This document shows, one piece after another, positions 1-64,000 of a DNA stretch of 64,000 bases. The position numbers were made by a program, and so were the translations under genes. The notes beneath the pieces are model-generated. The model was given only the letters and a program-made list of their open reading frames with translations. It was not told the origin of the DNA and did not search any database. The DNA is from Nitrospirota bacterium (lineage in GTDB: Bacteria; Nitrospirota; Thermodesulfovibrionia; Thermodesulfovibrionales; Dissulfurispiraceae), in NCBI GenBank assembly GCA_963790025.1, contig CAWBMP010000002.1:224001-288000 (forward strand), written 5' to 3'. Position 1 is the first letter of the stretch, and every line of letters begins with the position of its first letter.

Positions 1-1214
1 GTCCGCCCTTCCACTGCCAGCGCTTGTGACCATTCCATCGCAAGCCCCATTACCGAGTTCTTCTGGAACTCCGCCTCAGCAATCTCCCGGCGTTTTGCTG
101 CCTCCATCAGTTCTGCAGGCACGCCATTCTTCACGTATCCTGCAATGATTTCTTTTATTCTCCTGATCAGTGCCGCACCGTCTCCACCTTTGGGAAAGGC
201 TGCCATTGCATAAGCCGATGCTGCCTTGGGCAGGGGATTCACGCTGAATTCCGTTTCGAGGGCCTTGCCCTGAGGAACGAGTGCAAAGAGTTCTGCCCGC
301 TGACTGCCCAGCACGTCAGCAAGTATCTGGCTTGCCGCATAGTCAGTACTATCGAAACCGGGAAGACGGTAGGCCACCACCGCCAGTCCGTAAGGAAGAT
401 CAGTCTCAAGAGTGATAGTATCAGCTTTCATAGGCCGAAGCCTGACTTCTGGACGGTTGAACAGGGGCCTGGAAGGTATGTCCCCGAATATCCGGTCCAC
501 CTCGGCCAGGGCCATTTCCGGCTCCAGGTCGCCGGTAAGGACAAGAATAGCGTTATTCGGCGCGTACCAGGCCTCATGAAAAGCCCTGATCATCGCATCT
601 GTCGTCTTCTGGAAAGAGGCACGGGTGCCGAGGGCGTCGTGCGCATAAGGCGAGCCGGCGAACATACGCTCCAGCAGTTTCGTGTAAAAAATATATGTGG
701 GATTCGAGAGGTCCTGCGCAACCTCCTGTTCTATGGCCCCGCGCTCCTGTTCCCATAGCTTCTCGTCTGCAAGCAGGCTTCGCATGCGCATTGCCTCTAT
801 ATGCAGGGCAACAGAGAGGTTGTCGGCAGGCACCGTGAAAAAATATTGAGTAATGGTCTGCTGGGTGTCGGCTTCAAAGCCGCCGCCCATTGCAGCTATA
901 ATGTTGGAAAGCTGTGCCGCCGAAAGCCCGGAGCTGCCACGGAACATCATATGCTCCGTGGCATGCGCCATACCGGGAAAGCCTTCAGGTGTCTCATTGG
1001 CCCCAACGAGGTAGTTGATTCCTGTAGTCACAACTGGAGCGAGAGGATTTCGCACAATTACCACCCGCAAGCCGTTCTTCAGGGTAGCGCGCAATATTTC
1101 CGAGTTCTGGCCCGACTTCTGGACGGAGTCCTGGCCGGAAACCGGAGGCGCAGCCGCAAGAGTCAGCAGGGAAAACAGAACCAGCGCAACATGCAGAATA
1201 ACTTTAAACATCAT
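1..1214 (-). CDS. M16 family (pitrilysin/insulinase-like) zinc peptidase, 3' end outside window
   Basis: Not in the ORF track because it runs off the edge. My translation from ATG 1214 gives a signal peptide (MMFKVILHVALVLFSLLTLAA), then LRATLKNGLRVVIV...YLVGANETPEGFPGMAHATEHMMFRGS with the inverted zinc motif HxxEH. Confidence 0.9.
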   Translation of the reverse strand, partial: MMFKVILHVALVLFSLLTLAAAPPVSGQDSVQKSGQNSEILRATLKNGLRVVIVRNPLAPVVTTGINYLVGANETPEGFPGMAHATEHMMFRGSSGLSAAQLSNIIAAMGGGFEADTQQTITQYFFTVPADNLSVALHIEAMRMRSLLADEKLWEQERGAIEQEVAQDLSNPTYIFYTKLLERMFAGSPYAHDALGTRASFQKTTDAMIRAFHEAWYAPNNAILVLTGDLEPEMALAEVDRIFGDIPSRPLFNRPEVRLRPMKADTITLETDLPYGLAVVAYRLPGFDSTDYAASQILADVLGSQRAELFALVPQGKALETEFSVNPLPKAASAYAMAAFPKGGDGAALIRRIKEIIAGYVKNGVPAELMEAAKRREIAEAEFQKNSVMGLAMEWSQALAVEGR

Positions 1215-1301
1215 CCCATTATAACTGCTTCCCTGGGACATTACAACATGACTCATGATATAATTTATAATTCTCATAAGTTGAGTGGTCCCATAACAAA
1301 T

Positions 1302-1829
1302 ATGCCCCATACTTACCGACAGGCCGTCAGCGAAGACATCCCCGGGATACAGGCGCTCGCCCGCCGCATTTGGGAGGAAGCCTATAACGAAATTTTGTCG
1401 AAAGAGCAGATAGACTATATGCTGGAGATGATGTACTCTGAAAAGGTATTGAATGAAGAACTATCGGGTGGTGTTGTCTGGGACATTATATTGGAAAGCG
1501 GCAAACCTTGCGGTTACCTGTCATATTCATCCGGAGAAGACAATTCGGTCAAGATTTCGAAAATCTATATAGAGAAGGACTTTCGCGGAAAAACAATTGC
1601 CGGGGACTCGATCCGTCGTGTAGTGCAATATGCAGCGAGAAAAGGTAATTATTATGTTTTTCTTACAGTGAATAAAAACAATAAAAGGGCTATTCGGGCA
1701 TATGAAAAGAGCGGTTTTACCATTACCAAATCGGTTGTCACAGACATCGGTAATGGCTTTGTCATGGATGACTATATAATGAAATACATACTTACGGGAG
1801 ATTATGATGGGAAAATTGAACATGACTGA
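1302..1829 (+). CDS. GNAT family N-acetyltransferase
   Basis: C-terminal part of ORF 801..1829 from ATG 1302 (MPHTYRQAV). It shows KIYIEKDFRGK and LTVNKNNKRAIRAYEKSGF...DIGNGFVMDDYIM, typical GNAT motifs. The upstream part of the ORF is antisense to the peptidase. Confidence 0.85.
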   Translation: MPHTYRQAVSEDIPGIQALARRIWEEAYNEILSKEQIDYMLEMMYSEKVLNEELSGGVVWDIILESGKPCGYLSYSSGEDNSVKISKIYIEKDFRGKTIAGDSIRRVVQYAARKGNYYVFLTVNKNNKRAIRAYEKSGFTITKSVVTDIGNGFVMDDYIMKYILTGDYDGKIEHD

Positions 1830-3387
1830 CAGGGTGCTGCTCTCGGGAAACGAGGCGATTGGCAGAGGGGCCATGGAAGCAGGGATTTCCCTTGCCACCA
1901 GCTATGCGGGGACACCGGCCACCGATATCCTGGAGTATTTAGCCCGCAATTTTGCGGGTAATGCCGAGTGGGCCGTAAATGAAAAGGTCGCACTCGAAAC
2001 AGCTATCGGCGCCTCATACGCAAACAAGAGGGTTCTCTGCTCGATGAAACACGTGGGACTCAATGTGGCGGCAGACCCTCTTATGACCGCTTCCTATCTT
2101 GGAATAAAAGGCGGCCTGGTGCTTGCCATAGGTGATGACCCCGGGGCTTATTCTTCACAGAATGAGCAGGATTCGCGCTTCTACGCAAGATTCGCAAAGA
2201 TCCCGTGTCTTGAGCCGAGCGACTCGCAGGAAGCCAAAGACATGACAATCATCGCTTTCGACCTTTCCGAAAAATTTGGACTTCCTGTGATGCTGAGGAC
2301 CCTCACAAGGGTTTCGCATGCTTATTCTCCTGTCCAAATCGGTACTCCCAGAGAAGAAAACCATCTTTCATTGAAAAAAGATCCCGACAGAATGCTGGCA
2401 ATCCCTAAAAACGTGATCAGGCTGCACTCTGCTTTAAACAAAAAATACGATGCATTGCAAGATTGGGTCCTGGAATCGAAGCTCAATAAAATATTCAGGA
2501 GTAAACAGAAAAAAGGCATCATAGCGTGCGGCATCACTTACGCATATGCAAAAGAATACGGCGATGAGTTTGCCTTACTGAAAATCTCCGCTTATCCTGT
2601 CAATGAAAACACAATCAGGAAATTTGTAAGAGGGCTTGATGAGGTTTGGGTCCTTGAGGAGGGCGAGCCGCTCGTCGAAGAAATAACAAGAAAATACTCT
2701 AAAAATGTTAAAGGAAAAATAACCGGGGAACTCGGGGCTGAAGGAGAGCTGGGCCCTGACGCACTCTCAAAACATATTGCAACAGGGACTGCTGAAGGTC
2801 CCCTCCAGGCTTCGGCTGAACCTCTTCCGCTGAGGCCGCCTGTAATGTGTCCCGGCTGCCCTCATCGTGAGTTTTACAGGGCACTGAAGGCTGCCGCCCC
2901 CGCATTCACGACTGGAGATATAGGCTGCTATACGCTTGGTGCAACACCACCTTTAAATGCCCTCGATACCTGTCTCTGCATGGGAGCAAGCATCGGCAAG
3001 GCGGCAGGCATTGCAAAGCAGGGAGTAAAAAGAATTGCTGCGGTCATCGGTGATTCAACATTCATACATTCCGGAATCACCGGGCTTATCAATGCAGTTT
3101 ACAACAAGGCGAACATAACAGTGTTCATTCTGGACAACTCGTCAACCGCGATGACGGGACATCAGCCGACTCCGCTCCTCGGCATTTCAGCAAAAGGGGA
3201 GGAAGCCGGCAAGGTTGATCTCGAAGCACTTTGCAAGGCCTGCGGGGCCAACTCGGTCACTGTAGTTGACCCTTATGACATAGAGACAACGGAAAAAGTG
3301 ATGAGGGAAAAACTGGATGCCGAAGGCGTAAACGTAGTCGTCTCACGCAAGCCCTGCCTCCTGGTATCCAGGAAAATCAAAAAGTAA
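1804..3387 (+). CDS. iorA: Indolepyruvate:ferredoxin oxidoreductase alpha subunit (short form, no C-terminal ferredoxin domain)
   Basis: LLSGNEAIGRGA, NEKVALE, SMKHVGLNVAADPL, SSQNEQD, RPPVMCPGCPHR and the TPP-binding GDSTF...DN..TAMTG motifs. Confidence 0.9.
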   Translation: MMGKLNMTDRVLLSGNEAIGRGAMEAGISLATSYAGTPATDILEYLARNFAGNAEWAVNEKVALETAIGASYANKRVLCSMKHVGLNVAADPLMTASYLGIKGGLVLAIGDDPGAYSSQNEQDSRFYARFAKIPCLEPSDSQEAKDMTIIAFDLSEKFGLPVMLRTLTRVSHAYSPVQIGTPREENHLSLKKDPDRMLAIPKNVIRLHSALNKKYDALQDWVLESKLNKIFRSKQKKGIIACGITYAYAKEYGDEFALLKISAYPVNENTIRKFVRGLDEVWVLEEGEPLVEEITRKYSKNVKGKITGELGAEGELGPDALSKHIATGTAEGPLQASAEPLPLRPPVMCPGCPHREFYRALKAAAPAFTTGDIGCYTLGATPPLNALDTCLCMGASIGKAAGIAKQGVKRIAAVIGDSTFIHSGITGLINAVYNKANITVFILDNSSTAMTGHQPTPLLGISAKGEEAGKVDLEALCKACGANSVTVVDPYDIETTEKVMREKLDAEGVNVVVSRKPCLLVSRKIKK

Positions 3388-3566
3388 AATGCTTGGTTGT
3401 CAACAAAATAGCTGGCGTCCCGGGCCTGGGGCAGGTAAAGCAAAAACCTGTATTGTAAATTCTTTGCCTGTATGATAAATTGAAATCAAGGGAGTCGACA
3501 TAAAGCCCTACTGCCGACGGACATATAAAGAGCAGCGATAAAAACGGCCATGGGGAAAGGAGTGCA

Positions 3567-3830
3567 ATGACAAGCGCAAGAAGTATAAAAGACATGGGAA
3601 ATAATTGCGACGGCGGAGAATTTGACGACCTTAAGGAGATAAAATCGGCGTTTCTTTCGTTTATAGCAAGTCGCGAACAGATGCGGGGGCTTAACAAAAA
3701 AATGTCCGACAGGTTGCATGACCATGTAAACCATGATCATATAAGCCGCATCCGCGATATTGTCGCTACGATTGAATGCAAGCTCAATATTCTAAGCCAG
3801 GGTTGTCCTGAACCTTCAACCCGGCGTTGA
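3567..3830 (+). CDS. Small hypothetical protein (87 aa)
   Basis: AAAGGAG ribosome-binding site just before the ATG. The ORF fills the gap between iorA and the convergent ACT gene. No recognisable motif. Confidence 0.5.
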   Translation: MTSARSIKDMGNNCDGGEFDDLKEIKSAFLSFIASREQMRGLNKKMSDRLHDHVNHDHISRIRDIVATIECKLNILSQGCPEPSTRR

Positions 3831-3831
3831 G

Positions 3832-4263
3832 CTACAAATTGTAAAGCTCTTTCGCGGAAAGCACCGTAATGCCGCCGTCTTTAAGGGCTTTAATGGCCCC
3901 ATCGGAGTTCTCGGTGCGTATTACAACCACTGCTTTTTCAGCTGTCTTCTCAACAAAGGCGTACAGATATTCGACATTGATCTGCGCGTCATTCAAGACC
4001 TTCAGCGCGTCGGAAAGTCCGCCGGGCTGGTCCGACACGCCGACGGCGATAACATTATTTTCCCTTACGGTAAAACCGCTTTTCTCAAGGACCTTCTTTG
4101 CCTTGTCCGGCCCTGGGACGATGAGACGCAGTATACCGAATTCAGAAGTGTCGGCAATCGACAGCGCCCGTATATTTATCTTTGCCTTAGCCAGTGCATC
4201 TATAGCTTCGTATAACCTGCCCTTCTTGTTCTCCAGAAAGATTGAAATCTGCTTTACCTTCAT
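3832..4263 (-). CDS. Tandem ACT-domain amino-acid-binding protein
   Basis: QISIFLENKKGRL...INIRALSIADTSEFGILRLIV and DQPGGL..INVEYLYAF; this is the ACT family commonly found beside paaK. Confidence 0.9.
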   Translation of the reverse strand: MKVKQISIFLENKKGRLYEAIDALAKAKINIRALSIADTSEFGILRLIVPGPDKAKKVLEKSGFTVRENNVIAVGVSDQPGGLSDALKVLNDAQINVEYLYAFVEKTAEKAVVVIRTENSDGAIKALKDGGITVLSAKELYNL

Positions 4264-4274
4264 ATGGCGCTCCT

Positions 4275-5573
4275 TTATAATTGACGCTTGTCGATTACTC
4301 TTTTGGCCTTGCCCTCACTGCGCGGGATGGTCTTTGGTTCTACGAGTGTGACTTTAACCCTCAATCCGATTGCTCTTTCTATGTTCTTCTCCAGCTTTTT
4401 CTTCAACTCTTCAATATGCCTCACCTCGTCGGAGATAAGTTTCTTTGATATCTCGACCTGAACTTCAATCTCATCGAGATGCTGCGGCCGGGTCACGATT
4501 ATCTGATAATGAGGTTCTATGCCCTTAATTTCGAGCAGCGCCTTTTCTATCTTGTAGGGGAATACAATCACGCCCCTGATCTTCAGCATGTCATCGGTAC
4601 GGCCTTGTATGCGGTCCATTCTGATCGTCGTTCTTCCGCACTTGCATTCTTCCCTCCTCAACGCCGTTACGTCTCGCGTTCTGAAGCGGAGCATAGGCAT
4701 GCCTTCGCGGGTCAAGGTAGTAAGCACAAGTTCGCCCTTTTCTCCGTCAGGCAACGGTTCAAGAGTTTCAGGTGATATGACCTCAGGATAAAAATGGTCT
4801 TCATGTATGTGGAGCCCTGTCTTTTCCGGACACTCGTGCGCTACGCCGGGCCCTATTATCTCTGTCAGGCCATAAATGTTCAATGCCAGAATATTGAATC
4901 TCTTCTCTATTTCATCGCGGATTTTTTCGGTCCACATCTCGGCGCCGAAACATCCCGCCTTCAACTTGATCTTTTTGGTATCTACACCCTCTTCTTCCGC
5001 CACTTCGGCCAGATATAGTGAGTACGAGGGCGTGCATGTTATGATCGTAGTACTGAAGTCCTGCATTATCTCCAGCTGTCTTTTGGTATTTCCGGCGGAT
5101 ATCGGAACAACGGTGGCCCCGATCCTCTGTGAGCCATAATGAACGCCAAGCCCGCCGGTGAACATCCCGTATCCGTAACAGTTCTGTATTATATCTTCCT
5201 CGGTCGCTCCGGCCATAGTCAGACAGCGGGCCATCACTTCGCTCCACAGGTCTATGTCACCGCGGGTATATCCGGCCACCACAGGTTTTCCGGTAGTGCC
5301 TGAGGATGTGTGGACCTCGACTATTTCATTGCGGGGTACCGCAAACATGCCGAACGGATAACTCTCGCGGAGATCGGCCTTTGTGGTGAAAGGTATTTTG
5401 GTTATGTCCTTCAGCGTTTTAATGTCTTCAGGTTTGAGTTTAGCTTCGGTGAATTTCTTCTTGAACCAGGGGACATTATCACATGCCCTCCTGACAGCCT
5501 TCCTCAATCTCTCGAGCTGCAACCTCTCCCTCTCCCTGACGGGCATACACTCCGCATGTCTGTCCCAGATCAT
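4275..5573 (-). CDS. paaK: Phenylacetate-CoA ligase family protein (paralogue 1)
   Basis: [11 protein letters not shown]-loop, [27 protein letters not shown] and C-terminal [10 protein letters not shown]. Confidence 0.9.
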
Positions 5574-5583
5574 TTTTCTCTCC

Positions 5584-6012
5584 TTATTTGGCGCCTTTCT
5601 CGCTGTAAAATTTCAGGTCCGTTTTTTTAAGAAGTTGTTTTGCGTTCTCTATGTCCTTGACCTCAACCAGCAGATAGGCCCTCTTCCTGGATTCAGCAAC
5701 ATATACGGATGCATTTTCTATGTTGACGTTATTTTGTGCAAGGACGTGAACCACTTCGTATAATCCTCCAGGCTGGTCCGTCATTTCGATGGCAAGCACT
5801 TCGGTGAGGGAAACCGTAAAACCGGCCTCCTTCAGTTTCTCAAGTGCAAGCTCGGGCTTGTCGACCATGAGCTTGATGATTCCGAATGCATTTGTGCTGG
5901 TAATTGATATGGCAAGAATATTGACTTTAGAATCAGAGAGGACTTTTGTCACTTTTTCCATCTTGCCGAGCTTATTTTCTGCAAATATCGAAATTTGCGT
6001 TACCTTGTCCAT
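5584..6012 (-). CDS. Tandem ACT-domain protein (second paralogue)
   Basis: [13 protein letters not shown]...VNILAISI and DQPGGLYEV; clearly homologous to 3832..4263. Confidence 0.85.
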
Positions 6013-6072
6013 AGCCGCTCCCCCTTTTAGGTCTCGTGAAAAAATAATGCTGACTCATTTTTTCGTGAGATA

Positions 6073-7380
6073 TTACAATGTCCTGTTGTCTATGACTCTC
6101 TTTGCCTTCCCCTCACTGACCGGTAGTGTGCCCGGCTCCAAAAGATCCACTTTAGGTTTTACCAGGACAGCAGACCTTATCCTGTCCGTTATCAATTTTT
6201 TCAACTCCAGGAGGTGCTCTATGTTCCCGTCAAACACGCCTCTCGATATCTCAACTCTAATGGTCATGTCGTCATAAGATTCGAGTATGATCTGGTAATT
6301 CTCGGCAACACCCTTGATGCACATCAGCACCTGCTCTATCTGCTGCGGGAATATGTTGACCCCCTTTACGATGAACATGTCGTCAGACCGCCCGATAATG
6401 CGTGATATCCTTCGATGCGTTCTGCCGCATTTGCATTTCCCTTCCACGACTTTTGTAATGTCTCGCGTGCGGTAACGGAGTATAGGCATCGCATCGCGCT
6501 GCAAGGTAGTGAAAACCAGTTCTCCCTCTTCACCTTCCGGGACTTCTTCTCCTGTTTCAGGGTTGATTATTTCCATTAAAAACATATCTTCCCATATGTG
6601 CATTCCGTTTTTCTCGGTGCATTCAAAACCGACGCCCGGGCCGTTCATTTCTGTCAGGCCATATGAGTTGTAAACATCTATGCCGAAGATATTCTCAAGC
6701 TTTCCTCTTGTCTCTTCAGAGTAAGGTTCCGCGCCCAGATATGCCCTCTTGAGTTTCAGTCCTGTCTTAGGATCGATCCCTCTCTTCTGCAGGACTGCTC
6801 CGAGATACAGCGCATAACTTGGTGTTATATGAATGGCTGTAGTGTTGAAATCCTGCATCAGCGCGATCTGCCTGTCCGTATTCCCGGGTCCAGCCGGAAT
6901 CACAAGAGCGCCCAATTTCTCGGCGCCATAATGCATGACAAGGGCCCCTGTAAAAAGACCGTAGGTCATCATGTTCTGCAGTATATCGCCTTTTGTCATT
7001 CCGGTCATTGTAAGGCACCTGGCAATCAGTTGAGCAGAATTGTCTATGTCCTTCCCCGAGAAAAATATCGCCTTTGGCTTGCCGGTGGTGCCGCTTGAGG
7101 TATGAAGCCGCACCACATTGTCCTTCGGAACTGCAAGCATTCCAAAAGGATAGTTCAACCTTAGGTCATCCCTCGTGGTAAATGGAAGTCTTTTGATATC
7201 TTTCAGTGTTTTGATGTCCGATGGTTTGACTTTCAATTCATCAAATCTATCTTTGTAAAATGAGACCTTCCGGTACACATTCCGTACCGTCTTTTGGAGC
7301 TTCTGAAGCTGGAAAGCCTCCAGTGTCCTTCGTCCCATTGTTTCAACCTGCTTTTGCCAGAACATCTTTGTCCCTCTCAT
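6073..7380 (-). CDS. paaK: Phenylacetate-CoA ligase family protein (paralogue 2)
   Basis: [52 protein letters not shown]. Confidence 0.9.
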   Translation of the reverse strand: MRGTKMFWQKQVETMGRRTLEAFQLQKLQKTVRNVYRKVSFYKDRFDELKVKPSDIKTLKDIKRLPFTTRDDLRLNYPFGMLAVPKDNVVRLHTSSGTTGKPKAIFFSGKDIDNSAQLIARCLTMTGMTKGDILQNMMTYGLFTGALVMHYGAEKLGALVIPAGPGNTDRQIALMQDFNTTAIHITPSYALYLGAVLQKRGIDPKTGLKLKRAYLGAEPYSEETRGKLENIFGIDVYNSYGLTEMNGPGVGFECTEKNGMHIWEDMFLMEIINPETGEEVPEGEEGELVFTTLQRDAMPILRYRTRDITKVVEGKCKCGRTHRRISRIIGRSDDMFIVKGVNIFPQQIEQVLMCIKGVAENYQIILESYDDMTIRVEISRGVFDGNIEHLLELKKLITDRIRSAVLVKPKVDLLEPGTLPVSEGKAKRVIDNRTL

Positions 7381-7952
7381 CTAATCTCTCTGCCTGTTTC
7401 AAATGCCTTTATGTTTATTTCTGTCGTTTTGGCCGGTACCGACTCTTCGATCGCCTTCTGCCAATCCGCCATAGTAAAAGGAAGATAACGGGAGAGGGCA
7501 CCGACGAGAATAATGTTTTCCACCTTGAGGTTGCCCAATTCTTTGGCGATCTCAAGCGCTTTAATCACGTCAACCCGGAATCCCCGGGATTCCATCTTTT
7601 CTTTAATGTTTTCCGGGTACCTGGAGTTTTCAGGGATTATGATGGACGGTGCCACCTGTTTGCTGTTAAGTATCACCTGTGCCGCGGGTCGCAGAAAATA
7701 AGTATATCTGAGTCCTTCAAGTTCTTCGAGGGCGACCATAAAATCGGCCTTGCCCCTTGGAATCAGGGGTGAATAGACCTCTTCACCAAAACGGACATGG
7801 CTGATTACGCTGCCGCCTCTCTGGGCCATCCCGTGAAGCTCGCTCTCTTTAACCATGAAGCCGGCTGTGAATGCACATTTCGCAAGGATTTTGCTGGCCA
7901 AAACAATCCCCTGGCCTCCCACCCCTGCCAACAATATACTTGTAATATTCAC
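7377..7952 (-). CDS. iorB: Indolepyruvate:ferredoxin oxidoreductase beta subunit
   Basis: GVGGQG and SELHGMAQRGGSV motifs. I place the start at GTG 7952; the ORF-track extension runs into a repeat element. Confidence 0.88.
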   Translation of the reverse strand: MNITSILLAGVGGQGIVLASKILAKCAFTAGFMVKESELHGMAQRGGSVISHVRFGEEVYSPLIPRGKADFMVALEELEGLRYTYFLRPAAQVILNSKQVAPSIIIPENSRYPENIKEKMESRGFRVDVIKALEIAKELGNLKVENIILVGALSRYLPFTMADWQKAIEESVPAKTTEINIKAFETGREIR

Positions 7953-8035
7953 GAGCCGCCCTTTCTGTTGAAAGTTAAAAATAGCTAAAAATTTTATCAC
8001 ACATCCGGGAATTACTGCAACCGGCGTTGGTAGTG

Positions 8036-8243
8036 GGTAGTGGGTCAGTTTGTTTTTGCTCTGGATCACAGTGGTTCTCAGCAGTGGGGTGGTACCGCCC
8101 GCCCCATAAATCGAGAAAGGGGTCCCCGAAAAGTCACAGACTTTTTGGGGTGCAGTTGGGCTCCCAGATAATCTTCAGTACGTGCCGGTGATGGAAACTA
8201 AAGACTATTTGATCCAGAGGGAAAAACAAACTGACCCACTACC
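8036..8243. mobile_element. MITE-like element with ~33-bp terminal inverted repeats
   Basis: GGTAGTGGGTCAGTTTGTTTTTGCTCTGGATCA (8036-8068) and its near-perfect reverse complement (8210-8243); the first 22 nt are identical. There is an internal hairpin at 8124-8150 and no transposase. Confidence 0.55.
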
Positions 8244-8257
8244 AACCATCGCGCACA

Positions 8258-8436
8258 TGCAGTAAAACATGGCATAGCCGTCTTTCGGCCAAATAAAACT
8301 ACTATTGTTCCAGTCAAAACATTTAATTGTAGACTAGTACGCAATAATCACAGCGTTGGGGCTCGGCGTCACTCGCCCCCGCTACAGCAGACCCGTGATA
8401 TTTTGCCGAAAGACGGCTATGCCATGTTCTGCTGCA
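8258..8436. repeat. Second long inverted-repeat element (38-bp arms)
   Basis: TGCAGTAAAACATGGCATAGCCGTCTTTCGGCCAAATA (8258-8295) versus the reverse complement of 8399-8436; 3 mismatches. Confidence 0.8.
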
Positions 8437-8561
8437 GCGGTATGTGCTTTATTGATCTAGTATATTGTTTTTATAGCTGAAAATTTGCTATCTTATGATG
8501 CTCATAGAGGCATTGGATACTTTTTCATTATAAATATAGTTATGGAACAAAGGGGGGTCAA

Positions 8562-9719
8562 ATGAAAAGAGTTACAACAGTGTTTTTTGCACTGACCGGA
8601 TTTCTTTTATCGTTGTTAGTTACAGGGAGCACATATGCCGCAGAGCCCTACAAGGTCGGTGCGGTTTTTTCCGTGACAGGAGCGGCTTCTTTTCTGGGTG
8701 AGCCCGAGAAGAATACGGCCCTGCTGCTGCAGGACCAGATCAATAAGGCCGGAGGCATAAACGGCCATCCGCTTGAGATCATCATTGAGGACTCAAAGAG
8801 TGATGAAACTCAGGCCGTGCTTTCCGCCAAAAAACTCATCGAAAGAGATAAAGTGCTTGCCATCATCGGGCCCTCAACCACAGGAGAGTCAATGGCCCTC
8901 GTGCCTATAATGAACAGTGCCCAGACTCCTCTTATTTCGTGTGCGGCAGGAGCAGGCATAACCCAGCCTGTTGAAGAAAGATACTGGATATTCAAAACTG
9001 CTCAATACGATACCAGCGCTGTTGAGGCGATCTATACATACATGAAAAAGCATGGCATCTCAAAGATCGGCATTATCACTATATCAACCGGGTTCGGCGA
9101 TGCCGGGAAAAAAGCCCTCCTCGAAACAGCTTCCAGATACGGCATTAAAATAGTCGCTGATGAAAAATACGGACCAAAAGATTCCGATATGACAACCCAG
9201 CTTGTAAAGATTAAGGCAACGGGTGCCCAGGCGATTATAAACTGGTCTGTGGGCCCCGGTCAGGTGATCGTAACGAAAAACTGGCAATCATTAAAGATGG
9301 GAATCCCTCTTTATCAGAGCCATGGATGGGGAAGCAGGAAGAACATCGAACTTGCCGGCAAGGCATCTGAGGGAGTTATCTCTCCTCTTGGCAGGCTCGT
9401 TGTATGGGAGAAGATGCCGGTCACGCATCCCCAGTACAACCTGCTGAAAAAATTTACCGTGGATTATGAGGCCAGGTTTAAAGGAGAACCGGGTACATTT
9501 GGCGGACATGCATACGATGCGGTCATGATAATAGAAAAGGCAATTAAGAATGCCGGGGGAGACAAAAAGAAGATCAGGGACTATATTGAAGCCAAAATAA
9601 AAAAATGGCCGGGTGCAGGGGGTATCTTCAACATGTCTCCTAAGGACCACTGCGGCCTCGACAAGACAGCATTTGAAATGGTGGTTGTCAAGAACGGAGA
9701 TTGGGAAATATTGAAGTGA
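8562..9719 (+). CDS. Liv-type (HAAT family) ABC transporter substrate-binding protein
   Basis: Signal peptide, INKAGGINGHPLEIIIED and YDAV motifs of the LivK-like fold; heads the permease/ATPase operon. Confidence 0.9.
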   Translation: MKRVTTVFFALTGFLLSLLVTGSTYAAEPYKVGAVFSVTGAASFLGEPEKNTALLLQDQINKAGGINGHPLEIIIEDSKSDETQAVLSAKKLIERDKVLAIIGPSTTGESMALVPIMNSAQTPLISCAAGAGITQPVEERYWIFKTAQYDTSAVEAIYTYMKKHGISKIGIITISTGFGDAGKKALLETASRYGIKIVADEKYGPKDSDMTTQLVKIKATGAQAIINWSVGPGQVIVTKNWQSLKMGIPLYQSHGWGSRKNIELAGKASEGVISPLGRLVVWEKMPVTHPQYNLLKKFTVDYEARFKGEPGTFGGHAYDAVMIIEKAIKNAGGDKKKIRDYIEAKIKKWPGAGGIFNMSPKDHCGLDKTAFEMVVVKNGDWEILK

Positions 9720-9729
9720 GCTTGATCAT

Positions 9730-10617
9730 TTGCTGACCGTTTTTTTGCAGTTTCTTTTTTCAGGCCTCACCGTCGGGGCAGTTTACGCCCTGGTCGGCAC
9801 GGGGTTTAATATCATTTACAATGCCACCTCTATCATCAACCTGGCCCAGGGAGAATTTGTCGTAATAGGCGGCCTGATGATGTGGTTCTTCACGGAATCT
9901 GTAAAACTGCCTTTCTTAGTCTCAATTCTTCTCACCATCCTCACGGCTGGACTTGTAGGGCTTCTGATGGAGAGGCTGACAATAAGGCCCCTGAAAAAAA
10001 CAGACCTCCTTCTCATGATAATGATCACTATCTCCGTCTCAATTGTTTTGCGGGGAATCCTCATGTTCAAGTTCGGGAAGGACACCTATTCTTACGATCC
10101 ATTTACAGAGGGTGAGCCGATCAGCATATGCGGCGCAATCATCCAGCAGCAGACGTTGTGGGTCATCAGCGTGACGGCTTTATGCATAGTCCTGCTGTTC
10201 CTCTTCTTCAGCAAAACGTTAATTGGCAAAGCGATGAAGGCGTGCTCGGTGGACCCCACTGCAGCGAGGCTGGTCGGAATAAATGTATCTCAGATGGTAA
10301 TGCTTTCGTTCATTTTCAGCGCCATGGTGGGCGCCATAGGCGGAATAGCAATAACTCCCATTTCGTTGATGCAATACGACAACGGGCCCATGCTCGCCGT
10401 AAAGGGCTTCTGCGCCGCAATAATGGGAGGACTGGGAAGAGGCAGGGGTGCGGTCCTCGGCGGATTTCTGATCGGCATCCTGGAATCCATGACAGCCGGA
10501 TATCTGAATTCCGGGTTGAAAGACGCAGTCGCGCTCATAATACTCCTGCTGGTACTTTTCTTCAGGCCTTCCGGTATTTTAGGGAGCAGTGCCGCGGCCC
10601 GGCTGAGAAAGTTTTGA
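9730..10617 (+). CDS. livH: Liv-type ABC permease (LivH-like)
   Basis: SGLTVGAVYALVGTGFNIIY...IINLAQGEF, GKAMKA...AARLVGIN, LFFRPSGILG. Confidence 0.88.
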   Translation: MLTVFLQFLFSGLTVGAVYALVGTGFNIIYNATSIINLAQGEFVVIGGLMMWFFTESVKLPFLVSILLTILTAGLVGLLMERLTIRPLKKTDLLLMIMITISVSIVLRGILMFKFGKDTYSYDPFTEGEPISICGAIIQQQTLWVISVTALCIVLLFLFFSKTLIGKAMKACSVDPTAARLVGINVSQMVMLSFIFSAMVGAIGGIAITPISLMQYDNGPMLAVKGFCAAIMGGLGRGRGAVLGGFLIGILESMTAGYLNSGLKDAVALIILLLVLFFRPSGILGSSAAARLRKF

Positions 10618-10619
10618 CC

Positions 10620-11570
10620 ATGGACAGATCGAACTCATTGGCGATGCTGATTTTCGTGCTTCTTATTGTCTCTCTGCCCTTCCTGGCAGGAAGCAGCTAT
10701 ACATTAACGGTCGGTATTTTTTCGGGAATCAACGCGCTCGTTGCAATCGGACTCTGTATCCTGATGGGATTTGCCGGCCAGATATCTCTTGGACAGGCAG
10801 GCTTCTACGGCATAGGGGCTTATGTATCATCCATCTTAAGCGCACATTACGGCTTGCCGGTCATAACGAGTCTTGCTCTCGGAATGTTGGCTGCTGCGCT
10901 GGCTGCGGTCGTTCTGGCTGTCCCATCTTTAAGGTTGCAGGGCCATTATCTTGCAGTTGCGACACTCGGATTCGGTGAGATAGTTCAAATTGCCCTGAAC
11001 GAATGGGGACCGGGCGGTCCCTCCGGATTCGGTGACATACCCCAGTTCGGCATTTTCGGACACACCCTCAAAACAACAGCAGGTTATTTCTATCTCATCT
11101 GGTTGATCGTCGCTGCGATTTTGACCTTTTCTTTGAACCTTATGAACTCGAGAAGCGGCAGGGCCTTGAAGGCGATCCACGGCAGCGAGCTTGCAAGTAA
11201 CGCGATGGGACTGGACGTAGTTACGCTTAAGATCAAGGTGTTTGTACTCAGTGCAGTCTATGCTGCGCTTGCAGGCGGCCTTTACGCGCATTACATTACA
11301 TTTATAAGCCCCGGCAGCTTTTCATTTTTCTATTCAATTCTGGTGTTGATGATGGTCGTTGTTGGCGGGATTACAAATCTGTGGGGCGGTATAATCGGCG
11401 CCATAGCTATAACGATACTGCCGGAGCTTTTAAGACAATTCGAAGAATTCGATGTGCTTGCATATGGCCTGATACTGACACTCTCGCTGCTGTTCTTAAG
11501 AAAGGGCATCGTCCCGCTTCTAATTGATAAATTCAAAAAATTTAGGGGAGTTACAGTTGCTCGAAGTTAA
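10620..11570 (+). CDS. livM: Liv-type ABC permease (LivM-like)
   Basis: From ATG 10620 (MDRSNS): GFAGQISLGQAGFYGIGAY, LRLQGHYLAVATLGFGEIV, MVVVGG. Confidence 0.88.
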   Translation: MDRSNSLAMLIFVLLIVSLPFLAGSSYTLTVGIFSGINALVAIGLCILMGFAGQISLGQAGFYGIGAYVSSILSAHYGLPVITSLALGMLAAALAAVVLAVPSLRLQGHYLAVATLGFGEIVQIALNEWGPGGPSGFGDIPQFGIFGHTLKTTAGYFYLIWLIVAAILTFSLNLMNSRSGRALKAIHGSELASNAMGLDVVTLKIKVFVLSAVYAALAGGLYAHYITFISPGSFSFFYSILVLMMVVVGGITNLWGGIIGAIAITILPELLRQFEEFDVLAYGLILTLSLLFLRKGIVPLLIDKFKKFRGVTVARS

Positions 11571-12307
11571 AAAGATGACAAAGTATTTCGGAGGGCTGAG
11601 GGCCCTGAATAACGTGAGTTTAAGTGCCACGGAAAACTCTATCAGCGCTCTTATCGGCCCGAATGGCGCAGGGAAAACGACCCTCTTGAATATCATCACC
11701 GGCATGTATGCTGCGGACAAGGGAGAGGTTTTTTTCTCGGGCATCGACATAAGCAGTCTGTCTACTCTCACGAGATCAAGGCAGGGCATCTCGCGGACTT
11801 TTCAGCATCTGGAATTGTTCGGAGAGATGACAGCACTGGAAAACATCATGGTCGGCAGATATTCAAAGACAAAAGCGGGTTTCATCTCTTCAGGACTAAG
11901 GCTGCCTTTTGTTATAAGGGAAGAGAAGGAGGCAAGACGCAGGAGCGAAGAGATCCTTGAATATGTCAATCTGGGCCACAGGATAAACGACATTGCATCA
12001 AATCTTCCTGCAGGAGAGCAAAGGACACTCGAAATCGGGAGGGCACTTGCAACGGAGCCAAGGCTTCTTCTGCTCGATGAGCCCGCTGCTGGATTGAACA
12101 TCAAAGAGACCCGCAGTCTTGGCGAGATGCTAAAAAAGATGCGCTATGAAATGGACATAACTATTGTCCTTGTCGAACATGACATGGACCTTGTAATGCA
12201 TATAAGCGACAGGATAACCGTTCTGAATTTCGGGGAGGCAATAGCAGAAGGCACTCCACCGGAAATCCAGAAAAACAAAGCAGTAATAGAAGCATATCTC
12301 GGGGTCG

Positions 12308-12318
<11 letters not shown>
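11557..12318 (+). CDS. livG: Liv-type ABC ATP-binding protein (LivG-like)
   Basis: Walker A GPNGAGKTT, RTFQ, LLLLDEPAAGLN, VEHDM. TTG start with a GGGGAG RBS. Confidence 0.88.
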
Positions 12319-13120
<802 letters not shown>

Positions 13121-13160
13121 AGGGTAGAGTCCTGCTTCAAACAATTACAAGGAGGGTGCT

Positions 13161-14459
13161 ATGTACTGGGAAGCCGTGAAGGAGTGCATGTCGAGGGAGG
13201 AACTCGAACAGTTGCAGCTTGAGCGTTTGCAGTCAACGCTTTTCAGGGTATATATGAACGTACCTTTTTATAAAAAGAAATTTGATGAACTTTCAATAGA
13301 TCCCGACGGTATCCGTTCTCTGGAAGACCTTCAAAGACTTCCCTTCACCACCAAGGATGATCTGAGAGAGAGCTATCCCTATGGCATGTTTGCTGTGCCT
13401 TTAAGGGAAGTTGTCAGGGTGCAGGCTTCATCGGGGACAACGGGAACGCCAACAGTAGTCGGCTATACGAGCAACGATATAAAAAACTGGTCCAATCTCG
13501 CAGCCAGGATACTCACCGCCGGGGGAGTTACGCAGAATGACATCGTCCAGATTGCCTTCGACTACGGCCTTTTTACCGGAGCGTTGGGCCTTCACTATGG
13601 TGCGGAAAGGTTGGGGGCATCGGTCATACCGATATCAAGCGGCAATACCAAGCGGCAGGTCAAAATAATGGAGGATTTCAAGACAACGGCACTCATGTGT
13701 ACACCCGGCTATGCCCTTGCCATTGCGGATACGATAATCGAAATGGGAATAAACGTGAACTCTTTTTCACTGAGATACGGTCTTTTCGGCGCTGAACCAT
13801 GGTCTGAAGGGCTTCGCCGTGAACTTCAGGAAAAGCTCAAAATAATTGCAACCGACAATTACGGACTTAGCGAAGTCATGGGCCCGGGTGTTGCCGGTGA
13901 ATGCCTCGAGCGCAACGGCCTTCACATCAACGAAGACCATTTCCTGGTGGAAGTGGTCGACCCCGAGACGCTTACTCCCCTTCCTCCCGGTAAAACGGGG
14001 GAGTTGGTCATCACTTCGCTCACTAAAGAGGCCTTCCCGGTGATCCGGTACAGGACAAGAGACCTCACAAGCCTTATAGCAGGGCCCTGCCCTTGCGGCA
14101 GGACATTAGTCAGAATGGGCAAGGTGATGGGCAGGACAGACGACATGATAAAAATAAAGGGAATCAATGTATTTCCCTCCCAGATTGAGTCTGTGCTTTT
14201 CGAGATCGAAGGCGCTGAGCCGCACTATCAGATCACAGTGGACCGCAAAGGTCCTGTTGATGAACTGACCGTGTCCTTCGAAGTATCGGAATCCATCTTT
14301 TCCGACCAGATGGAAAACCTGGGGGAATTCATTGGGACTGTGAAAGCGAGGCTGGCAACAGAACTCGGCATCCCTGTGGAGGTTATGCCGGTGGAAAAAA
14401 ATACTATTGACAGGTCAGAGGGTAAGGCCCGGCGCGTAATAGACAAGCGAAGAATTTAA
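13161..14459 (+). CDS. paaK: Phenylacetate-CoA ligase family protein (paralogue 3)
   Basis: ASSGTTGTP, YGLSEVMGPG, RYRTRD, GRTDDMIKIKGINVFP, SEGKARRVID. Confidence 0.9.
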   Translation: MYWEAVKECMSREELEQLQLERLQSTLFRVYMNVPFYKKKFDELSIDPDGIRSLEDLQRLPFTTKDDLRESYPYGMFAVPLREVVRVQASSGTTGTPTVVGYTSNDIKNWSNLAARILTAGGVTQNDIVQIAFDYGLFTGALGLHYGAERLGASVIPISSGNTKRQVKIMEDFKTTALMCTPGYALAIADTIIEMGINVNSFSLRYGLFGAEPWSEGLRRELQEKLKIIATDNYGLSEVMGPGVAGECLERNGLHINEDHFLVEVVDPETLTPLPPGKTGELVITSLTKEAFPVIRYRTRDLTSLIAGPCPCGRTLVRMGKVMGRTDDMIKIKGINVFPSQIESVLFEIEGAEPHYQITVDRKGPVDELTVSFEVSESIFSDQMENLGEFIGTVKARLATELGIPVEVMPVEKNTIDRSEGKARRVIDKRRI

Positions 14460-14566
14460 TAAAATAATGAGACCAAAATGTAGGGTTTTATGTTATACTT
14501 GGGCAATTTTTAGCTTATAAAAACCTTGGTATGAGGTCGAAAAGGCAAAAGGGAGGATGGATTGCG

Positions 14567-16033
14567 ATGAAAAAGTTTTATGTAGTGCTGCTGCTGTCCC
14601 TTGCGACAGCAATTATTTTTGCATCATCCGTTTGTGCAGAAGATTTCAAGTTCGATTATGGGGCAGCGGAAAGAGTCAGGGAGGAAATCTGGAACAATAT
14701 TATTGATCTGCATACCCTCGCGCGCGGCGATGCAGGCAACACGAGCAGGGAAAGAGATTTCTTTCGTTTCAGGACATCTCTGTGGGGCAGTGTTTATTAT
14801 GTAGATAATAAAGAAGACAGGGCTGGCTTATTCGTAAGACTGACCAATGAAGCAAAGGAATATGTGGGTCAAGGCAAATATGGCCTGGCTCAAAACGTCT
14901 CTCAGACCTCGGGTGCAGTAATTCCGGGTACACATTTCGAATCTTTTGAAGAGGACGAAATCTTTTTCGACAACCTTTATGCAGATTACAAGAAAGTCTT
15001 CGGGGGTCCAGTCGATATCAGGATCGGAAGACAGGAACTGACTTATGGCGAAGGTTTTCTGATAAGCGAAGGAACTCCGGGTGACGGATCCAGAAGTTTC
15101 TATTTTAACGCTGCCAAAGCAACCGTCAATATAACACCAAACAACAGTGTCGACCTGGTTTTTATAGCCGATCCAAAGACGGACATATTTTTGCCTTCAG
15201 AACACTCATCATTGGTGGCCAACCCGGGTTCACTTTATTTCCATAACAAAAGAGTTTTGAACACCTCGAATGAAACGGGTGCGGTGGTGTACAGCAAAAA
15301 TAAAATCGGTAATTTCAACGTGGAGCCTTATTATATTTATAAGTCTGAGGCAGGGTTCACTGCAGTGAACGGGGTCACTACTCCCAGACTCGGACTTAAC
15401 ACGCTCGGCACCAGGCTTTTGTATGATAACAACGTCTGGAAAGCCGGTGCGGAGTATGCCCATGAGTCTGGTGAATATGCTCACGGCGGAATCTATCCGA
15501 ATGGTCAAGCCCGAAGGGGAAACGGCGGTTATGTTTTTGGAGGATATAATTTTAATAATATTCCTCTAAAACCATATGCGGAATTGCGCTATGTTTATCT
15601 GTCAGGTGATGATCAAAGTACAGCTGCCGACGAATCATGGGACCCCCTGTTTTCCAGAGCTCCATACTGGAATGAACTTTTTATATATACATTGATAAAT
15701 GAAACGGTTAAATACAGCAACACTATTCCGGGTTACTGGACCAACCTGAATATTTACAAGGCAACCGTCAAACTGAACTTCTGTGACAACGCCAATTTGA
15801 CCCTCGCATGGGAATACCTGACGGCTCCTCAGACAACTTCCGGCCTTAATTCGGCAATGTTCACTAACAACGGGCACGACATCGGGAACCTGCCTACCAC
15901 GCTCCTTTATTATAAATTCAATAAGAATATAGACGGTTTCGTCCAGTGGGAATACCTTTTGCCGGGAAACTTTTATCAATCAACTGCAAAAAATGCGTCT
16001 TTCTTCAGATGGCAGCTCATGTTTAAGATCTAA
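14567..16033 (+). CDS. Outer-membrane beta-barrel, alginate-export (AlgE-like) family
   Basis: Signal peptide; RVREE, DNLY.D, IRIGRQELTYGEGFLI and YLSGDD...WDPLF motifs; aromatic-rich C-terminal strand. GGAGG RBS before ATG 14567. Confidence 0.7.
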   Translation: MKKFYVVLLLSLATAIIFASSVCAEDFKFDYGAAERVREEIWNNIIDLHTLARGDAGNTSRERDFFRFRTSLWGSVYYVDNKEDRAGLFVRLTNEAKEYVGQGKYGLAQNVSQTSGAVIPGTHFESFEEDEIFFDNLYADYKKVFGGPVDIRIGRQELTYGEGFLISEGTPGDGSRSFYFNAAKATVNITPNNSVDLVFIADPKTDIFLPSEHSSLVANPGSLYFHNKRVLNTSNETGAVVYSKNKIGNFNVEPYYIYKSEAGFTAVNGVTTPRLGLNTLGTRLLYDNNVWKAGAEYAHESGEYAHGGIYPNGQARRGNGGYVFGGYNFNNIPLKPYAELRYVYLSGDDQSTAADESWDPLFSRAPYWNELFIYTLINETVKYSNTIPGYWTNLNIYKATVKLNFCDNANLTLAWEYLTAPQTTSGLNSAMFTNNGHDIGNLPTTLLYYKFNKNIDGFVQWEYLLPGNFYQSTAKNASFFRWQLMFKI

Positions 16034-16059
16034 CTGCAGTATCCAATAACTGTTTTTGT

Positions 16060-16090
16060 AGAGCAACCCCTTGCGGGGTTGCTCTTTTTT
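16060..16090 (+). terminator. Intrinsic terminator
   Basis: Stem-loop AGAGCAACCCC-TTGC-GGGGTTGCTCT followed by a T-run, right after the porin gene. Confidence 0.85.
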
Positions 16091-16277
16091 ATTGCATGTC
16101 ACTCATCAGCGTGCCTGCCTTGGCAATATTAGTTTTCGGCAGTTCCCGAAGGATGATCGTAACGGCTTCCGGAGGGCATTTCGCCGTCTCACAAATGGCC
16201 TGGGTCACTTTTTTCGCCAGTTCCCTCTTTTGTTCAACAGAACGACCCTCTAAAAAATCAATCTGGACTATAGGCAT
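16089..16277 (-). CDS. 4-oxalocrotonate tautomerase family protein
   Basis: 62 aa, catalytic Pro immediately after Met (MPIVQI), EGRSVEQKREL; GGAGGAG RBS. Confidence 0.9.
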   Translation of the reverse strand: MPIVQIDFLEGRSVEQKRELAKKVTQAICETAKCPPEAVTIILRELPKTNIAKAGTLMSDMQ

Positions 16278-16373
16278 ATTCTCTCCTCCCGATATTTTAT
16301 CTGTAAATATAAATGAGCACCTTCATTTATAACCGTCAGATAACTCCCATTTCCTTTTCATCTTACCATATTT

Positions 16374-16472
16374 TCACTGCCCTTCGTCCTCCGGAGCTGC
16401 AGGAGGCACCACTTTCTGCCAACCGCCGGGACACTGTCTTATATAAGGATAGTTGCCTTCAGGCTTAGTGCA
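16374..16472 (-). pseudogene. C-terminal remnant of a small Pro/Tyr-rich protein
   Basis: Translates CTKPEGNYPYIRQCPGGWQKVVPPAAPEDEGQ*, resembling the C-x-x-P-x-G-Y-Y-P-Y-x-x-x-C-P-G-G-W motif I recall from uncharacterised exported proteins. No plausible N-terminal part is present. Confidence 0.4.
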
Positions 16473-16611
16473 GATTTGCCTAATGACTGAGCCGGCGATA
16501 TAATTCTTATGTGACCACAGGTGCACCCTTGTTGGTTGATGAAAGAGTGGCAAAGAGTGCTTATGTATTCTTTGCTTTGATAAAAACTCATTACCGAGAA
16601 AGGAGTTATTC

Positions 16612-17343
16612 ATGGACGATTTGACAGGTAAAGTGGCTCTTGTAACAGGGGCGAGCCGTGGTATCGGACGGGCTATCGCTTTAGCTCTTGCCGCTGCCGG
16701 TGCAAATATTGCGGTTAACTACCGGAGTCGTGACAACGAAGCGACAGAGGTAATTTCACGGATCAGGAGGTCCGGTCGTCTTGCCGTGGCACTCAAAGCA
16801 GATGTGTCAGTTTCGACTGACGTCGACCGAATGGTCGCTATAACACAAAAAGAACTGGGCACACCATCCATCCTTGTGAACAATGCCGGAATAGGCACGA
16901 CGCATTCTATCGACGATATAACTGAACAAGACTGGAACTACACAATGGCTGTGAATCTCACGTCGGCATTTCTCGTGATTCAGGCCGTACTTCCGGGCAT
17001 GCGTGCCCTTAAGTGGGGACGTATAATCAGCCTTTCCTCGGTCGCAGCACAGATCGGCGGAGTTGTGGGTCCTCATTACGCTGCATCAAAAGCCGGCATT
17101 CTGGGATTGACTCATTATTACGCTACTCACCTTGCCAAGGAAGGTATTACAGTCAATTCTATCGCTCCCGGACCTGTCAGCACTGAAATGGCGGCCGGCA
17201 TTCGGCTACTGAAACCCGATCTGGTGCCGGTTGGTCGTTTTGGCACTGTAGAGGAGATATCCGACGTAGCTCTCATGCTTGTTCGCAACGGCTATATTAC
17301 AGGTCAGACGATTGGTGTCAACGGGGGCAGATATCTGAGCTGA
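16612..17343 (+). CDS. Short-chain dehydrogenase/reductase (FabG-like)
   Basis: TGASRGIG, VNNAG, catalytic YAASK, ITGQTIGVNGG. Confidence 0.92.
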   Translation: MDDLTGKVALVTGASRGIGRAIALALAAAGANIAVNYRSRDNEATEVISRIRRSGRLAVALKADVSVSTDVDRMVAITQKELGTPSILVNNAGIGTTHSIDDITEQDWNYTMAVNLTSAFLVIQAVLPGMRALKWGRIISLSSVAAQIGGVVGPHYAASKAGILGLTHYYATHLAKEGITVNSIAPGPVSTEMAAGIRLLKPDLVPVGRFGTVEEISDVALMLVRNGYITGQTIGVNGGRYLS

Positions 17344-17372
17344 TTGTATCGCACTGAACCAAGGCCCATCTT

Positions 17373-17618
17373 TCAAGCGCTTCCACTTTTCCGCGCTGCC
17401 TTATGACATTTAAAGCATTCGAATTTGGGAGGATGGGTCCTTTTAAGTGCGTTTTTTTTGCCGGGACCATGACATTCCATGCACGCTGTGCTGTTGCTGA
17501 CCTCAAGAGCCTTGTGAACGTTGTCGCCGGGGACTTGTGGATAACGTTTTCCCGAAATAGAGTATAAGACTGATACGATAATGAGCACGAAAATTATAAA
17601 CATGATTGTGCTTTTCAT
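17373..17618 (-). CDS. Small membrane-anchored dihaem cytochrome c
   Basis: N-terminal hydrophobic segment, two CxxCH motifs (CMECH, CFKCH) and two further His residues as candidate distal ligands. Confidence 0.8.
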   Translation of the reverse strand: MKSTIMFIIFVLIIVSVLYSISGKRYPQVPGDNVHKALEVSNSTACMECHGPGKKNALKRTHPPKFECFKCHKAARKSGSA

Positions 17619-17747
17619 ATGAGAATTGTACCATACTTTTTTAAAACAGCTGAGAGCTAATTTCGTATAGGTAAGTTATTATGTCTATCAATTAATACTT
17701 TTTCCCCGAAATTAAGAAGAATCTCTAATCTGTCGCGAACTCGAATC

Positions 17748-17775
17748 TTGACAACGTACCGGATAATGATAACAT
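17748..17775 (+). promoter_or_regulatory. Putative sigma70 promoter of the selenopeptide gene
   Basis: TTGACA (17748-53), 16-nt spacer, TG-n-TAACAT extended -10 (17770-75). Confidence 0.45.
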
Positions 17776-17857
17776 TTGAGTATATGCATGATTTCTTGGT
17801 TGGAAGTTTCTTCGACGTAACAGAAAGAGTTGCGGCACATAGGGAAGGAGGTTTATT

Positions 17858-18058
17858 ATGGATTCAGCGGATTTGAAAAGGATTCTTGCGGGTTTCAGCA
17901 TCGCTGTCCTGCTCAGTTCTGCTATTGCTCTTTCAGGTTGTTCATCGAGTTGATCCGGGTCCAAAAAAGAGGGTGCCGGGAGCACCCAGAAGGAGCAGTC
18001 TGAACAAAAGCCAGGAGAAAAACCAGGTCAGAGCGGCTGAAGCGGTTCAAAGAAATAG
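17858..18058 (+). CDS. Putative two-selenocysteine lipopeptide / selenobiotic-type RiPP precursor (66 aa with UGA recoding)
   Basis: AAGGAGG RBS, then MDSADLKRILAGFSIAVLLSSAIALSGCSSS-U-SGSKKEGAGSTQKEQSEQKPGEKPGQSG-U-SGSKK*. TGA codons at 17951 and 18038 are each followed by a SECIS-like hairpin; the terminal stop is TAG 18056. Confidence 0.82.
17971..17987 (+). promoter_or_regulatory. SECIS-like hairpin 1
   Basis: GGGTGC-CGGGA-GCACCC starting 17 nt after TGA 17951-53, with G at the second loop position. Confidence 0.65.
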
Positions 18059-18072
18059 TGCCGTAGGCACTA
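18056..18072 (+). promoter_or_regulatory. SECIS-like hairpin 2
   Basis: TAGTGC-CGTAG-GCACTA starting 15 nt after TGA 18038-40; it shares the GTGCCG-nnn-GCAC core with hairpin 1. Confidence 0.65.
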
Positions 18073-18116
18073 CGGAAAATGTGGTACCAAGCATGTTCAT
18101 TGTTAAGAGAGGCCGG

Positions 18117-18884
18117 CTAAAGAGATTGGATGACCCGGGGGCTGAACAGTGAATCTGATAAATCAGGATTCAGAGAATAGCTACTGATGACTGTCCGGGC
18201 TATTTCCAAACCTTGGGCATAATTGGTAATCCGGAAGGGAAAGAGAGAGCCGCCGACTTTTTTAAAGTCCGCGAATTCGGAAGAGAGGTATGCCTTTTTA
18301 TTTCCTGCGCTAAAAAACCCGGTAACTTTTATGATTACAGCATTGCGATCACTGATATAAAGATCCATGACCGTACCCTCCTTGTCATGCAGTTCTAAAA
18401 CCTCAACAGCGGTATCATTTACCATAGATTTTCCTGCAGACTGTATCTGGTAAGCCCCTTCTATGAGACCATGGAGTATGTCCAGGTGCTTATATTGATA
18501 TACTATCGAAAAGTATCGCGGGCCATCCACTTCTTCCATGGGAAGCGAGTCTGTGCCCCTGTATGCCTTGTCCCCAACCAGGATCCTGAATTCAGATGAC
18601 CGTTCGTATTTTGTTTCTACGCGGAGTTTTCTTTCTCTTTTAAAGTAAAGCTCATATGTCCCGCTGTCGTGGAGCATAAGTGCTTCGATCTCCCCCTTTA
18701 CATGGAGGGAATGTATTCCTTCGATAACCGCTTTCCCGCCATAGGCAGCGATTACTTTATTGATGACGGCGCCTATCCTTTGGGCCTCATCGGGCGCTTC
18801 TGCCGAACAAACTCCTTCCGGTCCCGTGATGAAAAAGATGTAAATAAAAAAAACCAGGAAAATACGTATCGGCAAATGTCTCAT
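18117..18884 (-). CDS. Exported hypothetical protein, possibly LolA-like / outer-membrane lipoprotein-sorting fold
   Basis: Signal peptide; KVIAAYGG near the N-terminus, ADFKKVGGSLFPFRI and LNPDLSDSLF at the C-terminus, a pattern typical of LolA-like beta-rich proteins. Confidence 0.55.
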   Translation of the reverse strand: MRHLPIRIFLVFFIYIFFITGPEGVCSAEAPDEAQRIGAVINKVIAAYGGKAVIEGIHSLHVKGEIEALMLHDSGTYELYFKRERKLRVETKYERSSEFRILVGDKAYRGTDSLPMEEVDGPRYFSIVYQYKHLDILHGLIEGAYQIQSAGKSMVNDTAVEVLELHDKEGTVMDLYISDRNAVIIKVTGFFSAGNKKAYLSSEFADFKKVGGSLFPFRITNYAQGLEIARTVISSYSLNPDLSDSLFSPRVIQSL

Positions 18885-19004
18885 TTATGAATACCGCTCA
18901 TATGTAATAATAATGCTTTGCAAAGGTGAATTGCAATAACAGCAGCTTGCACTTGCAATTTCTGAGGAATCAATGAATAATATTGCTTTGATCTTGGCTT
19001 TTTC

Positions 19005-19436
19005 GTGGCACAACAGGAGGTTTGCGTGGGCAGGATAAAAAACATCATCCAGGGCGACAGGCTTTTTCACCTCTTCGGTATGGAATTGGTGGAGGCCTCT
19101 GAGGGCCACGCCGTTGTACGGGCGGAGGTGAAGGAAGACTTTCTCAACGCCCACGGGATCGCCCACGGTGGGCTGATATTCGGACTCCTGGACGTCGTAT
19201 TCGCATTGGCTGTAAACTCCATAGTCGATGCCGTCGGCGTGCAGTGGAGCTTTAACGTGTTCCGCTCCACAACAAAGGGAGATTTTGTGAGGGCCGAGGC
19301 CAACACTGTACATAAGGGCAAAAGCCTGCTTGTGGTCGAATTCAAGGCCGACAGTGAAACATCCGGAAAGCTTATAGCCCAGGGAATGGCGACCGCGCTG
19401 CCGCTGCCACACAGAGAAAAAAAGGATAAAGTATGA
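19005..19436 (+). CDS. paaI: PaaI family (hot-dog fold) acyl-CoA thioesterase
   Basis: FLNAHGIAHGGLIFGLLD motif; located in an aryl-CoA ligase cluster. Confidence 0.82.
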   Translation: MAQQEVCVGRIKNIIQGDRLFHLFGMELVEASEGHAVVRAEVKEDFLNAHGIAHGGLIFGLLDVVFALAVNSIVDAVGVQWSFNVFRSTTKGDFVRAEANTVHKGKSLLVVEFKADSETSGKLIAQGMATALPLPHREKKDKV

Positions 19437-19587
19437 AACCACAGAGTGCACGGAGAAATCCTCTGTGTTCTCTAAAAGAATTTCTGAGGAATAAAAAAAC
19501 TAATAGTTTGAGAGGACACAGAGTGGAGAGAATCAAGTTTTTTCAAACTTTTTTATATCAAAGGGTTACTCTGCGTTCTCTGTGGTT
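19437..19587. repeat. Nested imperfect inverted repeats between paaI and aroF
   Basis: Outer pair AACCACAGAG (19437) ... CTCTGTGGTT (19587); inner pair CTCTGTGTTCTCT (19461) ... AGAGGACACAGAG (19523). Confidence 0.65.
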
Positions 19588-19610
19588 ATGACGATAGGAG
19601 GAGCAAAGCA

Positions 19611-20627
19611 TTGATAGTCGTAATGAAAATAGGGGCAACGGAAGCCGAGTTGAAGCAGGTCTGCAAAAAGGCCGAAGAGCTGGATTTTACAACTCACGTG
19701 ATCTATGGCAAGGAGAGGAATGTTGTCGGACTTATCGGCATCTCCGGCGACAGGGAAGGGGTCAGCATCATCGAAGAATTGCCCGGGGTAGATAAAATCG
19801 TCCCGATTTCAAAGCCGTACAAGCTCGCCAGTCGTGAGGTGAAACAAGAGACCTCCGTAGTCGACGTAGAGGGAGTGAAGTTCGGCAGCGAAGACTTCAT
19901 CATCATCGCCGGCCCCTGTTCGGTCGAAAGAGAAGACCAGATTATCAGCGCTGCTATAAGAGTGAAGGAAGCAGGCGCCCGTATGCTTAGGGGCGGCGCC
20001 TTCAAGCCCAGGACCAGTCCGTACTCGTTTAAAGGTTTGGGCGAAGACGGGTTGAAGCTCCTTGCCAAGGCCCGCGAGGCGACAGGACTGCCCATTGTGA
20101 CCGAGGTTGTCGATCCCAAAGACGTCGAAGTCGTCGATAAATATGCAGACATGTTCCAGGTTGGGGCCCGCAATATTCAAAACTTTGCGCTCCTGACCCT
20201 GCTGGGGCAGACACAAAAGCCTGTCCTGCTCAAGAGAGGACCGGCAACGACTATTGACGAGTTTCTCATGGCTGCCGAGTATATCCTCTCCGAAGGCAAC
20301 CGTGGGCTGGTGCTGTGCGAAAGGGGCATCAGAACTTTCGAAACCGCCACCAGAAATACCCTCGACATAAGCTGTGTGCCGGTAGTCAAGGCCAAATCGC
20401 ACCTGCCCATAATCATCGATCCCAGCCACGCGGCCGGCCAGTCCCGCTACGTCCCGGCCCTGTGCAAGGCAGCTGTCGCGGTTGGGGCTGACGGGCTTAT
20501 TGTCGAAGTACATCCTGATCCTGAAAAAGCCCTCTGCGACGGCGCTCAGTCGCTGAACCCGTCACAGTTTACGATCTTGATGAAAGAGCTCAAAGGTATA
20601 GCCATGGCCGTGGGAAAACGGATTTAA
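19611..20627 (+). CDS. aroF: 3-deoxy-7-phosphoheptulonate (DAHP) synthase, type I-beta with N-terminal regulatory domain
   Basis: IAGPCSVE, LRGGAFKPRTSPYSF, QVGARN, LCERGIRTFE, DPSH, EVHPDP...CDGAQSL. Confidence 0.95.
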   Translation: MIVVMKIGATEAELKQVCKKAEELDFTTHVIYGKERNVVGLIGISGDREGVSIIEELPGVDKIVPISKPYKLASREVKQETSVVDVEGVKFGSEDFIIIAGPCSVEREDQIISAAIRVKEAGARMLRGGAFKPRTSPYSFKGLGEDGLKLLAKAREATGLPIVTEVVDPKDVEVVDKYADMFQVGARNIQNFALLTLLGQTQKPVLLKRGPATTIDEFLMAAEYILSEGNRGLVLCERGIRTFETATRNTLDISCVPVVKAKSHLPIIIDPSHAAGQSRYVPALCKAAVAVGADGLIVEVHPDPEKALCDGAQSLNPSQFTILMKELKGIAMAVGKRI

Positions 20628-20637
20628 AGGAGGGAGT

Positions 20638-21795
20638 ATGAGTAACAGTATTAGAGCAATAACATTATTCTTCATCCTCGTTTCTCTTGCCATCACATGC
20701 AGGACCTCTTGCGCAAAAGAGCCCTACAGGATTGGTGCAGTTGTGGCTGCCACAGGCAGTGCGTCCTTTTTAGGTGAGCCTGAGAGGAATACGATCATTA
20801 TGCTGCAGGACCAGGTCAATAAATCGGGCGGGATCAACGGCCATCCTTTAGAGGTGATTATCGAGGACTCGAAAAGCGATGAGACGCAGGCTGTCCTTTC
20901 GGCAAAGAAACTTCTGGAAAAAGATAATGTCCTGGCTATATTGGGGCCATCGACCACCGGCGAGACGATGGCAATTATTCCGATTATGACAAAGGCTCAA
21001 ATTCCCCTTATTTCGGTTGCATCCGGGGCAGTCATTGTCCAACCCGTAGAAGAGAGATACTGGATATTCAAGACACCCCAGAACGATTCCAGCATGATAG
21101 AAACGATATACAGCTATATGAAAAAGCATGGCATATCCAGGGTGGGAATGCTGACGGTAACAACAAGCTTTGGCGATTCGGCCAGAAAGGCTCTTCATGA
21201 ACTGGCCTCCAGATACGGCATCACCATTGTCGCTGACGAGCGTTACGGGCCAAAAGATGCCGATATGACAACACAGCTTGTGAAGATAAAGACCTCAGGG
21301 GCCCAAGCAGTAATCAACATGTCGATCGGTCCCTCACAGGTAATAGTAACAAAAAACTGGCACGCCCTTAAAATGGGTATGCCTCTCTTTCAGAGTCATG
21401 GTTGGGGTAACAAGAAAAATATTGAGTTATCGGGGAAGGCAGCGGAAGGGGTAATGTCCCCATCGGGAAGGCTTATAGTATGGCATAAACTTGCAGACAA
21501 AAATCCCCAGAAAGCGCTTCTCAAAAAATATGCCCAGGACTATGAGGCAAGATTCAAAACCGAACCTGCCATGTTTGGAGGGCATGCATATGATGCCTTT
21601 ATGATGGCAGTAGAGGCACTTAGGAAAGTGGGACCTGACAAGAATAAGATCAGAGATTATATTGAAACCAAAATCGTTAATTGGCCCGGGACTGGCGGGG
21701 TCTTCAAAATGTCTCCAAGGGACCATTGCGGATTGGATAAGGAATCTATGGATATGATCATAGTCAGGAACGGGGATTGGGAAATACTTAAATAA
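20638..21795 (+). CDS. Second Liv-type ABC substrate-binding protein
   Basis: Close paralogue of 8562..9719, sharing GGINGHPLE.IIEDSKSDETQAVLSAKKL and QPVEERYWIFKT. Confidence 0.9.
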   Translation: MSNSIRAITLFFILVSLAITCRTSCAKEPYRIGAVVAATGSASFLGEPERNTIIMLQDQVNKSGGINGHPLEVIIEDSKSDETQAVLSAKKLLEKDNVLAILGPSTTGETMAIIPIMTKAQIPLISVASGAVIVQPVEERYWIFKTPQNDSSMIETIYSYMKKHGISRVGMLTVTTSFGDSARKALHELASRYGITIVADERYGPKDADMTTQLVKIKTSGAQAVINMSIGPSQVIVTKNWHALKMGMPLFQSHGWGNKKNIELSGKAAEGVMSPSGRLIVWHKLADKNPQKALLKKYAQDYEARFKTEPAMFGGHAYDAFMMAVEALRKVGPDKNKIRDYIETKIVNWPGTGGVFKMSPRDHCGLDKESMDMIIVRNGDWEILK

Positions 21796-21810
21796 AGGCA
21801 AAAGGCGCCT

Positions 21811-23118
21811 TTAGTATGTCCTTGTGTCGAAGACTCTCCTGGTTTTCTTTTCGGTCCGGGGCAGGCTGCCGTAAGGCAGGATCTCAACCGTGCCGGACAC
21901 CATAAGTTGGTGCTTCAATTTTTTTGAGATTATTTCGGCGAGACCTTCGTCGGCGCTATGATGGATATTCACATCCCTTTCCACCTTCAGCGTCATGTAG
22001 TCCCTGCCGTCTGAACAGTGTTCGAGATGGACCTGGTACTCGCTTCCGACTCCCTTGACGCCCGAAAATACCTCGTCTATCTGCCCCGGGTAAACATTTA
22101 CGCCCCTGAAGATGAACATGTCATCAGACCTCCCAAGTATTTTGTCATGCCGCGGCAGGAGGCAGCCGCAGGGGCAGTCGTCCGGGACAAGCCTCGTCAG
22201 GTCCCTTGAACGGTAGCGGATGAGGGGGGAGCCTTCTTTGCAAAGAGTGGTAAAGACCATCTCACCGATCTCGCCCGGTCCGACGGGTTTCAAAGTCTCC
22301 GGGTTCAGGATTTCGAGGATGTAGAAGTCGGCCCAGTAATGGATGCCGTCATTGTATTTACAGCTCAGGCCGGTACCTGGGCCGTACAGCTCGGTCAGAC
22401 CGGTAATGTCGTAGACCTCTTCTATTTTGAGGAGTTCCTTTATCTTCTTTATCATGGCGCTGCTGGTCCGCTCGGCGCCGAGTATGATCTTTTTGAGATT
22501 GATCTTGTCCCGCAGGTTCCGGCGATGGACCTCCTCTGCCAACAGCAATGCCATGGAAGCTGTAGAACATACAACTGTAGTCTGCATATCGACCATAAAG
22601 GTACACTGCAGCTCCATATTGCCGGGACCTATAGGTATGGTAAGTGCCCCAAACTTCTCGCAGCCGAGCTGGAACCCGGCGCCTGCTGTCCACAACCCAT
22701 AGCCCACGCATATCTGCACCCTGTCTTCGCGGGTCACACCCGCCAATTCGTAACACCTCCCGAACATATATGCCCAATCGTCTATGTCCTTCTGCGTATA
22801 GGAGAGGATTTTCCTTTTACCGGTCGTTCCGGAAGAGGAATGCAACCTGACGATTTCGGTGAAATCAACCGCCCTCAGAGGAAACGGGTATTCGTTCCTC
22901 AGGTCTTCGGCTGTAGTGAAGGGCAACCTCTCAATGTCCTCAATCTGCTCAATATCTTCAGGCCTCACGCCTGCCGAATCAAGACGTCCCCTATAAAATT
23001 CCGAGCGGTGATAGGCGTGTGATACAGTCCATTGCAGGCCTTTCAACTGGTGCGTCTTTAAACCTTCCGGCATCCCTGCCCTGGGCGGGAACCTCTTGAG
23101 TGTAGATCCGTTATTCAT
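21811..23118 (-). CDS. paaK: Phenylacetate-CoA ligase family protein (paralogue 4)
   Basis: HSSSGTTGKRK, GLTELYGPG, RYRSRD, GRSDDMFIFRGVNVYP. Confidence 0.88.
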   Translation of the reverse strand: MNNGSTLKRFPPRAGMPEGLKTHQLKGLQWTVSHAYHRSEFYRGRLDSAGVRPEDIEQIEDIERLPFTTAEDLRNEYPFPLRAVDFTEIVRLHSSSGTTGKRKILSYTQKDIDDWAYMFGRCYELAGVTREDRVQICVGYGLWTAGAGFQLGCEKFGALTIPIGPGNMELQCTFMVDMQTTVVCSTASMALLLAEEVHRRNLRDKINLKKIILGAERTSSAMIKKIKELLKIEEVYDITGLTELYGPGTGLSCKYNDGIHYWADFYILEILNPETLKPVGPGEIGEMVFTTLCKEGSPLIRYRSRDLTRLVPDDCPCGCLLPRHDKILGRSDDMFIFRGVNVYPGQIDEVFSGVKGVGSEYQVHLEHCSDGRDYMTLKVERDVNIHHSADEGLAEIISKKLKHQLMVSGTVEILPYGSLPRTEKKTRRVFDTRTY

Positions 23119-23687
23119 ATATTCACCTTTTCGCCGCGAAGCACACCGAGGTCAAATGCCGACATGGATGCCTTCAGGAGTTTGTCACGGTCAGCAAGTT
23201 TTTGATGGAGTATTGCCCTGATATCTTCAGGGTCGCAGAAGGCTTGCTTGCCGGTCCTGCCGAGGGCCGAGAGTGCGAAGCCTATAAGAATGAGGTTCAC
23301 AGACCCCGGCTGATGAACTTCCTTTGCCAATGCGTCAGCATCTATACAGAGCACTTTCCCGTTCCCGGTCCCCTCGGGTCGTGAAAGTGCATTAACAACG
23401 ACAACCCCACTTGGATTAAGGTAAAAAAGATGGCTCCGCAGGTTTTCCTCTTTCAGCAGCAGGAGGACATCGGCCTTGGCCGGCCTGATCAGGGGGCTTG
23501 TAAATCCGCCAACTTTCAGGTGTGAAACAACGATACCTCCACGTTGAGCCATACCGTGGGTTTCTGCGGTCAAAACGGGATATCCCCTGTAAATGGCGGC
23601 CCCGGCCAGGACACGTGTGATGAACAAGATGCCTTGCCCGCCAACCCCACTAACTATGATCTGCTGTCGTTCAGAAGGGGCGTTCAC
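23115..23687 (-). CDS. iorB: Indolepyruvate:ferredoxin oxidoreductase beta subunit (second copy)
   Basis: GVGGQG and AETHGMAQRGG; GTG start at 23687 overlaps the iorA stop (GTGA coupling). Confidence 0.85.
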   Translation of the reverse strand: MNAPSERQQIIVSGVGGQGILFITRVLAGAAIYRGYPVLTAETHGMAQRGGIVVSHLKVGGFTSPLIRPAKADVLLLLKEENLRSHLFYLNPSGVVVVNALSRPEGTGNGKVLCIDADALAKEVHQPGSVNLILIGFALSALGRTGKQAFCDPEDIRAILHQKLADRDKLLKASMSAFDLGVLRGEKVNI

Positions 23688-25501
23688 TCCATCTCCACCT
23701 TTTTGATCGCCTTTCTGGGACAGACATGGATACATATCCCGCAGCCGCTGCACACGAGTTGATTGATCCTCGCCTGCTTGCCGCTTTCATCATATTCGAT
23801 GGCAGGGCATTCGAATTGTTTTATGCAATAAGAGCAGCCATCGCATGATGAAGATATGTCGACATCGATGCGCTCACTCTTCGCTTCTTTCGCCCGTTTA
23901 TCCACGAGGCATGGATGACGTGAAATCACCACTGCCAGGCCTTTGTCCTTTGCGTATCTGCGCGCCGACCTGAGGAGCCTTGTAAACGCTGACATATTGT
24001 AAGGATCTCCCACACGGCAGAACTTGACGCCGCAGCTCTTGACGATCCCCTCTATCGAAATCTTCACAAGCGGATTGCCGCAGGCGTCTATTCCCGTTGC
24101 GGGGGTAGGCTGATTACCGGTCATAGCGGTTGTGGAGTTGTCAAGCACCACCAGGACAAATCGTGCGTCCTGCACAACCGCGTCCATGAGCGCCGGGACC
24201 CCGGCATGGAAAAATGTGGCGTCACCGATAGTGGCTACAATATCCGTGTCCTTGCCGCCTAATCTGAATGCTTGATAAAAACCCGCTGCCTGGCTGATCG
24301 AGGCGCCCATGCAGAGCGCGGTGTCTATAGCACCCAGGTTCAGACCAAGTGTGTAACAGCCTATGTCACTCGTGTAAATGGCGCCGGGGACTGCCTTTTT
24401 GATCGCAAAGAAACTCGCACGGTGCGGGCATCCTGCGCAGAGGCTGGGTCGCCTGCCGCCCTCAGAGGTGCTCTTTAACTCAGTTTTTGCAACGGAGCAG
24501 AAAATCGATATGGTCCCTTCGATGATTTCCGGCAACAACTCACCGGACCCCGGAATGAAGCCGTTTAAACGGCCCCTTACCTTATTCCTGTCCGCTATCT
24601 GCATTTCCATAACAGGTGCGCTTTCTTCGATCACCAGAATATCTTCGTACCTGTCCAGGACATCTTTTATAAACCCGGAATGCAGAGGGAACGGCTGTAG
24701 GACCTGATAGACGGCAACCTTATTCAAGATACCAAGATCGGACATAATCTCCTGCACATGGGCAGCCGCAACGCCAGAGGTTACGATGGCCTTTGAAGAG
24801 ACAATGCCTGGATTTAGAAGACGCGGTTTGGTAAGATCGTGGGCAGCCAGCGCCGCCAGTTTTTCATTCAGCTTGGTGTGGAGTATGTAGCGATACCTTG
24901 GGGTTGCAGCCCATCTGGCAGGGTCTTTTTTAAAGGCCGCAGTACGATCAGTAAGCTTCACCTCTTCAAGCTCAATATCCTGCCCGCCATGGCAGACTCT
25001 TGTGGTCGGCCTTAGCATCACAGGCACCTCGAATTCCTCTGAAAGTTCATAGGCAAGACCCACAAACTCCTTTGCCTGCTCCGGTCCGGCAGGGTCCAGG
25101 ACAGGCACTTTGGCAAACATTGCCATCAATCGGCTGTCCTGTTCCGTCTGCGAGGAGTGCGGCCCCGGGTCGTCAGCACTGATGACAATGAAACCGCCCT
25201 TTGCGCCCATGTAGGCGGCACTCATAAGCGGGTCGGAAGCAACATTGAGACCCACCTGCTTCATACTTACTGCAGTGCGAAGCCCGGCGATGCTGCCGGC
25301 ATAGGCTATCTCAAACGCAATCTTTTCGTTTACAGCCCATTGGGCATGAATAGGCAAGGAGAGTTCAGCTTTCCATTTGACAATTGCCGGGAGGATCTCC
25401 GAGGCCGGGGTGCCCGGGTAGGAAAGGGCCATGGAACAGCCGTTTTCCACAAGTCCTCGAGCTATGGCCTCATTGCCGATCATTAGAATGCGATTATTCA
25501 C
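23684..25501 (-). CDS. iorA: Indolepyruvate:ferredoxin oxidoreductase alpha subunit (full length)
   Basis: GNEAIARG, SMKQVGLNVASDP, RPSLCAGCPHR, GDATFFH, and a C-terminal 2[4Fe-4S] domain (CDGCSYC...ECP, CSGCGICIHVCP). Confidence 0.92.
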   Translation of the reverse strand: MNNRILMIGNEAIARGLVENGCSMALSYPGTPASEILPAIVKWKAELSLPIHAQWAVNEKIAFEIAYAGSIAGLRTAVSMKQVGLNVASDPLMSAAYMGAKGGFIVISADDPGPHSSQTEQDSRLMAMFAKVPVLDPAGPEQAKEFVGLAYELSEEFEVPVMLRPTTRVCHGGQDIELEEVKLTDRTAAFKKDPARWAATPRYRYILHTKLNEKLAALAAHDLTKPRLLNPGIVSSKAIVTSGVAAAHVQEIMSDLGILNKVAVYQVLQPFPLHSGFIKDVLDRYEDILVIEESAPVMEMQIADRNKVRGRLNGFIPGSGELLPEIIEGTISIFCSVAKTELKSTSEGGRRPSLCAGCPHRASFFAIKKAVPGAIYTSDIGCYTLGLNLGAIDTALCMGASISQAAGFYQAFRLGGKDTDIVATIGDATFFHAGVPALMDAVVQDARFVLVVLDNSTTAMTGNQPTPATGIDACGNPLVKISIEGIVKSCGVKFCRVGDPYNMSAFTRLLRSARRYAKDKGLAVVISRHPCLVDKRAKEAKSERIDVDISSSCDGCSYCIKQFECPAIEYDESGKQARINQLVCSGCGICIHVCPRKAIKKVEME

Positions 25502-25717
25502 TGACTGTCTCTTCTCAGTTCAAAATTTTGACTACGATGCAATAAATATACTAAGTCTCACTGCAAAGGTATGTCAACCCAAAGCATCAGAGTGTAAGAG
25601 TAAAAACTCCAATGCACTACATTATAAGACTTTGTTTTACTTACTTACCTTTTGGCTTTGAAACTTTGATACTCTGACACTTTGATACTCCTTGAGCGCC
25701 TTGAATTACATATGCAG

Positions 25718-25799
25718 ATGATGTAACCTAAATTATTAGTCAGACCGGCCGATAAATAATGATACAACCTAAATTATTAGTCAGTCCGGCCTATAACTA
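25718..25799. repeat. 41-bp imperfect tandem duplication ending at the RBS of the envelope operon
   Basis: ATGATGTAACCTAAATTATTAGTCAGACCGGCCGATAAATA (25718-58) / ATGATACAACCTAAATTATTAGTCAGTCCGGCCTATAACTA (25759-99). Confidence 0.85.
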
Positions 25800-25815
25800 A
25801 GGAGGTTAATCGATC

Positions 25816-27033
25816 ATGAAAAAGAGGTTTTTGTTCTTTCTGCTCATATGTCTGTTCATAATTGCGCTTACATCGGGATGCGCAACTAAACAGGTTGCGA
25901 AATGCAACTCTCCCGAAGACAATCCCCAGCACCATTATCTCATGGGCATGGAGGCGCTGGAGAAAGGTGATCTTGATGCCGCCCAGGCCAAGTTTGATAG
26001 GGCCTTATACTGCGAAGATAATTTTTCTCCTGCTTACAGCGGACTGGCAATTGTGGCAGCCGGGAAGGCAAAAATCCAGCACGATGCCGGTTTTGGCAAG
26101 GTGGAAACTGACAGGGCGCTGGACTATCTAAAAAAGGCGGATAAGTTTTCAGAGACGCCGGAGGACAGGTTCGATTATCTGACCGCAACCATCAGAGTTT
26201 ATACGGCCATCAAGACAGAACAGTGGCTTAAAAAATCTACAGAAGCCTTTGACGACATAAAAGACCTTAAGGTCGATGAAAGAAAACTGACCTATTATCA
26301 GGGCACCGAGGCTGCTATCTACTTCATGGGTGCTGCCTATGTTAAAGCTCTCGAATTTCAGCAGGCACGGGACAAGTTTGCAGAGGTCCTGAATGCAAAG
26401 AAAGAGGGAAAATGGCATGAAAAGGCAGACAAGTTATGGAAGAAAACAGACAAGATCCTTCGTGCGATGGCGGGTATTACTGTTGGCAATATTGGCAGGA
26501 AAATAGCCATAAAAGATAGCATCACCCGAGGAGATCTTGCTGCCCTTCTTGTCGACGAGTTAAATATCGATCAACTCTCTGCCGGGCGCATTCCAGCGCA
26601 GTCCCAGACAGATAAAATCAAAGCCGAATTCATTCCTGCAGATGTCCTCAACTATCATTTCAAAGACGAAGTGCTTAACATTTTGAAATGGAAGATCAGG
26701 GGCCTCGAGCCGAAGTATGATGAAACAACCCAGGCATATCTCTTTAAACCGGCAGATAAGGTAAAGCGCGGTGAAATGGCCCTTATAATGGAAGATGTGC
26801 TGATCAAGCTCACAGGCAACGAGAAGCTTGCCACGGCTTATTTCGGACAGGAGAGGTCTCCGTTTCCTGATGTAAAACCGACTTCGGCTTTTTACAACGC
26901 AGTAATGAACATGACAACACGGAACATCATGGAAGGCGAACTCTCCGGTGAATTCAGGGTAGATGATCCTGTTGATGGGGCCGATGCGCTGCTTGCAATA
27001 AGGGTGTTAAAGACGAAAATGAATACGTATTAA
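25816..27033 (+). CDS. Lipoprotein with TPR-like helices and C-terminal S-layer homology (SLH) repeats
   Basis: Lipobox LTSGC; TPR-like HYLMG...A..F..AL; SLH-like FKPADKVKRGEMA and FPDVKPTSAFYNAV...IMEG...FRVDDPVDGADAL. Confidence 0.75.
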   Translation: MKKRFLFFLLICLFIIALTSGCATKQVAKCNSPEDNPQHHYLMGMEALEKGDLDAAQAKFDRALYCEDNFSPAYSGLAIVAAGKAKIQHDAGFGKVETDRALDYLKKADKFSETPEDRFDYLTATIRVYTAIKTEQWLKKSTEAFDDIKDLKVDERKLTYYQGTEAAIYFMGAAYVKALEFQQARDKFAEVLNAKKEGKWHEKADKLWKKTDKILRAMAGITVGNIGRKIAIKDSITRGDLAALLVDELNIDQLSAGRIPAQSQTDKIKAEFIPADVLNYHFKDEVLNILKWKIRGLEPKYDETTQAYLFKPADKVKRGEMALIMEDVLIKLTGNEKLATAYFGQERSPFPDVKPTSAFYNAVMNMTTRNIMEGELSGEFRVDDPVDGADALLAIRVLKTKMNTY

Positions 27034-27106
27034 AAACCGAGAGCTCAACACACAACTCATAGGTGGTTTGAGTGCTCGGCAGCACGATATTTGAAGGAGG
27101 GCTTTC

Positions 27107-28045
27107 ATGAAAAGAACGATAATTTTAACATTGCTTTTGCTTTTCTCAATTGCCGGCGTTGTTTTTGCGCAGCAAGATGACATGTCGTCTCAGCAAGAGA
27201 AGTCTGCCATTTACCAGAGATTCGAGGCCGCCAATAAATGGCTGAACCTGAACAATCTTTCAGTAACAAATACTCAGCAGCAGGCTTTTATCAACGACTA
27301 CGTCCTTGTCGCAGGAGAAGGACTCCCGTCTCCTGCTTCGCAATCACCTGCCCAGAGAAGACTGACCGCAATAAGGGCCGCAACAATTGTTGCGTACCGG
27401 CAGTTGGCAGAATTCCTGGACGGTTTTTCCGTCGTGGGTGACACAATGGTCAGAGACGCTGCACTTCAGTATGACGTGATAAGGTCCGCGGTCTCCGGAT
27501 TTGTAAAAGGTGCGCAGGTTGTTTATGAGGAATACAATGATCAGGAAGGAGTAGCAATTGTTCTTGTCAAAATAGGCATGACAGGGCCGCAGGGCTTTGG
27601 GGAAAGAATGTACGATAAGCTTTTGGGAAATGCTGATATCAAAAATGCTGTTGTTCATCCTTCGCAGATACCTGCGTATAAACATAAACCCGTGCCTCTG
27701 GATGAGAAATACGATGGTCTGGTCATTGACGCTACCGAACAGAATTTCAGGCCTGCCTTAATCAACAGAATATTTACGGTAAAAGGCGACATTATCTACG
27801 ACCCGTCGAAAGTAAGCCAGAAGGTGCTTGTTGAACAGGGATGCGGAGAGTACACAAACAGTGTCGATAAGGCTAAGGCTGCCCTCGCCTCGAGAGGGGT
27901 CAAGAACCCCTTGCTGGTAAAGGCAGTAGGCACTGTGTCTGCATCCGACCTCCAGGTCTCCGATGATGATGCGGTAACGATATACTCTGCAAACCAGAAA
28001 GGTGGCTTTTTCGCCGCTGCAAAGGTGGCTTTTGTTCTTAAATAA
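27107..28045 (+). CDS. Periplasmic protein with LPP20/FlgP-like domain
   Basis: Signal peptide; AIRAATIVAYRQLAEFLDG..V.G.TMVRD...VSGFVKGAQVV; C-terminal GLVIDA...PAL..RI domain. Confidence 0.65.
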   Translation: MKRTIILTLLLLFSIAGVVFAQQDDMSSQQEKSAIYQRFEAANKWLNLNNLSVTNTQQQAFINDYVLVAGEGLPSPASQSPAQRRLTAIRAATIVAYRQLAEFLDGFSVVGDTMVRDAALQYDVIRSAVSGFVKGAQVVYEEYNDQEGVAIVLVKIGMTGPQGFGERMYDKLLGNADIKNAVVHPSQIPAYKHKPVPLDEKYDGLVIDATEQNFRPALINRIFTVKGDIIYDPSKVSQKVLVEQGCGEYTNSVDKAKAALASRGVKNPLLVKAVGTVSASDLQVSDDDAVTIYSANQKGGFFAAAKVAFVLK

Positions 28046-28109
28046 ACAAAGGCGACGGGTTCCATACCCTATAACTTATAGCCTGCGTTATTGCAAGGAG
28101 ATTAAGGGA

Positions 28110-30395
28110 ATGCTTACCCGAAAATGGTTATATCCGTTATTTCCGATTTTGCTGATGGTCGCCTCCTGTGCAGGAACACAGGAGGCAATAAAAGAGACGC
28201 CTGAGGCAACCATCTCCGAAAATGAATTGCCCCGGACAGTCGCGATCATGCCCTTCCAGAATGATACAAAAGAAATCGGCTTGGCCAATCAGTTGAGGAG
28301 GGCCTTTGCCAACCATCTGAGCGCAAAAAACTACATAGACATGAAACTCCCGTTGGTTGACGAGAGAATTGTGCAACTTGAGAAATCAACGGGTAAAAAT
28401 ATCTTTGACCTGAAACCTCAGGAAATTTGCGAATCTGTGGGATGTGACGGATTGGTCTACGGGAAAATGACTGATTACACTAAAGTAGACGTGGGTGTTT
28501 ATTCGCAGATTGGCGCGGAAGCTGAAGTTTGGATGATCAACACCAGAACGGGTAAAGAGGTCTTCAGGCTGAAAGATAACGTGCGTTATCATGAGGGGGG
28601 TGTGCCGCTATCTCCCATAGGGGCGATTTTTACCGTAATTTCCACTGCAATGAATGTGAGAGATATCCAGCACGTGAGAATGATCAACGAACTCGGCTAC
28701 AAACTGGCCGGGAAGGTCCCATCTCCATCCAAGATGGCTGCTGAGAACAGGCCTGCAATAAAAGAAGTGCTTACCAATGCAAAAGAGGGGCCTTTCGGCA
28801 AAGGCAAGCTCATAAAGGTCGGACTTGAAGGTAAGTCCGGGCTGGTTGCAACTTTTGATATAGGCAATTTTAAACGGGGAATCCTGATGAAAGAGACAAA
28901 ACCAGGCATTTACCTCGGTGAATATCTGGTGCTTCCCGGAGATAACGCTGCGGATATGACTTTAATTGCGTCTTTAAAAAGACCCGGAGGTTATGAGAGC
29001 GAGTGGGTCGATATTAGCGGCTTTGTGACAATCGATACCATACCGCCTCCTCAGGTTAAGGGTCTCAGGGCCAAAGGATTCCAGGACCGGATAGATATTT
29101 CCTGGGATGAGTTGAAGGGCGTTCCTGATTTAAAGGAATATAAGGTGTTGAGAAGCGAGCAGCCTTTGAGCGGGTATGGAGTAATATCTGTTACCGAGCA
29201 AGCGTCCTGCGAGGACAAAACAGCAAAACCGGGAACAGTTTATCATTATAGAGTAACTGCCGTGGATTTCGCCGGTAATGAATCGGAATTGCAGGATGCC
29301 GCAACTGCATCTCTCGCATCAAAAGAAGCTGTCGTTCTTTCCGGAGAACTCAAGAAGGACGCCACACTTTCCGGCACATATGTTATAAAGGGGGATTTTC
29401 TGGTACCAAAGGGACTACAGCTCACCCTGGAGCCCGAGACCCTGATTATGTTTGACGAGGGCTCTTCACTTGTAATTCGGGGAAAATTGCAATGTGACGA
29501 CAAGGGACCGCCTGTAGACTTTGTACCGTCAGGAGATAAAAAATGGAAAGGGCTGATCATCGAGGGGGGGAGTGCGGTAATGCGCGGGTTCCATCTGAAA
29601 GGCGCCGCTTCGGCAATTCTGGTCACGGAGAGCGAAGGGAGTATTGAAAACGGAGTCATTGCAGATTGCGACTCGGGGATATCCATATCCGGGACACCAT
29701 CCGTTGCCGTAAAAAACTGTACCATATCCGGGAACATAACAGGCATCGAACTGCAGAGAACAGATGCGATAATTATGAAAAACGCCATTTTCCAGAATAA
29801 AGACGGCATTATCGCAATAGGTTTTTCAGGGGAGATTGCCGATAACAATATTTTCGACAATGAAAAAAATATCTCTTCAACATCCGACATTAAGATCGCT
29901 GCGAACTATCTGGGCTCAGTCAATATAGACGAAATGAAAATAAGCGGTGTAATTGTGACAAGGGTATATGACGGCAAAGTGCCGGATGGCAAAATAGTAG
30001 ATGCTATATCCAACCCTTATACGGCTCTGAACAGGGAGGAACGCGAGAAGAAGGCAATCGGATATGTAATTGAGGCCGGCAATTATTTCAGGCAGAGCAA
30101 TTACGGCAAGGCATCCACGCTTTTTGAGGAGGCGCTTAAGGCCCTTCCGACCGCTGAAGTCTACTATTACCTTGCGCTCAGCTATAAGAATATGAAAGAA
30201 GATGACAAGGCAATGCTGTTTTTGAAAGAGGGCGTTGAAAAATTCCCTAAAGACAGCAGTCTCCTGAAAAACCTGGGTCTAATGTACTACGAAAAAGGCG
30301 ACGAGAAGGAGGCACGGAAGACGTTTGATGAAGTTCTCCGGCTGAGCCCCGAAGACAAGCAGGCCAGGTTCTTGCTTGAGAGGATGGGGAAATAG
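28110..30395 (+). CDS. Multidomain lipoprotein: DUF799/GNA1162-like + fibronectin III + right-handed beta-helix + TPR
   Basis: From ATG 28110: lipobox VASC; PRTVAIMPFQN...GCDGLVYGKMTDY; DTIPPPQV...W...YRVTAVDFAGNES; N-x-GI repeats; C-terminal TPR repeats. Confidence 0.72.
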   Translation: MLTRKWLYPLFPILLMVASCAGTQEAIKETPEATISENELPRTVAIMPFQNDTKEIGLANQLRRAFANHLSAKNYIDMKLPLVDERIVQLEKSTGKNIFDLKPQEICESVGCDGLVYGKMTDYTKVDVGVYSQIGAEAEVWMINTRTGKEVFRLKDNVRYHEGGVPLSPIGAIFTVISTAMNVRDIQHVRMINELGYKLAGKVPSPSKMAAENRPAIKEVLTNAKEGPFGKGKLIKVGLEGKSGLVATFDIGNFKRGILMKETKPGIYLGEYLVLPGDNAADMTLIASLKRPGGYESEWVDISGFVTIDTIPPPQVKGLRAKGFQDRIDISWDELKGVPDLKEYKVLRSEQPLSGYGVISVTEQASCEDKTAKPGTVYHYRVTAVDFAGNESELQDAATASLASKEAVVLSGELKKDATLSGTYVIKGDFLVPKGLQLTLEPETLIMFDEGSSLVIRGKLQCDDKGPPVDFVPSGDKKWKGLIIEGGSAVMRGFHLKGAASAILVTESEGSIENGVIADCDSGISISGTPSVAVKNCTISGNITGIELQRTDAIIMKNAIFQNKDGIIAIGFSGEIADNNIFDNEKNISSTSDIKIAANYLGSVNIDEMKISGVIVTRVYDGKVPDGKIVDAISNPYTALNREEREKKAIGYVIEAGNYFRQSNYGKASTLFEEALKALPTAEVYYYLALSYKNMKEDDKAMLFLKEGVEKFPKDSSLLKNLGLMYYEKGDEKEARKTFDEVLRLSPEDKQARFLLERMGK

Positions 30396-30497
30396 GCAAA
30401 AGGCAAAAGGCTAAAGGCTAATGGAAAAAGACAAGAAATCATTTCTTCATTTTTACGTCGTATTGGCCCTTCGCCTTTTGCCTTTTGCCCTTAGCCT
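30394..30497. repeat. Inverted pair of heptamer tandem arrays straddling the transglutaminase start
   Basis: AGGCAAA-AGGCAAA-AGGCTAA-AGGCTAA (30394-30421) and TTCGCCT-TTTGCCT-TTTGCCC-TTAGCCT (30470-30497). Confidence 0.75.
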
Positions 30498-32187
30498 TTC
30501 TTTTTTGCCCGCTGTTCAGGCCAAGACCCTCATCCTTGAGGGAAAGATTGACAGCAGAATCAGTGTCACTCAGCAGATCACCTTCAGCCTGGACAAGCCC
30601 GTATCGACGCTTGAGTTTAAATTCGCCTTGCCTGCTTCATTCTCAAATAAAGCTGTCTATCAGGACATACAAACAATAAGCTATTCCTTCTCACCAGAAC
30701 CCGTAAGGGTCAGTGATGAGTCTGACGACTACGGTAATCATTTCAAACAGGTGTCCTGGAAAAATCTGAACAGCGATGTGCATGTCACTGTAACTTTTGA
30801 GGCACGCCTCAAGTCCGAGCTTTCAGCTATGGAGAGCACGATTGCCTTTCCAGTCAAGTCGAATGCTCCGGAAGAGGCGGTTTATTTGAGGCCCACGGAC
30901 ATGGTGCAAAGCGGCAGCGCTGAAATCATCGCAGTTGCAAAAAGGGTCACTGCGGGCGCTAGCACGGAGTATGGGGCTGTCACGGCTATTCTGAATTATG
31001 TCTCAGATACTATTAAATACTCTTACAACCCCACCCAATACGATGCACTGTACACACTAAGCACCAGGTCAGGCAACTGCCAGAACTTTGCACATCTCAG
31101 CATGGCGCTTCTGAGGGCAGTGGGTATTCCGGCAAGAATTGTGGGCGGCATCAGCCTTAAAGAGCCATGGAAGATACCTGTTGAAGGTCGTTCCTTTCTC
31201 GTTCAGAGCATGGGACAGGGAGGGCATGCCTGGATAGAAATTTATTTTCCCGATCTTGGATGGCTTTCATATGATCCTCAGCAGTCAAAGCAGTTCACCG
31301 ATACCCGTCATATAAAACAGACCCACGGGCTCGATTCAAATGATATTAACGATTTATGGCAGGCATTCCCATATTTGCCGGGCTATAGTGAGACGGTAAG
31401 CAGCCGTTTTCTTGGCGATACTATTGCGTTACAATCAAAAAGATCTGTAAAGGAGCCGAAATCCTATATTTTCAGCAATAGCTTTGTTGCCAAAGCCGGG
31501 CCGCGTGAGCAGGAAATAATTCCGGTGGAAGGGCCTTCTCAACCTCCGACACCGCCGCAGACGCCTCTACCTCCGCCACCACTTATAGCTCCGACGCCTT
31601 TTCCAACGCCACCTCCCACTTTGCCAAAAGAGAAGAAAGGGAAGGTCATTGAGTTCGGGAACATGGAATTCCCAAACTTTGTTAACCTATACCAGGTCAT
31701 CGGCGGCAGAGGCGTTAAGATCCTCGATCAGGAGACAGCCGAATATGTAACCTCGCAATATGTGTTCGCCCAGGCCTTTGAGGTTACCACTCCCCTGAAA
31801 ATCCAGGTAATTTCGCTTGCAATGCGGAAGTTCGGCGGCGACGGAACCGTATATATCGACCTCGTTAAGGACGCACATGGCAGACCGGAGCCCCCGGCAT
31901 TAGACACAGGACTGCGCTCCAGGCCGGTTTTTCTTGAAACGATCAGAAAAAATGCCGGTTATTACTGGGTCGATTTTCTCCTCCCTCCCGATGAGGCTGC
32001 AGTTTTTAAAAAAGGAAAATACTGGATAGTGCTGAGGCATTCCGGAGAAGCGGTCATGAACTGGTTTTATACACCAGGCAAACATTATGGCGATAGCGAT
32101 GACACTCGCTCTACGCTGAAGGGGTATCAGTGGGAGGATATTCAGAATTATGATTTTGTATTTAAAGTGAAGGGGATCGTTCAATAA
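30421..32187 (+). CDS. Exported transglutaminase-like (Cys-His-Asp) domain protein with Pro-rich linker
   Basis: GNCQNFAHL...LRAVGIPARIVGG, HAWIEIY..GW..YDP, poly-Pro linker and a C-terminal beta-rich domain. Confidence 0.85.
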   Translation: MEKDKKSFLHFYVVLALRLLPFALSLSFLPAVQAKTLILEGKIDSRISVTQQITFSLDKPVSTLEFKFALPASFSNKAVYQDIQTISYSFSPEPVRVSDESDDYGNHFKQVSWKNLNSDVHVTVTFEARLKSELSAMESTIAFPVKSNAPEEAVYLRPTDMVQSGSAEIIAVAKRVTAGASTEYGAVTAILNYVSDTIKYSYNPTQYDALYTLSTRSGNCQNFAHLSMALLRAVGIPARIVGGISLKEPWKIPVEGRSFLVQSMGQGGHAWIEIYFPDLGWLSYDPQQSKQFTDTRHIKQTHGLDSNDINDLWQAFPYLPGYSETVSSRFLGDTIALQSKRSVKEPKSYIFSNSFVAKAGPREQEIIPVEGPSQPPTPPQTPLPPPPLIAPTPFPTPPPTLPKEKKGKVIEFGNMEFPNFVNLYQVIGGRGVKILDQETAEYVTSQYVFAQAFEVTTPLKIQVISLAMRKFGGDGTVYIDLVKDAHGRPEPPALDTGLRSRPVFLETIRKNAGYYWVDFLLPPDEAAVFKKGKYWIVLRHSGEAVMNWFYTPGKHYGDSDDTRSTLKGYQWEDIQNYDFVFKVKGIVQ

Positions 32188-32200
32188 TAGGAGGCTGAGA

Positions 32201-33256
32201 ATGTATAAAAAATGCTGCATATACTTATTTATTGCAATTTCCTTCCTTTATATCTCTCCACGGGAAAGCTTTGCCAAAGACGCCGGTACGATAACCGAAC
32301 TAAGCGGAAGCGTATCTTACCGGGAAAAAGACAATGTCCCGTACCACCCAGCCAGAAAAGGTACCGAAATAAATGTTGGGTACTGGTTCAAAACGAGTGA
32401 AGACGGATGGGCGATATTGACATTATCTGACGGGAGCAATATGACTCTTGCAAATAATACAGAGCTTAAGATAACAAAATTTATTATCGACAAAAAGAAG
32501 AAAAACGGCATATTCAATGTGCTCCAGGGGAAGCTCAGGGCTTCTGTTGTAAGGCTTGCCGGTGAAAGTGTCGATTACAAAGTGCAGAGCCCCACGGCTG
32601 TTGCAGGTATAAAGGGGACTGAGTTCATGATGATGACCCAGGGTCCGGCCAACGTGTTTTTCGGAAATGAGGGTATGGCCGAAATATCGGGTGATGCAAC
32701 GTCTGCAAAACCTTTGAGCGCCGGTACGCTGGTCCAAAATACCAGGGGATATACGCCTGTAGACCCTGTGGAGGTAAAACCTGATACGCCGCTGAACACG
32801 GCAAAAAAAGACTTTGAAGGAATAACAGCGGCAACCCCCCCCAGGGACTGGGAGATGTCGAACAATCTGCCCCACATTATAGCCCGCTGGAACATCAATT
32901 ACGGACAATATCTCGCAGACGCGGGAAAATACGATGAAGCGCTCTATGTATTTCAGATAGCCCTTGACCTTACAACTCTGCCGGAAATAAGGAGTGAAGC
33001 AAGGCTCCAAAGGGGCGCTGTTTACTCCCGATTTCTCAGAAACAAGGAAGCGGCTCTATCCGAATATTTGCTGGTAGTGGAAGCATATCCCCGGGTGCCT
33101 CAGAGGGAAACAGCCCTTTATCTGGCCGGGATGACACTCTATGAAATGGGCCTTAAGGGTCAGGCAAAAGAGAAGCTTTTTGAGTACAAAAAAGAATATC
33201 CGGACGGAAGAAATATATCCAATGTTGAAACAATATTGAATATTTGGGACAAGTAG
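32201..33256 (+). CDS. FecR-domain protein with C-terminal TPR
   Basis: Signal peptide; LSDGS...LANNTEL.I, QGKLRA, SPTAVAGIKGTEF (FecR signature); C-terminal TPR repeats. Confidence 0.85.
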   Translation: MYKKCCIYLFIAISFLYISPRESFAKDAGTITELSGSVSYREKDNVPYHPARKGTEINVGYWFKTSEDGWAILTLSDGSNMTLANNTELKITKFIIDKKKKNGIFNVLQGKLRASVVRLAGESVDYKVQSPTAVAGIKGTEFMMMTQGPANVFFGNEGMAEISGDATSAKPLSAGTLVQNTRGYTPVDPVEVKPDTPLNTAKKDFEGITAATPPRDWEMSNNLPHIIARWNINYGQYLADAGKYDEALYVFQIALDLTTLPEIRSEARLQRGAVYSRFLRNKEAALSEYLLVVEAYPRVPQRETALYLAGMTLYEMGLKGQAKEKLFEYKKEYPDGRNISNVETILNIWDK

Positions 33257-33277
33257 TTTTAAACTCGGGTTAAAGGA

Positions 33278-35389
33278 TTGAGACTTAACAGATCAATCAT
33301 ATTCATGCTGATCGGCCTTGGCGCCGGTCTCTTTTCATTATTTCTTTACAGCAGGAATATAGATTTCTTTAATACTATCGACCTCAAACTCAAGGATGTC
33401 AGGTTCAGAACAAGGAGGATGGTCCCTGACAGCCGTGTAGTTATTGTTGCCATTGATTCCAGGAGCATCAATAAACTCGGCAGATGGCCCTGGGACAGAA
33501 AGGTAATTGCCGGACTTATAGAAGCCCTCGACACATATGGCGCCAAAACGATTGCCATGGATATCGTTTTCTCCGAGCCTTCCAATGCCTCCTCTGATAA
33601 AGAGCTTGCAGGAGCGCTTCGGAAGAGCGGCAATGTGATCGCCGGATATTTCTTCAGGGGTGAGGAGGGCAAGCCGGCTACAGTTGAGCTGCTGCAGAGG
33701 ACCAAAGTAAGTGATGTGAGGCTGGGCAGTGAGGTGCAGGGACTGCCTGTAGTGACATTTCCGGGCGTTGAGATGAATATACCCATTATTTCTGACGCTG
33801 CGCGCAGCGCCGGATTTTTTAATATACTGCCGGACAGGGACGGAATATTAAGATTTGCAACCCTTGTTGCGCTCTACAGGGGTGATGCTTATCCTTCCCT
33901 GCCTCTTGCAGCCCTCAGGCACCATCTTGCCAACAAGCTCATAATCGACGTCGCACAATACGGCGTGGACGGGCTTATGATCGGGAACAGGAGAATACCT
34001 GTCGATGAAGCCGGACGGTTTACCCTCAATTACTACGGCAGGCAAGCGAAGTTCAGGACAATTCCTGCGGTTGATGTCATAGAAAAACGGCTTGACAGGG
34101 ACGCGCTGAAAAATACACTGGTATTCGTAGGAGCGACTGAAATCGGTATTTCCGATGTGAGGGCGACGCCTCAGGGTTCCATCCCTGGGGTAGAAGTGCA
34201 TGCCACAGTAGCGTCGAATGTGCTACAGGACCGGTTCCTGACAAGAGATGGACAGGTCATAGCATTGGAGATATTCCTTATTATACTCTTTCCTCTCCTG
34301 CTGGCAATGTTTTTAAGGGCCACACGCAGGACTGTCCCGGCCCTTATCTTCCTTGTTGCGATTACAGGGACTTACTTTTTCTTCAACAATTTTCTGTTCG
34401 CCCATTATTCTTTAAACATAGGTGTCATATTCCCTGCTATCTCTATCGGGCTGACCTATCTCGGTTCCGAAGCCTACAGAAATTTCACGGAAGAAAGGCA
34501 GGGGCGTTTTCTCAGGAAGGCCTTCGCAGGTCACGTAAGTGCAGACATCGTCGGGCAGATAGTAGACAACCATGACTCACTCAACCTTCTTGGACAGAAG
34601 AGGGAGATATCGGTACTTTTTTGCGGAATAAAGGGATTTCCCACTCTCTCTGAGAACTTGCCCCCTGAGTCCCTCGTTATGCTTTTGAACCGGTACCTGG
34701 GCCCGATGACCGATATCATCCTGAAACACGGCGGAATGCTCGATAAATATATCGGGGACACTATTATGGCACTATACAATGCACCGTTGACGCTTGAAGA
34801 CCACGCAGCTTATGTCTGTATAAGTGCAGTGGATATGATGGACAAGCTCAAAGAGGTCAATGCCGACTTAAGAGAAAAGGGACTGCCCGAAATCGATATC
34901 GGAATCGGGGTAAGCACCGGTGATGCCATTTTGGGTAATATGGGCACCGACTTGCAGTTTGAGTATACAGCAATGGGTAATACAGTGGACCTGGCTGCAA
35001 GACTGGAAGACGTGACTGTGAAATACAGGACACATATAATTGTCAGTGAATCCACAATGAAACTCTTACAGGCGACAGATATCGGGGATACCGAATACAG
35101 CACTCTTACTTTCAGAGAGCTTGACCTCATAAAAACAGCGGAAAAAAACAGACCCGTAACTATTTATGAATTATTATTGAATGCGGACCCTCTGCTTGTC
35201 GGAAAATTCGGCGAGGCAATGAAACTTTACCGGCAGCAGAAATTCAATGAAGCACTGAACATCTTCACGGAATTGAACGCCGAATATAAGGATGGGCCTT
35301 CCGGAGTGTTTATGGAGAGATGCAGGGAATCTATCGTTCACCCGCCGGACATTACTTGGGATGGAGTCTACGCGACGAAAACAAAATAG
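33278..35389 (+). CDS. CHASE2-domain class III adenylate/guanylate cyclase-like protein (catalytic residues degenerate)
   Basis: CHASE2 motifs VVIVAID..S...GRWPWDR, DIVFSEPS and PGVEVHA; three TM helices; cyclase core DKYIGD, IGIGVSTG...GNMG. Confidence 0.88.
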   Translation: MRLNRSIIFMLIGLGAGLFSLFLYSRNIDFFNTIDLKLKDVRFRTRRMVPDSRVVIVAIDSRSINKLGRWPWDRKVIAGLIEALDTYGAKTIAMDIVFSEPSNASSDKELAGALRKSGNVIAGYFFRGEEGKPATVELLQRTKVSDVRLGSEVQGLPVVTFPGVEMNIPIISDAARSAGFFNILPDRDGILRFATLVALYRGDAYPSLPLAALRHHLANKLIIDVAQYGVDGLMIGNRRIPVDEAGRFTLNYYGRQAKFRTIPAVDVIEKRLDRDALKNTLVFVGATEIGISDVRATPQGSIPGVEVHATVASNVLQDRFLTRDGQVIALEIFLIILFPLLLAMFLRATRRTVPALIFLVAITGTYFFFNNFLFAHYSLNIGVIFPAISIGLTYLGSEAYRNFTEERQGRFLRKAFAGHVSADIVGQIVDNHDSLNLLGQKREISVLFCGIKGFPTLSENLPPESLVMLLNRYLGPMTDIILKHGGMLDKYIGDTIMALYNAPLTLEDHAAYVCISAVDMMDKLKEVNADLREKGLPEIDIGIGVSTGDAILGNMGTDLQFEYTAMGNTVDLAARLEDVTVKYRTHIIVSESTMKLLQATDIGDTEYSTLTFRELDLIKTAEKNRPVTIYELLLNADPLLVGKFGEAMKLYRQQKFNEALNIFTELNAEYKDGPSGVFMERCRESIVHPPDITWDGVYATKTK

Positions 35390-35482
35390 ACTTTAAATGT
35401 GCTTTCAATAAAACAAGCCTTCATTTCAATATGTTTTTGGGTAATTCCTTTTATTCGCCATCCGTGATATTCTATTTATGTA

Positions 35483-36991
35483 ATGCGTCAAGAAAGACTT
35501 GACAACTTTCACAAAGAGTCGGGGTATTTGGCAACGCGTCCGGCATGGTTACGCTATGTGGTTGCCATGGTATTTGTTGGAGTTGCCATCGCTGTACGTG
35601 TGGTTTTTTTGCATACTCTCGGGCTGCGCAACTTCTACCTGACGTTCTATCCCGCCGTGATAATCACGGCACTCTATGGAGGCCTTGCCGCAGGCTTGTT
35701 TGCAGCAATCCTTTCTGCCTTGTCAGCTGACTACGTCTTGATAGAACCGGTCGGATCTTTCTACATCAAAGATCCTTCTGATATTTGGGGCATGGCTGTC
35801 TTTATCATAAGCTGCACAATGATTATTTTCATAACGGAGGCCATGCATCGCGCCCGGGCACGTGCCGGCAAAGCAGAGACACAGGCCAAACTTGCCGCTG
35901 AACAAATAAAAGCAGAGGAAGCTCTCCGGGAGCGCGAAAAACGATTGGGTCTTTTCATCGAGCATGCCCCTGTCGCCTTGGCCATGTTTGACCGCGAGAT
36001 GCGCTATATAAGTGTGAGTCGCCGCTGGATGAGAGATTACGGGCTCGGTGATCGCGATTTGCAGGGGCTGTCACACTACGAGATCTTTCCGGAGATTCCA
36101 GCCCGATGGAAGACCATTCATCGACAAGCTCTGGCAGGAGAAGTGTTCGTTGCTGACGATGATCGTTTCGAGCGGGCGGATGGGTCGGTGCAGTGGCTTC
36201 GATGGGAAGTGCACCCCTGGCATAACGCAGCGGGCGATGTCGCCGGTATCGTGATCTTTAGCGAAGACATCACAGAACGCAAGCGGGCTGAGGAAGAACG
36301 AAAAGAGGCATACAAAGAGCTTGAAGGATTTGCCTATACTGTTGCACATGATCTTCGCGCTCCCCTCCGGCATATGACGAGCTTTGCTGAAATGCTGAAA
36401 AAAAGGATGAAGGGTAAACTTGATGAACAGGCGCTCCATTATACGGATGTGATATCAGAGGAATCAAAGAGGATGGGGATGCTTGTAGACGATCTGCTTG
36501 AATTCACCAGCATGAAGCGCATTAATAAACAACTCGAGAAAGTAAATTTGAATTCGCTGGTAAGAGAAGCCGTCGCTTATCTTGGAGATGAAGTGAAAGT
36601 TCGGGATATCCGATGGGAAATCGATGAGCTGCCTGAAGTTGAGTGTGACCAATCGATGCTTAAGCTCGTGCTTGTCAATCTCATCTCTAATGCAGTTAAA
36701 TTCACTCAAACTCGCCGCCCCGCTGAAATTAAGATTTGGTGTAAAGAGGACAAGGACGAAGTTGTTTTTTCAATTAAAGACAACGGCGCGGGGTTTGACA
36801 TGGAATATGCGGACAAACTTTTCAATGTATTCCAGCGTCTTCATCATCATGACGAATTTGAAGGCACAGGCATAGGCCTTGCCAATGTCCGGCGCATCAT
36901 TTCCAGCCATGGCGGAAGGACCTGGGCCGAAGGCTCTGTGGGACAGGGCGCCACATTCTACTTTACATTACCTAAGACAAAGGAGAAATAA
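35483..36991 (+). CDS. Membrane sensor histidine kinase (TM sensor + PAS + HisKA + HATPase)
   Basis: Four TM helices, a PAS domain, H-box AHDLRAPLR, N-box NLISNAVKFT, DNGAGF, GTGIGLA. Confidence 0.92.
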   Translation: MRQERLDNFHKESGYLATRPAWLRYVVAMVFVGVAIAVRVVFLHTLGLRNFYLTFYPAVIITALYGGLAAGLFAAILSALSADYVLIEPVGSFYIKDPSDIWGMAVFIISCTMIIFITEAMHRARARAGKAETQAKLAAEQIKAEEALREREKRLGLFIEHAPVALAMFDREMRYISVSRRWMRDYGLGDRDLQGLSHYEIFPEIPARWKTIHRQALAGEVFVADDDRFERADGSVQWLRWEVHPWHNAAGDVAGIVIFSEDITERKRAEEERKEAYKELEGFAYTVAHDLRAPLRHMTSFAEMLKKRMKGKLDEQALHYTDVISEESKRMGMLVDDLLEFTSMKRINKQLEKVNLNSLVREAVAYLGDEVKVRDIRWEIDELPEVECDQSMLKLVLVNLISNAVKFTQTRRPAEIKIWCKEDKDEVVFSIKDNGAGFDMEYADKLFNVFQRLHHHDEFEGTGIGLANVRRIISSHGGRTWAEGSVGQGATFYFTLPKTKEK

Positions 36992-36993
36992 AT

Positions 36994-37440
36994 ATGGAGG
37001 ATCTTAGATGTATTTTGCTGGTTGAAGATGATCCTTATGATGTGGAACTCATCCAGGCAGGTCTTGCTGAAAACAATCTCGCCAATAAAGTTGTAGTAGC
37101 CCGTGACGGTGAAGAAGCTCTCGATTTCTTCAACTGCAGTGGAAAGTTTGCCGACAGGACTGGTGTGCATCCCGCTGTTGTAATGCTCGATCTGAAGCTT
37201 CCCAAGGTAAGCGGTCTCGAGGTGCTCAAACACATAAAGACTGACGAGAGGCTCAAAGTCTTGCCGGTGGTAATTCTCACCTCATCCCATAAAGATCGGG
37301 ATATCGCCGAAAGTTACAGGCTAGGCGCAAATGGATTCGTCGTAAAACCTGTCGACTTTCACCAGTTTATTGATGCGGTCAAACAGACAGGAGCTTTCTG
37401 GGCCATCATCAACGAACCTCCGCCAGTAACGGCGTGCTAA
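36994..37440 (+). CDS. Single-domain response regulator (CheY-like)
   Basis: LLVEDD, MLDLKLPKVSG, LTSS, VVKPVDF. Confidence 0.92.
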   Translation: MEDLRCILLVEDDPYDVELIQAGLAENNLANKVVVARDGEEALDFFNCSGKFADRTGVHPAVVMLDLKLPKVSGLEVLKHIKTDERLKVLPVVILTSSHKDRDIAESYRLGANGFVVKPVDFHQFIDAVKQTGAFWAIINEPPPVTAC

Positions 37441-37462
37441 ACTAAGCAGACTTGACCCATCT

Positions 37463-38368
37463 CTATTTTGAAGAGGAGCACCCGCCTATCATCTCTTCGG
37501 CACGTGCAGTTCCCTTGTTATCGCCTGAACTTTTGCTGATGAATTGTGCTCTTTTAAAAAACTCCATAGCATCTTCCTGCCTCCCCTGCATGCATAAAAC
37601 ATTGCCGATGCCCATTAAGTCCATTGCCATTTTCATCGCAAACCCTGCGTCCTTATCAAGCACGAGGGCATCCTGGTAGAACCCCCTTGCTTCCTCATAT
37701 GCCTTTGCCGCTACTTTTGCGTCGGCAAGCAGCCTGAATGAATTGGCCTCCTCCTGCCTTTCTCCCAGACTTCTGTTCCACTGAAGTCCCTCCGCACCAA
37801 AAGCAAGGGCTGCGTCAGGTGTATTATTTAGCAGGGCAATTTTTGCCTTGAGGTTGTAGATCTTTCCTTTTTCGGCGCAGGTTTCGTCCTTGCAGAAATT
37901 GAGGGCTTTATCTGCCCATTCTATAGCAGACGGATATTTGCCCTCGTCTACGTAAAGGACTGCTTTTATAAATGCCGCCCCTGCCAGTTGCGATGGATAA
38001 AAAGGTACGTGCCTGAAGTTCAATATTTCATCGAGGCACTTGCGAGCGTTCTCCCTGTCATCGAGCTTCCGGTAGACAACCGCCATATTCATAAGATTTA
38101 TTGCTATCCCATCTGCATGCTCGATGGAGGAACTGGCCTTTAATGCCTCGCCGTAAAGTTCTAATGCCCTTTTGAAATTGCCGCTCCTAAAAGCGGAATC
38201 GGCTTTCCCGTTTAACTCAATTGAAATTATTTCGGCATCCAAACGGCTGGGCGGGGCAGAACTGCAGCCAAATAAAAATATACAGCAGGCAATAGGCAAT
38301 AGGCTATAGGCAATGGCGTTTATTTGCCTATAGCCTATCGCCCATAGCCTATTGCCTTCCTTATTCAT
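37463..38368 (-). CDS. TPR-repeat lipoprotein
   Basis: Lipobox LFGC followed by TPR repeats; translationally coupled to mlaD. Confidence 0.75.
   Translation of the reverse strand: MNKEGNRLWAIGYRQINAIAYSLLPIACCIFLFGCSSAPPSRLDAEIISIELNGKADSAFRSGNFKRALELYGEALKASSSIEHADGIAINLMNMAVVYRKLDDRENARKCLDEILNFRHVPFYPSQLAGAAFIKAVLYVDEGKYPSAIEWADKALNFCKDETCAEKGKIYNLKAKIALLNNTPDAALAFGAEGLQWNRSLGERQEEANSFRLLADAKVAAKAYEEARGFYQDALVLDKDAGFAMKMAMDLMGIGNVLCMQGRQEDAMEFFKRAQFISKSSGDNKGTARAEEMIGGCSSSK
38287..38357. repeat. Inverted heptamer arrays inside the 5' end of the TPR lipoprotein gene
   Basis: AGGCAAT-AGGCAAT-AGGCTAT-AGGCAAT followed by TTTGCCT-ATAGCCT-ATCGCCC-ATAGCCT-ATTGCCT. Confidence 0.75.
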
Positions 38369-39326
38369 AGCTGTCTACATTTAATTTTTTTTCTTCAGGC
38401 TGTTTTATAAAAAGGCGCAAAGGCCAAACTTTTTTAATAGAGCCCATAACTTCCTTTGCGTCATCGGCTACATCATTGCTCTTTTCGACGAGGGAAGGAA
38501 CCTGCGGAGCGGCCTGCTCTGCGGCCTTTCTTAATACCTCAGTCGTCTTCTGGACGTTTTCGAGGCTTTTGCCGGTCTTATCCAGAAGGTCAGGCAGATC
38601 TTTGTCGATTCTCTTTATTATGGCGCCCGTGCCTGATATTGTCTGTTTGGTTGTATCGAGAACAGAATCGACGTTCCTGAAAGAGGTGGAAAGGTTTTTA
38701 TCTGTGTTGACCAGCAGGGCATCAAGCTTCTGCCTTGTAATGTTGACATCTTTTGAAAGCGTATTGATATTTCTCATAGTCTGTTTTATATCACCGTCGG
38801 GGTCATTGATATAAGCTATAATTTGCTTTAAATCCTTGAGTGCCGGCGTTATTTCATCCTTCAATTCTCCCGCAATCTCGCTAATACCCTTCTCCCTCCG
38901 GAAAGGGAGCATCACCTCTCCAACAGCCTCTTTTGCATTTTCAGAGCCCGGGGTTATTTCTATAATGCTGTCTCCGATGAGCCCTTCTCTCATAAGCCTG
39001 GCCCTCGAGTCGATCTTTACCCATTTCATATATTGGTTGTTTATCGACAGCTCAACTCTCACCTTTGCATTTTCTTCCAATGATATTGACTTTACCCTGC
39101 CTATTTTAAATCCGCTGAGCTTTACTGCCTGGCCCTCATTGATATCATATCCGCTGTCGGCCATGAGATAGACGCTTGTCTTTCGGGTAAAAATGTCCTG
39201 CCGCATACCTATAAAGATTATTATTACTAAAATAGCAGCAACAGCCGCCAGGATAAATAGACCCACTTTCTTCTGAATATCCGCATAACGCCGATCAGTA
39301 TCTTTCAAGATTCCCATATTGCCCAT
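38361..39326 (-). CDS. mlaD: MCE/MlaD family protein with long helical C-terminus
   Basis: KVGLFIL TM helix, G..VKLSGFKIGRVKSI, GLIGD.IIEITPG. Confidence 0.85.
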   Translation of the reverse strand: MGNMGILKDTDRRYADIQKKVGLFILAAVAAILVIIIFIGMRQDIFTRKTSVYLMADSGYDINEGQAVKLSGFKIGRVKSISLEENAKVRVELSINNQYMKWVKIDSRARLMREGLIGDSIIEITPGSENAKEAVGEVMLPFRREKGISEIAGELKDEITPALKDLKQIIAYINDPDGDIKQTMRNINTLSKDVNITRQKLDALLVNTDKNLSTSFRNVDSVLDTTKQTISGTGAIIKRIDKDLPDLLDKTGKSLENVQKTTEVLRKAAEQAAPQVPSLVEKSNDVADDAKEVMGSIKKVWPLRLFIKQPEEKKLNVDSYE

Positions 39327-39976
39327 TTTCTATTGATCTGCTTTAAGGTCATATCGGATTCCACATGCTGCATCGATTTCTCATCCACGCTTATGTAAAC
39401 AGAAATCCTGCCGACTTTCCTCAAATGAAAATCCTGTGTCAATCTTCCCAAACCCTCAGTCTCCTCAGAGGGGAGATCTTTAAAGGGCGCATCATAGATT
39501 ATCAGTTCCGGTTCTGTGAGCATTGCCCTTACCAGACCTGCCATCCTCTTTTCGTGCGGCGTCAGGTGTCCCGGCATTTTGCCCATAAACCCCGAAAGAT
39601 TTTCTCCGCCTATTTTTAGCGCTCTGCATAACGCAATAACTTTGTCTTCCAGGTCATCAGGCCGTTTCCCCTGCTGATAATATGACGGAAGTATAACATT
39701 TTCCCAGACCGTAAGACTGCTGAGCAGCCTGCCATCCTGCCACACCATCCCCACCCTGCTCAGGACTTTAAATAGTTCCTGTTCCGGAATGGAATAGATA
39801 CTTTTGCCCAACAGAAAGACCCTCCCGGCGAGCGGCTTACGCAGACCCACGATGGTATCTAGAAGCACCTGCTTTTCGTGTCTGGAATTTGCTATTATCT
39901 TGCAGCGGCAGCCGGATCTTACCTCAAATGAGGCGTAGTCGAAGCTCTCCGTAGTAACATTCTCAAATTGTATCAT
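39305..39976 (-). CDS. mlaF: MlaF-like ABC ATPase with degenerate Walker A, signature and Walker B
   Basis: Lies between mlaE and mlaD and retains GMVWQ..LLSSLTVWENVILP and RAML.EPELIIYD, but the canonical motifs are altered. Confidence 0.7.
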   Translation of the reverse strand: MIQFENVTTESFDYASFEVRSGCRCKIIANSRHEKQVLLDTIVGLRKPLAGRVFLLGKSIYSIPEQELFKVLSRVGMVWQDGRLLSSLTVWENVILPSYYQQGKRPDDLEDKVIALCRALKIGGENLSGFMGKMPGHLTPHEKRMAGLVRAMLTEPELIIYDAPFKDLPSEETEGLGRLTQDFHLRKVGRISVYISVDEKSMQHVESDMTLKQINRKWAIWES

Positions 39977-40761
39977 AAGTACGATACAAGAGTGATCAAT
40001 CCGTCACAGATGAATACCGAAAACAGGCTGTGCATCACCGCTATAGTCGTAGCCCGCGGGATTTCAGTTATGGACGACTTTACCCGGAGTCCCTGATAAC
40101 ACGAGATAACGGAAATAACAAGACCGAAAACTATACTTTTCGACAACGATATGCCGATTTCAAAAAAATTGAGGGCCGAGAATATGACCAGTGCATGCTG
40201 GAAGAAGGAAGTACCGGTGAATAGTGATGACACAAACAACCCTCCTATAACAGACACTATCTGAAAATAGACGGTCAGAATCAGCACCGAGACAGTAATA
40301 CCTGTTACCCTGGGGACAACAATGTAATTCAGGGGAGAAATACCCATGACCTTCAATCCGTCTATTTCTCCATTAATCTTCATGGAGCCAAGTTCTACGG
40401 TCAATGCGGCGCCACTCCTCGCTATAATTATTATGACCGTCAGCAGAGGCCCAAGTTCTCTGACTACTGTCCATATTAAAATTTTTCCGGCAAGAGCAGC
40501 ATTCATACCTGTAATACTGGTTGTCTGAGTAATAATTACGACTCCTATAAGACAGGCTATGATGGAAACCGTCTTAAGCGCCTGTATCCCGGTAAAATAT
40601 ATCTGTCTGTAAAGGATTGTCCGTACAGGCTCAATTTTCAGGGATGAAATACGTCTTAAAGCATTGTAGAGCAGCCGGTAGGGGGCCGCGAAATGAGTAA
40701 AGGCATCAATAGTGTATTCGCCGACTTTCTGCACATTCAGGGCATGTATCATTAAATGCAT
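39973..40761 (-). CDS. mlaE: MlaE family ABC permease
   Basis: QIYFTG, VRELGPLL....ARSGAA...ELGSMK..GEID.L..MGISP..YIVVPR. Confidence 0.9.
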   Translation of the reverse strand: MHLMIHALNVQKVGEYTIDAFTHFAAPYRLLYNALRRISSLKIEPVRTILYRQIYFTGIQALKTVSIIACLIGVVIITQTTSITGMNAALAGKILIWTVVRELGPLLTVIIIIARSGAALTVELGSMKINGEIDGLKVMGISPLNYIVVPRVTGITVSVLILTVYFQIVSVIGGLFVSSLFTGTSFFQHALVIFSALNFFEIGISLSKSIVFGLVISVISCYQGLRVKSSITEIPRATTIAVMHSLFSVFICDGLITLVSYL

Positions 40762-40812
40762 TTTATCATATTGACATCATTATTGGGAGAACGGCTTTTT
40801 ACGGAACCGTCA

Positions 40813-43745
40813 TTACTTTGGGAGGGTAAGGCTGAACGTGCTTCCTTCCCCTGGAACACTTGCGACCCATATCCTGCCACCGTGTGCCTCGACAATTGTT
40901 TTGGCAATGGACAGACCAAGGCCCGAACCCTTTGTGTCCCTGCTCACGCGATAGAATGCGTCAAAAATATAAGGGATATGATTTTCAGGGATGCCGACCC
41001 CCGTGTCTATCACCTGCGCAAGAACATCCTTTTCTCTTTCAAAAAGCTTAATTGTAACGGTCCCCCCGGGATTCGTATATCTTATCGCATTGTCAAGGAG
41101 ATTGGTAAAAACCCTGCTGATCATTGGAGAATCGACACTTACAGTAAATGAGGCAGACTCCGGCGTCTTCTCATAAAGAACAGTAATGTTTTTATTGTCC
41201 GCTTCCAGTTTTTCAGTGTCGATCAACTTTGCCAAAATAACGTCCAAATCATATGCAGCCGGTATTGGTTTGCATTCTTTTGCCTCAAATCTTGAAAATT
41301 CGAGGAAATCGCGCACCAACTCTTCCAATTTTTTCAGTTCATCATTTATTACATCAAGACACCCCTGCTCCATTTCCGAACGAGAGTCTCTTTTACAGGC
41401 CCGCAGCCTCGCTAAAAACCCCCCGCCGTTATCACGGGATTCTTCATATCATGGGCAAACATAGAGAGGATGTTCTTTCGTTCCCTTTCCAATCTATTTT
41501 GTTCGGTAATGTCCTCTATAATGACCACAAACCCACCCGAGGGGTCCTTAAATGGGCTTATATATATTCTGAAGGTTTTCTGTTCGGTTGTCCGGCACGT
41601 AATGTCCAGTTTCTGGTTCTGCCTGAAAACATCCTCCGGAATCCAGGGGAGTAACGCCAGTATGTTTTTTTCTGATGCATTTTCTTTTTCAATCCCGGCC
41701 ATTGCCTCCATTTCCTTGTTCCAGTATTTGACTTTCAACAATGAATCAATCGTGATAATGCCCACAGGCGCACTTTCAATGATGTTTTCAGTGAATTCCT
41801 CCAGATACGACAACTCCCGGTTGGCTTCCGCAAGTTCATGACTCGAAAGCCTCAGGCTTTCGGTGATTTGCTTTATGGATTCAGATAGGTCTTCACGTTC
41901 TTTTTCCGTTAACACAAATTTGTTTTTAAAAATGATGGCTGCCATTGAAGAACCTATGGCGCCCGAGAGTATCTTTTCCGCTTCGTCCCGCAGTTCAAAG
42001 AGGTCTTTTGGCGTGAGTTCATCTGAATTTTTCTTTTTTTGGTCCAAAAAATTTACTAGTACACCCTTTGCCTGGGGCCTACCAAGATACCTGGCAAGAA
42101 TGTCCTCAACATCATTATGTGTGAATGATCCGCCTGGTCCCAATCCCTTAACTCTCTCATAGGATTCAACAAAAATGAGTGATTGGATCTCCTCTTCCCC
42201 GGACCGTTTGGTAAATAGTGATACCCCAACATATAGGCCCAGGTTGAAAAGCATACTCCAGAAGAGGGCATGCCCCCACTTCCCCAGTCCTTTTATTCCA
42301 AAGAGATGGTTCGGATTGAACATCTCAGAATTGATCAAAAATGTGATAATTCCCTTATTCTGTAAAATCCCTGCCGTCATCAGGGCAGGCAGGATGAGAG
42401 TATAGGTCAGGATGACAAAACCGGCAATAAGGCCGGTAATGGCCCCTTTTTTATTCCCGCTCTTCCAGTACAGGCCGAGCAGGAATGCAGGTGCAAAGAG
42501 TGTCACAGCTTCGAACGATTTGAGCCCCATGTCTACAAGACTGTAGTATTCACCCATAAGATGTGTAAAGAGATACCCTAAAAGGACGACCCCAAGGATA
42601 ACAAGCCTTTTCATATTTAGAATAATACCCGGGAACCTGGGACTGTCCTGGAATCCCATAAGTGAGGGCATAATGATGCTGTTCATGACCATGGTGCTCA
42701 GGGCGAGAGACTCAACAATCACCATGCTCGTTGCCGCAGAAAAACCGCCTATGAAGGCCAGCAGTGAGAGGTATTTCTTCCCGTGATTCAGCGGCAAGGT
42801 GAGGACGAAATAATCAGCCTCTTTCAGAATGCCCCCAAGAAGCAGACCGCCGGAGGCAATAGGGACCACAAAAATATTTATCATGAAGAGGTACAATGGA
42901 AACAGCCAGGCAGCTTTTGCGATATGGGCCTCATCATAATTCTCCACAACCGCCATGTGAAATTGACGGGGTAAAAACATGATCGCCATCATGGAAAGAA
43001 AGAGAATAGCAAACCATTCGGAATAAGGAGTTCCCGACCCGGCCCCAAGAATCAGGAGATCCGAGAATCCGGACCCTCTGATCCGGGAAAGGACATCAGC
43101 AAAGCCGTCGAACAGGCCGTAAGTCACAAAAAGGCCGACGAGAATGAAGGCCGCTAATTTAATCAGGGACTCAAAGGCAATTGCAAAGACAAGCCCGCTG
43201 TGCCTTTCTGAAAAATCAAGGCGGCGTGCTCCAAAGATGATCGCGAACATTCCCAGAAAAAGAGTGACAAAAAGGCCCAGGGCAATGCCCGCTGCAGTTT
43301 TGCCTGATATTATCGCAAAAGTGCTGATTATAGCCTTGATCTGCAAACCAAGATATGGCGCTATGCCGGCAACGGCCACAAAGGTAACAAGGGCGTTGAG
43401 GAAAAGGGATTTCCCGTACCGTGAACTAATAAAATCCGATATGGTGGTAATCCTGTTTATCTTTGCAATTCTTACTATCCTCCTAAGGAGAATCACCCAT
43501 AAGGCCGCTATAAGGGTCGGCCCTAAATAAACAGGGAGAAAGGACAGCCCGGAGGTTGCAGCCTTGCCGACGCTCCCGTAAAAAGTCCAGGATGTGCAGT
43601 ATACGGCAAGAGAAAGAGAATAGATATAAGGGTTGTTGACAATGCTCTTCCCGGTACGTTCCTTTTTTTCCGCATAGTATGCTAGGGCAAAAAGGAGGAT
43701 TAGATAGCAGAAAGTAACAGCGAAAAGATTGAATGGTGCAAACAT
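40813..43745 (-). pseudogene. SLC5/sodium:solute-symporter-domain sensor histidine kinase (CbrA/CrbS-like), split by a -1 frameshift at 41414-41424
   Basis: ORF 41412..43745 carries YSLSLAVYCTSWTFYGSVG, LPRQFH, a PAS domain and the H-box AHDMKNP. ORF 40813..41373 carries the rest of HisKA plus NLLDNAIRY, DTGVGI and GSGLGL. The two frames join at GGGGGGTTTTTAG. Confidence 0.8.
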
Positions 43746-43753
43746 GGCGGAGC

Positions 43754-43954
43754 CTAAGGTTTCTTATACCGATTAGTTTTATAGTCCACAAAAGCCACAG
43801 ACGCGATATAGACGAGCCAGAAGATGAAGAGGTATGCAATCAACTCTGCACGGAATATCTCTAACAGAGGCCAGCTCAGGCATAATAATCCAAGAGCAAA
43901 AATAAATATGAGAATTTCAAGAGCACCCAATATTGCCCCCCTCATCTTTCGCAA
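43754..43954 (-). CDS. Small two-TM membrane protein upstream of the SLC5 kinase
   Basis: 66-aa hydrophobic ORF ending 8 nt before the kinase start; small partner genes often precede SLC5-type genes. Confidence 0.6.
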   Translation of the reverse strand: MRKMRGAILGALEILIFIFALGLLCLSWPLLEIFRAELIAYLFIFWLVYIASVAFVDYKTNRYKKP

Positions 43955-44055
43955 ATCGCTTGCCGGCGTTCGAGAGCTTTAAGTCCTTGAAAATATTATA
44001 TCACTGTCTCTTATACACCGCAATTTAAGGCAGTGGGTCGTATACGGGGCAGATC

Positions 44056-44085
44056 TTGACAAAGGCCATAAAAGCGTGATAGCTT
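44056..44085 (+). promoter_or_regulatory. Putative sigma70 promoter of the Fur-family gene
   Basis: TTGACA (44056-61), 18-nt spacer, TG-n-TAGCTT. Confidence 0.4.
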
Positions 44086-44108
44086 CATAATTAGGAGTGA
44101 TTCCGAAC

Positions 44109-44558
44109 ATGAAGCGCAGCCCGGGACATAAGGAAATCGAACTGAAGATGATAGCCGGCCTCCGGGAGAAAGGGTATAAGCTGACCCCGCAGAGGCTTGA
44201 GACCATCAAAATTCTGGCGCATGACCAATCGCATCCCGGGGCCATGGATATTTTGCACAAGTTAAAGAAAACAGCACCGAAGATAAGCATGTCGACGGTC
44301 TATTACACCCTGGACATTCTGAAAAAGGAGGGACTGGTACAGGAACTTGAATTTTACGACAGGGACAACCGCTACGATGTTAACGTGTCGAGTCATATCA
44401 ATCTCATCTGCAAGAAGTGCGGAAAGATAGAGGATTTTGCGGGACCGCTGCCCTTCTCTTCTGAAACGATAGAAGGTAAAACCGGTTTTCGCCCTGTAGG
44501 AATGCGGTTCGAATTTTACGGGTTCTGTAAAAGGTGCAGGCGCAAGAAGCTGCTGTGA
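44109..44558 (+). CDS. Fur family transcriptional regulator (PerR-like by context)
   Basis: GYKLTPQR...HP.A...ISMSTVY, RYD.N...HINLICKKCGKIED, C-terminal CKRC; directly upstream of a catalase remnant. Start could be 44097 or 44109. Confidence 0.88.
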   Translation: MKRSPGHKEIELKMIAGLREKGYKLTPQRLETIKILAHDQSHPGAMDILHKLKKTAPKISMSTVYYTLDILKKEGLVQELEFYDRDNRYDVNVSSHINLICKKCGKIEDFAGPLPFSSETIEGKTGFRPVGMRFEFYGFCKRCRRKKLL

Positions 44559-44651
44559 CGGTTCATGGCGTGGGCAGTAATTCGCTGTCTGGTGAAATTA
44601 ATTTGAACGTTCTGCTTAGGGCAGATACTAAAATTAAGAATGGAGGTTGTT

Positions 44652-44865
44652 ATGGCAGAAAAAACTAACCACCAACGGCGGCGCTCCCGTCGTTGACAAC
44701 CGGAACATCATGACCGCAGGGAAGCACGGACCCGCGCTCCTGCAGGATGTCTGGTTCCTGGAGAAACTCGCACACTTTGACGGGGAGGCAATCCCGGATC
44801 GCCGCATGCACGCCAAGGGAGCAGCGGACGCACTAGGCATCCCGCTGAGCGAAATACTCAAATAG
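44652..44865 (+). pseudogene. katA: Internally deleted monofunctional haem catalase remnant
   Basis: [45 protein letters not shown] (catalase N-terminus including the distal His) joined to [13 protein letters not shown]. The RBS-backed ATG 44652 is out of frame in an A6 run. Confidence 0.85.
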
Positions 44866-44984
44866 TCAGAGAGTAGTCTTCGGACAGAGGCAGTCAGCGC
44901 GGGAACATATTTATAAACTTGATAATCATCATGCTATGGACTGGTGGTCTCCACCCGTCCCCGGAAAAAAGGAGGTACAAACTA

Positions 44985-45374
44985 ATGACAGGTTATGTTG
45001 GTCCTATTGAGAAGGCGACGTTAAATAACAACTTCTTCCGTCAAGTACTATTCACCGGCAAATACAGCCAGCTTGTGGTGATGTGTTTGCAGCCTAATGA
45101 GGAAATCGGCAACGAAGTACACTCTAACGTCGACCAGTTCTTCCGCATTGAAGAAGGTAATGCTAAATTCGTTTTAAATAACAAGGAGGAGCATCTTGTC
45201 GGTGATGGTGACGCGGTTGTGGTGCCTGCCGGCGCATACCACAACGTGATCAATACGTCTTCGACCAAACCGCTCAGGCTATACACCGTATACACTCCTC
45301 CGAATCATCCTGACGGGACGGTGCACAAGACCAAGGCCGAAGCAGATGCAGCGGAGGCCGCGGAACACCACTAA
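44985..45374 (+). CDS. Cupin domain protein
   Basis: From ATG 44985 (GGAGG RBS): FRQVLFTG...QLVVM, EIGNEVH..VDQFFRIEEG, VVVPAGAYHNVIN, YTVYTPPNH. Confidence 0.9.
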   Translation: MTGYVGPIEKATLNNNFFRQVLFTGKYSQLVVMCLQPNEEIGNEVHSNVDQFFRIEEGNAKFVLNNKEEHLVGDGDAVVVPAGAYHNVINTSSTKPLRLYTVYTPPNHPDGTVHKTKAEADAAEAAEHH

Positions 45375-45660
45375 ATTTATTGCGGCCGTCTATTTTCTTG
45401 GTATAGAGTCTTTTCTTTCCTAATATATGCTGAGAAAATAGACGCTGCTGTCAAATCCTCATCAATGATAAACGGTTTACAGGCAGGATTGCCAAAGCCG
45501 GGTTACACTTCAATCGGTTTTATGATGAGCACAACCGCCATGACTACGAATACTATAGTTTCGGAGGCAGGCCCCCAGTACCAACAATGAATGTGTTATA
45601 ATTTGCAGCGTCATACTTCTAATACGAATCTCTTACTGACATCGTGGGAGGCCCAAAAAA

Positions 45661-45831
45661 ATGACAATAAAAAAAACTATTCAGTTCAGGAACTGGCCGA
45701 TGTTTTGGAAAATCGGTACAGTTCCGTCGCTCGCAATGGGCATGGTGGGGCTGGCAATGATTTTATGGTTCGTACCGTTGGTTCAGGAGACGATGAGCGA
45801 CAAAATTAGCACAGAAGTAAATCTGGTATAA
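45661..45831 (+). pseudogene. 56-aa single-TM ORF resembling a truncated chemoreceptor/sensor N-terminus
   Basis: GGGAGG RBS; MTIKKTIQFRNWPMFWKIGTVPSLAMGMVGLAMILWFVPLVQETMSDKISTEVNLV*. Below the ORF-track size cutoff. Confidence 0.4.
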
Positions 45832-45839
45832 TTTAACAT

Positions 45840-46199
45840 ATGTATTTCTTCATACACCTTTTCATTAATACGATTGCGCTCTGGGTGGCTGCAAAAGTCG
45901 TTTCGGGCATCACGTACCACGGGCCATGGCATGGGCTGCTGCTCGTTGCGGTGGTCTTTGGGGTCTTGAATGCGTTTGTGCGGCCGGTCCTGAAATTACT
46001 ATCTTTCCCTCTCGTCATTTTGACGCTCGGACTATTTATTTTTGTGCTTAACGCCTTTATGCTCTGGCTTACCAGCGCAGCATCAAAGGCCCTCGACCTT
46101 GGATTCGTTGTTGCCGGTTTCTGGCCCGCTTTATGGGGTGGACTTGTCATCAGCATTATCAATATGATCATGTCCGTCCTGATCAACCACCAGGAGTAA
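45840..46199 (+). CDS. YvlD-like 4-TM membrane protein (phage holin family annotation)
   Basis: GVLNAFVRPVLKLLSFPLVILTLGLF.FVLNA.ML...GF.VAGFWPALWGGLVISI. Confidence 0.85.
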   Translation: MYFFIHLFINTIALWVAAKVVSGITYHGPWHGLLLVAVVFGVLNAFVRPVLKLLSFPLVILTLGLFIFVLNAFMLWLTSAASKALDLGFVVAGFWPALWGGLVISIINMIMSVLINHQE

Positions 46200-46204
46200 A
46201 TTCA

Positions 46205-48607
46205 TTGCTGCAAAATGAGCCGCTCGGTTCCTTCTCCATAAATCTTCTTGAATTCAACAAGCTGCTCGGGATAATCGCCGACTTTGCTCACAGCGGGGCA
46301 TCGCGGGATGCGGTGCTCTCAATGCGTCCTCTGGGTGACAGGAGCAGTATTGAAAAGAGACTCGGGCAAACCGGCGAGATCATGAGGATATATGACGGAG
46401 GCGGCACGCTCTCGATACTCCCTTTCTCCGACATCACGCCGCTGCTTGCAAGGTTGGCCCCTGAAGGCGCTGTGCTCGAAGGAGCGGAACTCGCTGAATT
46501 CATACCCGTGCTCGAAAACATGACCGGTATCGCATCCCAGATAAGACAGCGTGGCGACCTCCTTCTCTTGAATGAACTTGCAAGCACGCTGACGGGATTC
46601 CCGGAAATCCTCCGTGTTCTGGAGGGGTCGCTTGACAGCGAGGGCACAATCCTCGACAGTGCCTCCCATACACTTGCAGAACTGCGGGGCCGGATACGCA
46701 GGCTCGAAAGCAGGATACGGAAAAAGCTTGAAGAGATAGTAAGGAACGGAAATGTCGCCGTCTTTTTGCAGGATGATTTTATTACAACGAGGTCCGGCAG
46801 GTGGGTAATCCCCGTAAGAATGGATTCCAAGGGACAGGTCCCCGGGGTTGTGCATGATGTCTCAAAGTCAGGGGAGACTGCGTTTGTAGAACCGCTGGCA
46901 ATCATCAACCTGGCTAACGAACTTGAAAACCTCGTCGCAGGGCAAAGAGCCGAAGAAATACGCATCTTGAGAGTGATGACCGCACAAATCCGCTCAGTGG
47001 CCGGTGACCTGGATAGCCAGTATCGTATTGTAGTTTACCTCGATGCCTTGCGCTGTATTGCAACGTTTGCCCTGATGTTCCGCATGCAGGTCCCGCAAAT
47101 CGCTGAAAAAAGCGTGCCGGGCACTATCAGGCTGGTGGACGCACGCCATCCTCTTCTTATGATAGCCCAAAAAAATAGGGACGACGCCCATTCCCCATTT
47201 TTCAATGTTGTCCCTCTTAATGTTACGCTCGGGGGCGACCACACGGTGATGGTGATCACCGGTTCCAATGCCGGCGGAAAAACTATAGCCATTAAAACGA
47301 TCGGCCTGCTTCAGATCATGGCGCTGACCGGTATGCCGGTACCCGCTGATTCCGCATCGAGCTTCCCGCTGTTTGACAAGCTGCTGCTCGATATCGGAGA
47401 CGAACAGTCAATCGAAAACAATCTATCCACTTTTTCGGGACATGTGGCGAATATTTCGAGAATATTGAAGACGGCTGATACACGGTCACTGGTACTGATA
47501 GATGAACTGGGCACCGGAACAGACCCTGACGAGGGAGGCGCCCTCGCTTGCGCTGTCCTGAAAGAACTCAGGGAATGCAGGGCCCTTGTTTTTGCAACCA
47601 CTCACCTCACGGACATAAAAGGTTTTGTGTACAGGACCGAGGGCATGCTGAACGCCTCTATGGAATTTGATCAAAATACCCTGACCCCCCTGTACCGGTT
47701 GAGGACAGGAGAACCGGGACAGTCTCACGCATTGGATATAGCGCGGCGATGCGGTTTGCCCGACACAATTATCGATTCGGCAAAGGCCATGCTCGGCGGC
47801 ATGAAAGTGGAATTTGATAACCTGATATCCGACCTGAGTGAAAAGAGGGCCCGTTATGAAAAGGAACTGGACGAAATCGGGAAGGAGCGCCTGGAAATAG
47901 CGGGAAAGAACAGGGCACTCGAGGTCGCACTGTCCGAGGCGGAAGCGAGACAAAAAGATTTACTTGCAAACGCGCATAGGGAGGCCGCTGAGATTGTTGC
48001 GAAGTCAAAAAGAGAGATGCATGCCCTGCTCGACGAGGTCAGGAAGAAGGATAGGGAGACAAGCCGGAACGCGATAAAACAGGCAGAGCTGCTACAGGAG
48101 AACATTGCCGCGAAAATCAGTGAATATGAAGGTCCAGCACACGGCACCCCGTCAATCGATGAGATCATGGAGGGTGATGTGGTATATGTCAAATCACTGG
48201 CCGGTGACGCCCCTGTTGTGGAAATAAATTTAAAGCATAACCGCATCAAGGTGGAGTCCGGAGGTAAAGAAGTCGACGTGCCGGTATCCGACATAGGATA
48301 CCGTCGGGGCAAGCAGGCAGTAGCGCGTCAGGAGACTATAAACATACTTAATCCTGATGAGAAGACCTCTTCACGAATCAACCTCGTGGGGATGAGGGTT
48401 GATGAAGCGCTCTCGCAGCTTGAGCCTTTTCTTAACCACGCATCACTTGCGGGGTTCACCGAGGTTATAGTTGTCCACGGGATCGGAGCTGGAATCCTGC
48501 TGAAGGCAGTGAGGGAGCACCTTGAGGGCCACCCCCTTGTGAAGGGCTTCAGAAGCGGGGTACCACGCGAAGGCGGCAGCGGAGTGACCGTAGTAACAAT
48601 GGCATAA
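46205..48607 (+). CDS. mutS2: Endonuclease MutS2
   Basis: LLEF.K, GVVHDVSKSGETAFVEP, ITGSNAGGKT, DIGDEQSIE.NLSTFS, DELGTGTDP.EG, Smr domain VHGIGAGIL...GGSGVT. Start is uncertain (TTG 46205 with AGGAG). Confidence 0.93.
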   Translation: MLQNEPLGSFSINLLEFNKLLGIIADFAHSGASRDAVLSMRPLGDRSSIEKRLGQTGEIMRIYDGGGTLSILPFSDITPLLARLAPEGAVLEGAELAEFIPVLENMTGIASQIRQRGDLLLLNELASTLTGFPEILRVLEGSLDSEGTILDSASHTLAELRGRIRRLESRIRKKLEEIVRNGNVAVFLQDDFITTRSGRWVIPVRMDSKGQVPGVVHDVSKSGETAFVEPLAIINLANELENLVAGQRAEEIRILRVMTAQIRSVAGDLDSQYRIVVYLDALRCIATFALMFRMQVPQIAEKSVPGTIRLVDARHPLLMIAQKNRDDAHSPFFNVVPLNVTLGGDHTVMVITGSNAGGKTIAIKTIGLLQIMALTGMPVPADSASSFPLFDKLLLDIGDEQSIENNLSTFSGHVANISRILKTADTRSLVLIDELGTGTDPDEGGALACAVLKELRECRALVFATTHLTDIKGFVYRTEGMLNASMEFDQNTLTPLYRLRTGEPGQSHALDIARRCGLPDTIIDSAKAMLGGMKVEFDNLISDLSEKRARYEKELDEIGKERLEIAGKNRALEVALSEAEARQKDLLANAHREAAEIVAKSKREMHALLDEVRKKDRETSRNAIKQAELLQENIAAKISEYEGPAHGTPSIDEIMEGDVVYVKSLAGDAPVVEINLKHNRIKVESGGKEVDVPVSDIGYRRGKQAVARQETINILNPDEKTSSRINLVGMRVDEALSQLEPFLNHASLAGFTEVIVVHGIGAGILLKAVREHLEGHPLVKGFRSGVPREGGSGVTVVTMA

Positions 48608-48613
48608 ATAAAA

Positions 48614-48702
48614 AAAGGCTAAAGGGTTAAAAAAAAAGATTAAGAAGAGTCATTTTAAGTTTTGGTCTTCACCTTTTGCTTTTTCACCTTTAGCCTTTAG
48701 CC
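48614..48702. repeat. Heptamer-like arrays in inverted orientation between convergent genes
   Basis: AAAGGCTAAAGGGTTAAAA ... TTCACCT-TTTGCTT-TTTCACCT-TTAGCCT-TTAGCCC. Confidence 0.55.
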
Positions 48703-48707
48703 CGTTT

Positions 48708-50363
48708 TTACTTATCCAATGTCATCTGTATGTAGTGGCAGGGGCATTCTTTGGCGCAGAGCCCGCACCCTTTGCAAAAGTCGTAGTCGAATTCGAACTT
48801 GCCGGTTGCAGGGTCTTTCTTCACTGCATTGTCAGGGCAGTACATCAGGCAGTTATTGCACTGGAAGCAGAGACCGCAGCTGAAGCATCGGCCAGCCTCT
48901 TTGATGATCTCCGCATGTTCAAAAGGAGTATATATCTCAGTGAAGTTCTTCAACCTCACATGCACCGGCACCGCTTCCTTTTCGAAGCGCTTCGCTTCGC
49001 GATAGTAATATGTGTTTAAGTCCTTGGAATAAACCACAGGAGGTCTTGAGAGTCTGCTTTCCGTATGCCCCATGATAAAGTCCTCGATGGCGGAAGCAGC
49101 GTGCAGGCCCTGCCCAATGGCCGCCGATACGGTCTCGAGTCCCATCACGGCATCGCCTCCGGCAAACACCCGGTCCATTCCGGTCATCAATTGCTCGTTC
49201 ACATCGATCCATTGATTGTCTCTTTTGTTGATCTCGAAGCCGTCGTAATCCACCGACTGCCCCGTTGCCATGATCACCATATCAGCGGGAAGGACAAATT
49301 CCGATCCCGGGATAGGCACCGGTCTTGCGCGGCCTGAGGCATCAGCTTCTTTCAGCTCCATGCGCACGCAAAGTATGCCGATCACGTGGTTTTCGTCCGT
49401 TATGATCTTCACCGGGTTGGTGTGGTAACGGAACATGATCCGCTCTTCCATCGCCTCGTCTATTTCGGCAGAAATGGCCGGCATCTCGGTCCGGGTGCGG
49501 CGGTAGATAACACTCACATTTCCTCCAAGTCGCTTCGCTACCCTGGCACAGTCCATTGCAGTATTGCCGCCGCCGACAACAACAACGTCCCTTCCCACAT
49601 CCATCTTCTTACCGCTGTTGACCTCTCTCAAAAAGTTGATCCCCGTGAAGACATTCTGTGCGTCCTCACCAGGGATGTTCGTGGATATGCCTTTCTGGGC
49701 GCCAAGTCCCAGGAATACCGCGTCATACTCTCCGGTCAACTCATCGAGCGGTATGTTGACGCCTACGCGCACGTTGCATTCAAGCTCGATCCCGAGCTTC
49801 ATTATGGCCCCGATCTCGCGGTCCAAAACCTCTTTCGGCAGGCGGTATTCCGGAATGCCCCAGCGCATCATGCCGCCGGCCTCTTCCCCGGATTCGAAGA
49901 TCTTTACCCTGAACCCCCTTTTTGCGAGGTGAAAAGCGCACGACAGACCGGCAGGGCCTGAGCCCACTACGGCCACCTTCTCCTTCCTCACTGATGTAAT
50001 GATCTTCTTATGCCCGAGGCGTTTTTCCAAACCGTAATCGCCGATGCTCCGCTCCACGCAGTTAATAGACAACGGGGAATCGAAGTCACGCCGGTTGCAC
50101 TCCGATTCGCAAAACCCCGGGCAAACCCTGCCGCAGACTGCAGGCAAAGGGTTTGTCCGTGTGAGTACATGCCAAGCCTCCTCAAAGTCATGACTTTGTA
50201 CCAGCGTCCCGAGAAATCCCCGGATGTCATTGCCGGCCGGACACCGGTGTGTGCACGGCGGGGTCTGCTGAATGTTTACAGGCATCATGGTACGCCACGA
50301 GCCTGTCTTGTAAGGAACTACTTTTCTTAATTCCAGGGCCAACCCTAAAGGTAACTTTTCCAT
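48708..50363 (-). CDS. GltD-like FAD/NADP(H) oxidoreductase embedded in a PorD-like ferredoxin subunit
   Basis: N-terminal KTGSWR..P; PPCTHRCPAG...CGRVCP..CE..CNR; GSGPAG; GGGNTAMD...YRRT; C-terminal CFQCNNCLMYCPD...DYDFCKGCGLCAKECP. Confidence 0.85.
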   Translation of the reverse strand: MEKLPLGLALELRKVVPYKTGSWRTMMPVNIQQTPPCTHRCPAGNDIRGFLGTLVQSHDFEEAWHVLTRTNPLPAVCGRVCPGFCESECNRRDFDSPLSINCVERSIGDYGLEKRLGHKKIITSVRKEKVAVVGSGPAGLSCAFHLAKRGFRVKIFESGEEAGGMMRWGIPEYRLPKEVLDREIGAIMKLGIELECNVRVGVNIPLDELTGEYDAVFLGLGAQKGISTNIPGEDAQNVFTGINFLREVNSGKKMDVGRDVVVVGGGNTAMDCARVAKRLGGNVSVIYRRTRTEMPAISAEIDEAMEERIMFRYHTNPVKIITDENHVIGILCVRMELKEADASGRARPVPIPGSEFVLPADMVIMATGQSVDYDGFEINKRDNQWIDVNEQLMTGMDRVFAGGDAVMGLETVSAAIGQGLHAASAIEDFIMGHTESRLSRPPVVYSKDLNTYYYREAKRFEKEAVPVHVRLKNFTEIYTPFEHAEIIKEAGRCFSCGLCFQCNNCLMYCPDNAVKKDPATGKFEFDYDFCKGCGLCAKECPCHYIQMTLDK

Positions 50364-51259
50364 TATAGATTAAACCTCTCTATGTTCTTGTTTGCAATTT
50401 CCTGAATCTCCGCCACTGTCGCGGTGGGCGCCCCTTTCTTAAAGAGGTTCTTGAATCTGCCCTGAAGTTTCAGGTACTCCTCGACCGGTTTCTTCAAAGG
50501 CACCTTCTGGACATTGGTCACTTTGCCGTCCCTGATCTCAAAAATCGGGAAAAGGCAGGTTTGCCTCGCCAGCCTGCAAATCTGTATGGTGAGCTCGCCG
50601 GGATGGGCCCAGCCCAATGGACACGGGGCCAGAATATGCAGGTATTTGGGTCCCTGGATCGAGAGGGCCGTCTTTACTTTCCGCTGTACGTCACGGTAAT
50701 CATCCACTGAAGCGGTCGCAACATACGGTATGCCGTGGTCGGCGGCTATCATGGGCATGTTCTTCTTGCCGGTCCTGTTCCCTCCGGGAGTCGTAGTCGT
50801 CTTTGCCCCGAACGGCGTGAAGCTCGACCGCTGCACTCCCGTATTCATGTAAGCCTCGTTGTCGTAGCATACATATAAAATGTTGTGTCCCCTTTCGAAC
50901 ATGCCGCTGATGCTCTGAAATCCTATATCTGCGGTGCTTCCGTCTCCGCCCTGGGCTATTATGTTGATCGGTCCCTTGTTAAGCGACCTGAACGCAGCGT
51001 CGACACCCGAGGCGACTGCGGCAGCATTCTCGAAAAGACTATGCAAAAAAGGAATGCGCCATGCAGGGTCTGGGTATGGCGAACTGAATACCTCCAGACA
51101 GCCGGTGGCCACACATGCAACGGTGTTCTCCCCCGAAGCATCCGCAACAAGGCGGGCCGCCAAGGCCTGCCCGCAGCCGCCGCATGCACGGTGGCCGCTT
51201 GCAAGGAGGTTTTTCTTCTCCACTTTATCAATATCTATATTTTTTTCTTCCTGTATCAT
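50363..51259 (-). CDS. porB: Pyruvate/2-oxoacid:ferredoxin oxidoreductase beta subunit
   Basis: GHRACGGCG, ATGCLEV, GGDG...DIG, DNEAYMNTGVQRS, APCPLGW. Confidence 0.92.
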   Translation of the reverse strand: MIQEEKNIDIDKVEKKNLLASGHRACGGCGQALAARLVADASGENTVACVATGCLEVFSSPYPDPAWRIPFLHSLFENAAAVASGVDAAFRSLNKGPINIIAQGGDGSTADIGFQSISGMFERGHNILYVCYDNEAYMNTGVQRSSFTPFGAKTTTTPGGNRTGKKNMPMIAADHGIPYVATASVDDYRDVQRKVKTALSIQGPKYLHILAPCPLGWAHPGELTIQICRLARQTCLFPIFEIRDGKVTNVQKVPLKKPVEEYLKLQGRFKNLFKKGAPTATVAEIQEIANKNIERFNL

Positions 51260-52431
51260 AGGTCTCTCTCCGCGATGATTTCTTTTTTCAGTCCGAGGAA
51301 TCCAAGCTCGACCGGCTCCTTTTCCACTTTTTCCACCATGTATCTAAGGTCGTCCAGCGAGATGTTCCTGCCTCCCAGTCCCGCAATAAAACTGCTTATG
51401 TAACGTTTAGTCTGCTCTGACCTCGGAAAAGACCAACGTATGTCGCTTGCGAGGATCCCGCCTCTGCCCAACGAGACCGCCTTCTCAAGCACAACAATGT
51501 TACTTTTCCCCTTGAGTGCCTCATAAACCGCCTGCCTCGGGAAAGGGCGGAACGAGCAGATCTGAAGGAGTCCCACTTTTTTACCCTCACTTTCCATGAC
51601 ATCGATCAGGTCTTTGATGCTGCCGACCACCGAGCCCATGGCGACGATCACCACATCCGCATTGTCAAGCTTGTAAGTCTTAAACAGGCCGCCGCTCTCT
51701 CTGCCGAATTTCTTTGCAAAGTCGGCGCTCACCTTTTTGATGACTTCTTCGGATTTCTCGAGCGCGCGATGGAGGGTATACCTGACTTCCATATAAAACC
51801 GCGGGTCGGCGAACAATCCGATCCCCCTTGGCCATGCCGGATCCACCGAATATTTCGGCTTGAACGTAGGCAAGAAGTCGTCGATTTCCTTTTGGTCAGG
51901 GACATCAACAGGTTCAAATGCATGAGTAAGTATAAAGCCGTCCATGCAGACCATTACCGGCAGGGAAGTCTGCTCAGCTATTTTAAAAGCCTGGATATGC
52001 AGGTCCGCCGCCTCCTGGTTGTCTTCAGCGTGGAGCTGCAGCCACCCGGCATCCCTTACCGACATCGAATCCTGGTGGTCGTTCCAGATACTCAGCGGAG
52101 CGGATATGGCCCGGTTGGCGCACGTCAGCACGATCGGCAGGCGCATTCCCGCTATGCAGTAAATCACTTCGGTCATAAGGAGCAGACCCTGCGAAGTAGT
52201 CGCCGTATATGTACGGGCACCCGCTGCACTAGCACCGAGAACAACCGATGCGGCGGAGAATTCGCTCTCCACATTGATGAATTCCGTCTTCAGGTGCCCC
52301 TGGTTCACAAGGTCAGCAAGCCTTTCCACTATATGAGTCTGCGGGGTGATCGGGTATGCCGATATAACATTTGGACGGCACAGTGCCACCACATCCGCAA
52401 CAGCATGTGATCCTTCAATTTGTTTAAGCAT
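51256..52431 (-). CDS. porA: Pyruvate/2-oxoacid:ferredoxin oxidoreductase alpha subunit
   Basis: AYPITPQT, VESEFSA, TATTSQGL, NRAISAPLSIWNDHQD, DGFILTH, GLGGR. Confidence 0.93.
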   Translation of the reverse strand: MLKQIEGSHAVADVVALCRPNVISAYPITPQTHIVERLADLVNQGHLKTEFINVESEFSAASVVLGASAAGARTYTATTSQGLLLMTEVIYCIAGMRLPIVLTCANRAISAPLSIWNDHQDSMSVRDAGWLQLHAEDNQEAADLHIQAFKIAEQTSLPVMVCMDGFILTHAFEPVDVPDQKEIDDFLPTFKPKYSVDPAWPRGIGLFADPRFYMEVRYTLHRALEKSEEVIKKVSADFAKKFGRESGGLFKTYKLDNADVVIVAMGSVVGSIKDLIDVMESEGKKVGLLQICSFRPFPRQAVYEALKGKSNIVVLEKAVSLGRGGILASDIRWSFPRSEQTKRYISSFIAGLGGRNISLDDLRYMVEKVEKEPVELGFLGLKKEIIAERDL

Positions 52432-52984
52432 TTAGCTTCCTCTTTTCGATGATTTCGTGCGCCCTTTCGAGGGCAGCGACATTGTTAGCACCGATATTGC
52501 CCGGAAATTTCTCCACAATGGCCCGCTGAACAGCCTCAAGACTTACAATCCCCGTAAGGCTGCAGAAGGCCCCGATCATTATAGCATTGGGAATAGGCCG
52601 TCCAATGATCTCAAGGGCGATCTCTGTTGCAGGTATAGTCTGTACCGTAGCAGTTGTCTTAAGCCTCAACTCCTCGGGAGACTTTTCTGTATTGACAAGA
52701 ATAAAGCCATTCGGCTTCAAACCCTCCAGCACAGGCACTGTGCTCATCAGATTGGAGTCCTGCACGATCAGATAGTCCGGGGTCCGGACCTCCTCCCTCG
52801 ACCTTATCTTTTTGGTGTCAATCCTTACAAACGCCTGCACAGGAGCTCCAACCCGCTCCGCCCCGAAAGCGGGAAAAGCCTGTGCAAACTTACCGTCGTG
52901 GAACGCTGCAACTGCCAGAAGTTCCGCTGCGGCCACATTCCCCTGTCCTCCGCGTCCGTGTATTCTTATTTCAATCATTCCCAT
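52424..52984 (-). CDS. porC: Pyruvate/2-oxoacid:ferredoxin oxidoreductase gamma subunit
   Basis: EIRIHGRGGQG, QAFPAFGAERVGAPVQAFVRI, GRPIPN. Confidence 0.93.
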   Translation of the reverse strand: MGMIEIRIHGRGGQGNVAAAELLAVAAFHDGKFAQAFPAFGAERVGAPVQAFVRIDTKKIRSREEVRTPDYLIVQDSNLMSTVPVLEGLKPNGFILVNTEKSPEELRLKTTATVQTIPATEIALEIIGRPIPNAIMIGAFCSLTGIVSLEAVQRAIVEKFPGNIGANNVAALERAHEIIEKRKLNA

Positions 52985-53156
52985 CTCCTATACATAAAGA
53001 TTTGACCGATTATCTGAATTCCTAAAGACCATCCAACTCATAAAAGTATAAAATACAACTATAATAAAAAGCCAAGCATAAATGTTATCGGATTTTGTCT
53101 GATAGTGCTTGTCAGGCGATCCAAGGCGTCATCATTATATTATTAAGGATTTAGTA

Positions 53157-53172
53157 AGCAAAGGATGTGCCA
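53157..53172 (-). promoter_or_regulatory. Sigma54 (-24/-12) promoter of the por operon
   Basis: Minus strand reads TGGCAC-ATCCT-TTGCT, an exact match to TGGCAC-N5-TTGCW, ~170 nt upstream of porC. Confidence 0.75.
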
Positions 53173-53238
53173 GGCACTGGAAAGCATATATTCAATTGTT
53201 TTCAGGTATTTTATAGGCATCGGACCGTTGGGTGAAGA

Positions 53239-53342
53239 TATAACAAAAATTATAGACTGACGGGCTTGAATAATATTATGCTTAATCTGCAAGCAGATAG
53301 GGATGCTATAACAAAAATTATGGATATAACTTTTTTTATAGC
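53239..53342. promoter_or_regulatory. Three copies of quasi-palindromic TATAAC-N5-TTATRG (candidate activator-binding sites)
   Basis: TATAACAAAAATTATAG (53239), TATAACAAAAATTATGG (53307) and TATAACTTTTTTTATAG (53325), all upstream of the sigma54 site. Confidence 0.55.
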
Positions 53343-53454
53343 AATCTGTCTTTTGATCCCGCCTACAATCACCGCTGAATTATCAGGACCAGAGAATATG
53401 GGTTAAAATTATCAGACAGGTAAAATTTTCCCTATTTCTTGAAAACATCCGATC

Positions 53455-54645
53455 TTATTGCTGGCGTGGTTCGTCTGTTACAGACAGCGATTTGCTGCGT
53501 GCTGCATTTATCTTGTTACCCGCTATCTCCATTATTGTGACAAGGACCAGGATGCACACTACCTGCGACAGAAGAATAACAGCCGACCATGTATCGGCAG
53601 TTCTTAAAAGGAGCGCATTCAGTCCCAGCGAGAACGACAACAGGTATATGAACAGGACACTATTTCTCTTGCTGTGCAGCAAATATTCCATCCTGTGGTG
53701 CAAATGGTCTTTTCCCACATAGTCCAGCCATTCTTTTATGTTGTGCACTTTACCTGTTGTAAACCTGTTCACAGTAACATAGATCATATCGTAGATAAAG
53801 ACTGAAAATATCAGGATAGGGGTTATAAGGGAGGATATAATACTCCTTTCCGACCACACCCCCATGACCGCAATCGAGGAGAGGGTGAACCCAAGGAAAT
53901 TGCTGCCCGAGTCCCCCAGGAATATCTCGGCTGGTTTCCTTGGCCCGAAATTATAGGGGAGGAAGCCTATGCAGGCCCCCATAACTGCAATAGCCAGCCA
54001 GCCAAGAAACGGTTGGTTGGTCTGAAACGCCACCACGCCTATAAAAAATGATGCAAGTATAGATAGCCCTGTTGCAAGGCCGTCCATTCCATCGAAGAAG
54101 TTCATGGAATTTGTCAAACCGATTATCCAGAGGTATGTAATAAGAGAGTTCAGGAATATGCCTAACAACGTCTGCCTGAATATAATGACGGATATACCGT
54201 TCACCAGCAATATAGTGACTGCAAGGAACTGGAACAGCAACCGTGTACTTGCAGACAGTTTCCTAATATCGTCGAGGATGCCTGAAATGAAGACCACGGA
54301 GGCCGCGACAATTATTGCAAGGACCGGGTTCGACATGGTAGCGTTGCTTTTTACAGAAATAATGAAAGCAAGGAATATCCCGATACCACCCATTAAGGGC
54401 ACCGCATTGCTGTGCACTTTTCGCGCATCGGGTAAGTCCAGAATGCGATATTTAAATGCCAGGGACTTGACCACAGAGGTCGCTATAAAGGCGAACGACG
54501 AGGATAAGAGCAGCATGTGGAGCCACCTGATGCCTCCAATGATATGGAACCATGTCCTGACTGGCGGAAGAGCCAAGATCACAAAAGCTACAACGGTGAT
54601 ACAAAGTATCACAGACCTTTTTCTACTATGCCCTGTCATGCTCAA
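53455..54645 (-). CDS. MraY/WecA/TagO-family undecaprenyl-phosphate HexNAc-1-phosphate transferase
   Basis: D.P.ARKVH...VPLMGG, GILDD, NSMNFFDGMDGL, IFLGDSGS, DHLHHR. Confidence 0.9.
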   Translation of the reverse strand: MSMTGHSRKRSVILCITVVAFVILALPPVRTWFHIIGGIRWLHMLLLSSSFAFIATSVVKSLAFKYRILDLPDARKVHSNAVPLMGGIGIFLAFIISVKSNATMSNPVLAIIVAASVVFISGILDDIRKLSASTRLLFQFLAVTILLVNGISVIIFRQTLLGIFLNSLITYLWIIGLTNSMNFFDGMDGLATGLSILASFFIGVVAFQTNQPFLGWLAIAVMGACIGFLPYNFGPRKPAEIFLGDSGSNFLGFTLSSIAVMGVWSERSIISSLITPILIFSVFIYDMIYVTVNRFTTGKVHNIKEWLDYVGKDHLHHRMEYLLHSKRNSVLFIYLLSFSLGLNALLLRTADTWSAVILLSQVVCILVLVTIMEIAGNKINAARSKSLSVTDEPRQQ

Positions 54646-55717
54646 ATCCCTTCATGACTATCTTCGTACCCGCTATTATCCTCCCGATCAAGTCTTCGCT
54701 CAGAGAGGGATAGATAGGCAACGATACGGCTTTTTCCCATATATGCTCTGCATGAGGAAGAATACGGTGTCCTGTGATCCTGTGAACAGGCATGAATACC
54801 GGCCTTCTGCACAGGATGCCTTTCCTGTGCATCCCCTGAATAAATCTGTCTGCCGCGTCCGTTTTTATGACAAACCGGAAAAAAATATTCCCCGCAGGAT
54901 CATCTTTTCCGGGAATGGAGAAGGGCAGTCCATCCATACCGCGCATATATTTCTTTGCAATCCATCTCCTTTTTTTTATAAATTCAGGGAGCCTTTTCAA
55001 CTGGCTTATGCCCAGAGCAGCCTGAAAGTCGGTCATCTTGTAATTAAACCTTAAGGTGTTGTCCCCTTTTTGATCATACTCTCTCAGGTCCCTTGCGCGT
55101 CTCAGCAGCTCTTTTGAATTCGAGACGATCATTCCTCCTTCGCCTGTTGTCATGACCTTTGTTGCATAGAAAGAAAATACAGAAATCTCTCCGAACGAGC
55201 CCACCTTCCTGCCTTTATACTCGGCGCCCACCGACAAAGCGCAGTCTTCAATTATCGGGATTGAATATCTTTTTGATAGATCCATAAAGTCGTCCAGATT
55301 CACAGGTTTACCGAAAAGGTGGACAATTATTATCGCCTTGACCCGCCGGCTTTTTGTTTTCAGCTTCAGATACCTTTCGACCCATTCCGCATCTATGTCC
55401 CATCCATCGTTTGCGCAATCTGCCAGGACAGGCCTTGCACCTGTATACCTCACCGCGTTGCAGGGGGCAATACAGGAATAGGATGGTATAATGACACTGT
55501 CACCGCTTCCAACCCCCAGTGCAAGAAGGGCCGCGTGAATAGCGGCTGTGCCGCTGCTTACCGCAACTCCCCCTTTTACCCCGTTGTATTCTGAAAAGGC
55601 ATCTTCAAATTCTTTTACCACACTACCCTGCGCAATCAGGCCGCTTCTGAATACCGAGGAGACTGCTTTAATATCTCTGTATCCAATAGTAGGTCTCGAA
55701 TGGGGTATCATCTTCAT
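54626..55717 (-). CDS. DegT/DnrJ/EryC1/StrS PLP-dependent sugar aminotransferase
   Basis: VSSGTAAIH, IIEDCA, FSFYATKVMTTGEGG, NYKMTDFQAALG, SLPIYP. Confidence 0.92.
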   Translation of the reverse strand: MKMIPHSRPTIGYRDIKAVSSVFRSGLIAQGSVVKEFEDAFSEYNGVKGGVAVSSGTAAIHAALLALGVGSGDSVIIPSYSCIAPCNAVRYTGARPVLADCANDGWDIDAEWVERYLKLKTKSRRVKAIIIVHLFGKPVNLDDFMDLSKRYSIPIIEDCALSVGAEYKGRKVGSFGEISVFSFYATKVMTTGEGGMIVSNSKELLRRARDLREYDQKGDNTLRFNYKMTDFQAALGISQLKRLPEFIKKRRWIAKKYMRGMDGLPFSIPGKDDPAGNIFFRFVIKTDAADRFIQGMHRKGILCRRPVFMPVHRITGHRILPHAEHIWEKAVSLPIYPSLSEDLIGRIIAGTKIVMKGFEHDRA

Positions 55718-56331
55718 ATGCTTATAAAGAGCCTCAGGGGATGAAATCCCTCGGCGTAATTGACCCTGCCCTGGGTCCCCCTGAAATGGCCGGCCGACCT
55801 GGCAATCTCTGAAATGGAGAGCCCCTGCACGTTAGTCTTGTCAACCTGGGAGGAGTGGGCATTCAACGCCTTTAATTTTCTGTTCATGAATTGCGATATG
55901 TCCATAAACACGGTTGGACAAAAATCAATGGATGTCGGCACTTCATAGAATAGGACATTCCGCGAGTTTCTGGTCGCTGAGATTACTGCCTCTGCAAGGG
56001 ACCTGTGGTCCTGATGAGTGTCTCTGGGATAGTTTGTAAATACGAAAGCCGGTTTTATTTTCTTTAAGACAACCTCTATACCGCTGATCAATTCCTGTAT
56101 ATTGTAACCCAGACTGGTGTCCTTGAATCCTCCCCAGAATATCCCGTCCACCTTCATTATTTTTGCGGCTAGCTCCTGCTCCCTTCGCCTGATATCTGCA
56201 TCCCCTCCGAAAGAGCCGTCGGACATTATCATGACGTAAACTTTCGCTCCACTCTGCTTGTATCTCATTATAGCACCCGCACACCCTATCTCTATGTCGT
56301 CAGGATGCGCTCCTATTGCAAGTATATTCAT
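55714..56331 (-). CDS. PIG-L/LmbE family deacetylase
   Basis: AIGAHPDDIE.G, R..E, DTHQDH, H.SQ. Confidence 0.9.
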   Translation of the reverse strand: MNILAIGAHPDDIEIGCAGAIMRYKQSGAKVYVMIMSDGSFGGDADIRRREQELAAKIMKVDGIFWGGFKDTSLGYNIQELISGIEVVLKKIKPAFVFTNYPRDTHQDHRSLAEAVISATRNSRNVLFYEVPTSIDFCPTVFMDISQFMNRKLKALNAHSSQVDKTNVQGLSISEIARSAGHFRGTQGRVNYAEGFHPLRLFISI

Positions 56332-57017
56332 CTTCCGTTCTCCTTCCTCATAATTTCGATGCTCTCTTCGCCACAGTTGAAAAGCAAATCAACCACCGAC
56401 ATAAAATACTCAAACTTGCCGAATAATTGCGGATAGACAGGATGCTTGAACTCCTGAAACACCACATCTATACCTGCATCCCTGAACATATCCACATTCA
56501 TATACTTTGCTCCATCCCTGCCGGCAAGATAGGTGCCGGAACCGAGTTGTTTACATATGTCTATAAGTCTTCTGTTCGGTTCGTCGCTCAGAGGTCCCAT
56601 CTCGGAAGCGGTCAATATGCTTGTGGTTATCCCCATGGTTTCCTTTAAAAGCTTAACGCAGGCAATGTTAATATGGGACAACAACGGCCATTCCTGCATG
56701 AAAAAATTTCTTAAAATGTCAATATACCTTTCGAAGTAAGGCGCTTTTCCGTAGTTGATTTCCACTGCATGCACCATTTTCTTTCTCCAGTCGGTCCCGT
56801 TATGCACCCCCACCTCGCTGATTTTCTGCCGAAACCTGTAGTTTACAGGCACCGTAATCCACTGCCAGCCGGCTGATGTCTTAATCCTGTTTCTGTTCTG
56901 ATATTCGTTTTTTTTAAACTGCACATTATCCAGAAGCACAAAAATATCGCATCTGTCCATCTTATCAAAATAGCCGAGCCACGGCATAAACTGGGGCTGA
57001 TGTATGGCAACTATCAA
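56328..57017 (-). CDS. WbqC-like protein
   Basis: AIHQPQFMPWLGYFDK, DNVQF...YQNRNRI, YGKAPYF, Y.AG..G..Y, YPQ...SVVDLLFN. Confidence 0.92.
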   Translation of the reverse strand: MIVAIHQPQFMPWLGYFDKMDRCDIFVLLDNVQFKKNEYQNRNRIKTSAGWQWITVPVNYRFRQKISEVGVHNGTDWRKKMVHAVEINYGKAPYFERYIDILRNFFMQEWPLLSHINIACVKLLKETMGITTSILTASEMGPLSDEPNRRLIDICKQLGSGTYLAGRDGAKYMNVDMFRDAGIDVVFQEFKHPVYPQLFGKFEYFMSVVDLLFNCGEESIEIMRKENGR

Positions 57018-57024
57018 TGCTTTC

Positions 57025-58497
57025 TTATGCCCTGCCTTTCATCTCAACAAAAATGGGATTGCTTAACAACCTGCCGCCGATATCTATGCGGTAATATGTC
57101 TTTGCACCCGGCTTTCCCGCTGCTGTAAGATACTTGTCCGTAAGTTCAATGTCAAGACCTTTGTCCAAATAAATCTCTTTTATTATCACGCCTTCCCTTA
57201 TCAAACTCAGCTTTGGATTGCTTTTCTCCTTGTCGGATAAACTGACCTTGATCCTCAGTCTTACCTCGTTGTCCACGATTGCCGTGTCCCCCATCTCTAT
57301 CCATTTATTGTTCCTGTCATCCCATATCTGAAATTCATCAAGGACCGGTTTCGAGTCACCATAAACTGCGTACATTCTCCCTTTGCGCATCGCATCAAGA
57401 ATTTCTGCTTTATTATTTCTGGTAACAAGGAAGATAGTCTGTGTCTCTCCCATCCACGTGCCCTCTTTATAATCAAGCGCACCTATGGCCCACGCAGGGA
57501 TCTTGCGCCGCCCGCTTATATATTGTTTCAGTACGGTATCCCAGATACCGCCGGGTATAGCGGTATATTTCATGCCCGATGCAAGTGCAGCAAAGCCTGT
57601 ATACCCTGTGGTCCGTAAAAGCTCTTCACAACATGGATGAGTATATAACTCTATTGATTGAATTTCCTCTTTCCCTTCTTCATCCGGATGCGCCCAGAAG
57701 ACCATACCTCCTTTCTTATCAACATAATCGATAACGTTCTGGTAAGGCAGCGCGCCACTGTCACCATGATACTGGTCATACAGGGGAGAGAAGAAGGGGA
57801 AATTATTGATTGTCAATATGATGCCTGCCGACAGGACTATTATGCCCGGAGCGAGGAACGGGCGCTTCACTTTTTTGATAACGACGAGATGCAATCTCGC
57901 ATACTCTTCTTTTTTCTTTAATATAAACCACGTACCCAATGGAACCAGAAGGATCGGCCAGATACTGAGAAAAAACCGCATATCGAATTTTAACGGATTG
58001 CGGTAGCCCACTGACGGAAGGCCCTCCAAATCCTCCGGCTTTTCCAGGCCGATTACAAGAAGCTGCTTATGAAAATTTACGAGTTTAAGGTCTTGGTTCA
58101 GGTAGCTTCCCTCCCAGTAATAAAACGGCGCAGACTCGACACCGGCGATAATTGTCATTTCGGCATTTCTCCCTGCGATGTCCTTAATCAGCCCAAGATA
58201 TTTTTCTGCGCCGTATATTTTGATGGACGGTCTCTCTTCAACTTTTCTTATGACCCTCCTCAATGGAAAGAGGCCATATTCAACCCTCTGGTTGTCTTCA
58301 TCAGTGAGCACGGCAACTTTTAATCCTGCCTCTTTGACCTTCCCGACCATTTCCTCGGGAGAAAATACGCCGCCGCTGATAGTAGTGCCGAGATGGACAA
58401 CACCCGGTATTTTCTCCATTGCGAAAGAGACGCCACAGCAGCCTGAAAAAGCGATGAGCAGGAGGATAACAAAATTTAATTTTATAAGTATCTTCAT
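57025..58497 (-). CDS. Membrane protein with PHP-like domain (metal ligands partly lost)
   Basis: GVVHLGTTISGG, VLTD, IIAGVE, WAHP, AIGALD, I.DAMRKGRMY follow the PHP pattern; two internal TM helices. Confidence 0.6.
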   Translation of the reverse strand: MKILIKLNFVILLLIAFSGCCGVSFAMEKIPGVVHLGTTISGGVFSPEEMVGKVKEAGLKVAVLTDEDNQRVEYGLFPLRRVIRKVEERPSIKIYGAEKYLGLIKDIAGRNAEMTIIAGVESAPFYYWEGSYLNQDLKLVNFHKQLLVIGLEKPEDLEGLPSVGYRNPLKFDMRFFLSIWPILLVPLGTWFILKKKEEYARLHLVVIKKVKRPFLAPGIIVLSAGIILTINNFPFFSPLYDQYHGDSGALPYQNVIDYVDKKGGMVFWAHPDEEGKEEIQSIELYTHPCCEELLRTTGYTGFAALASGMKYTAIPGGIWDTVLKQYISGRRKIPAWAIGALDYKEGTWMGETQTIFLVTRNNKAEILDAMRKGRMYAVYGDSKPVLDEFQIWDDRNNKWIEMGDTAIVDNEVRLRIKVSLSDKEKSNPKLSLIREGVIIKEIYLDKGLDIELTDKYLTAAGKPGAKTYYRIDIGGRLLSNPIFVEMKGRA

Positions 58498-59630
58498 CTG
58501 GATAGCAACTCGATGTACAGTTTAATGGTCTTTTCAACCATCAGTCTGTTATCAAAGGCCACTGCCTTCTTTCTGCCATCCCTGCCGAGTCTTTCTGCGA
58601 GGTCCCTGTCCATTAAGACCCTTAAGGACTCCCTTGCTATGGAAACATAATCACCGGACGGCACAAGCAGACCGTTTAATCCATGCGTGATAATCTCCGG
58701 GATACCGCCGACTTCAGAAGCGACTATCGGTTTTGAGCTTGCCATAGCTTCGAGAAGCACTTTCCCGAGACCCTCATTCAGGGGCGTATGTACAAGGAGG
58801 TCTATCGAACCCATTATCGACGGGATATCCTCTCTAAAACCCAAAAAAATTACCTCTTTGTCCAGGCCAAGCAGGCAGACAAGTTCTCCCATTTCCTTTC
58901 TCTGTGAGCCATCGCCGACAATAATATATTTTGCAAGGGGCAATTCCCGTTTCATTAAATGGCACGCCTTAAGAAAATACTCGCAGCCTTTTACAGGCTC
59001 AAGCCTGCCGACCCACCCCACGAGGGGGACATCAGGTCCAATCCCGAGTTCTTTTCGCATAACAGCGCCGCTGTTCGAAAATTTCTCAACATAGATGCCG
59101 CATGGGATAGTGATAATCCTGTCTTCCGCTGCTATCCGCTCATTGATATATTCCCTTCTTTCAATGTCCGTAAGGGTTATCACCCTGTCGCAGAACCTCG
59201 CGGCAATCCGCTCGAGAAGCACAAATATCCTGCTTATCACGCCGCCGTAATAGCCGTAAAATATGTGTCCATGAGGAGTATGGACAATTGCTTTGATCAT
59301 GGCAGTCCGGCCGGCTATCCTTCCGATAAAGCCTGCCTTTGAGGTGTGCGTATGGATAACATCCGGGTTTATCCTCTTAATGAGGGTTAAAATTCTGAAA
59401 AATGCAAGGATATCCCGGAAGGGGTATATGTTTCTTCTCAGGGACGGGATGTAATTAACAGGAATGCCCGTCGCCTCTGAGAAGGCATCCATATCTGCCT
59501 GCGGCTCAACCGTCGGACCTGTAGCAATGGAGACATCGTGCCCCAGCTTTTTAAGCTCCGCAACAAGATTAAGAAAGACCTCTGCCGAACCGCCCCTGTC
59601 AAGACGCGTTATGATATGAAGGATTTGCAT
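58494..59630 (-). CDS. GT4 family glycosyltransferase
   Basis: ITRLDRGGSAE, HTHTSKAG, GRLEPVKG, EGLGKVLLEAMA...VGGIPE. Confidence 0.92.
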   Translation of the reverse strand: MQILHIITRLDRGGSAEVFLNLVAELKKLGHDVSIATGPTVEPQADMDAFSEATGIPVNYIPSLRRNIYPFRDILAFFRILTLIKRINPDVIHTHTSKAGFIGRIAGRTAMIKAIVHTPHGHIFYGYYGGVISRIFVLLERIAARFCDRVITLTDIERREYINERIAAEDRIITIPCGIYVEKFSNSGAVMRKELGIGPDVPLVGWVGRLEPVKGCEYFLKACHLMKRELPLAKYIIVGDGSQRKEMGELVCLLGLDKEVIFLGFREDIPSIMGSIDLLVHTPLNEGLGKVLLEAMASSKPIVASEVGGIPEIITHGLNGLLVPSGDYVSIARESLRVLMDRDLAERLGRDGRKKAVAFDNRLMVEKTIKLYIELLSR

Positions 59631-59642
59631 CGGTAATTTTCA

Positions 59643-61181
59643 TTATTGAACCAAAGTTGTCAAATTTAATTCCTCAGGATAAATTTTCCTGGAAAAATTA
59701 TTGTATACAACAAATTCCTCAAAAATATCTTTCTTATAATTAATGCCCAGTTTGCCCAGTCGTTTTTCCATCTCAGTAACTGCCTGTGGATACATGTCTT
59801 GCCGGACAATATAGACGGTATTCCCTTCACTCCTTACCTTTGCTGTATATTCTAATTTGCGGTCAGAAAAAGTTGGATGAAAAAGAGTAGGCGAAATTAT
59901 TACTTGTTCTTTCGATTCAAATATTAAAGGATATGCAGTCCAGTAATCTGAATAACCAAATGCAAAATTTTTCGACAGCAGCCATTCAGCCAACTGCGGG
60001 TAATGGCAGGCTTTTTTATTTAAAAGAGACTGGCTTAAATTGTATCCATTATATGATAAAATTGTGCACAAAACCATTACGTATAACAGGGTTGACCTGG
60101 CTTTGATATCTGATAATAATTTCCCGATAAATATTGGGAATACTATATAAAGTGGCAGGATGTATCTTGCTGTTCTTTCACCTACGAACGTTGCATAAAA
60201 TATTATAAAGCATATTACATAAATCATAAAAATATTCATATTTTCAATTTTTCTATTCTGTAGAGAGAAAAAAGCCTTTTTTTTGTAACTCCAGAATATA
60301 GCTGCAACAAAAATAAGTAAATTAGGCAAGCCCGCCAGGGATAAAAACATAGGTGGAATAGCTGCCAGTGAACCGGGGATAGTAGAGATCCGCCATAGAA
60401 CTCTTTCTACAATAATTTTCGTCAGGTTTGGCGACGACAGAACACTACGGTCAAGATGTAAAATCCTCCCGGAAAATCTATAAAATGCCGCTCCAGGATA
60501 TTGAATATTATATGCAATACCGGGTGAATAGCCTATAAGGAATCCAATAATAAATAAATATATATACTGGAATAAACATTTTCTGTCCTTTAGGAGAAGC
60601 ACGGTAATTAAAGTAAACAGGCAAGGTAAAATACCTGGGCTCAGCCATAGGCCAAAGCCGGAGAGAAATCCTAAAAAAAGAAAGAACCCCTTTACGTTGT
60701 GGTATTTATCATTGTTCCAACCGACTAATAAAAGGAATAAAATCGAACTGAAAAGCAAAGTCTCTGATTGAGTCCCTCCTGTAAATAACGACAGAGACAA
60801 AACGTAGGAAGGCGGGAACAGGACCACAATTGCCGACGCCAGATAGCCATGATAATCAAGTACCCTTTTGGCAAGAATATAGGTGTAAAATGCCCAGAGG
60901 CATGAAAAAAATACTCCCACACAATTATAGATGAATGATGAGATGCCGAATAGCCTGAATAGTACGGCACCGATATAGCTCGATAATGTTCCGGCGTAAT
61001 GTGCTGACCACATGTAGATTGGGAACTCCTTGAATTCAGAGATGCGTTTTGCCATTAAGCCGAACACCGCGGCATCGCCGTCAACTGTCACCGGGGGAAG
61101 GATATATAAAACGCGAATTGCAATCCCGACGGCAAATATCACAAAAAATAAAATAGTCTCTTTTCCTTTAGGTTTTGACAT
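59643..61181 (-). CDS. Polytopic membrane glycosyltransferase (ArnT/GT-C-like)
   Basis: DGDAAVFGLMA after TM1, Y.G.L, many TM helices, RYILP and YSDYWTAY; AT-rich. Confidence 0.65.
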   Translation of the reverse strand: MSKPKGKETILFFVIFAVGIAIRVLYILPPVTVDGDAAVFGLMAKRISEFKEFPIYMWSAHYAGTLSSYIGAVLFRLFGISSFIYNCVGVFFSCLWAFYTYILAKRVLDYHGYLASAIVVLFPPSYVLSLSLFTGGTQSETLLFSSILFLLLVGWNNDKYHNVKGFFLFLGFLSGFGLWLSPGILPCLFTLITVLLLKDRKCLFQYIYLFIIGFLIGYSPGIAYNIQYPGAAFYRFSGRILHLDRSVLSSPNLTKIIVERVLWRISTIPGSLAAIPPMFLSLAGLPNLLIFVAAIFWSYKKKAFFSLQNRKIENMNIFMIYVICFIIFYATFVGERTARYILPLYIVFPIFIGKLLSDIKARSTLLYVMVLCTILSYNGYNLSQSLLNKKACHYPQLAEWLLSKNFAFGYSDYWTAYPLIFESKEQVIISPTLFHPTFSDRKLEYTAKVRSEGNTVYIVRQDMYPQAVTEMEKRLGKLGINYKKDIFEEFVVYNNFSRKIYPEELNLTTLVQ

Positions 61182-61244
61182 TGTGTGAACTCCTTGTACC
61201 TGGCCCCTTTCCTGTAAGGCTCGTAATTATATGCGGTATCCTCA

Positions 61245-62408
61245 TTAGTATCTGTAGAATTCGGTGCAACGCGGGCAAACGGGAAAGTACTTGTCTCTTT
61301 TCAATCCCTCCCTGTACCTTGTTGCCCTCTCGCAATTCCACATTTGTTTAAAGCCGGTTTCTTTTAAGTTGCCAAAGGCATAATTGATGGATTGGCACGG
61401 CCTGACTGAACCGTCAGGAAACACATATGCGACCATCCAGGGGCTCATGCAGCGCTTCTTGTAGCTTTCAGGCAGAAAGTCGAACAAACCGTAATATCGC
61501 CTTACCTCGTCGTCAGTAAGGTTAGGATACACGGAGATATCGATGCCGGTACGCATGGCTTTGACTTTCTTCAGCATCTGCAGAAGTTTATCAGGGACTA
61601 TATTCGGCAGACGTTCCCGAATGAAACCGGCCCAATCGTGAGCTGAGCATGAGAACCCGTCCTGCATTTTTTTTTCGTGCCTGCAGTATATTTCCCTGCT
61701 GGTGAATATAAGATGATGGAACGTTATAGACGAGGCCCCCATCTCTTCGGCGGAGCTTAGCACTTCATCCAGCCTCTCATAATTTGTTTCGAATATAGAT
61801 GTCGATATATTCACCAGGGGAGTATTAAGCTTTTTTTGTTTCTTAAGCGACTGGATTTTCTTAAAACCCGCCATTGCCCTGTCATATGTTCCTGCAGTGC
61901 CCCGTATTTCGTCATGCACATCTCGCGGGCCATCCAGAGAAAAAATTATCTCGTCAATGCCGGCATCAATAATAGTCTCTGCATTCTCCTTTAACAGGAC
62001 GCCGTTTGTGATCATGTTGCATCTCATTTTCCTTTTTTTCACCATCCGTACCACATCGGGCCAATCCCTGTACAGCAGGGGTTCCCCCCCGAACAAGGTG
62101 ATGTTGGGCTTGAAACTCATTACCTCATCCAGGACCTTTTCAATATCGGCCGGATCAAGCTGTTTCTTCAATTCTTCAGGCGAATAACCGAGGGAGCTTC
62201 CGGCCAGGCCCCACTGGCCGCACATCTTGCACCGCAAATTGCATTTGTAGGTGAGGAACAGCGAGATAGTCTCGGGATACGCGCTCCGGCCCCTGTAGAA
62301 CCTGTAAGTGATGAACGACTTGAGCCTCTTATAAAACACACCTGCGGCATACCCCGGCTGCTTGATGGACTTCTTTATAGCGCGCAGAAGATTTCTCTTC
62401 GGGATCAT
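61245..62408 (-). CDS. Radical SAM protein with SPASM/Twitch domain
   Basis: CNLRCKMC, GGEPLL, TNG, SLDGP..HD..RG; C-terminal CMSPW...DGSVRPC...GNL...W...CPRC. Confidence 0.92.
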   Translation of the reverse strand: MIPKRNLLRAIKKSIKQPGYAAGVFYKRLKSFITYRFYRGRSAYPETISLFLTYKCNLRCKMCGQWGLAGSSLGYSPEELKKQLDPADIEKVLDEVMSFKPNITLFGGEPLLYRDWPDVVRMVKKRKMRCNMITNGVLLKENAETIIDAGIDEIIFSLDGPRDVHDEIRGTAGTYDRAMAGFKKIQSLKKQKKLNTPLVNISTSIFETNYERLDEVLSSAEEMGASSITFHHLIFTSREIYCRHEKKMQDGFSCSAHDWAGFIRERLPNIVPDKLLQMLKKVKAMRTGIDISVYPNLTDDEVRRYYGLFDFLPESYKKRCMSPWMVAYVFPDGSVRPCQSINYAFGNLKETGFKQMWNCERATRYREGLKRDKYFPVCPRCTEFYRY

Positions 62409-63553
62409 CGTCCGACAGTCCTTGCAATAGTTTCCACAACCCTGGACAGGCTTTTCACCGGTACGTAGTGGTGGACAGGTATCAGGACAAGCCTCTCCGC
62501 CATGTATTCGGCATTGGGGTATTTAGGGCCATCGCCATCACCGTATATCTTGTGTATGGGCCTGTCATAGAGAACTGTGGCCTCGACTCCTGATCTGACA
62601 ATTGCATCTATGACCGTCATGCGTTTCTCCGCATCTTCAACCAGGAACGGGAACTGGTTAAATACGACGTGATGTCCGTAAGGCATTATGGGCAGCCTGA
62701 TGCCGTCGATGCGCTTAAGGGCACCATGCAGCAGGAGGCCCTTGTCCTCTCTGTCCTTGAATATTTCTTCAGCTCTTTTCAGCAGACGGCATCCCAGCGC
62801 GGCCTGGAATTCCGTATAGCGAAAACTGTAAAAGTCTTCGTGAAGTGCAGTATACTTGAAGCCGGCAAGGGCCTGCCTGAAAATCGTGTAAAACCAGGGC
62901 CTGACTGCAAGAGAAAGCCCGCATGCCTTAACGTATAACTTTATTCTCGTTGACAGGCCCGGTATGGGAAGTTGCCGGACCTCATCGCGGATGGCTTGAG
63001 CAAGGGCGTCATTGTCCGTTACAATAAGGCCGCCTGCAACAGTCGAAAGGTTTTTGCCCCTGTTAAAACTAACAAACCCGACATCTCCGAATGTGCCCGT
63101 GAATCTGCGCTCCATGCTCGTGCCGAACGAAGAGGCTGCATCCTCAATTATAAATACACCGTCCGGCCCTCTCAATTCTCCCATGTTCACAGGTATGCCG
63201 AACATATGAACAGGCAGGACAGCAAGAGTATTACGGGTCATTGCGCCGGCTGCCTTTTCAGTATCCATATTGAACGTATCCAGAGAGATGTCGGCCAGCC
63301 TGTATTTAAGCCCCGCCTTTCTTATCGGCAGGACAAGCGAGGGCGCAGTATATGCAGGGAGAATAATATCCTCCCTGTCCGAGAGTTTTTTCAGCGCCTT
63401 TAAGATGAGATAGAATGCAGTTGTCCCTGAATTGACCGCGAGCGAATGCCTTACTTTTAGCATCTTCTTCAGTTCCTCTTCGAAATCACAGGAATTAATG
63501 GTCGCGTCCATTATGTCCCTTATCCTTATAGGTGTTCCGGCCGAAGGTATCAT
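62405..63553 (-). CDS. Second DegT/DnrJ/EryC1/StrS family PLP enzyme (divergent, with insertion)
   Basis: From ATG 63553: NSGTTA, PAYT, VHMFG.P, IIEDAA, SFNRGKNL...GG, LIPVH. Confidence 0.8.
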   Translation of the reverse strand: MIPSAGTPIRIRDIMDATINSCDFEEELKKMLKVRHSLAVNSGTTAFYLILKALKKLSDREDIILPAYTAPSLVLPIRKAGLKYRLADISLDTFNMDTEKAAGAMTRNTLAVLPVHMFGIPVNMGELRGPDGVFIIEDAASSFGTSMERRFTGTFGDVGFVSFNRGKNLSTVAGGLIVTDNDALAQAIRDEVRQLPIPGLSTRIKLYVKACGLSLAVRPWFYTIFRQALAGFKYTALHEDFYSFRYTEFQAALGCRLLKRAEEIFKDREDKGLLLHGALKRIDGIRLPIMPYGHHVVFNQFPFLVEDAEKRMTVIDAIVRSGVEATVLYDRPIHKIYGDGDGPKYPNAEYMAERLVLIPVHHYVPVKSLSRVVETIARTVGR

Positions 63554-64000
63554 TTTTGTCCGGATTCCTTTTCGAATACCATTATATAACCCCAGGCCAG
63601 GTACGAATTGCTGATGCCCACTGCTTTCTTCCGCAGGAGCCTGCACCCGACTGCTCTCATTGCCGTTTCTATCTCTTCAGGGGAATATGAGACTGTAGGG
63701 AAATCTCTCTTTCTCATATGCAGCCAATATTTCAGCCTTAAAACCTGATTCAGTTTATTTCTTATGTCTATCACAATTATCCCTTTATTATGGACAATTC
63801 TTGTCATTTCCCTGAATATCGACCCAAGCTCATCAATGGAGGGAAAGTTAATGAGAGTGTTAAGGCACACTGCGACATCAAACATCCCATCTTCGAACGG
63901 CATCGAAAATATGTCGCCCTGCACGACGTTCATCCCTGCGGATTCCGCCTTATTCAGTTGTTCCTGCGACGCATCAATGCCGATGATCTCTTTGCCGCTA
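63550..64000 (-). CDS. Class I SAM-dependent methyltransferase, 5' end outside window
   Basis: IIGIDAS...QGDIFSMPFEDGMFDVAVC...EMTRIV..KG; the frame is open to the window edge. Confidence 0.82.
   Translation of the reverse strand, partial: SGKEIIGIDASQEQLNKAESAGMNVVQGDIFSMPFEDGMFDVAVCLNTLINFPSIDELGSIFREMTRIVHNKGIIVIDIRNKLNQVLRLKYWLHMRKRDFPTVSYSPEEIETAMRAVGCRLLRKKAVGISNSYLAWGYIMVFEKESGQK

Follow-up and report, generated by a model that had tools for sequence, protein, structure and literature searches.

The closest described counterparts of the gene reported here are the SbtA peptides and their partner enzyme SbtM. According to section 5 of PMC9204691, sbtM co-localizes with a gene for a peptide that bears a stop codon with a SECIS element directly after it, and newer annotations give a longer SbtA peptide with at least two selenocysteines. 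The selenocysteine (Sec) is placed in that section generally within a GGUG motif, the modification is assigned to the Gly-Cys(Sec) unit, and the SbtA/SbtM pair is described as seemingly limited to Geobacter and the "Desulfbacteria". The same paper reports thio(seleno)oxazole formation by the SbtM of Geobacter lovleyi on a minimal peptide, a conversion that amounts to -4 Da per site, and section 14 of PMC11002830 likewise states the SECIS placement and a change of -4 H for SbtA peptides. In PMC13188914, a table entry reads "Selenobacteriocin, TIGR04081, SGUG, 2 Sec", and the Nitrospirae are named among the lineages with selB/selC. SbtA peptides with two Sec residues and SECIS elements are already described, and the gene characterized here is a member of this described family and architecture.

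Other described systems share individual traits with the gene. The bufferins (BufA; MNIO BufB/BufC) likewise carry a Sec signal peptide, and, according to PMC11626156, 5-thiooxazoles are formed from their Cys residues while the precursor is still in the cytoplasm; after export, these heterocycles bind periplasmic copper. In contrast to the SbtA peptides, they form another precursor family, depend on an oxygen-dependent MNIO rather than a radical SAM enzyme, and are presented in that paper without selenocysteine, as small folded proteins (80-120 residues) whose processing goes through signal peptidase I, with no lipobox route. In the DybA/NedA RiPP-lipoproteins, a lipobox precursor is modified in the cytoplasm before the lipoprotein pathway attaches the lipid and cuts off the leader; however, they are MNIO-modified, are described without Sec, and belong to unrelated precursor families (PMC13056109), and neither the term "radical SAM" nor the term "selenocysteine" occurs in the main text of that paper. 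Finally, two-Sec selenoproteins such as MbdU and TsoB also have more than one UGA-Sec in a bacterial ORF, each needing its own SECIS, but are presented as enzymes or domain proteins and not as short peptides built from repeat modules behind a signal peptide (PMC13188914).

The gene described below lies in a 64-kb stretch of DNA, the whole of which was analyzed and is referred to as the window (Table 1). We consider it highly probable that it is a stand-alone SbtA-family (TIGR04081) precursor gene of 66 residues with two UGA-Sec codons and SECIS-like hairpins, whose product would be matured and exported along the route set out further below. With the SbtA/SbtM systems it shares a leader recognized by the family HMM, two putative UGA-Sec codons with SECIS-like hairpins directly downstream, a small core, and Gly/Ser residues around Sec. 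It differs from them in several respects: the published pair co-localizes, whereas the window gene has no sbtM within the 64 kb; its motifs are S-S-U-S-G and S-G-U-S-G instead of the published GGUG or SGUG; and its host is probably a member of the Thermodesulfovibrionales (Nitrospirota), whereas the published pairs come from Geobacter or "Desulfbacteria". Its leader is of the lipoprotein type, a point on which the passages on SbtA in PMC9204691 and PMC11002830 are silent.

Table 1. Features of the SbtA-family locus and its neighborhood (positions within the window)
Feature	Position	Strand	Remarks
SDR	16612..17343		Upstream, beyond the 81-aa dihaem gene
Membrane-anchored dihaem cytochrome-like protein, 81 aa, two CxxCH	17373..17618		Divergent, upstream
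Promoter-like candidate TTGACA-16 nt-TAACAT with TG extension	17748..17775	+	Some 83 nt ahead of the ATG
Shine-Dalgarno GGGAAGGAGG	17842..17851	+	Read from the sequence; 6-nt spacer to the ATG at 17858
SbtA-family precursor CDS	17858..18058	+	66 residues; two UGA as putative Sec; TAG stop at 18056-18058
Leader: lipoprotein-type signal peptide (residues 1-27) and lipobox Cys28	17858..17941	+	TIGR04081 match
UGA codon 32, putative Sec in S-S-S-U-S-G-S-K-K	17951..17953	+	Opposite Cys in P0005; SS-C-SGSKKE in P0078
SECIS-like hairpin 1, GGGUGC/CGGGA/GCACCC	17971..17987	+	6-bp stem, loop CGGGA; starts 17 nt after the first TGA; encodes G-A-G-S-T
UGA codon 61, putative Sec in Q-S-G-U-S-G-S-K-K-stop	18038..18040	+	Column shared with Cys/W of at least 20 family members; P0078 ends in SS-C-SGSK
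SECIS-like hairpin 2, UAGUGCC/GUA/GGCACUA	18056..18072	+	7-bp stem, loop GUA; starts 15 nt after the second TGA; TAG stop in the 5' arm
Secreted protein, 255 aa	18117..18884	-	Convergent, downstream
PaaI-like thioesterase	19005..19436	+	Downstream of the 255-aa gene
DAHP synthase			Further downstream

When TGA is read as U, conceptual translation of the frame yields MDSADLKRILAGFSIAVLLSSAIALSGCSSSUSGSKKEGAGSTQKEQSEQKPGEKPGQSGUSGSKK. A first, sequence-only reading of this DNA had proposed a strong ribosome-binding site, a signal peptide whose lipobox is LSG-C, TGA at codons 32 and 61, and a TAG closing the frame, and all of these elements were found in place. Specifically, residues 1-28 of the leader (MDSADLKRILAGFSIAVLLSSAIALSGC) comprise an n-region with K7 and R8, the hydrophobic core ILAGFSIAVLLSSAIA, and the lipobox L-S-G-C28, with the Cys28 codon at 17939-17941. 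The leader agrees with the lipoprotein criterion used, i.e., a K/R-containing n-region, a hydrophobic core, and the lipobox [LVI][ASTVI][GAS]C, and it scored 18.8 bits against Pfam LPAM_1, under the cutoff of 20. The proposal that both TGAs are followed by SGSKK in different synonymous codons was likewise borne out. These residues are encoded by TCC GGG TCC AAA AAA after the first TGA and by AGC GGT TCA AAG AAA after the second, so that the two TGA-SGSKK modules are identical at 13 of 18 nucleotides, and all five differences are synonymous, including a switch between TCN and AGY serine codons (TCC/AGC).

Other signals around the gene were less distinctive. Codon-usage log-odds, calculated over only 63 codons, amounted to +4.8 bits for the Sec frame and to +7.8 and +6.4 bits for two minus-strand frames. 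The promoter-like candidate upstream of the gene is the only such site in 1 kb, and shuffled sequences gave 1.1 +/- 1.2 sites, which corresponds to chance level. Among other ORFs overlapping the locus, one of 88 aa on the plus strand had a single NCBIfam match (E 0.2) and one of 86 aa on the minus strand had no match; neither was otherwise supported, and both were discarded.

Regarding family membership, the resemblance of the leader to TIGR04081 had been put forward in that first reading, and the HMM search substantiated it. The 31-aa leader matched NCBIfam TIGR04081 (SbtA thio(seleno)oxazole RiPP precursor) with 31.2 bits and an E-value of 1.3e-7, above the curated cutoff of 30.5, and the 65-aa read-through peptide (17858-18054, i.e., without the last Lys, as in all read-through queries) scored 28.7 bits, slightly under that cutoff. 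The control set consisted of the 148 most hydrophobic K/R-bearing N-termini from the 747 window ORFs of at least 25 aa; within it the SbtA leader was the only match to TIGR04081, and none of the 147 controls matched the model even at E<=1. A word-indexed protein search with the read-through peptide returned nothing at E<=0.01 and a single protein, P0005, at E<=10. In this protein, which is itself a TIGR04081 member (50 bits), four TS-C-SG-x-K modules come after the same leader; its BLASTP alignment with the window peptide (E 2e-12) comprised 24 identical residues out of 44 and placed a Cys opposite U32. A two-sequence profile built from the window peptide and P0005 was then compared with 1.84 billion cluster representatives and retrieved 75 proteins at E<=1e-3, from which P0038, an unrelated 611-aa repeat protein, was left out. 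TIGR04081 was matched by all 76 sequences of the resulting set (74 profile matches, P0005, and the window peptide); family counts given hereafter refer to the 75 database proteins, i.e., the 74 profile matches and P0005. A tblastn search of the plasmid collection gave no match.

The leader core was present in all 75 family proteins, and 62 of them have [GAS]C after the hydrophobic stretch. Under a narrow module definition, 22 proteins carry Cys modules, four show W at that position, and 49 lack modules altogether, while under a wider definition 85 modules are distributed over 29 proteins and the other 46 hold none. The dipeptide class [STGA][SGA] precedes 76 of the 85 modules, and TS or SS is the commonest context (44/85). 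In the window peptide, U32 lies in SSS-U-SG and U61 in QSG-U-SG; of the published motif, only S-G-U is reproduced, at U61. Conservation beyond the stops, which the first reading had predicted, was found in the form of Sec/Cys pairs with family members. P0078, with SS-C-SGSKKE and a C-terminal SS-C-SGSK, is a Cys twin of both window modules, and in the family alignment the C-terminal (U61) module is common to Cys forms and W forms. Altogether, a Cys is aligned with a UGA in P0005, P0078, and at least 20 further members, the residue in the U61 column being Cys or W.

The W forms comprise P0027, P0054, P0062, and P0075. Their W stands exactly at the module position, which holds 10 of their 10 Trp residues, and no Cys follows the leader. 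The motif of these proteins, S-G-W-G, corresponds to the published SGUG, and judging from the sequences the W probably represents a TGA translated under a code with TGA=Trp. A second group of entries ends ahead of any module. For instance, P0017 is 31 aa long, is 84% identical to the window peptide, and ends at the same SSS before U32; its NCBI name is SbtA precursor from a Thermodesulfovibrionales MAG, 31 aa. The suggestion that the gene is hidden from gene callers was consequently right in that the gene is cut at 31 codons, but not in that this 31-aa near-orthologue already carries the SbtA precursor name. Among the 46 entries without modules, 44 end in [STGA][SGA], compared to 10 of the 29 proteins with modules (p 1e-8), the background frequency of this dipeptide class being 509/2353. 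Since the same class precedes 76 of the 85 modules, most of the module-less entries resemble Sec forms truncated at their first UGA.

The two hairpins were also confirmed: they begin 17 and 15 nt after the respective TGA, have the core GUGCC-N3-5-GCAC in common, and differ in their outer pairs (GG/CC and UA/UA). The 64 kb contain two copies of this core, and both belong to the SbtA locus. The UGA-to-loop distance is 23 nt in hairpin 1 and 22 nt in hairpin 2, G occupies loop position 2 and 1, respectively, and the isolated stem-loops have energies of -9.6 and -8.5 kcal/mol. The bSECIS model given in the legend of Figure 2 of PMC13188914 comprises a loop of 3-9 nt with G in position 1 or 2, a stem of 4-16 bp, a UGA-to-loop distance of 16-37 nt, and an MFE of at most -7.5 kcal/mol. 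Both hairpins agree with all four bSECIS criteria of that paper, in line with their original reading as SECIS-like elements, and the same criteria are passed by 65 of the 2310 TGA triplets on both strands of the window (2.8%). In 29-nt windows, hairpin 1 reached -11.1 kcal/mol (z -3.04; 1/200 shuffles as good) and hairpin 2 reached -9.1 kcal/mol (z -2.95; 3/200 shuffles as good), while 45-nt windows starting from the TGA folded less distinctively (z -0.39 and -1.83, respectively). No Rfam family was detected at gathering thresholds in the whole window, and between 17800 and 18150 no Rfam SECIS family appeared even at E<=10, where two noise matches were the only hits.

A stronger argument for the hairpins serving Sec decoding is provided by the family sequences. 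Residues resembling GAGST, the peptide encoded by hairpin 1, follow six of seven internal modules of the Sec type (U/W) and none of the 55 internal Cys modules (Fisher p 1.1e-7), and the association persists when the window peptide is left out (Fisher p 1.0e-6). In all five Sec-type proteins, only 3-5 residues trail the last Sec-type residue, so its SECIS must sit at the stop codon or past it; the position of hairpin 2 fits such a final SECIS.

In terms of genomic context, the gene stands alone. No selA, selB, selC, or selD was found in the 64-kb window, nor was any tRNA gene. SbtM (TIGR04082) was likewise not found in it, the window covering 17.8 kb upstream and 45.9 kb downstream of the SbtA gene. 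The only radical SAM CxxxCxxC gene in a real frame, at 61245..62408, is situated 43 kb away in an aminotransferase/glycosyltransferase (sugar-modification) cluster. It was rejected as an SbtM candidate, as its best NCBIfam matches were weak and to other families (109.5 bits or less) and TIGR04082 was not among the best 25. Regarding the convergent 255-aa neighbor, its assignment as a LolA-like lipoprotein carrier was not retained (Pfam LolA_like, E 0.0022, 18.1 bits, cutoff 30), and its AlphaFold model had a mean pLDDT of 45.5, i.e., low confidence. Relatives of this neighbor in genome contigs were limited to two Nitrospirota MAG loci, with 63% and 57% identity. The SbtA-type gene is absent from both loci over their whole length of 20.7 kb each (best tblastn E 0.06, i.e., noise), and synteny with them is limited to the 255-aa gene. 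These two relatives, together with the NCBI name of P0017, are the indications that make a Nitrospirota origin of the window likely. As for the genetic code, TGA is the ordinary stop in 14 of the 43 confident genes of the window (genes with family matches). General recoding of TGA (code 4 or 25) was discarded on this count, and read-through at the SbtA gene must therefore be site-specific. Within the window, no other read-through candidate was selenoprotein-like.

The lack of SbtM in the flanking 17.8 kb (upstream) and 45.9 kb (downstream) lends some weight to the idea of an orphan selenolipoprotein, in which both Sec residues would be translated but SbtM would not act, leaving an unmodified, lipid-anchored di-selenol peptide, e.g., for membrane redox or metal/metalloid handling. 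The residue before the first Sec, a Ser and not the Gly of the characterized Gly-Cys(Sec) unit, points in the same direction, as does the adjoining divergent gene for a small membrane-anchored dihaem cytochrome-like protein. However, the leader is conserved and recognized by the family model, and a RiPP leader usually serves a maturase. Furthermore, Ser before Cys is the commonest context in the family (TS or SS before 44/85 modules), and in RiPP systems the precursor gene is commonly located apart from that of its maturase. We regard this explanation as improbable, although it fares best among those that compete with a matured SbtA precursor.

Considerably less probable is a relic, i.e., a former Sec- or Cys-form SbtA gene whose UGAs can no longer be decoded after the loss of the Sec machinery or through nonsense mutations. 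Such an explanation would be in keeping with the Sec machinery not having been found in the 64-kb window and with the absence of the gene from the two related Nitrospirota loci, where its position is not conserved. Nevertheless, the frame, the module, both hairpins, the strong Shine-Dalgarno, and the leader are all intact, and the close orthologue P0017 ends at the same SSS. It would be an improbable coincidence if two independent nonsense mutations had hit precisely the two Cys positions and a fitting hairpin lay next to either of them (approximately 2.8% chance per TGA).

The hairpins could also be regarded solely as tandem intrinsic terminators of the convergent 255-aa gene, with translation ending at the first TGA to give a 31-residue product. 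Terminator-like calls with T-rich tails (TCTTTTTTGG and TTCTTTGAAC) were indeed obtained on the minus strand, at three sites compared to 0.8 +/- 1.2 in shuffles; the minus-strand z-scores of -3.63 and -5.83 are slightly better than those of the plus strand, hairpin 2 begins 43 nt past the stop codon of the 255-aa gene, and NCBI annotates the orthologue as 31 aa. This is nonetheless the least probable of the explanations considered, as it accounts neither for two in-frame TGA-SGSKK modules with solely synonymous changes, nor for Cys at the UGA positions in relatives, nor for GAGST tracking Sec-type modules across unrelated contigs, while the T-tails correspond to Lys codons at places where Lys is common to Cys forms as well (SGxK, SGMKKEG), and a 31-aa product would be reduced by signal-peptide cleavage to four residues, CSSS. 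It is possible that the hairpins have a dual role, as SECIS and as terminator.

The reading that we prefer is accordingly that of an SbtA-family precursor decoded with two selenocysteines, which may be processed as follows. SelB with Sec-tRNA(Sec) would recognize each hairpin, leading to the insertion of selenocysteine at U32 and U61, with the second SECIS overlapping the stop codon and the 3' UTR. An SbtM-type radical SAM/SPASM maturase, presumably encoded elsewhere in the genome, would act in the cytoplasm and form a selenooxazole from each Sec and the carbonyl of the residue before it. Cys28, which follows Gly27, could instead or also be a target of the maturase as a Gly-Cys unit. The Sec translocon would then export the peptide, Lgt would lipidate Cys28, and LspA would cut off the leader, so that the predicted end product is a membrane-anchored, Lys-rich lipopeptide of 39 residues. 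By analogy with the bufferins, its role is conjectured to be soft-metal binding or a related redox function.

A broader view of the family can be offered tentatively and with clearly lower confidence. The SbtA family might consist of exported, mostly lipid-anchored seleno/thio-oxazole peptides and represent the anaerobic, radical-SAM equivalent of the bufferins with their copper binding. Approximately 60% of its representatives in public protein sets (46/75) appear, in this view, to be Sec forms that end at the first UGA. The window copy might then be an orphan that is matured in trans or remains an unmodified di-selenol lipopeptide, perhaps acting with the divergent dihaem cytochrome-like gene.

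For the family, the locus adds a probable Thermodesulfovibrionales (Nitrospirota) organism to the sources of selenium-bearing SbtA peptides, at a site without a maturase. It also corrects the annotation, in which the product should be given as 66 residues with two putative selenocysteines and not as a 31-residue stub. The GAGST signature of the internal SECIS offers an easy means of spotting, at the protein level, Sec forms that have been read through with the wrong code. As the leader of the family is a signal peptide that in most members carries a lipobox, the predicted mature form is a membrane-anchored selenooxazole lipopeptide. If the 46 of 75 entries without modules are indeed cut Sec forms, the use of selenium in the SbtA family would be much commoner than its annotation shows.

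On the side of the peptide gene (the putative two-Sec SbtA-family precursor at 17858..18058) from which transcription diverges, the window carries an 81-aa ORF whose haem-binding motifs are CMECH and CFKCH, and its matches to Pfam multihaem-cytochrome families were all below threshold (best E 0.0033). The convergent neighbour encodes a secreted protein with 57-63% identity to counterparts in two Nitrospirota MAGs; its sole family match, below threshold, was LolA_like (lipoprotein sorting), and its AlphaFold model was poor (pLDDT 45.5). Further along, the thioesterase ORF matched Pfam 4HBT with an E-value of 2.3e-8 and TIGR02286 with an E-value of 3.7e-22 (78.7 bits, below the cutoff of 118.9), while the 188-aa ORF at 18885..19451 (-), which overlaps it, is probably spurious.

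Features of the window other than the peptide gene
Feature	Position	Strand	Basis or remark
PaaK-like phenylacetate-CoA ligase genes (four), indolepyruvate:ferredoxin oxidoreductase-like sets (two), Liv-type amino-acid ABC transporter	1804..14459 and 21811..25501		
81-aa ORF, N-terminal membrane helix and two CxxCH motifs	17373..17618	-	Sequence motifs
Secreted protein (255 aa), transcribed towards the peptide gene	18117..18884	-	Sub-threshold LolA_like match only
PaaI-like hotdog thioesterase	19005..19436	+	Pfam 4HBT, TIGR02286
Envelope/signalling gene run	25816..35389	+	Domain content
Apparently split sensor histidine kinase, two ORFs	40813..41373 and 41412..43745	-	ORFs in different frames
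Radical SAM/SPASM-like gene	61245..62408	-	Weak named-family matches

The radical SAM/SPASM-like gene was rejected as SbtM, the maturase of SbtA peptides (TIGR04082); its best matches to named families are weak (at most 109.5 bits). It lies in one cluster with sugar aminotransferases, a BshB-like deacetylase, and glycosyltransferases. Elsewhere, the PaaK-like genes, the oxidoreductase-like sets, and the Liv-type transporter taken together suggest an aromatic amino-acid/aryl-acid catabolic island. The envelope/signalling run comprises genes encoding an SLH-domain protein, a NosD/TPR protein with a GNA1162-like lipoprotein domain, a transglutaminase-like protein, a FecR-domain protein, and a CHASE2 adenylate/guanylate cyclase. 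The sensor histidine kinase is seemingly in two pieces, a 777-aa N-terminal and a 186-aa C-terminal ORF; the split could stem from a frameshift or from an error in sequencing, or the gene could be a pseudogene.

Across the SbtA family, the Cys/Sec module, i.e., the Gly/Ser-flanked residue repeated in the cores, was absent from 46 of the 75 cluster representatives (~60%). All except two of these module-less proteins (44) terminate at the dipeptide that precedes Cys/Sec, which points to widespread truncation at Sec UGA codons among the SbtA-family entries of public protein sets, and four entries appear, judging from their sequences, to represent read-through of TGA as Trp.
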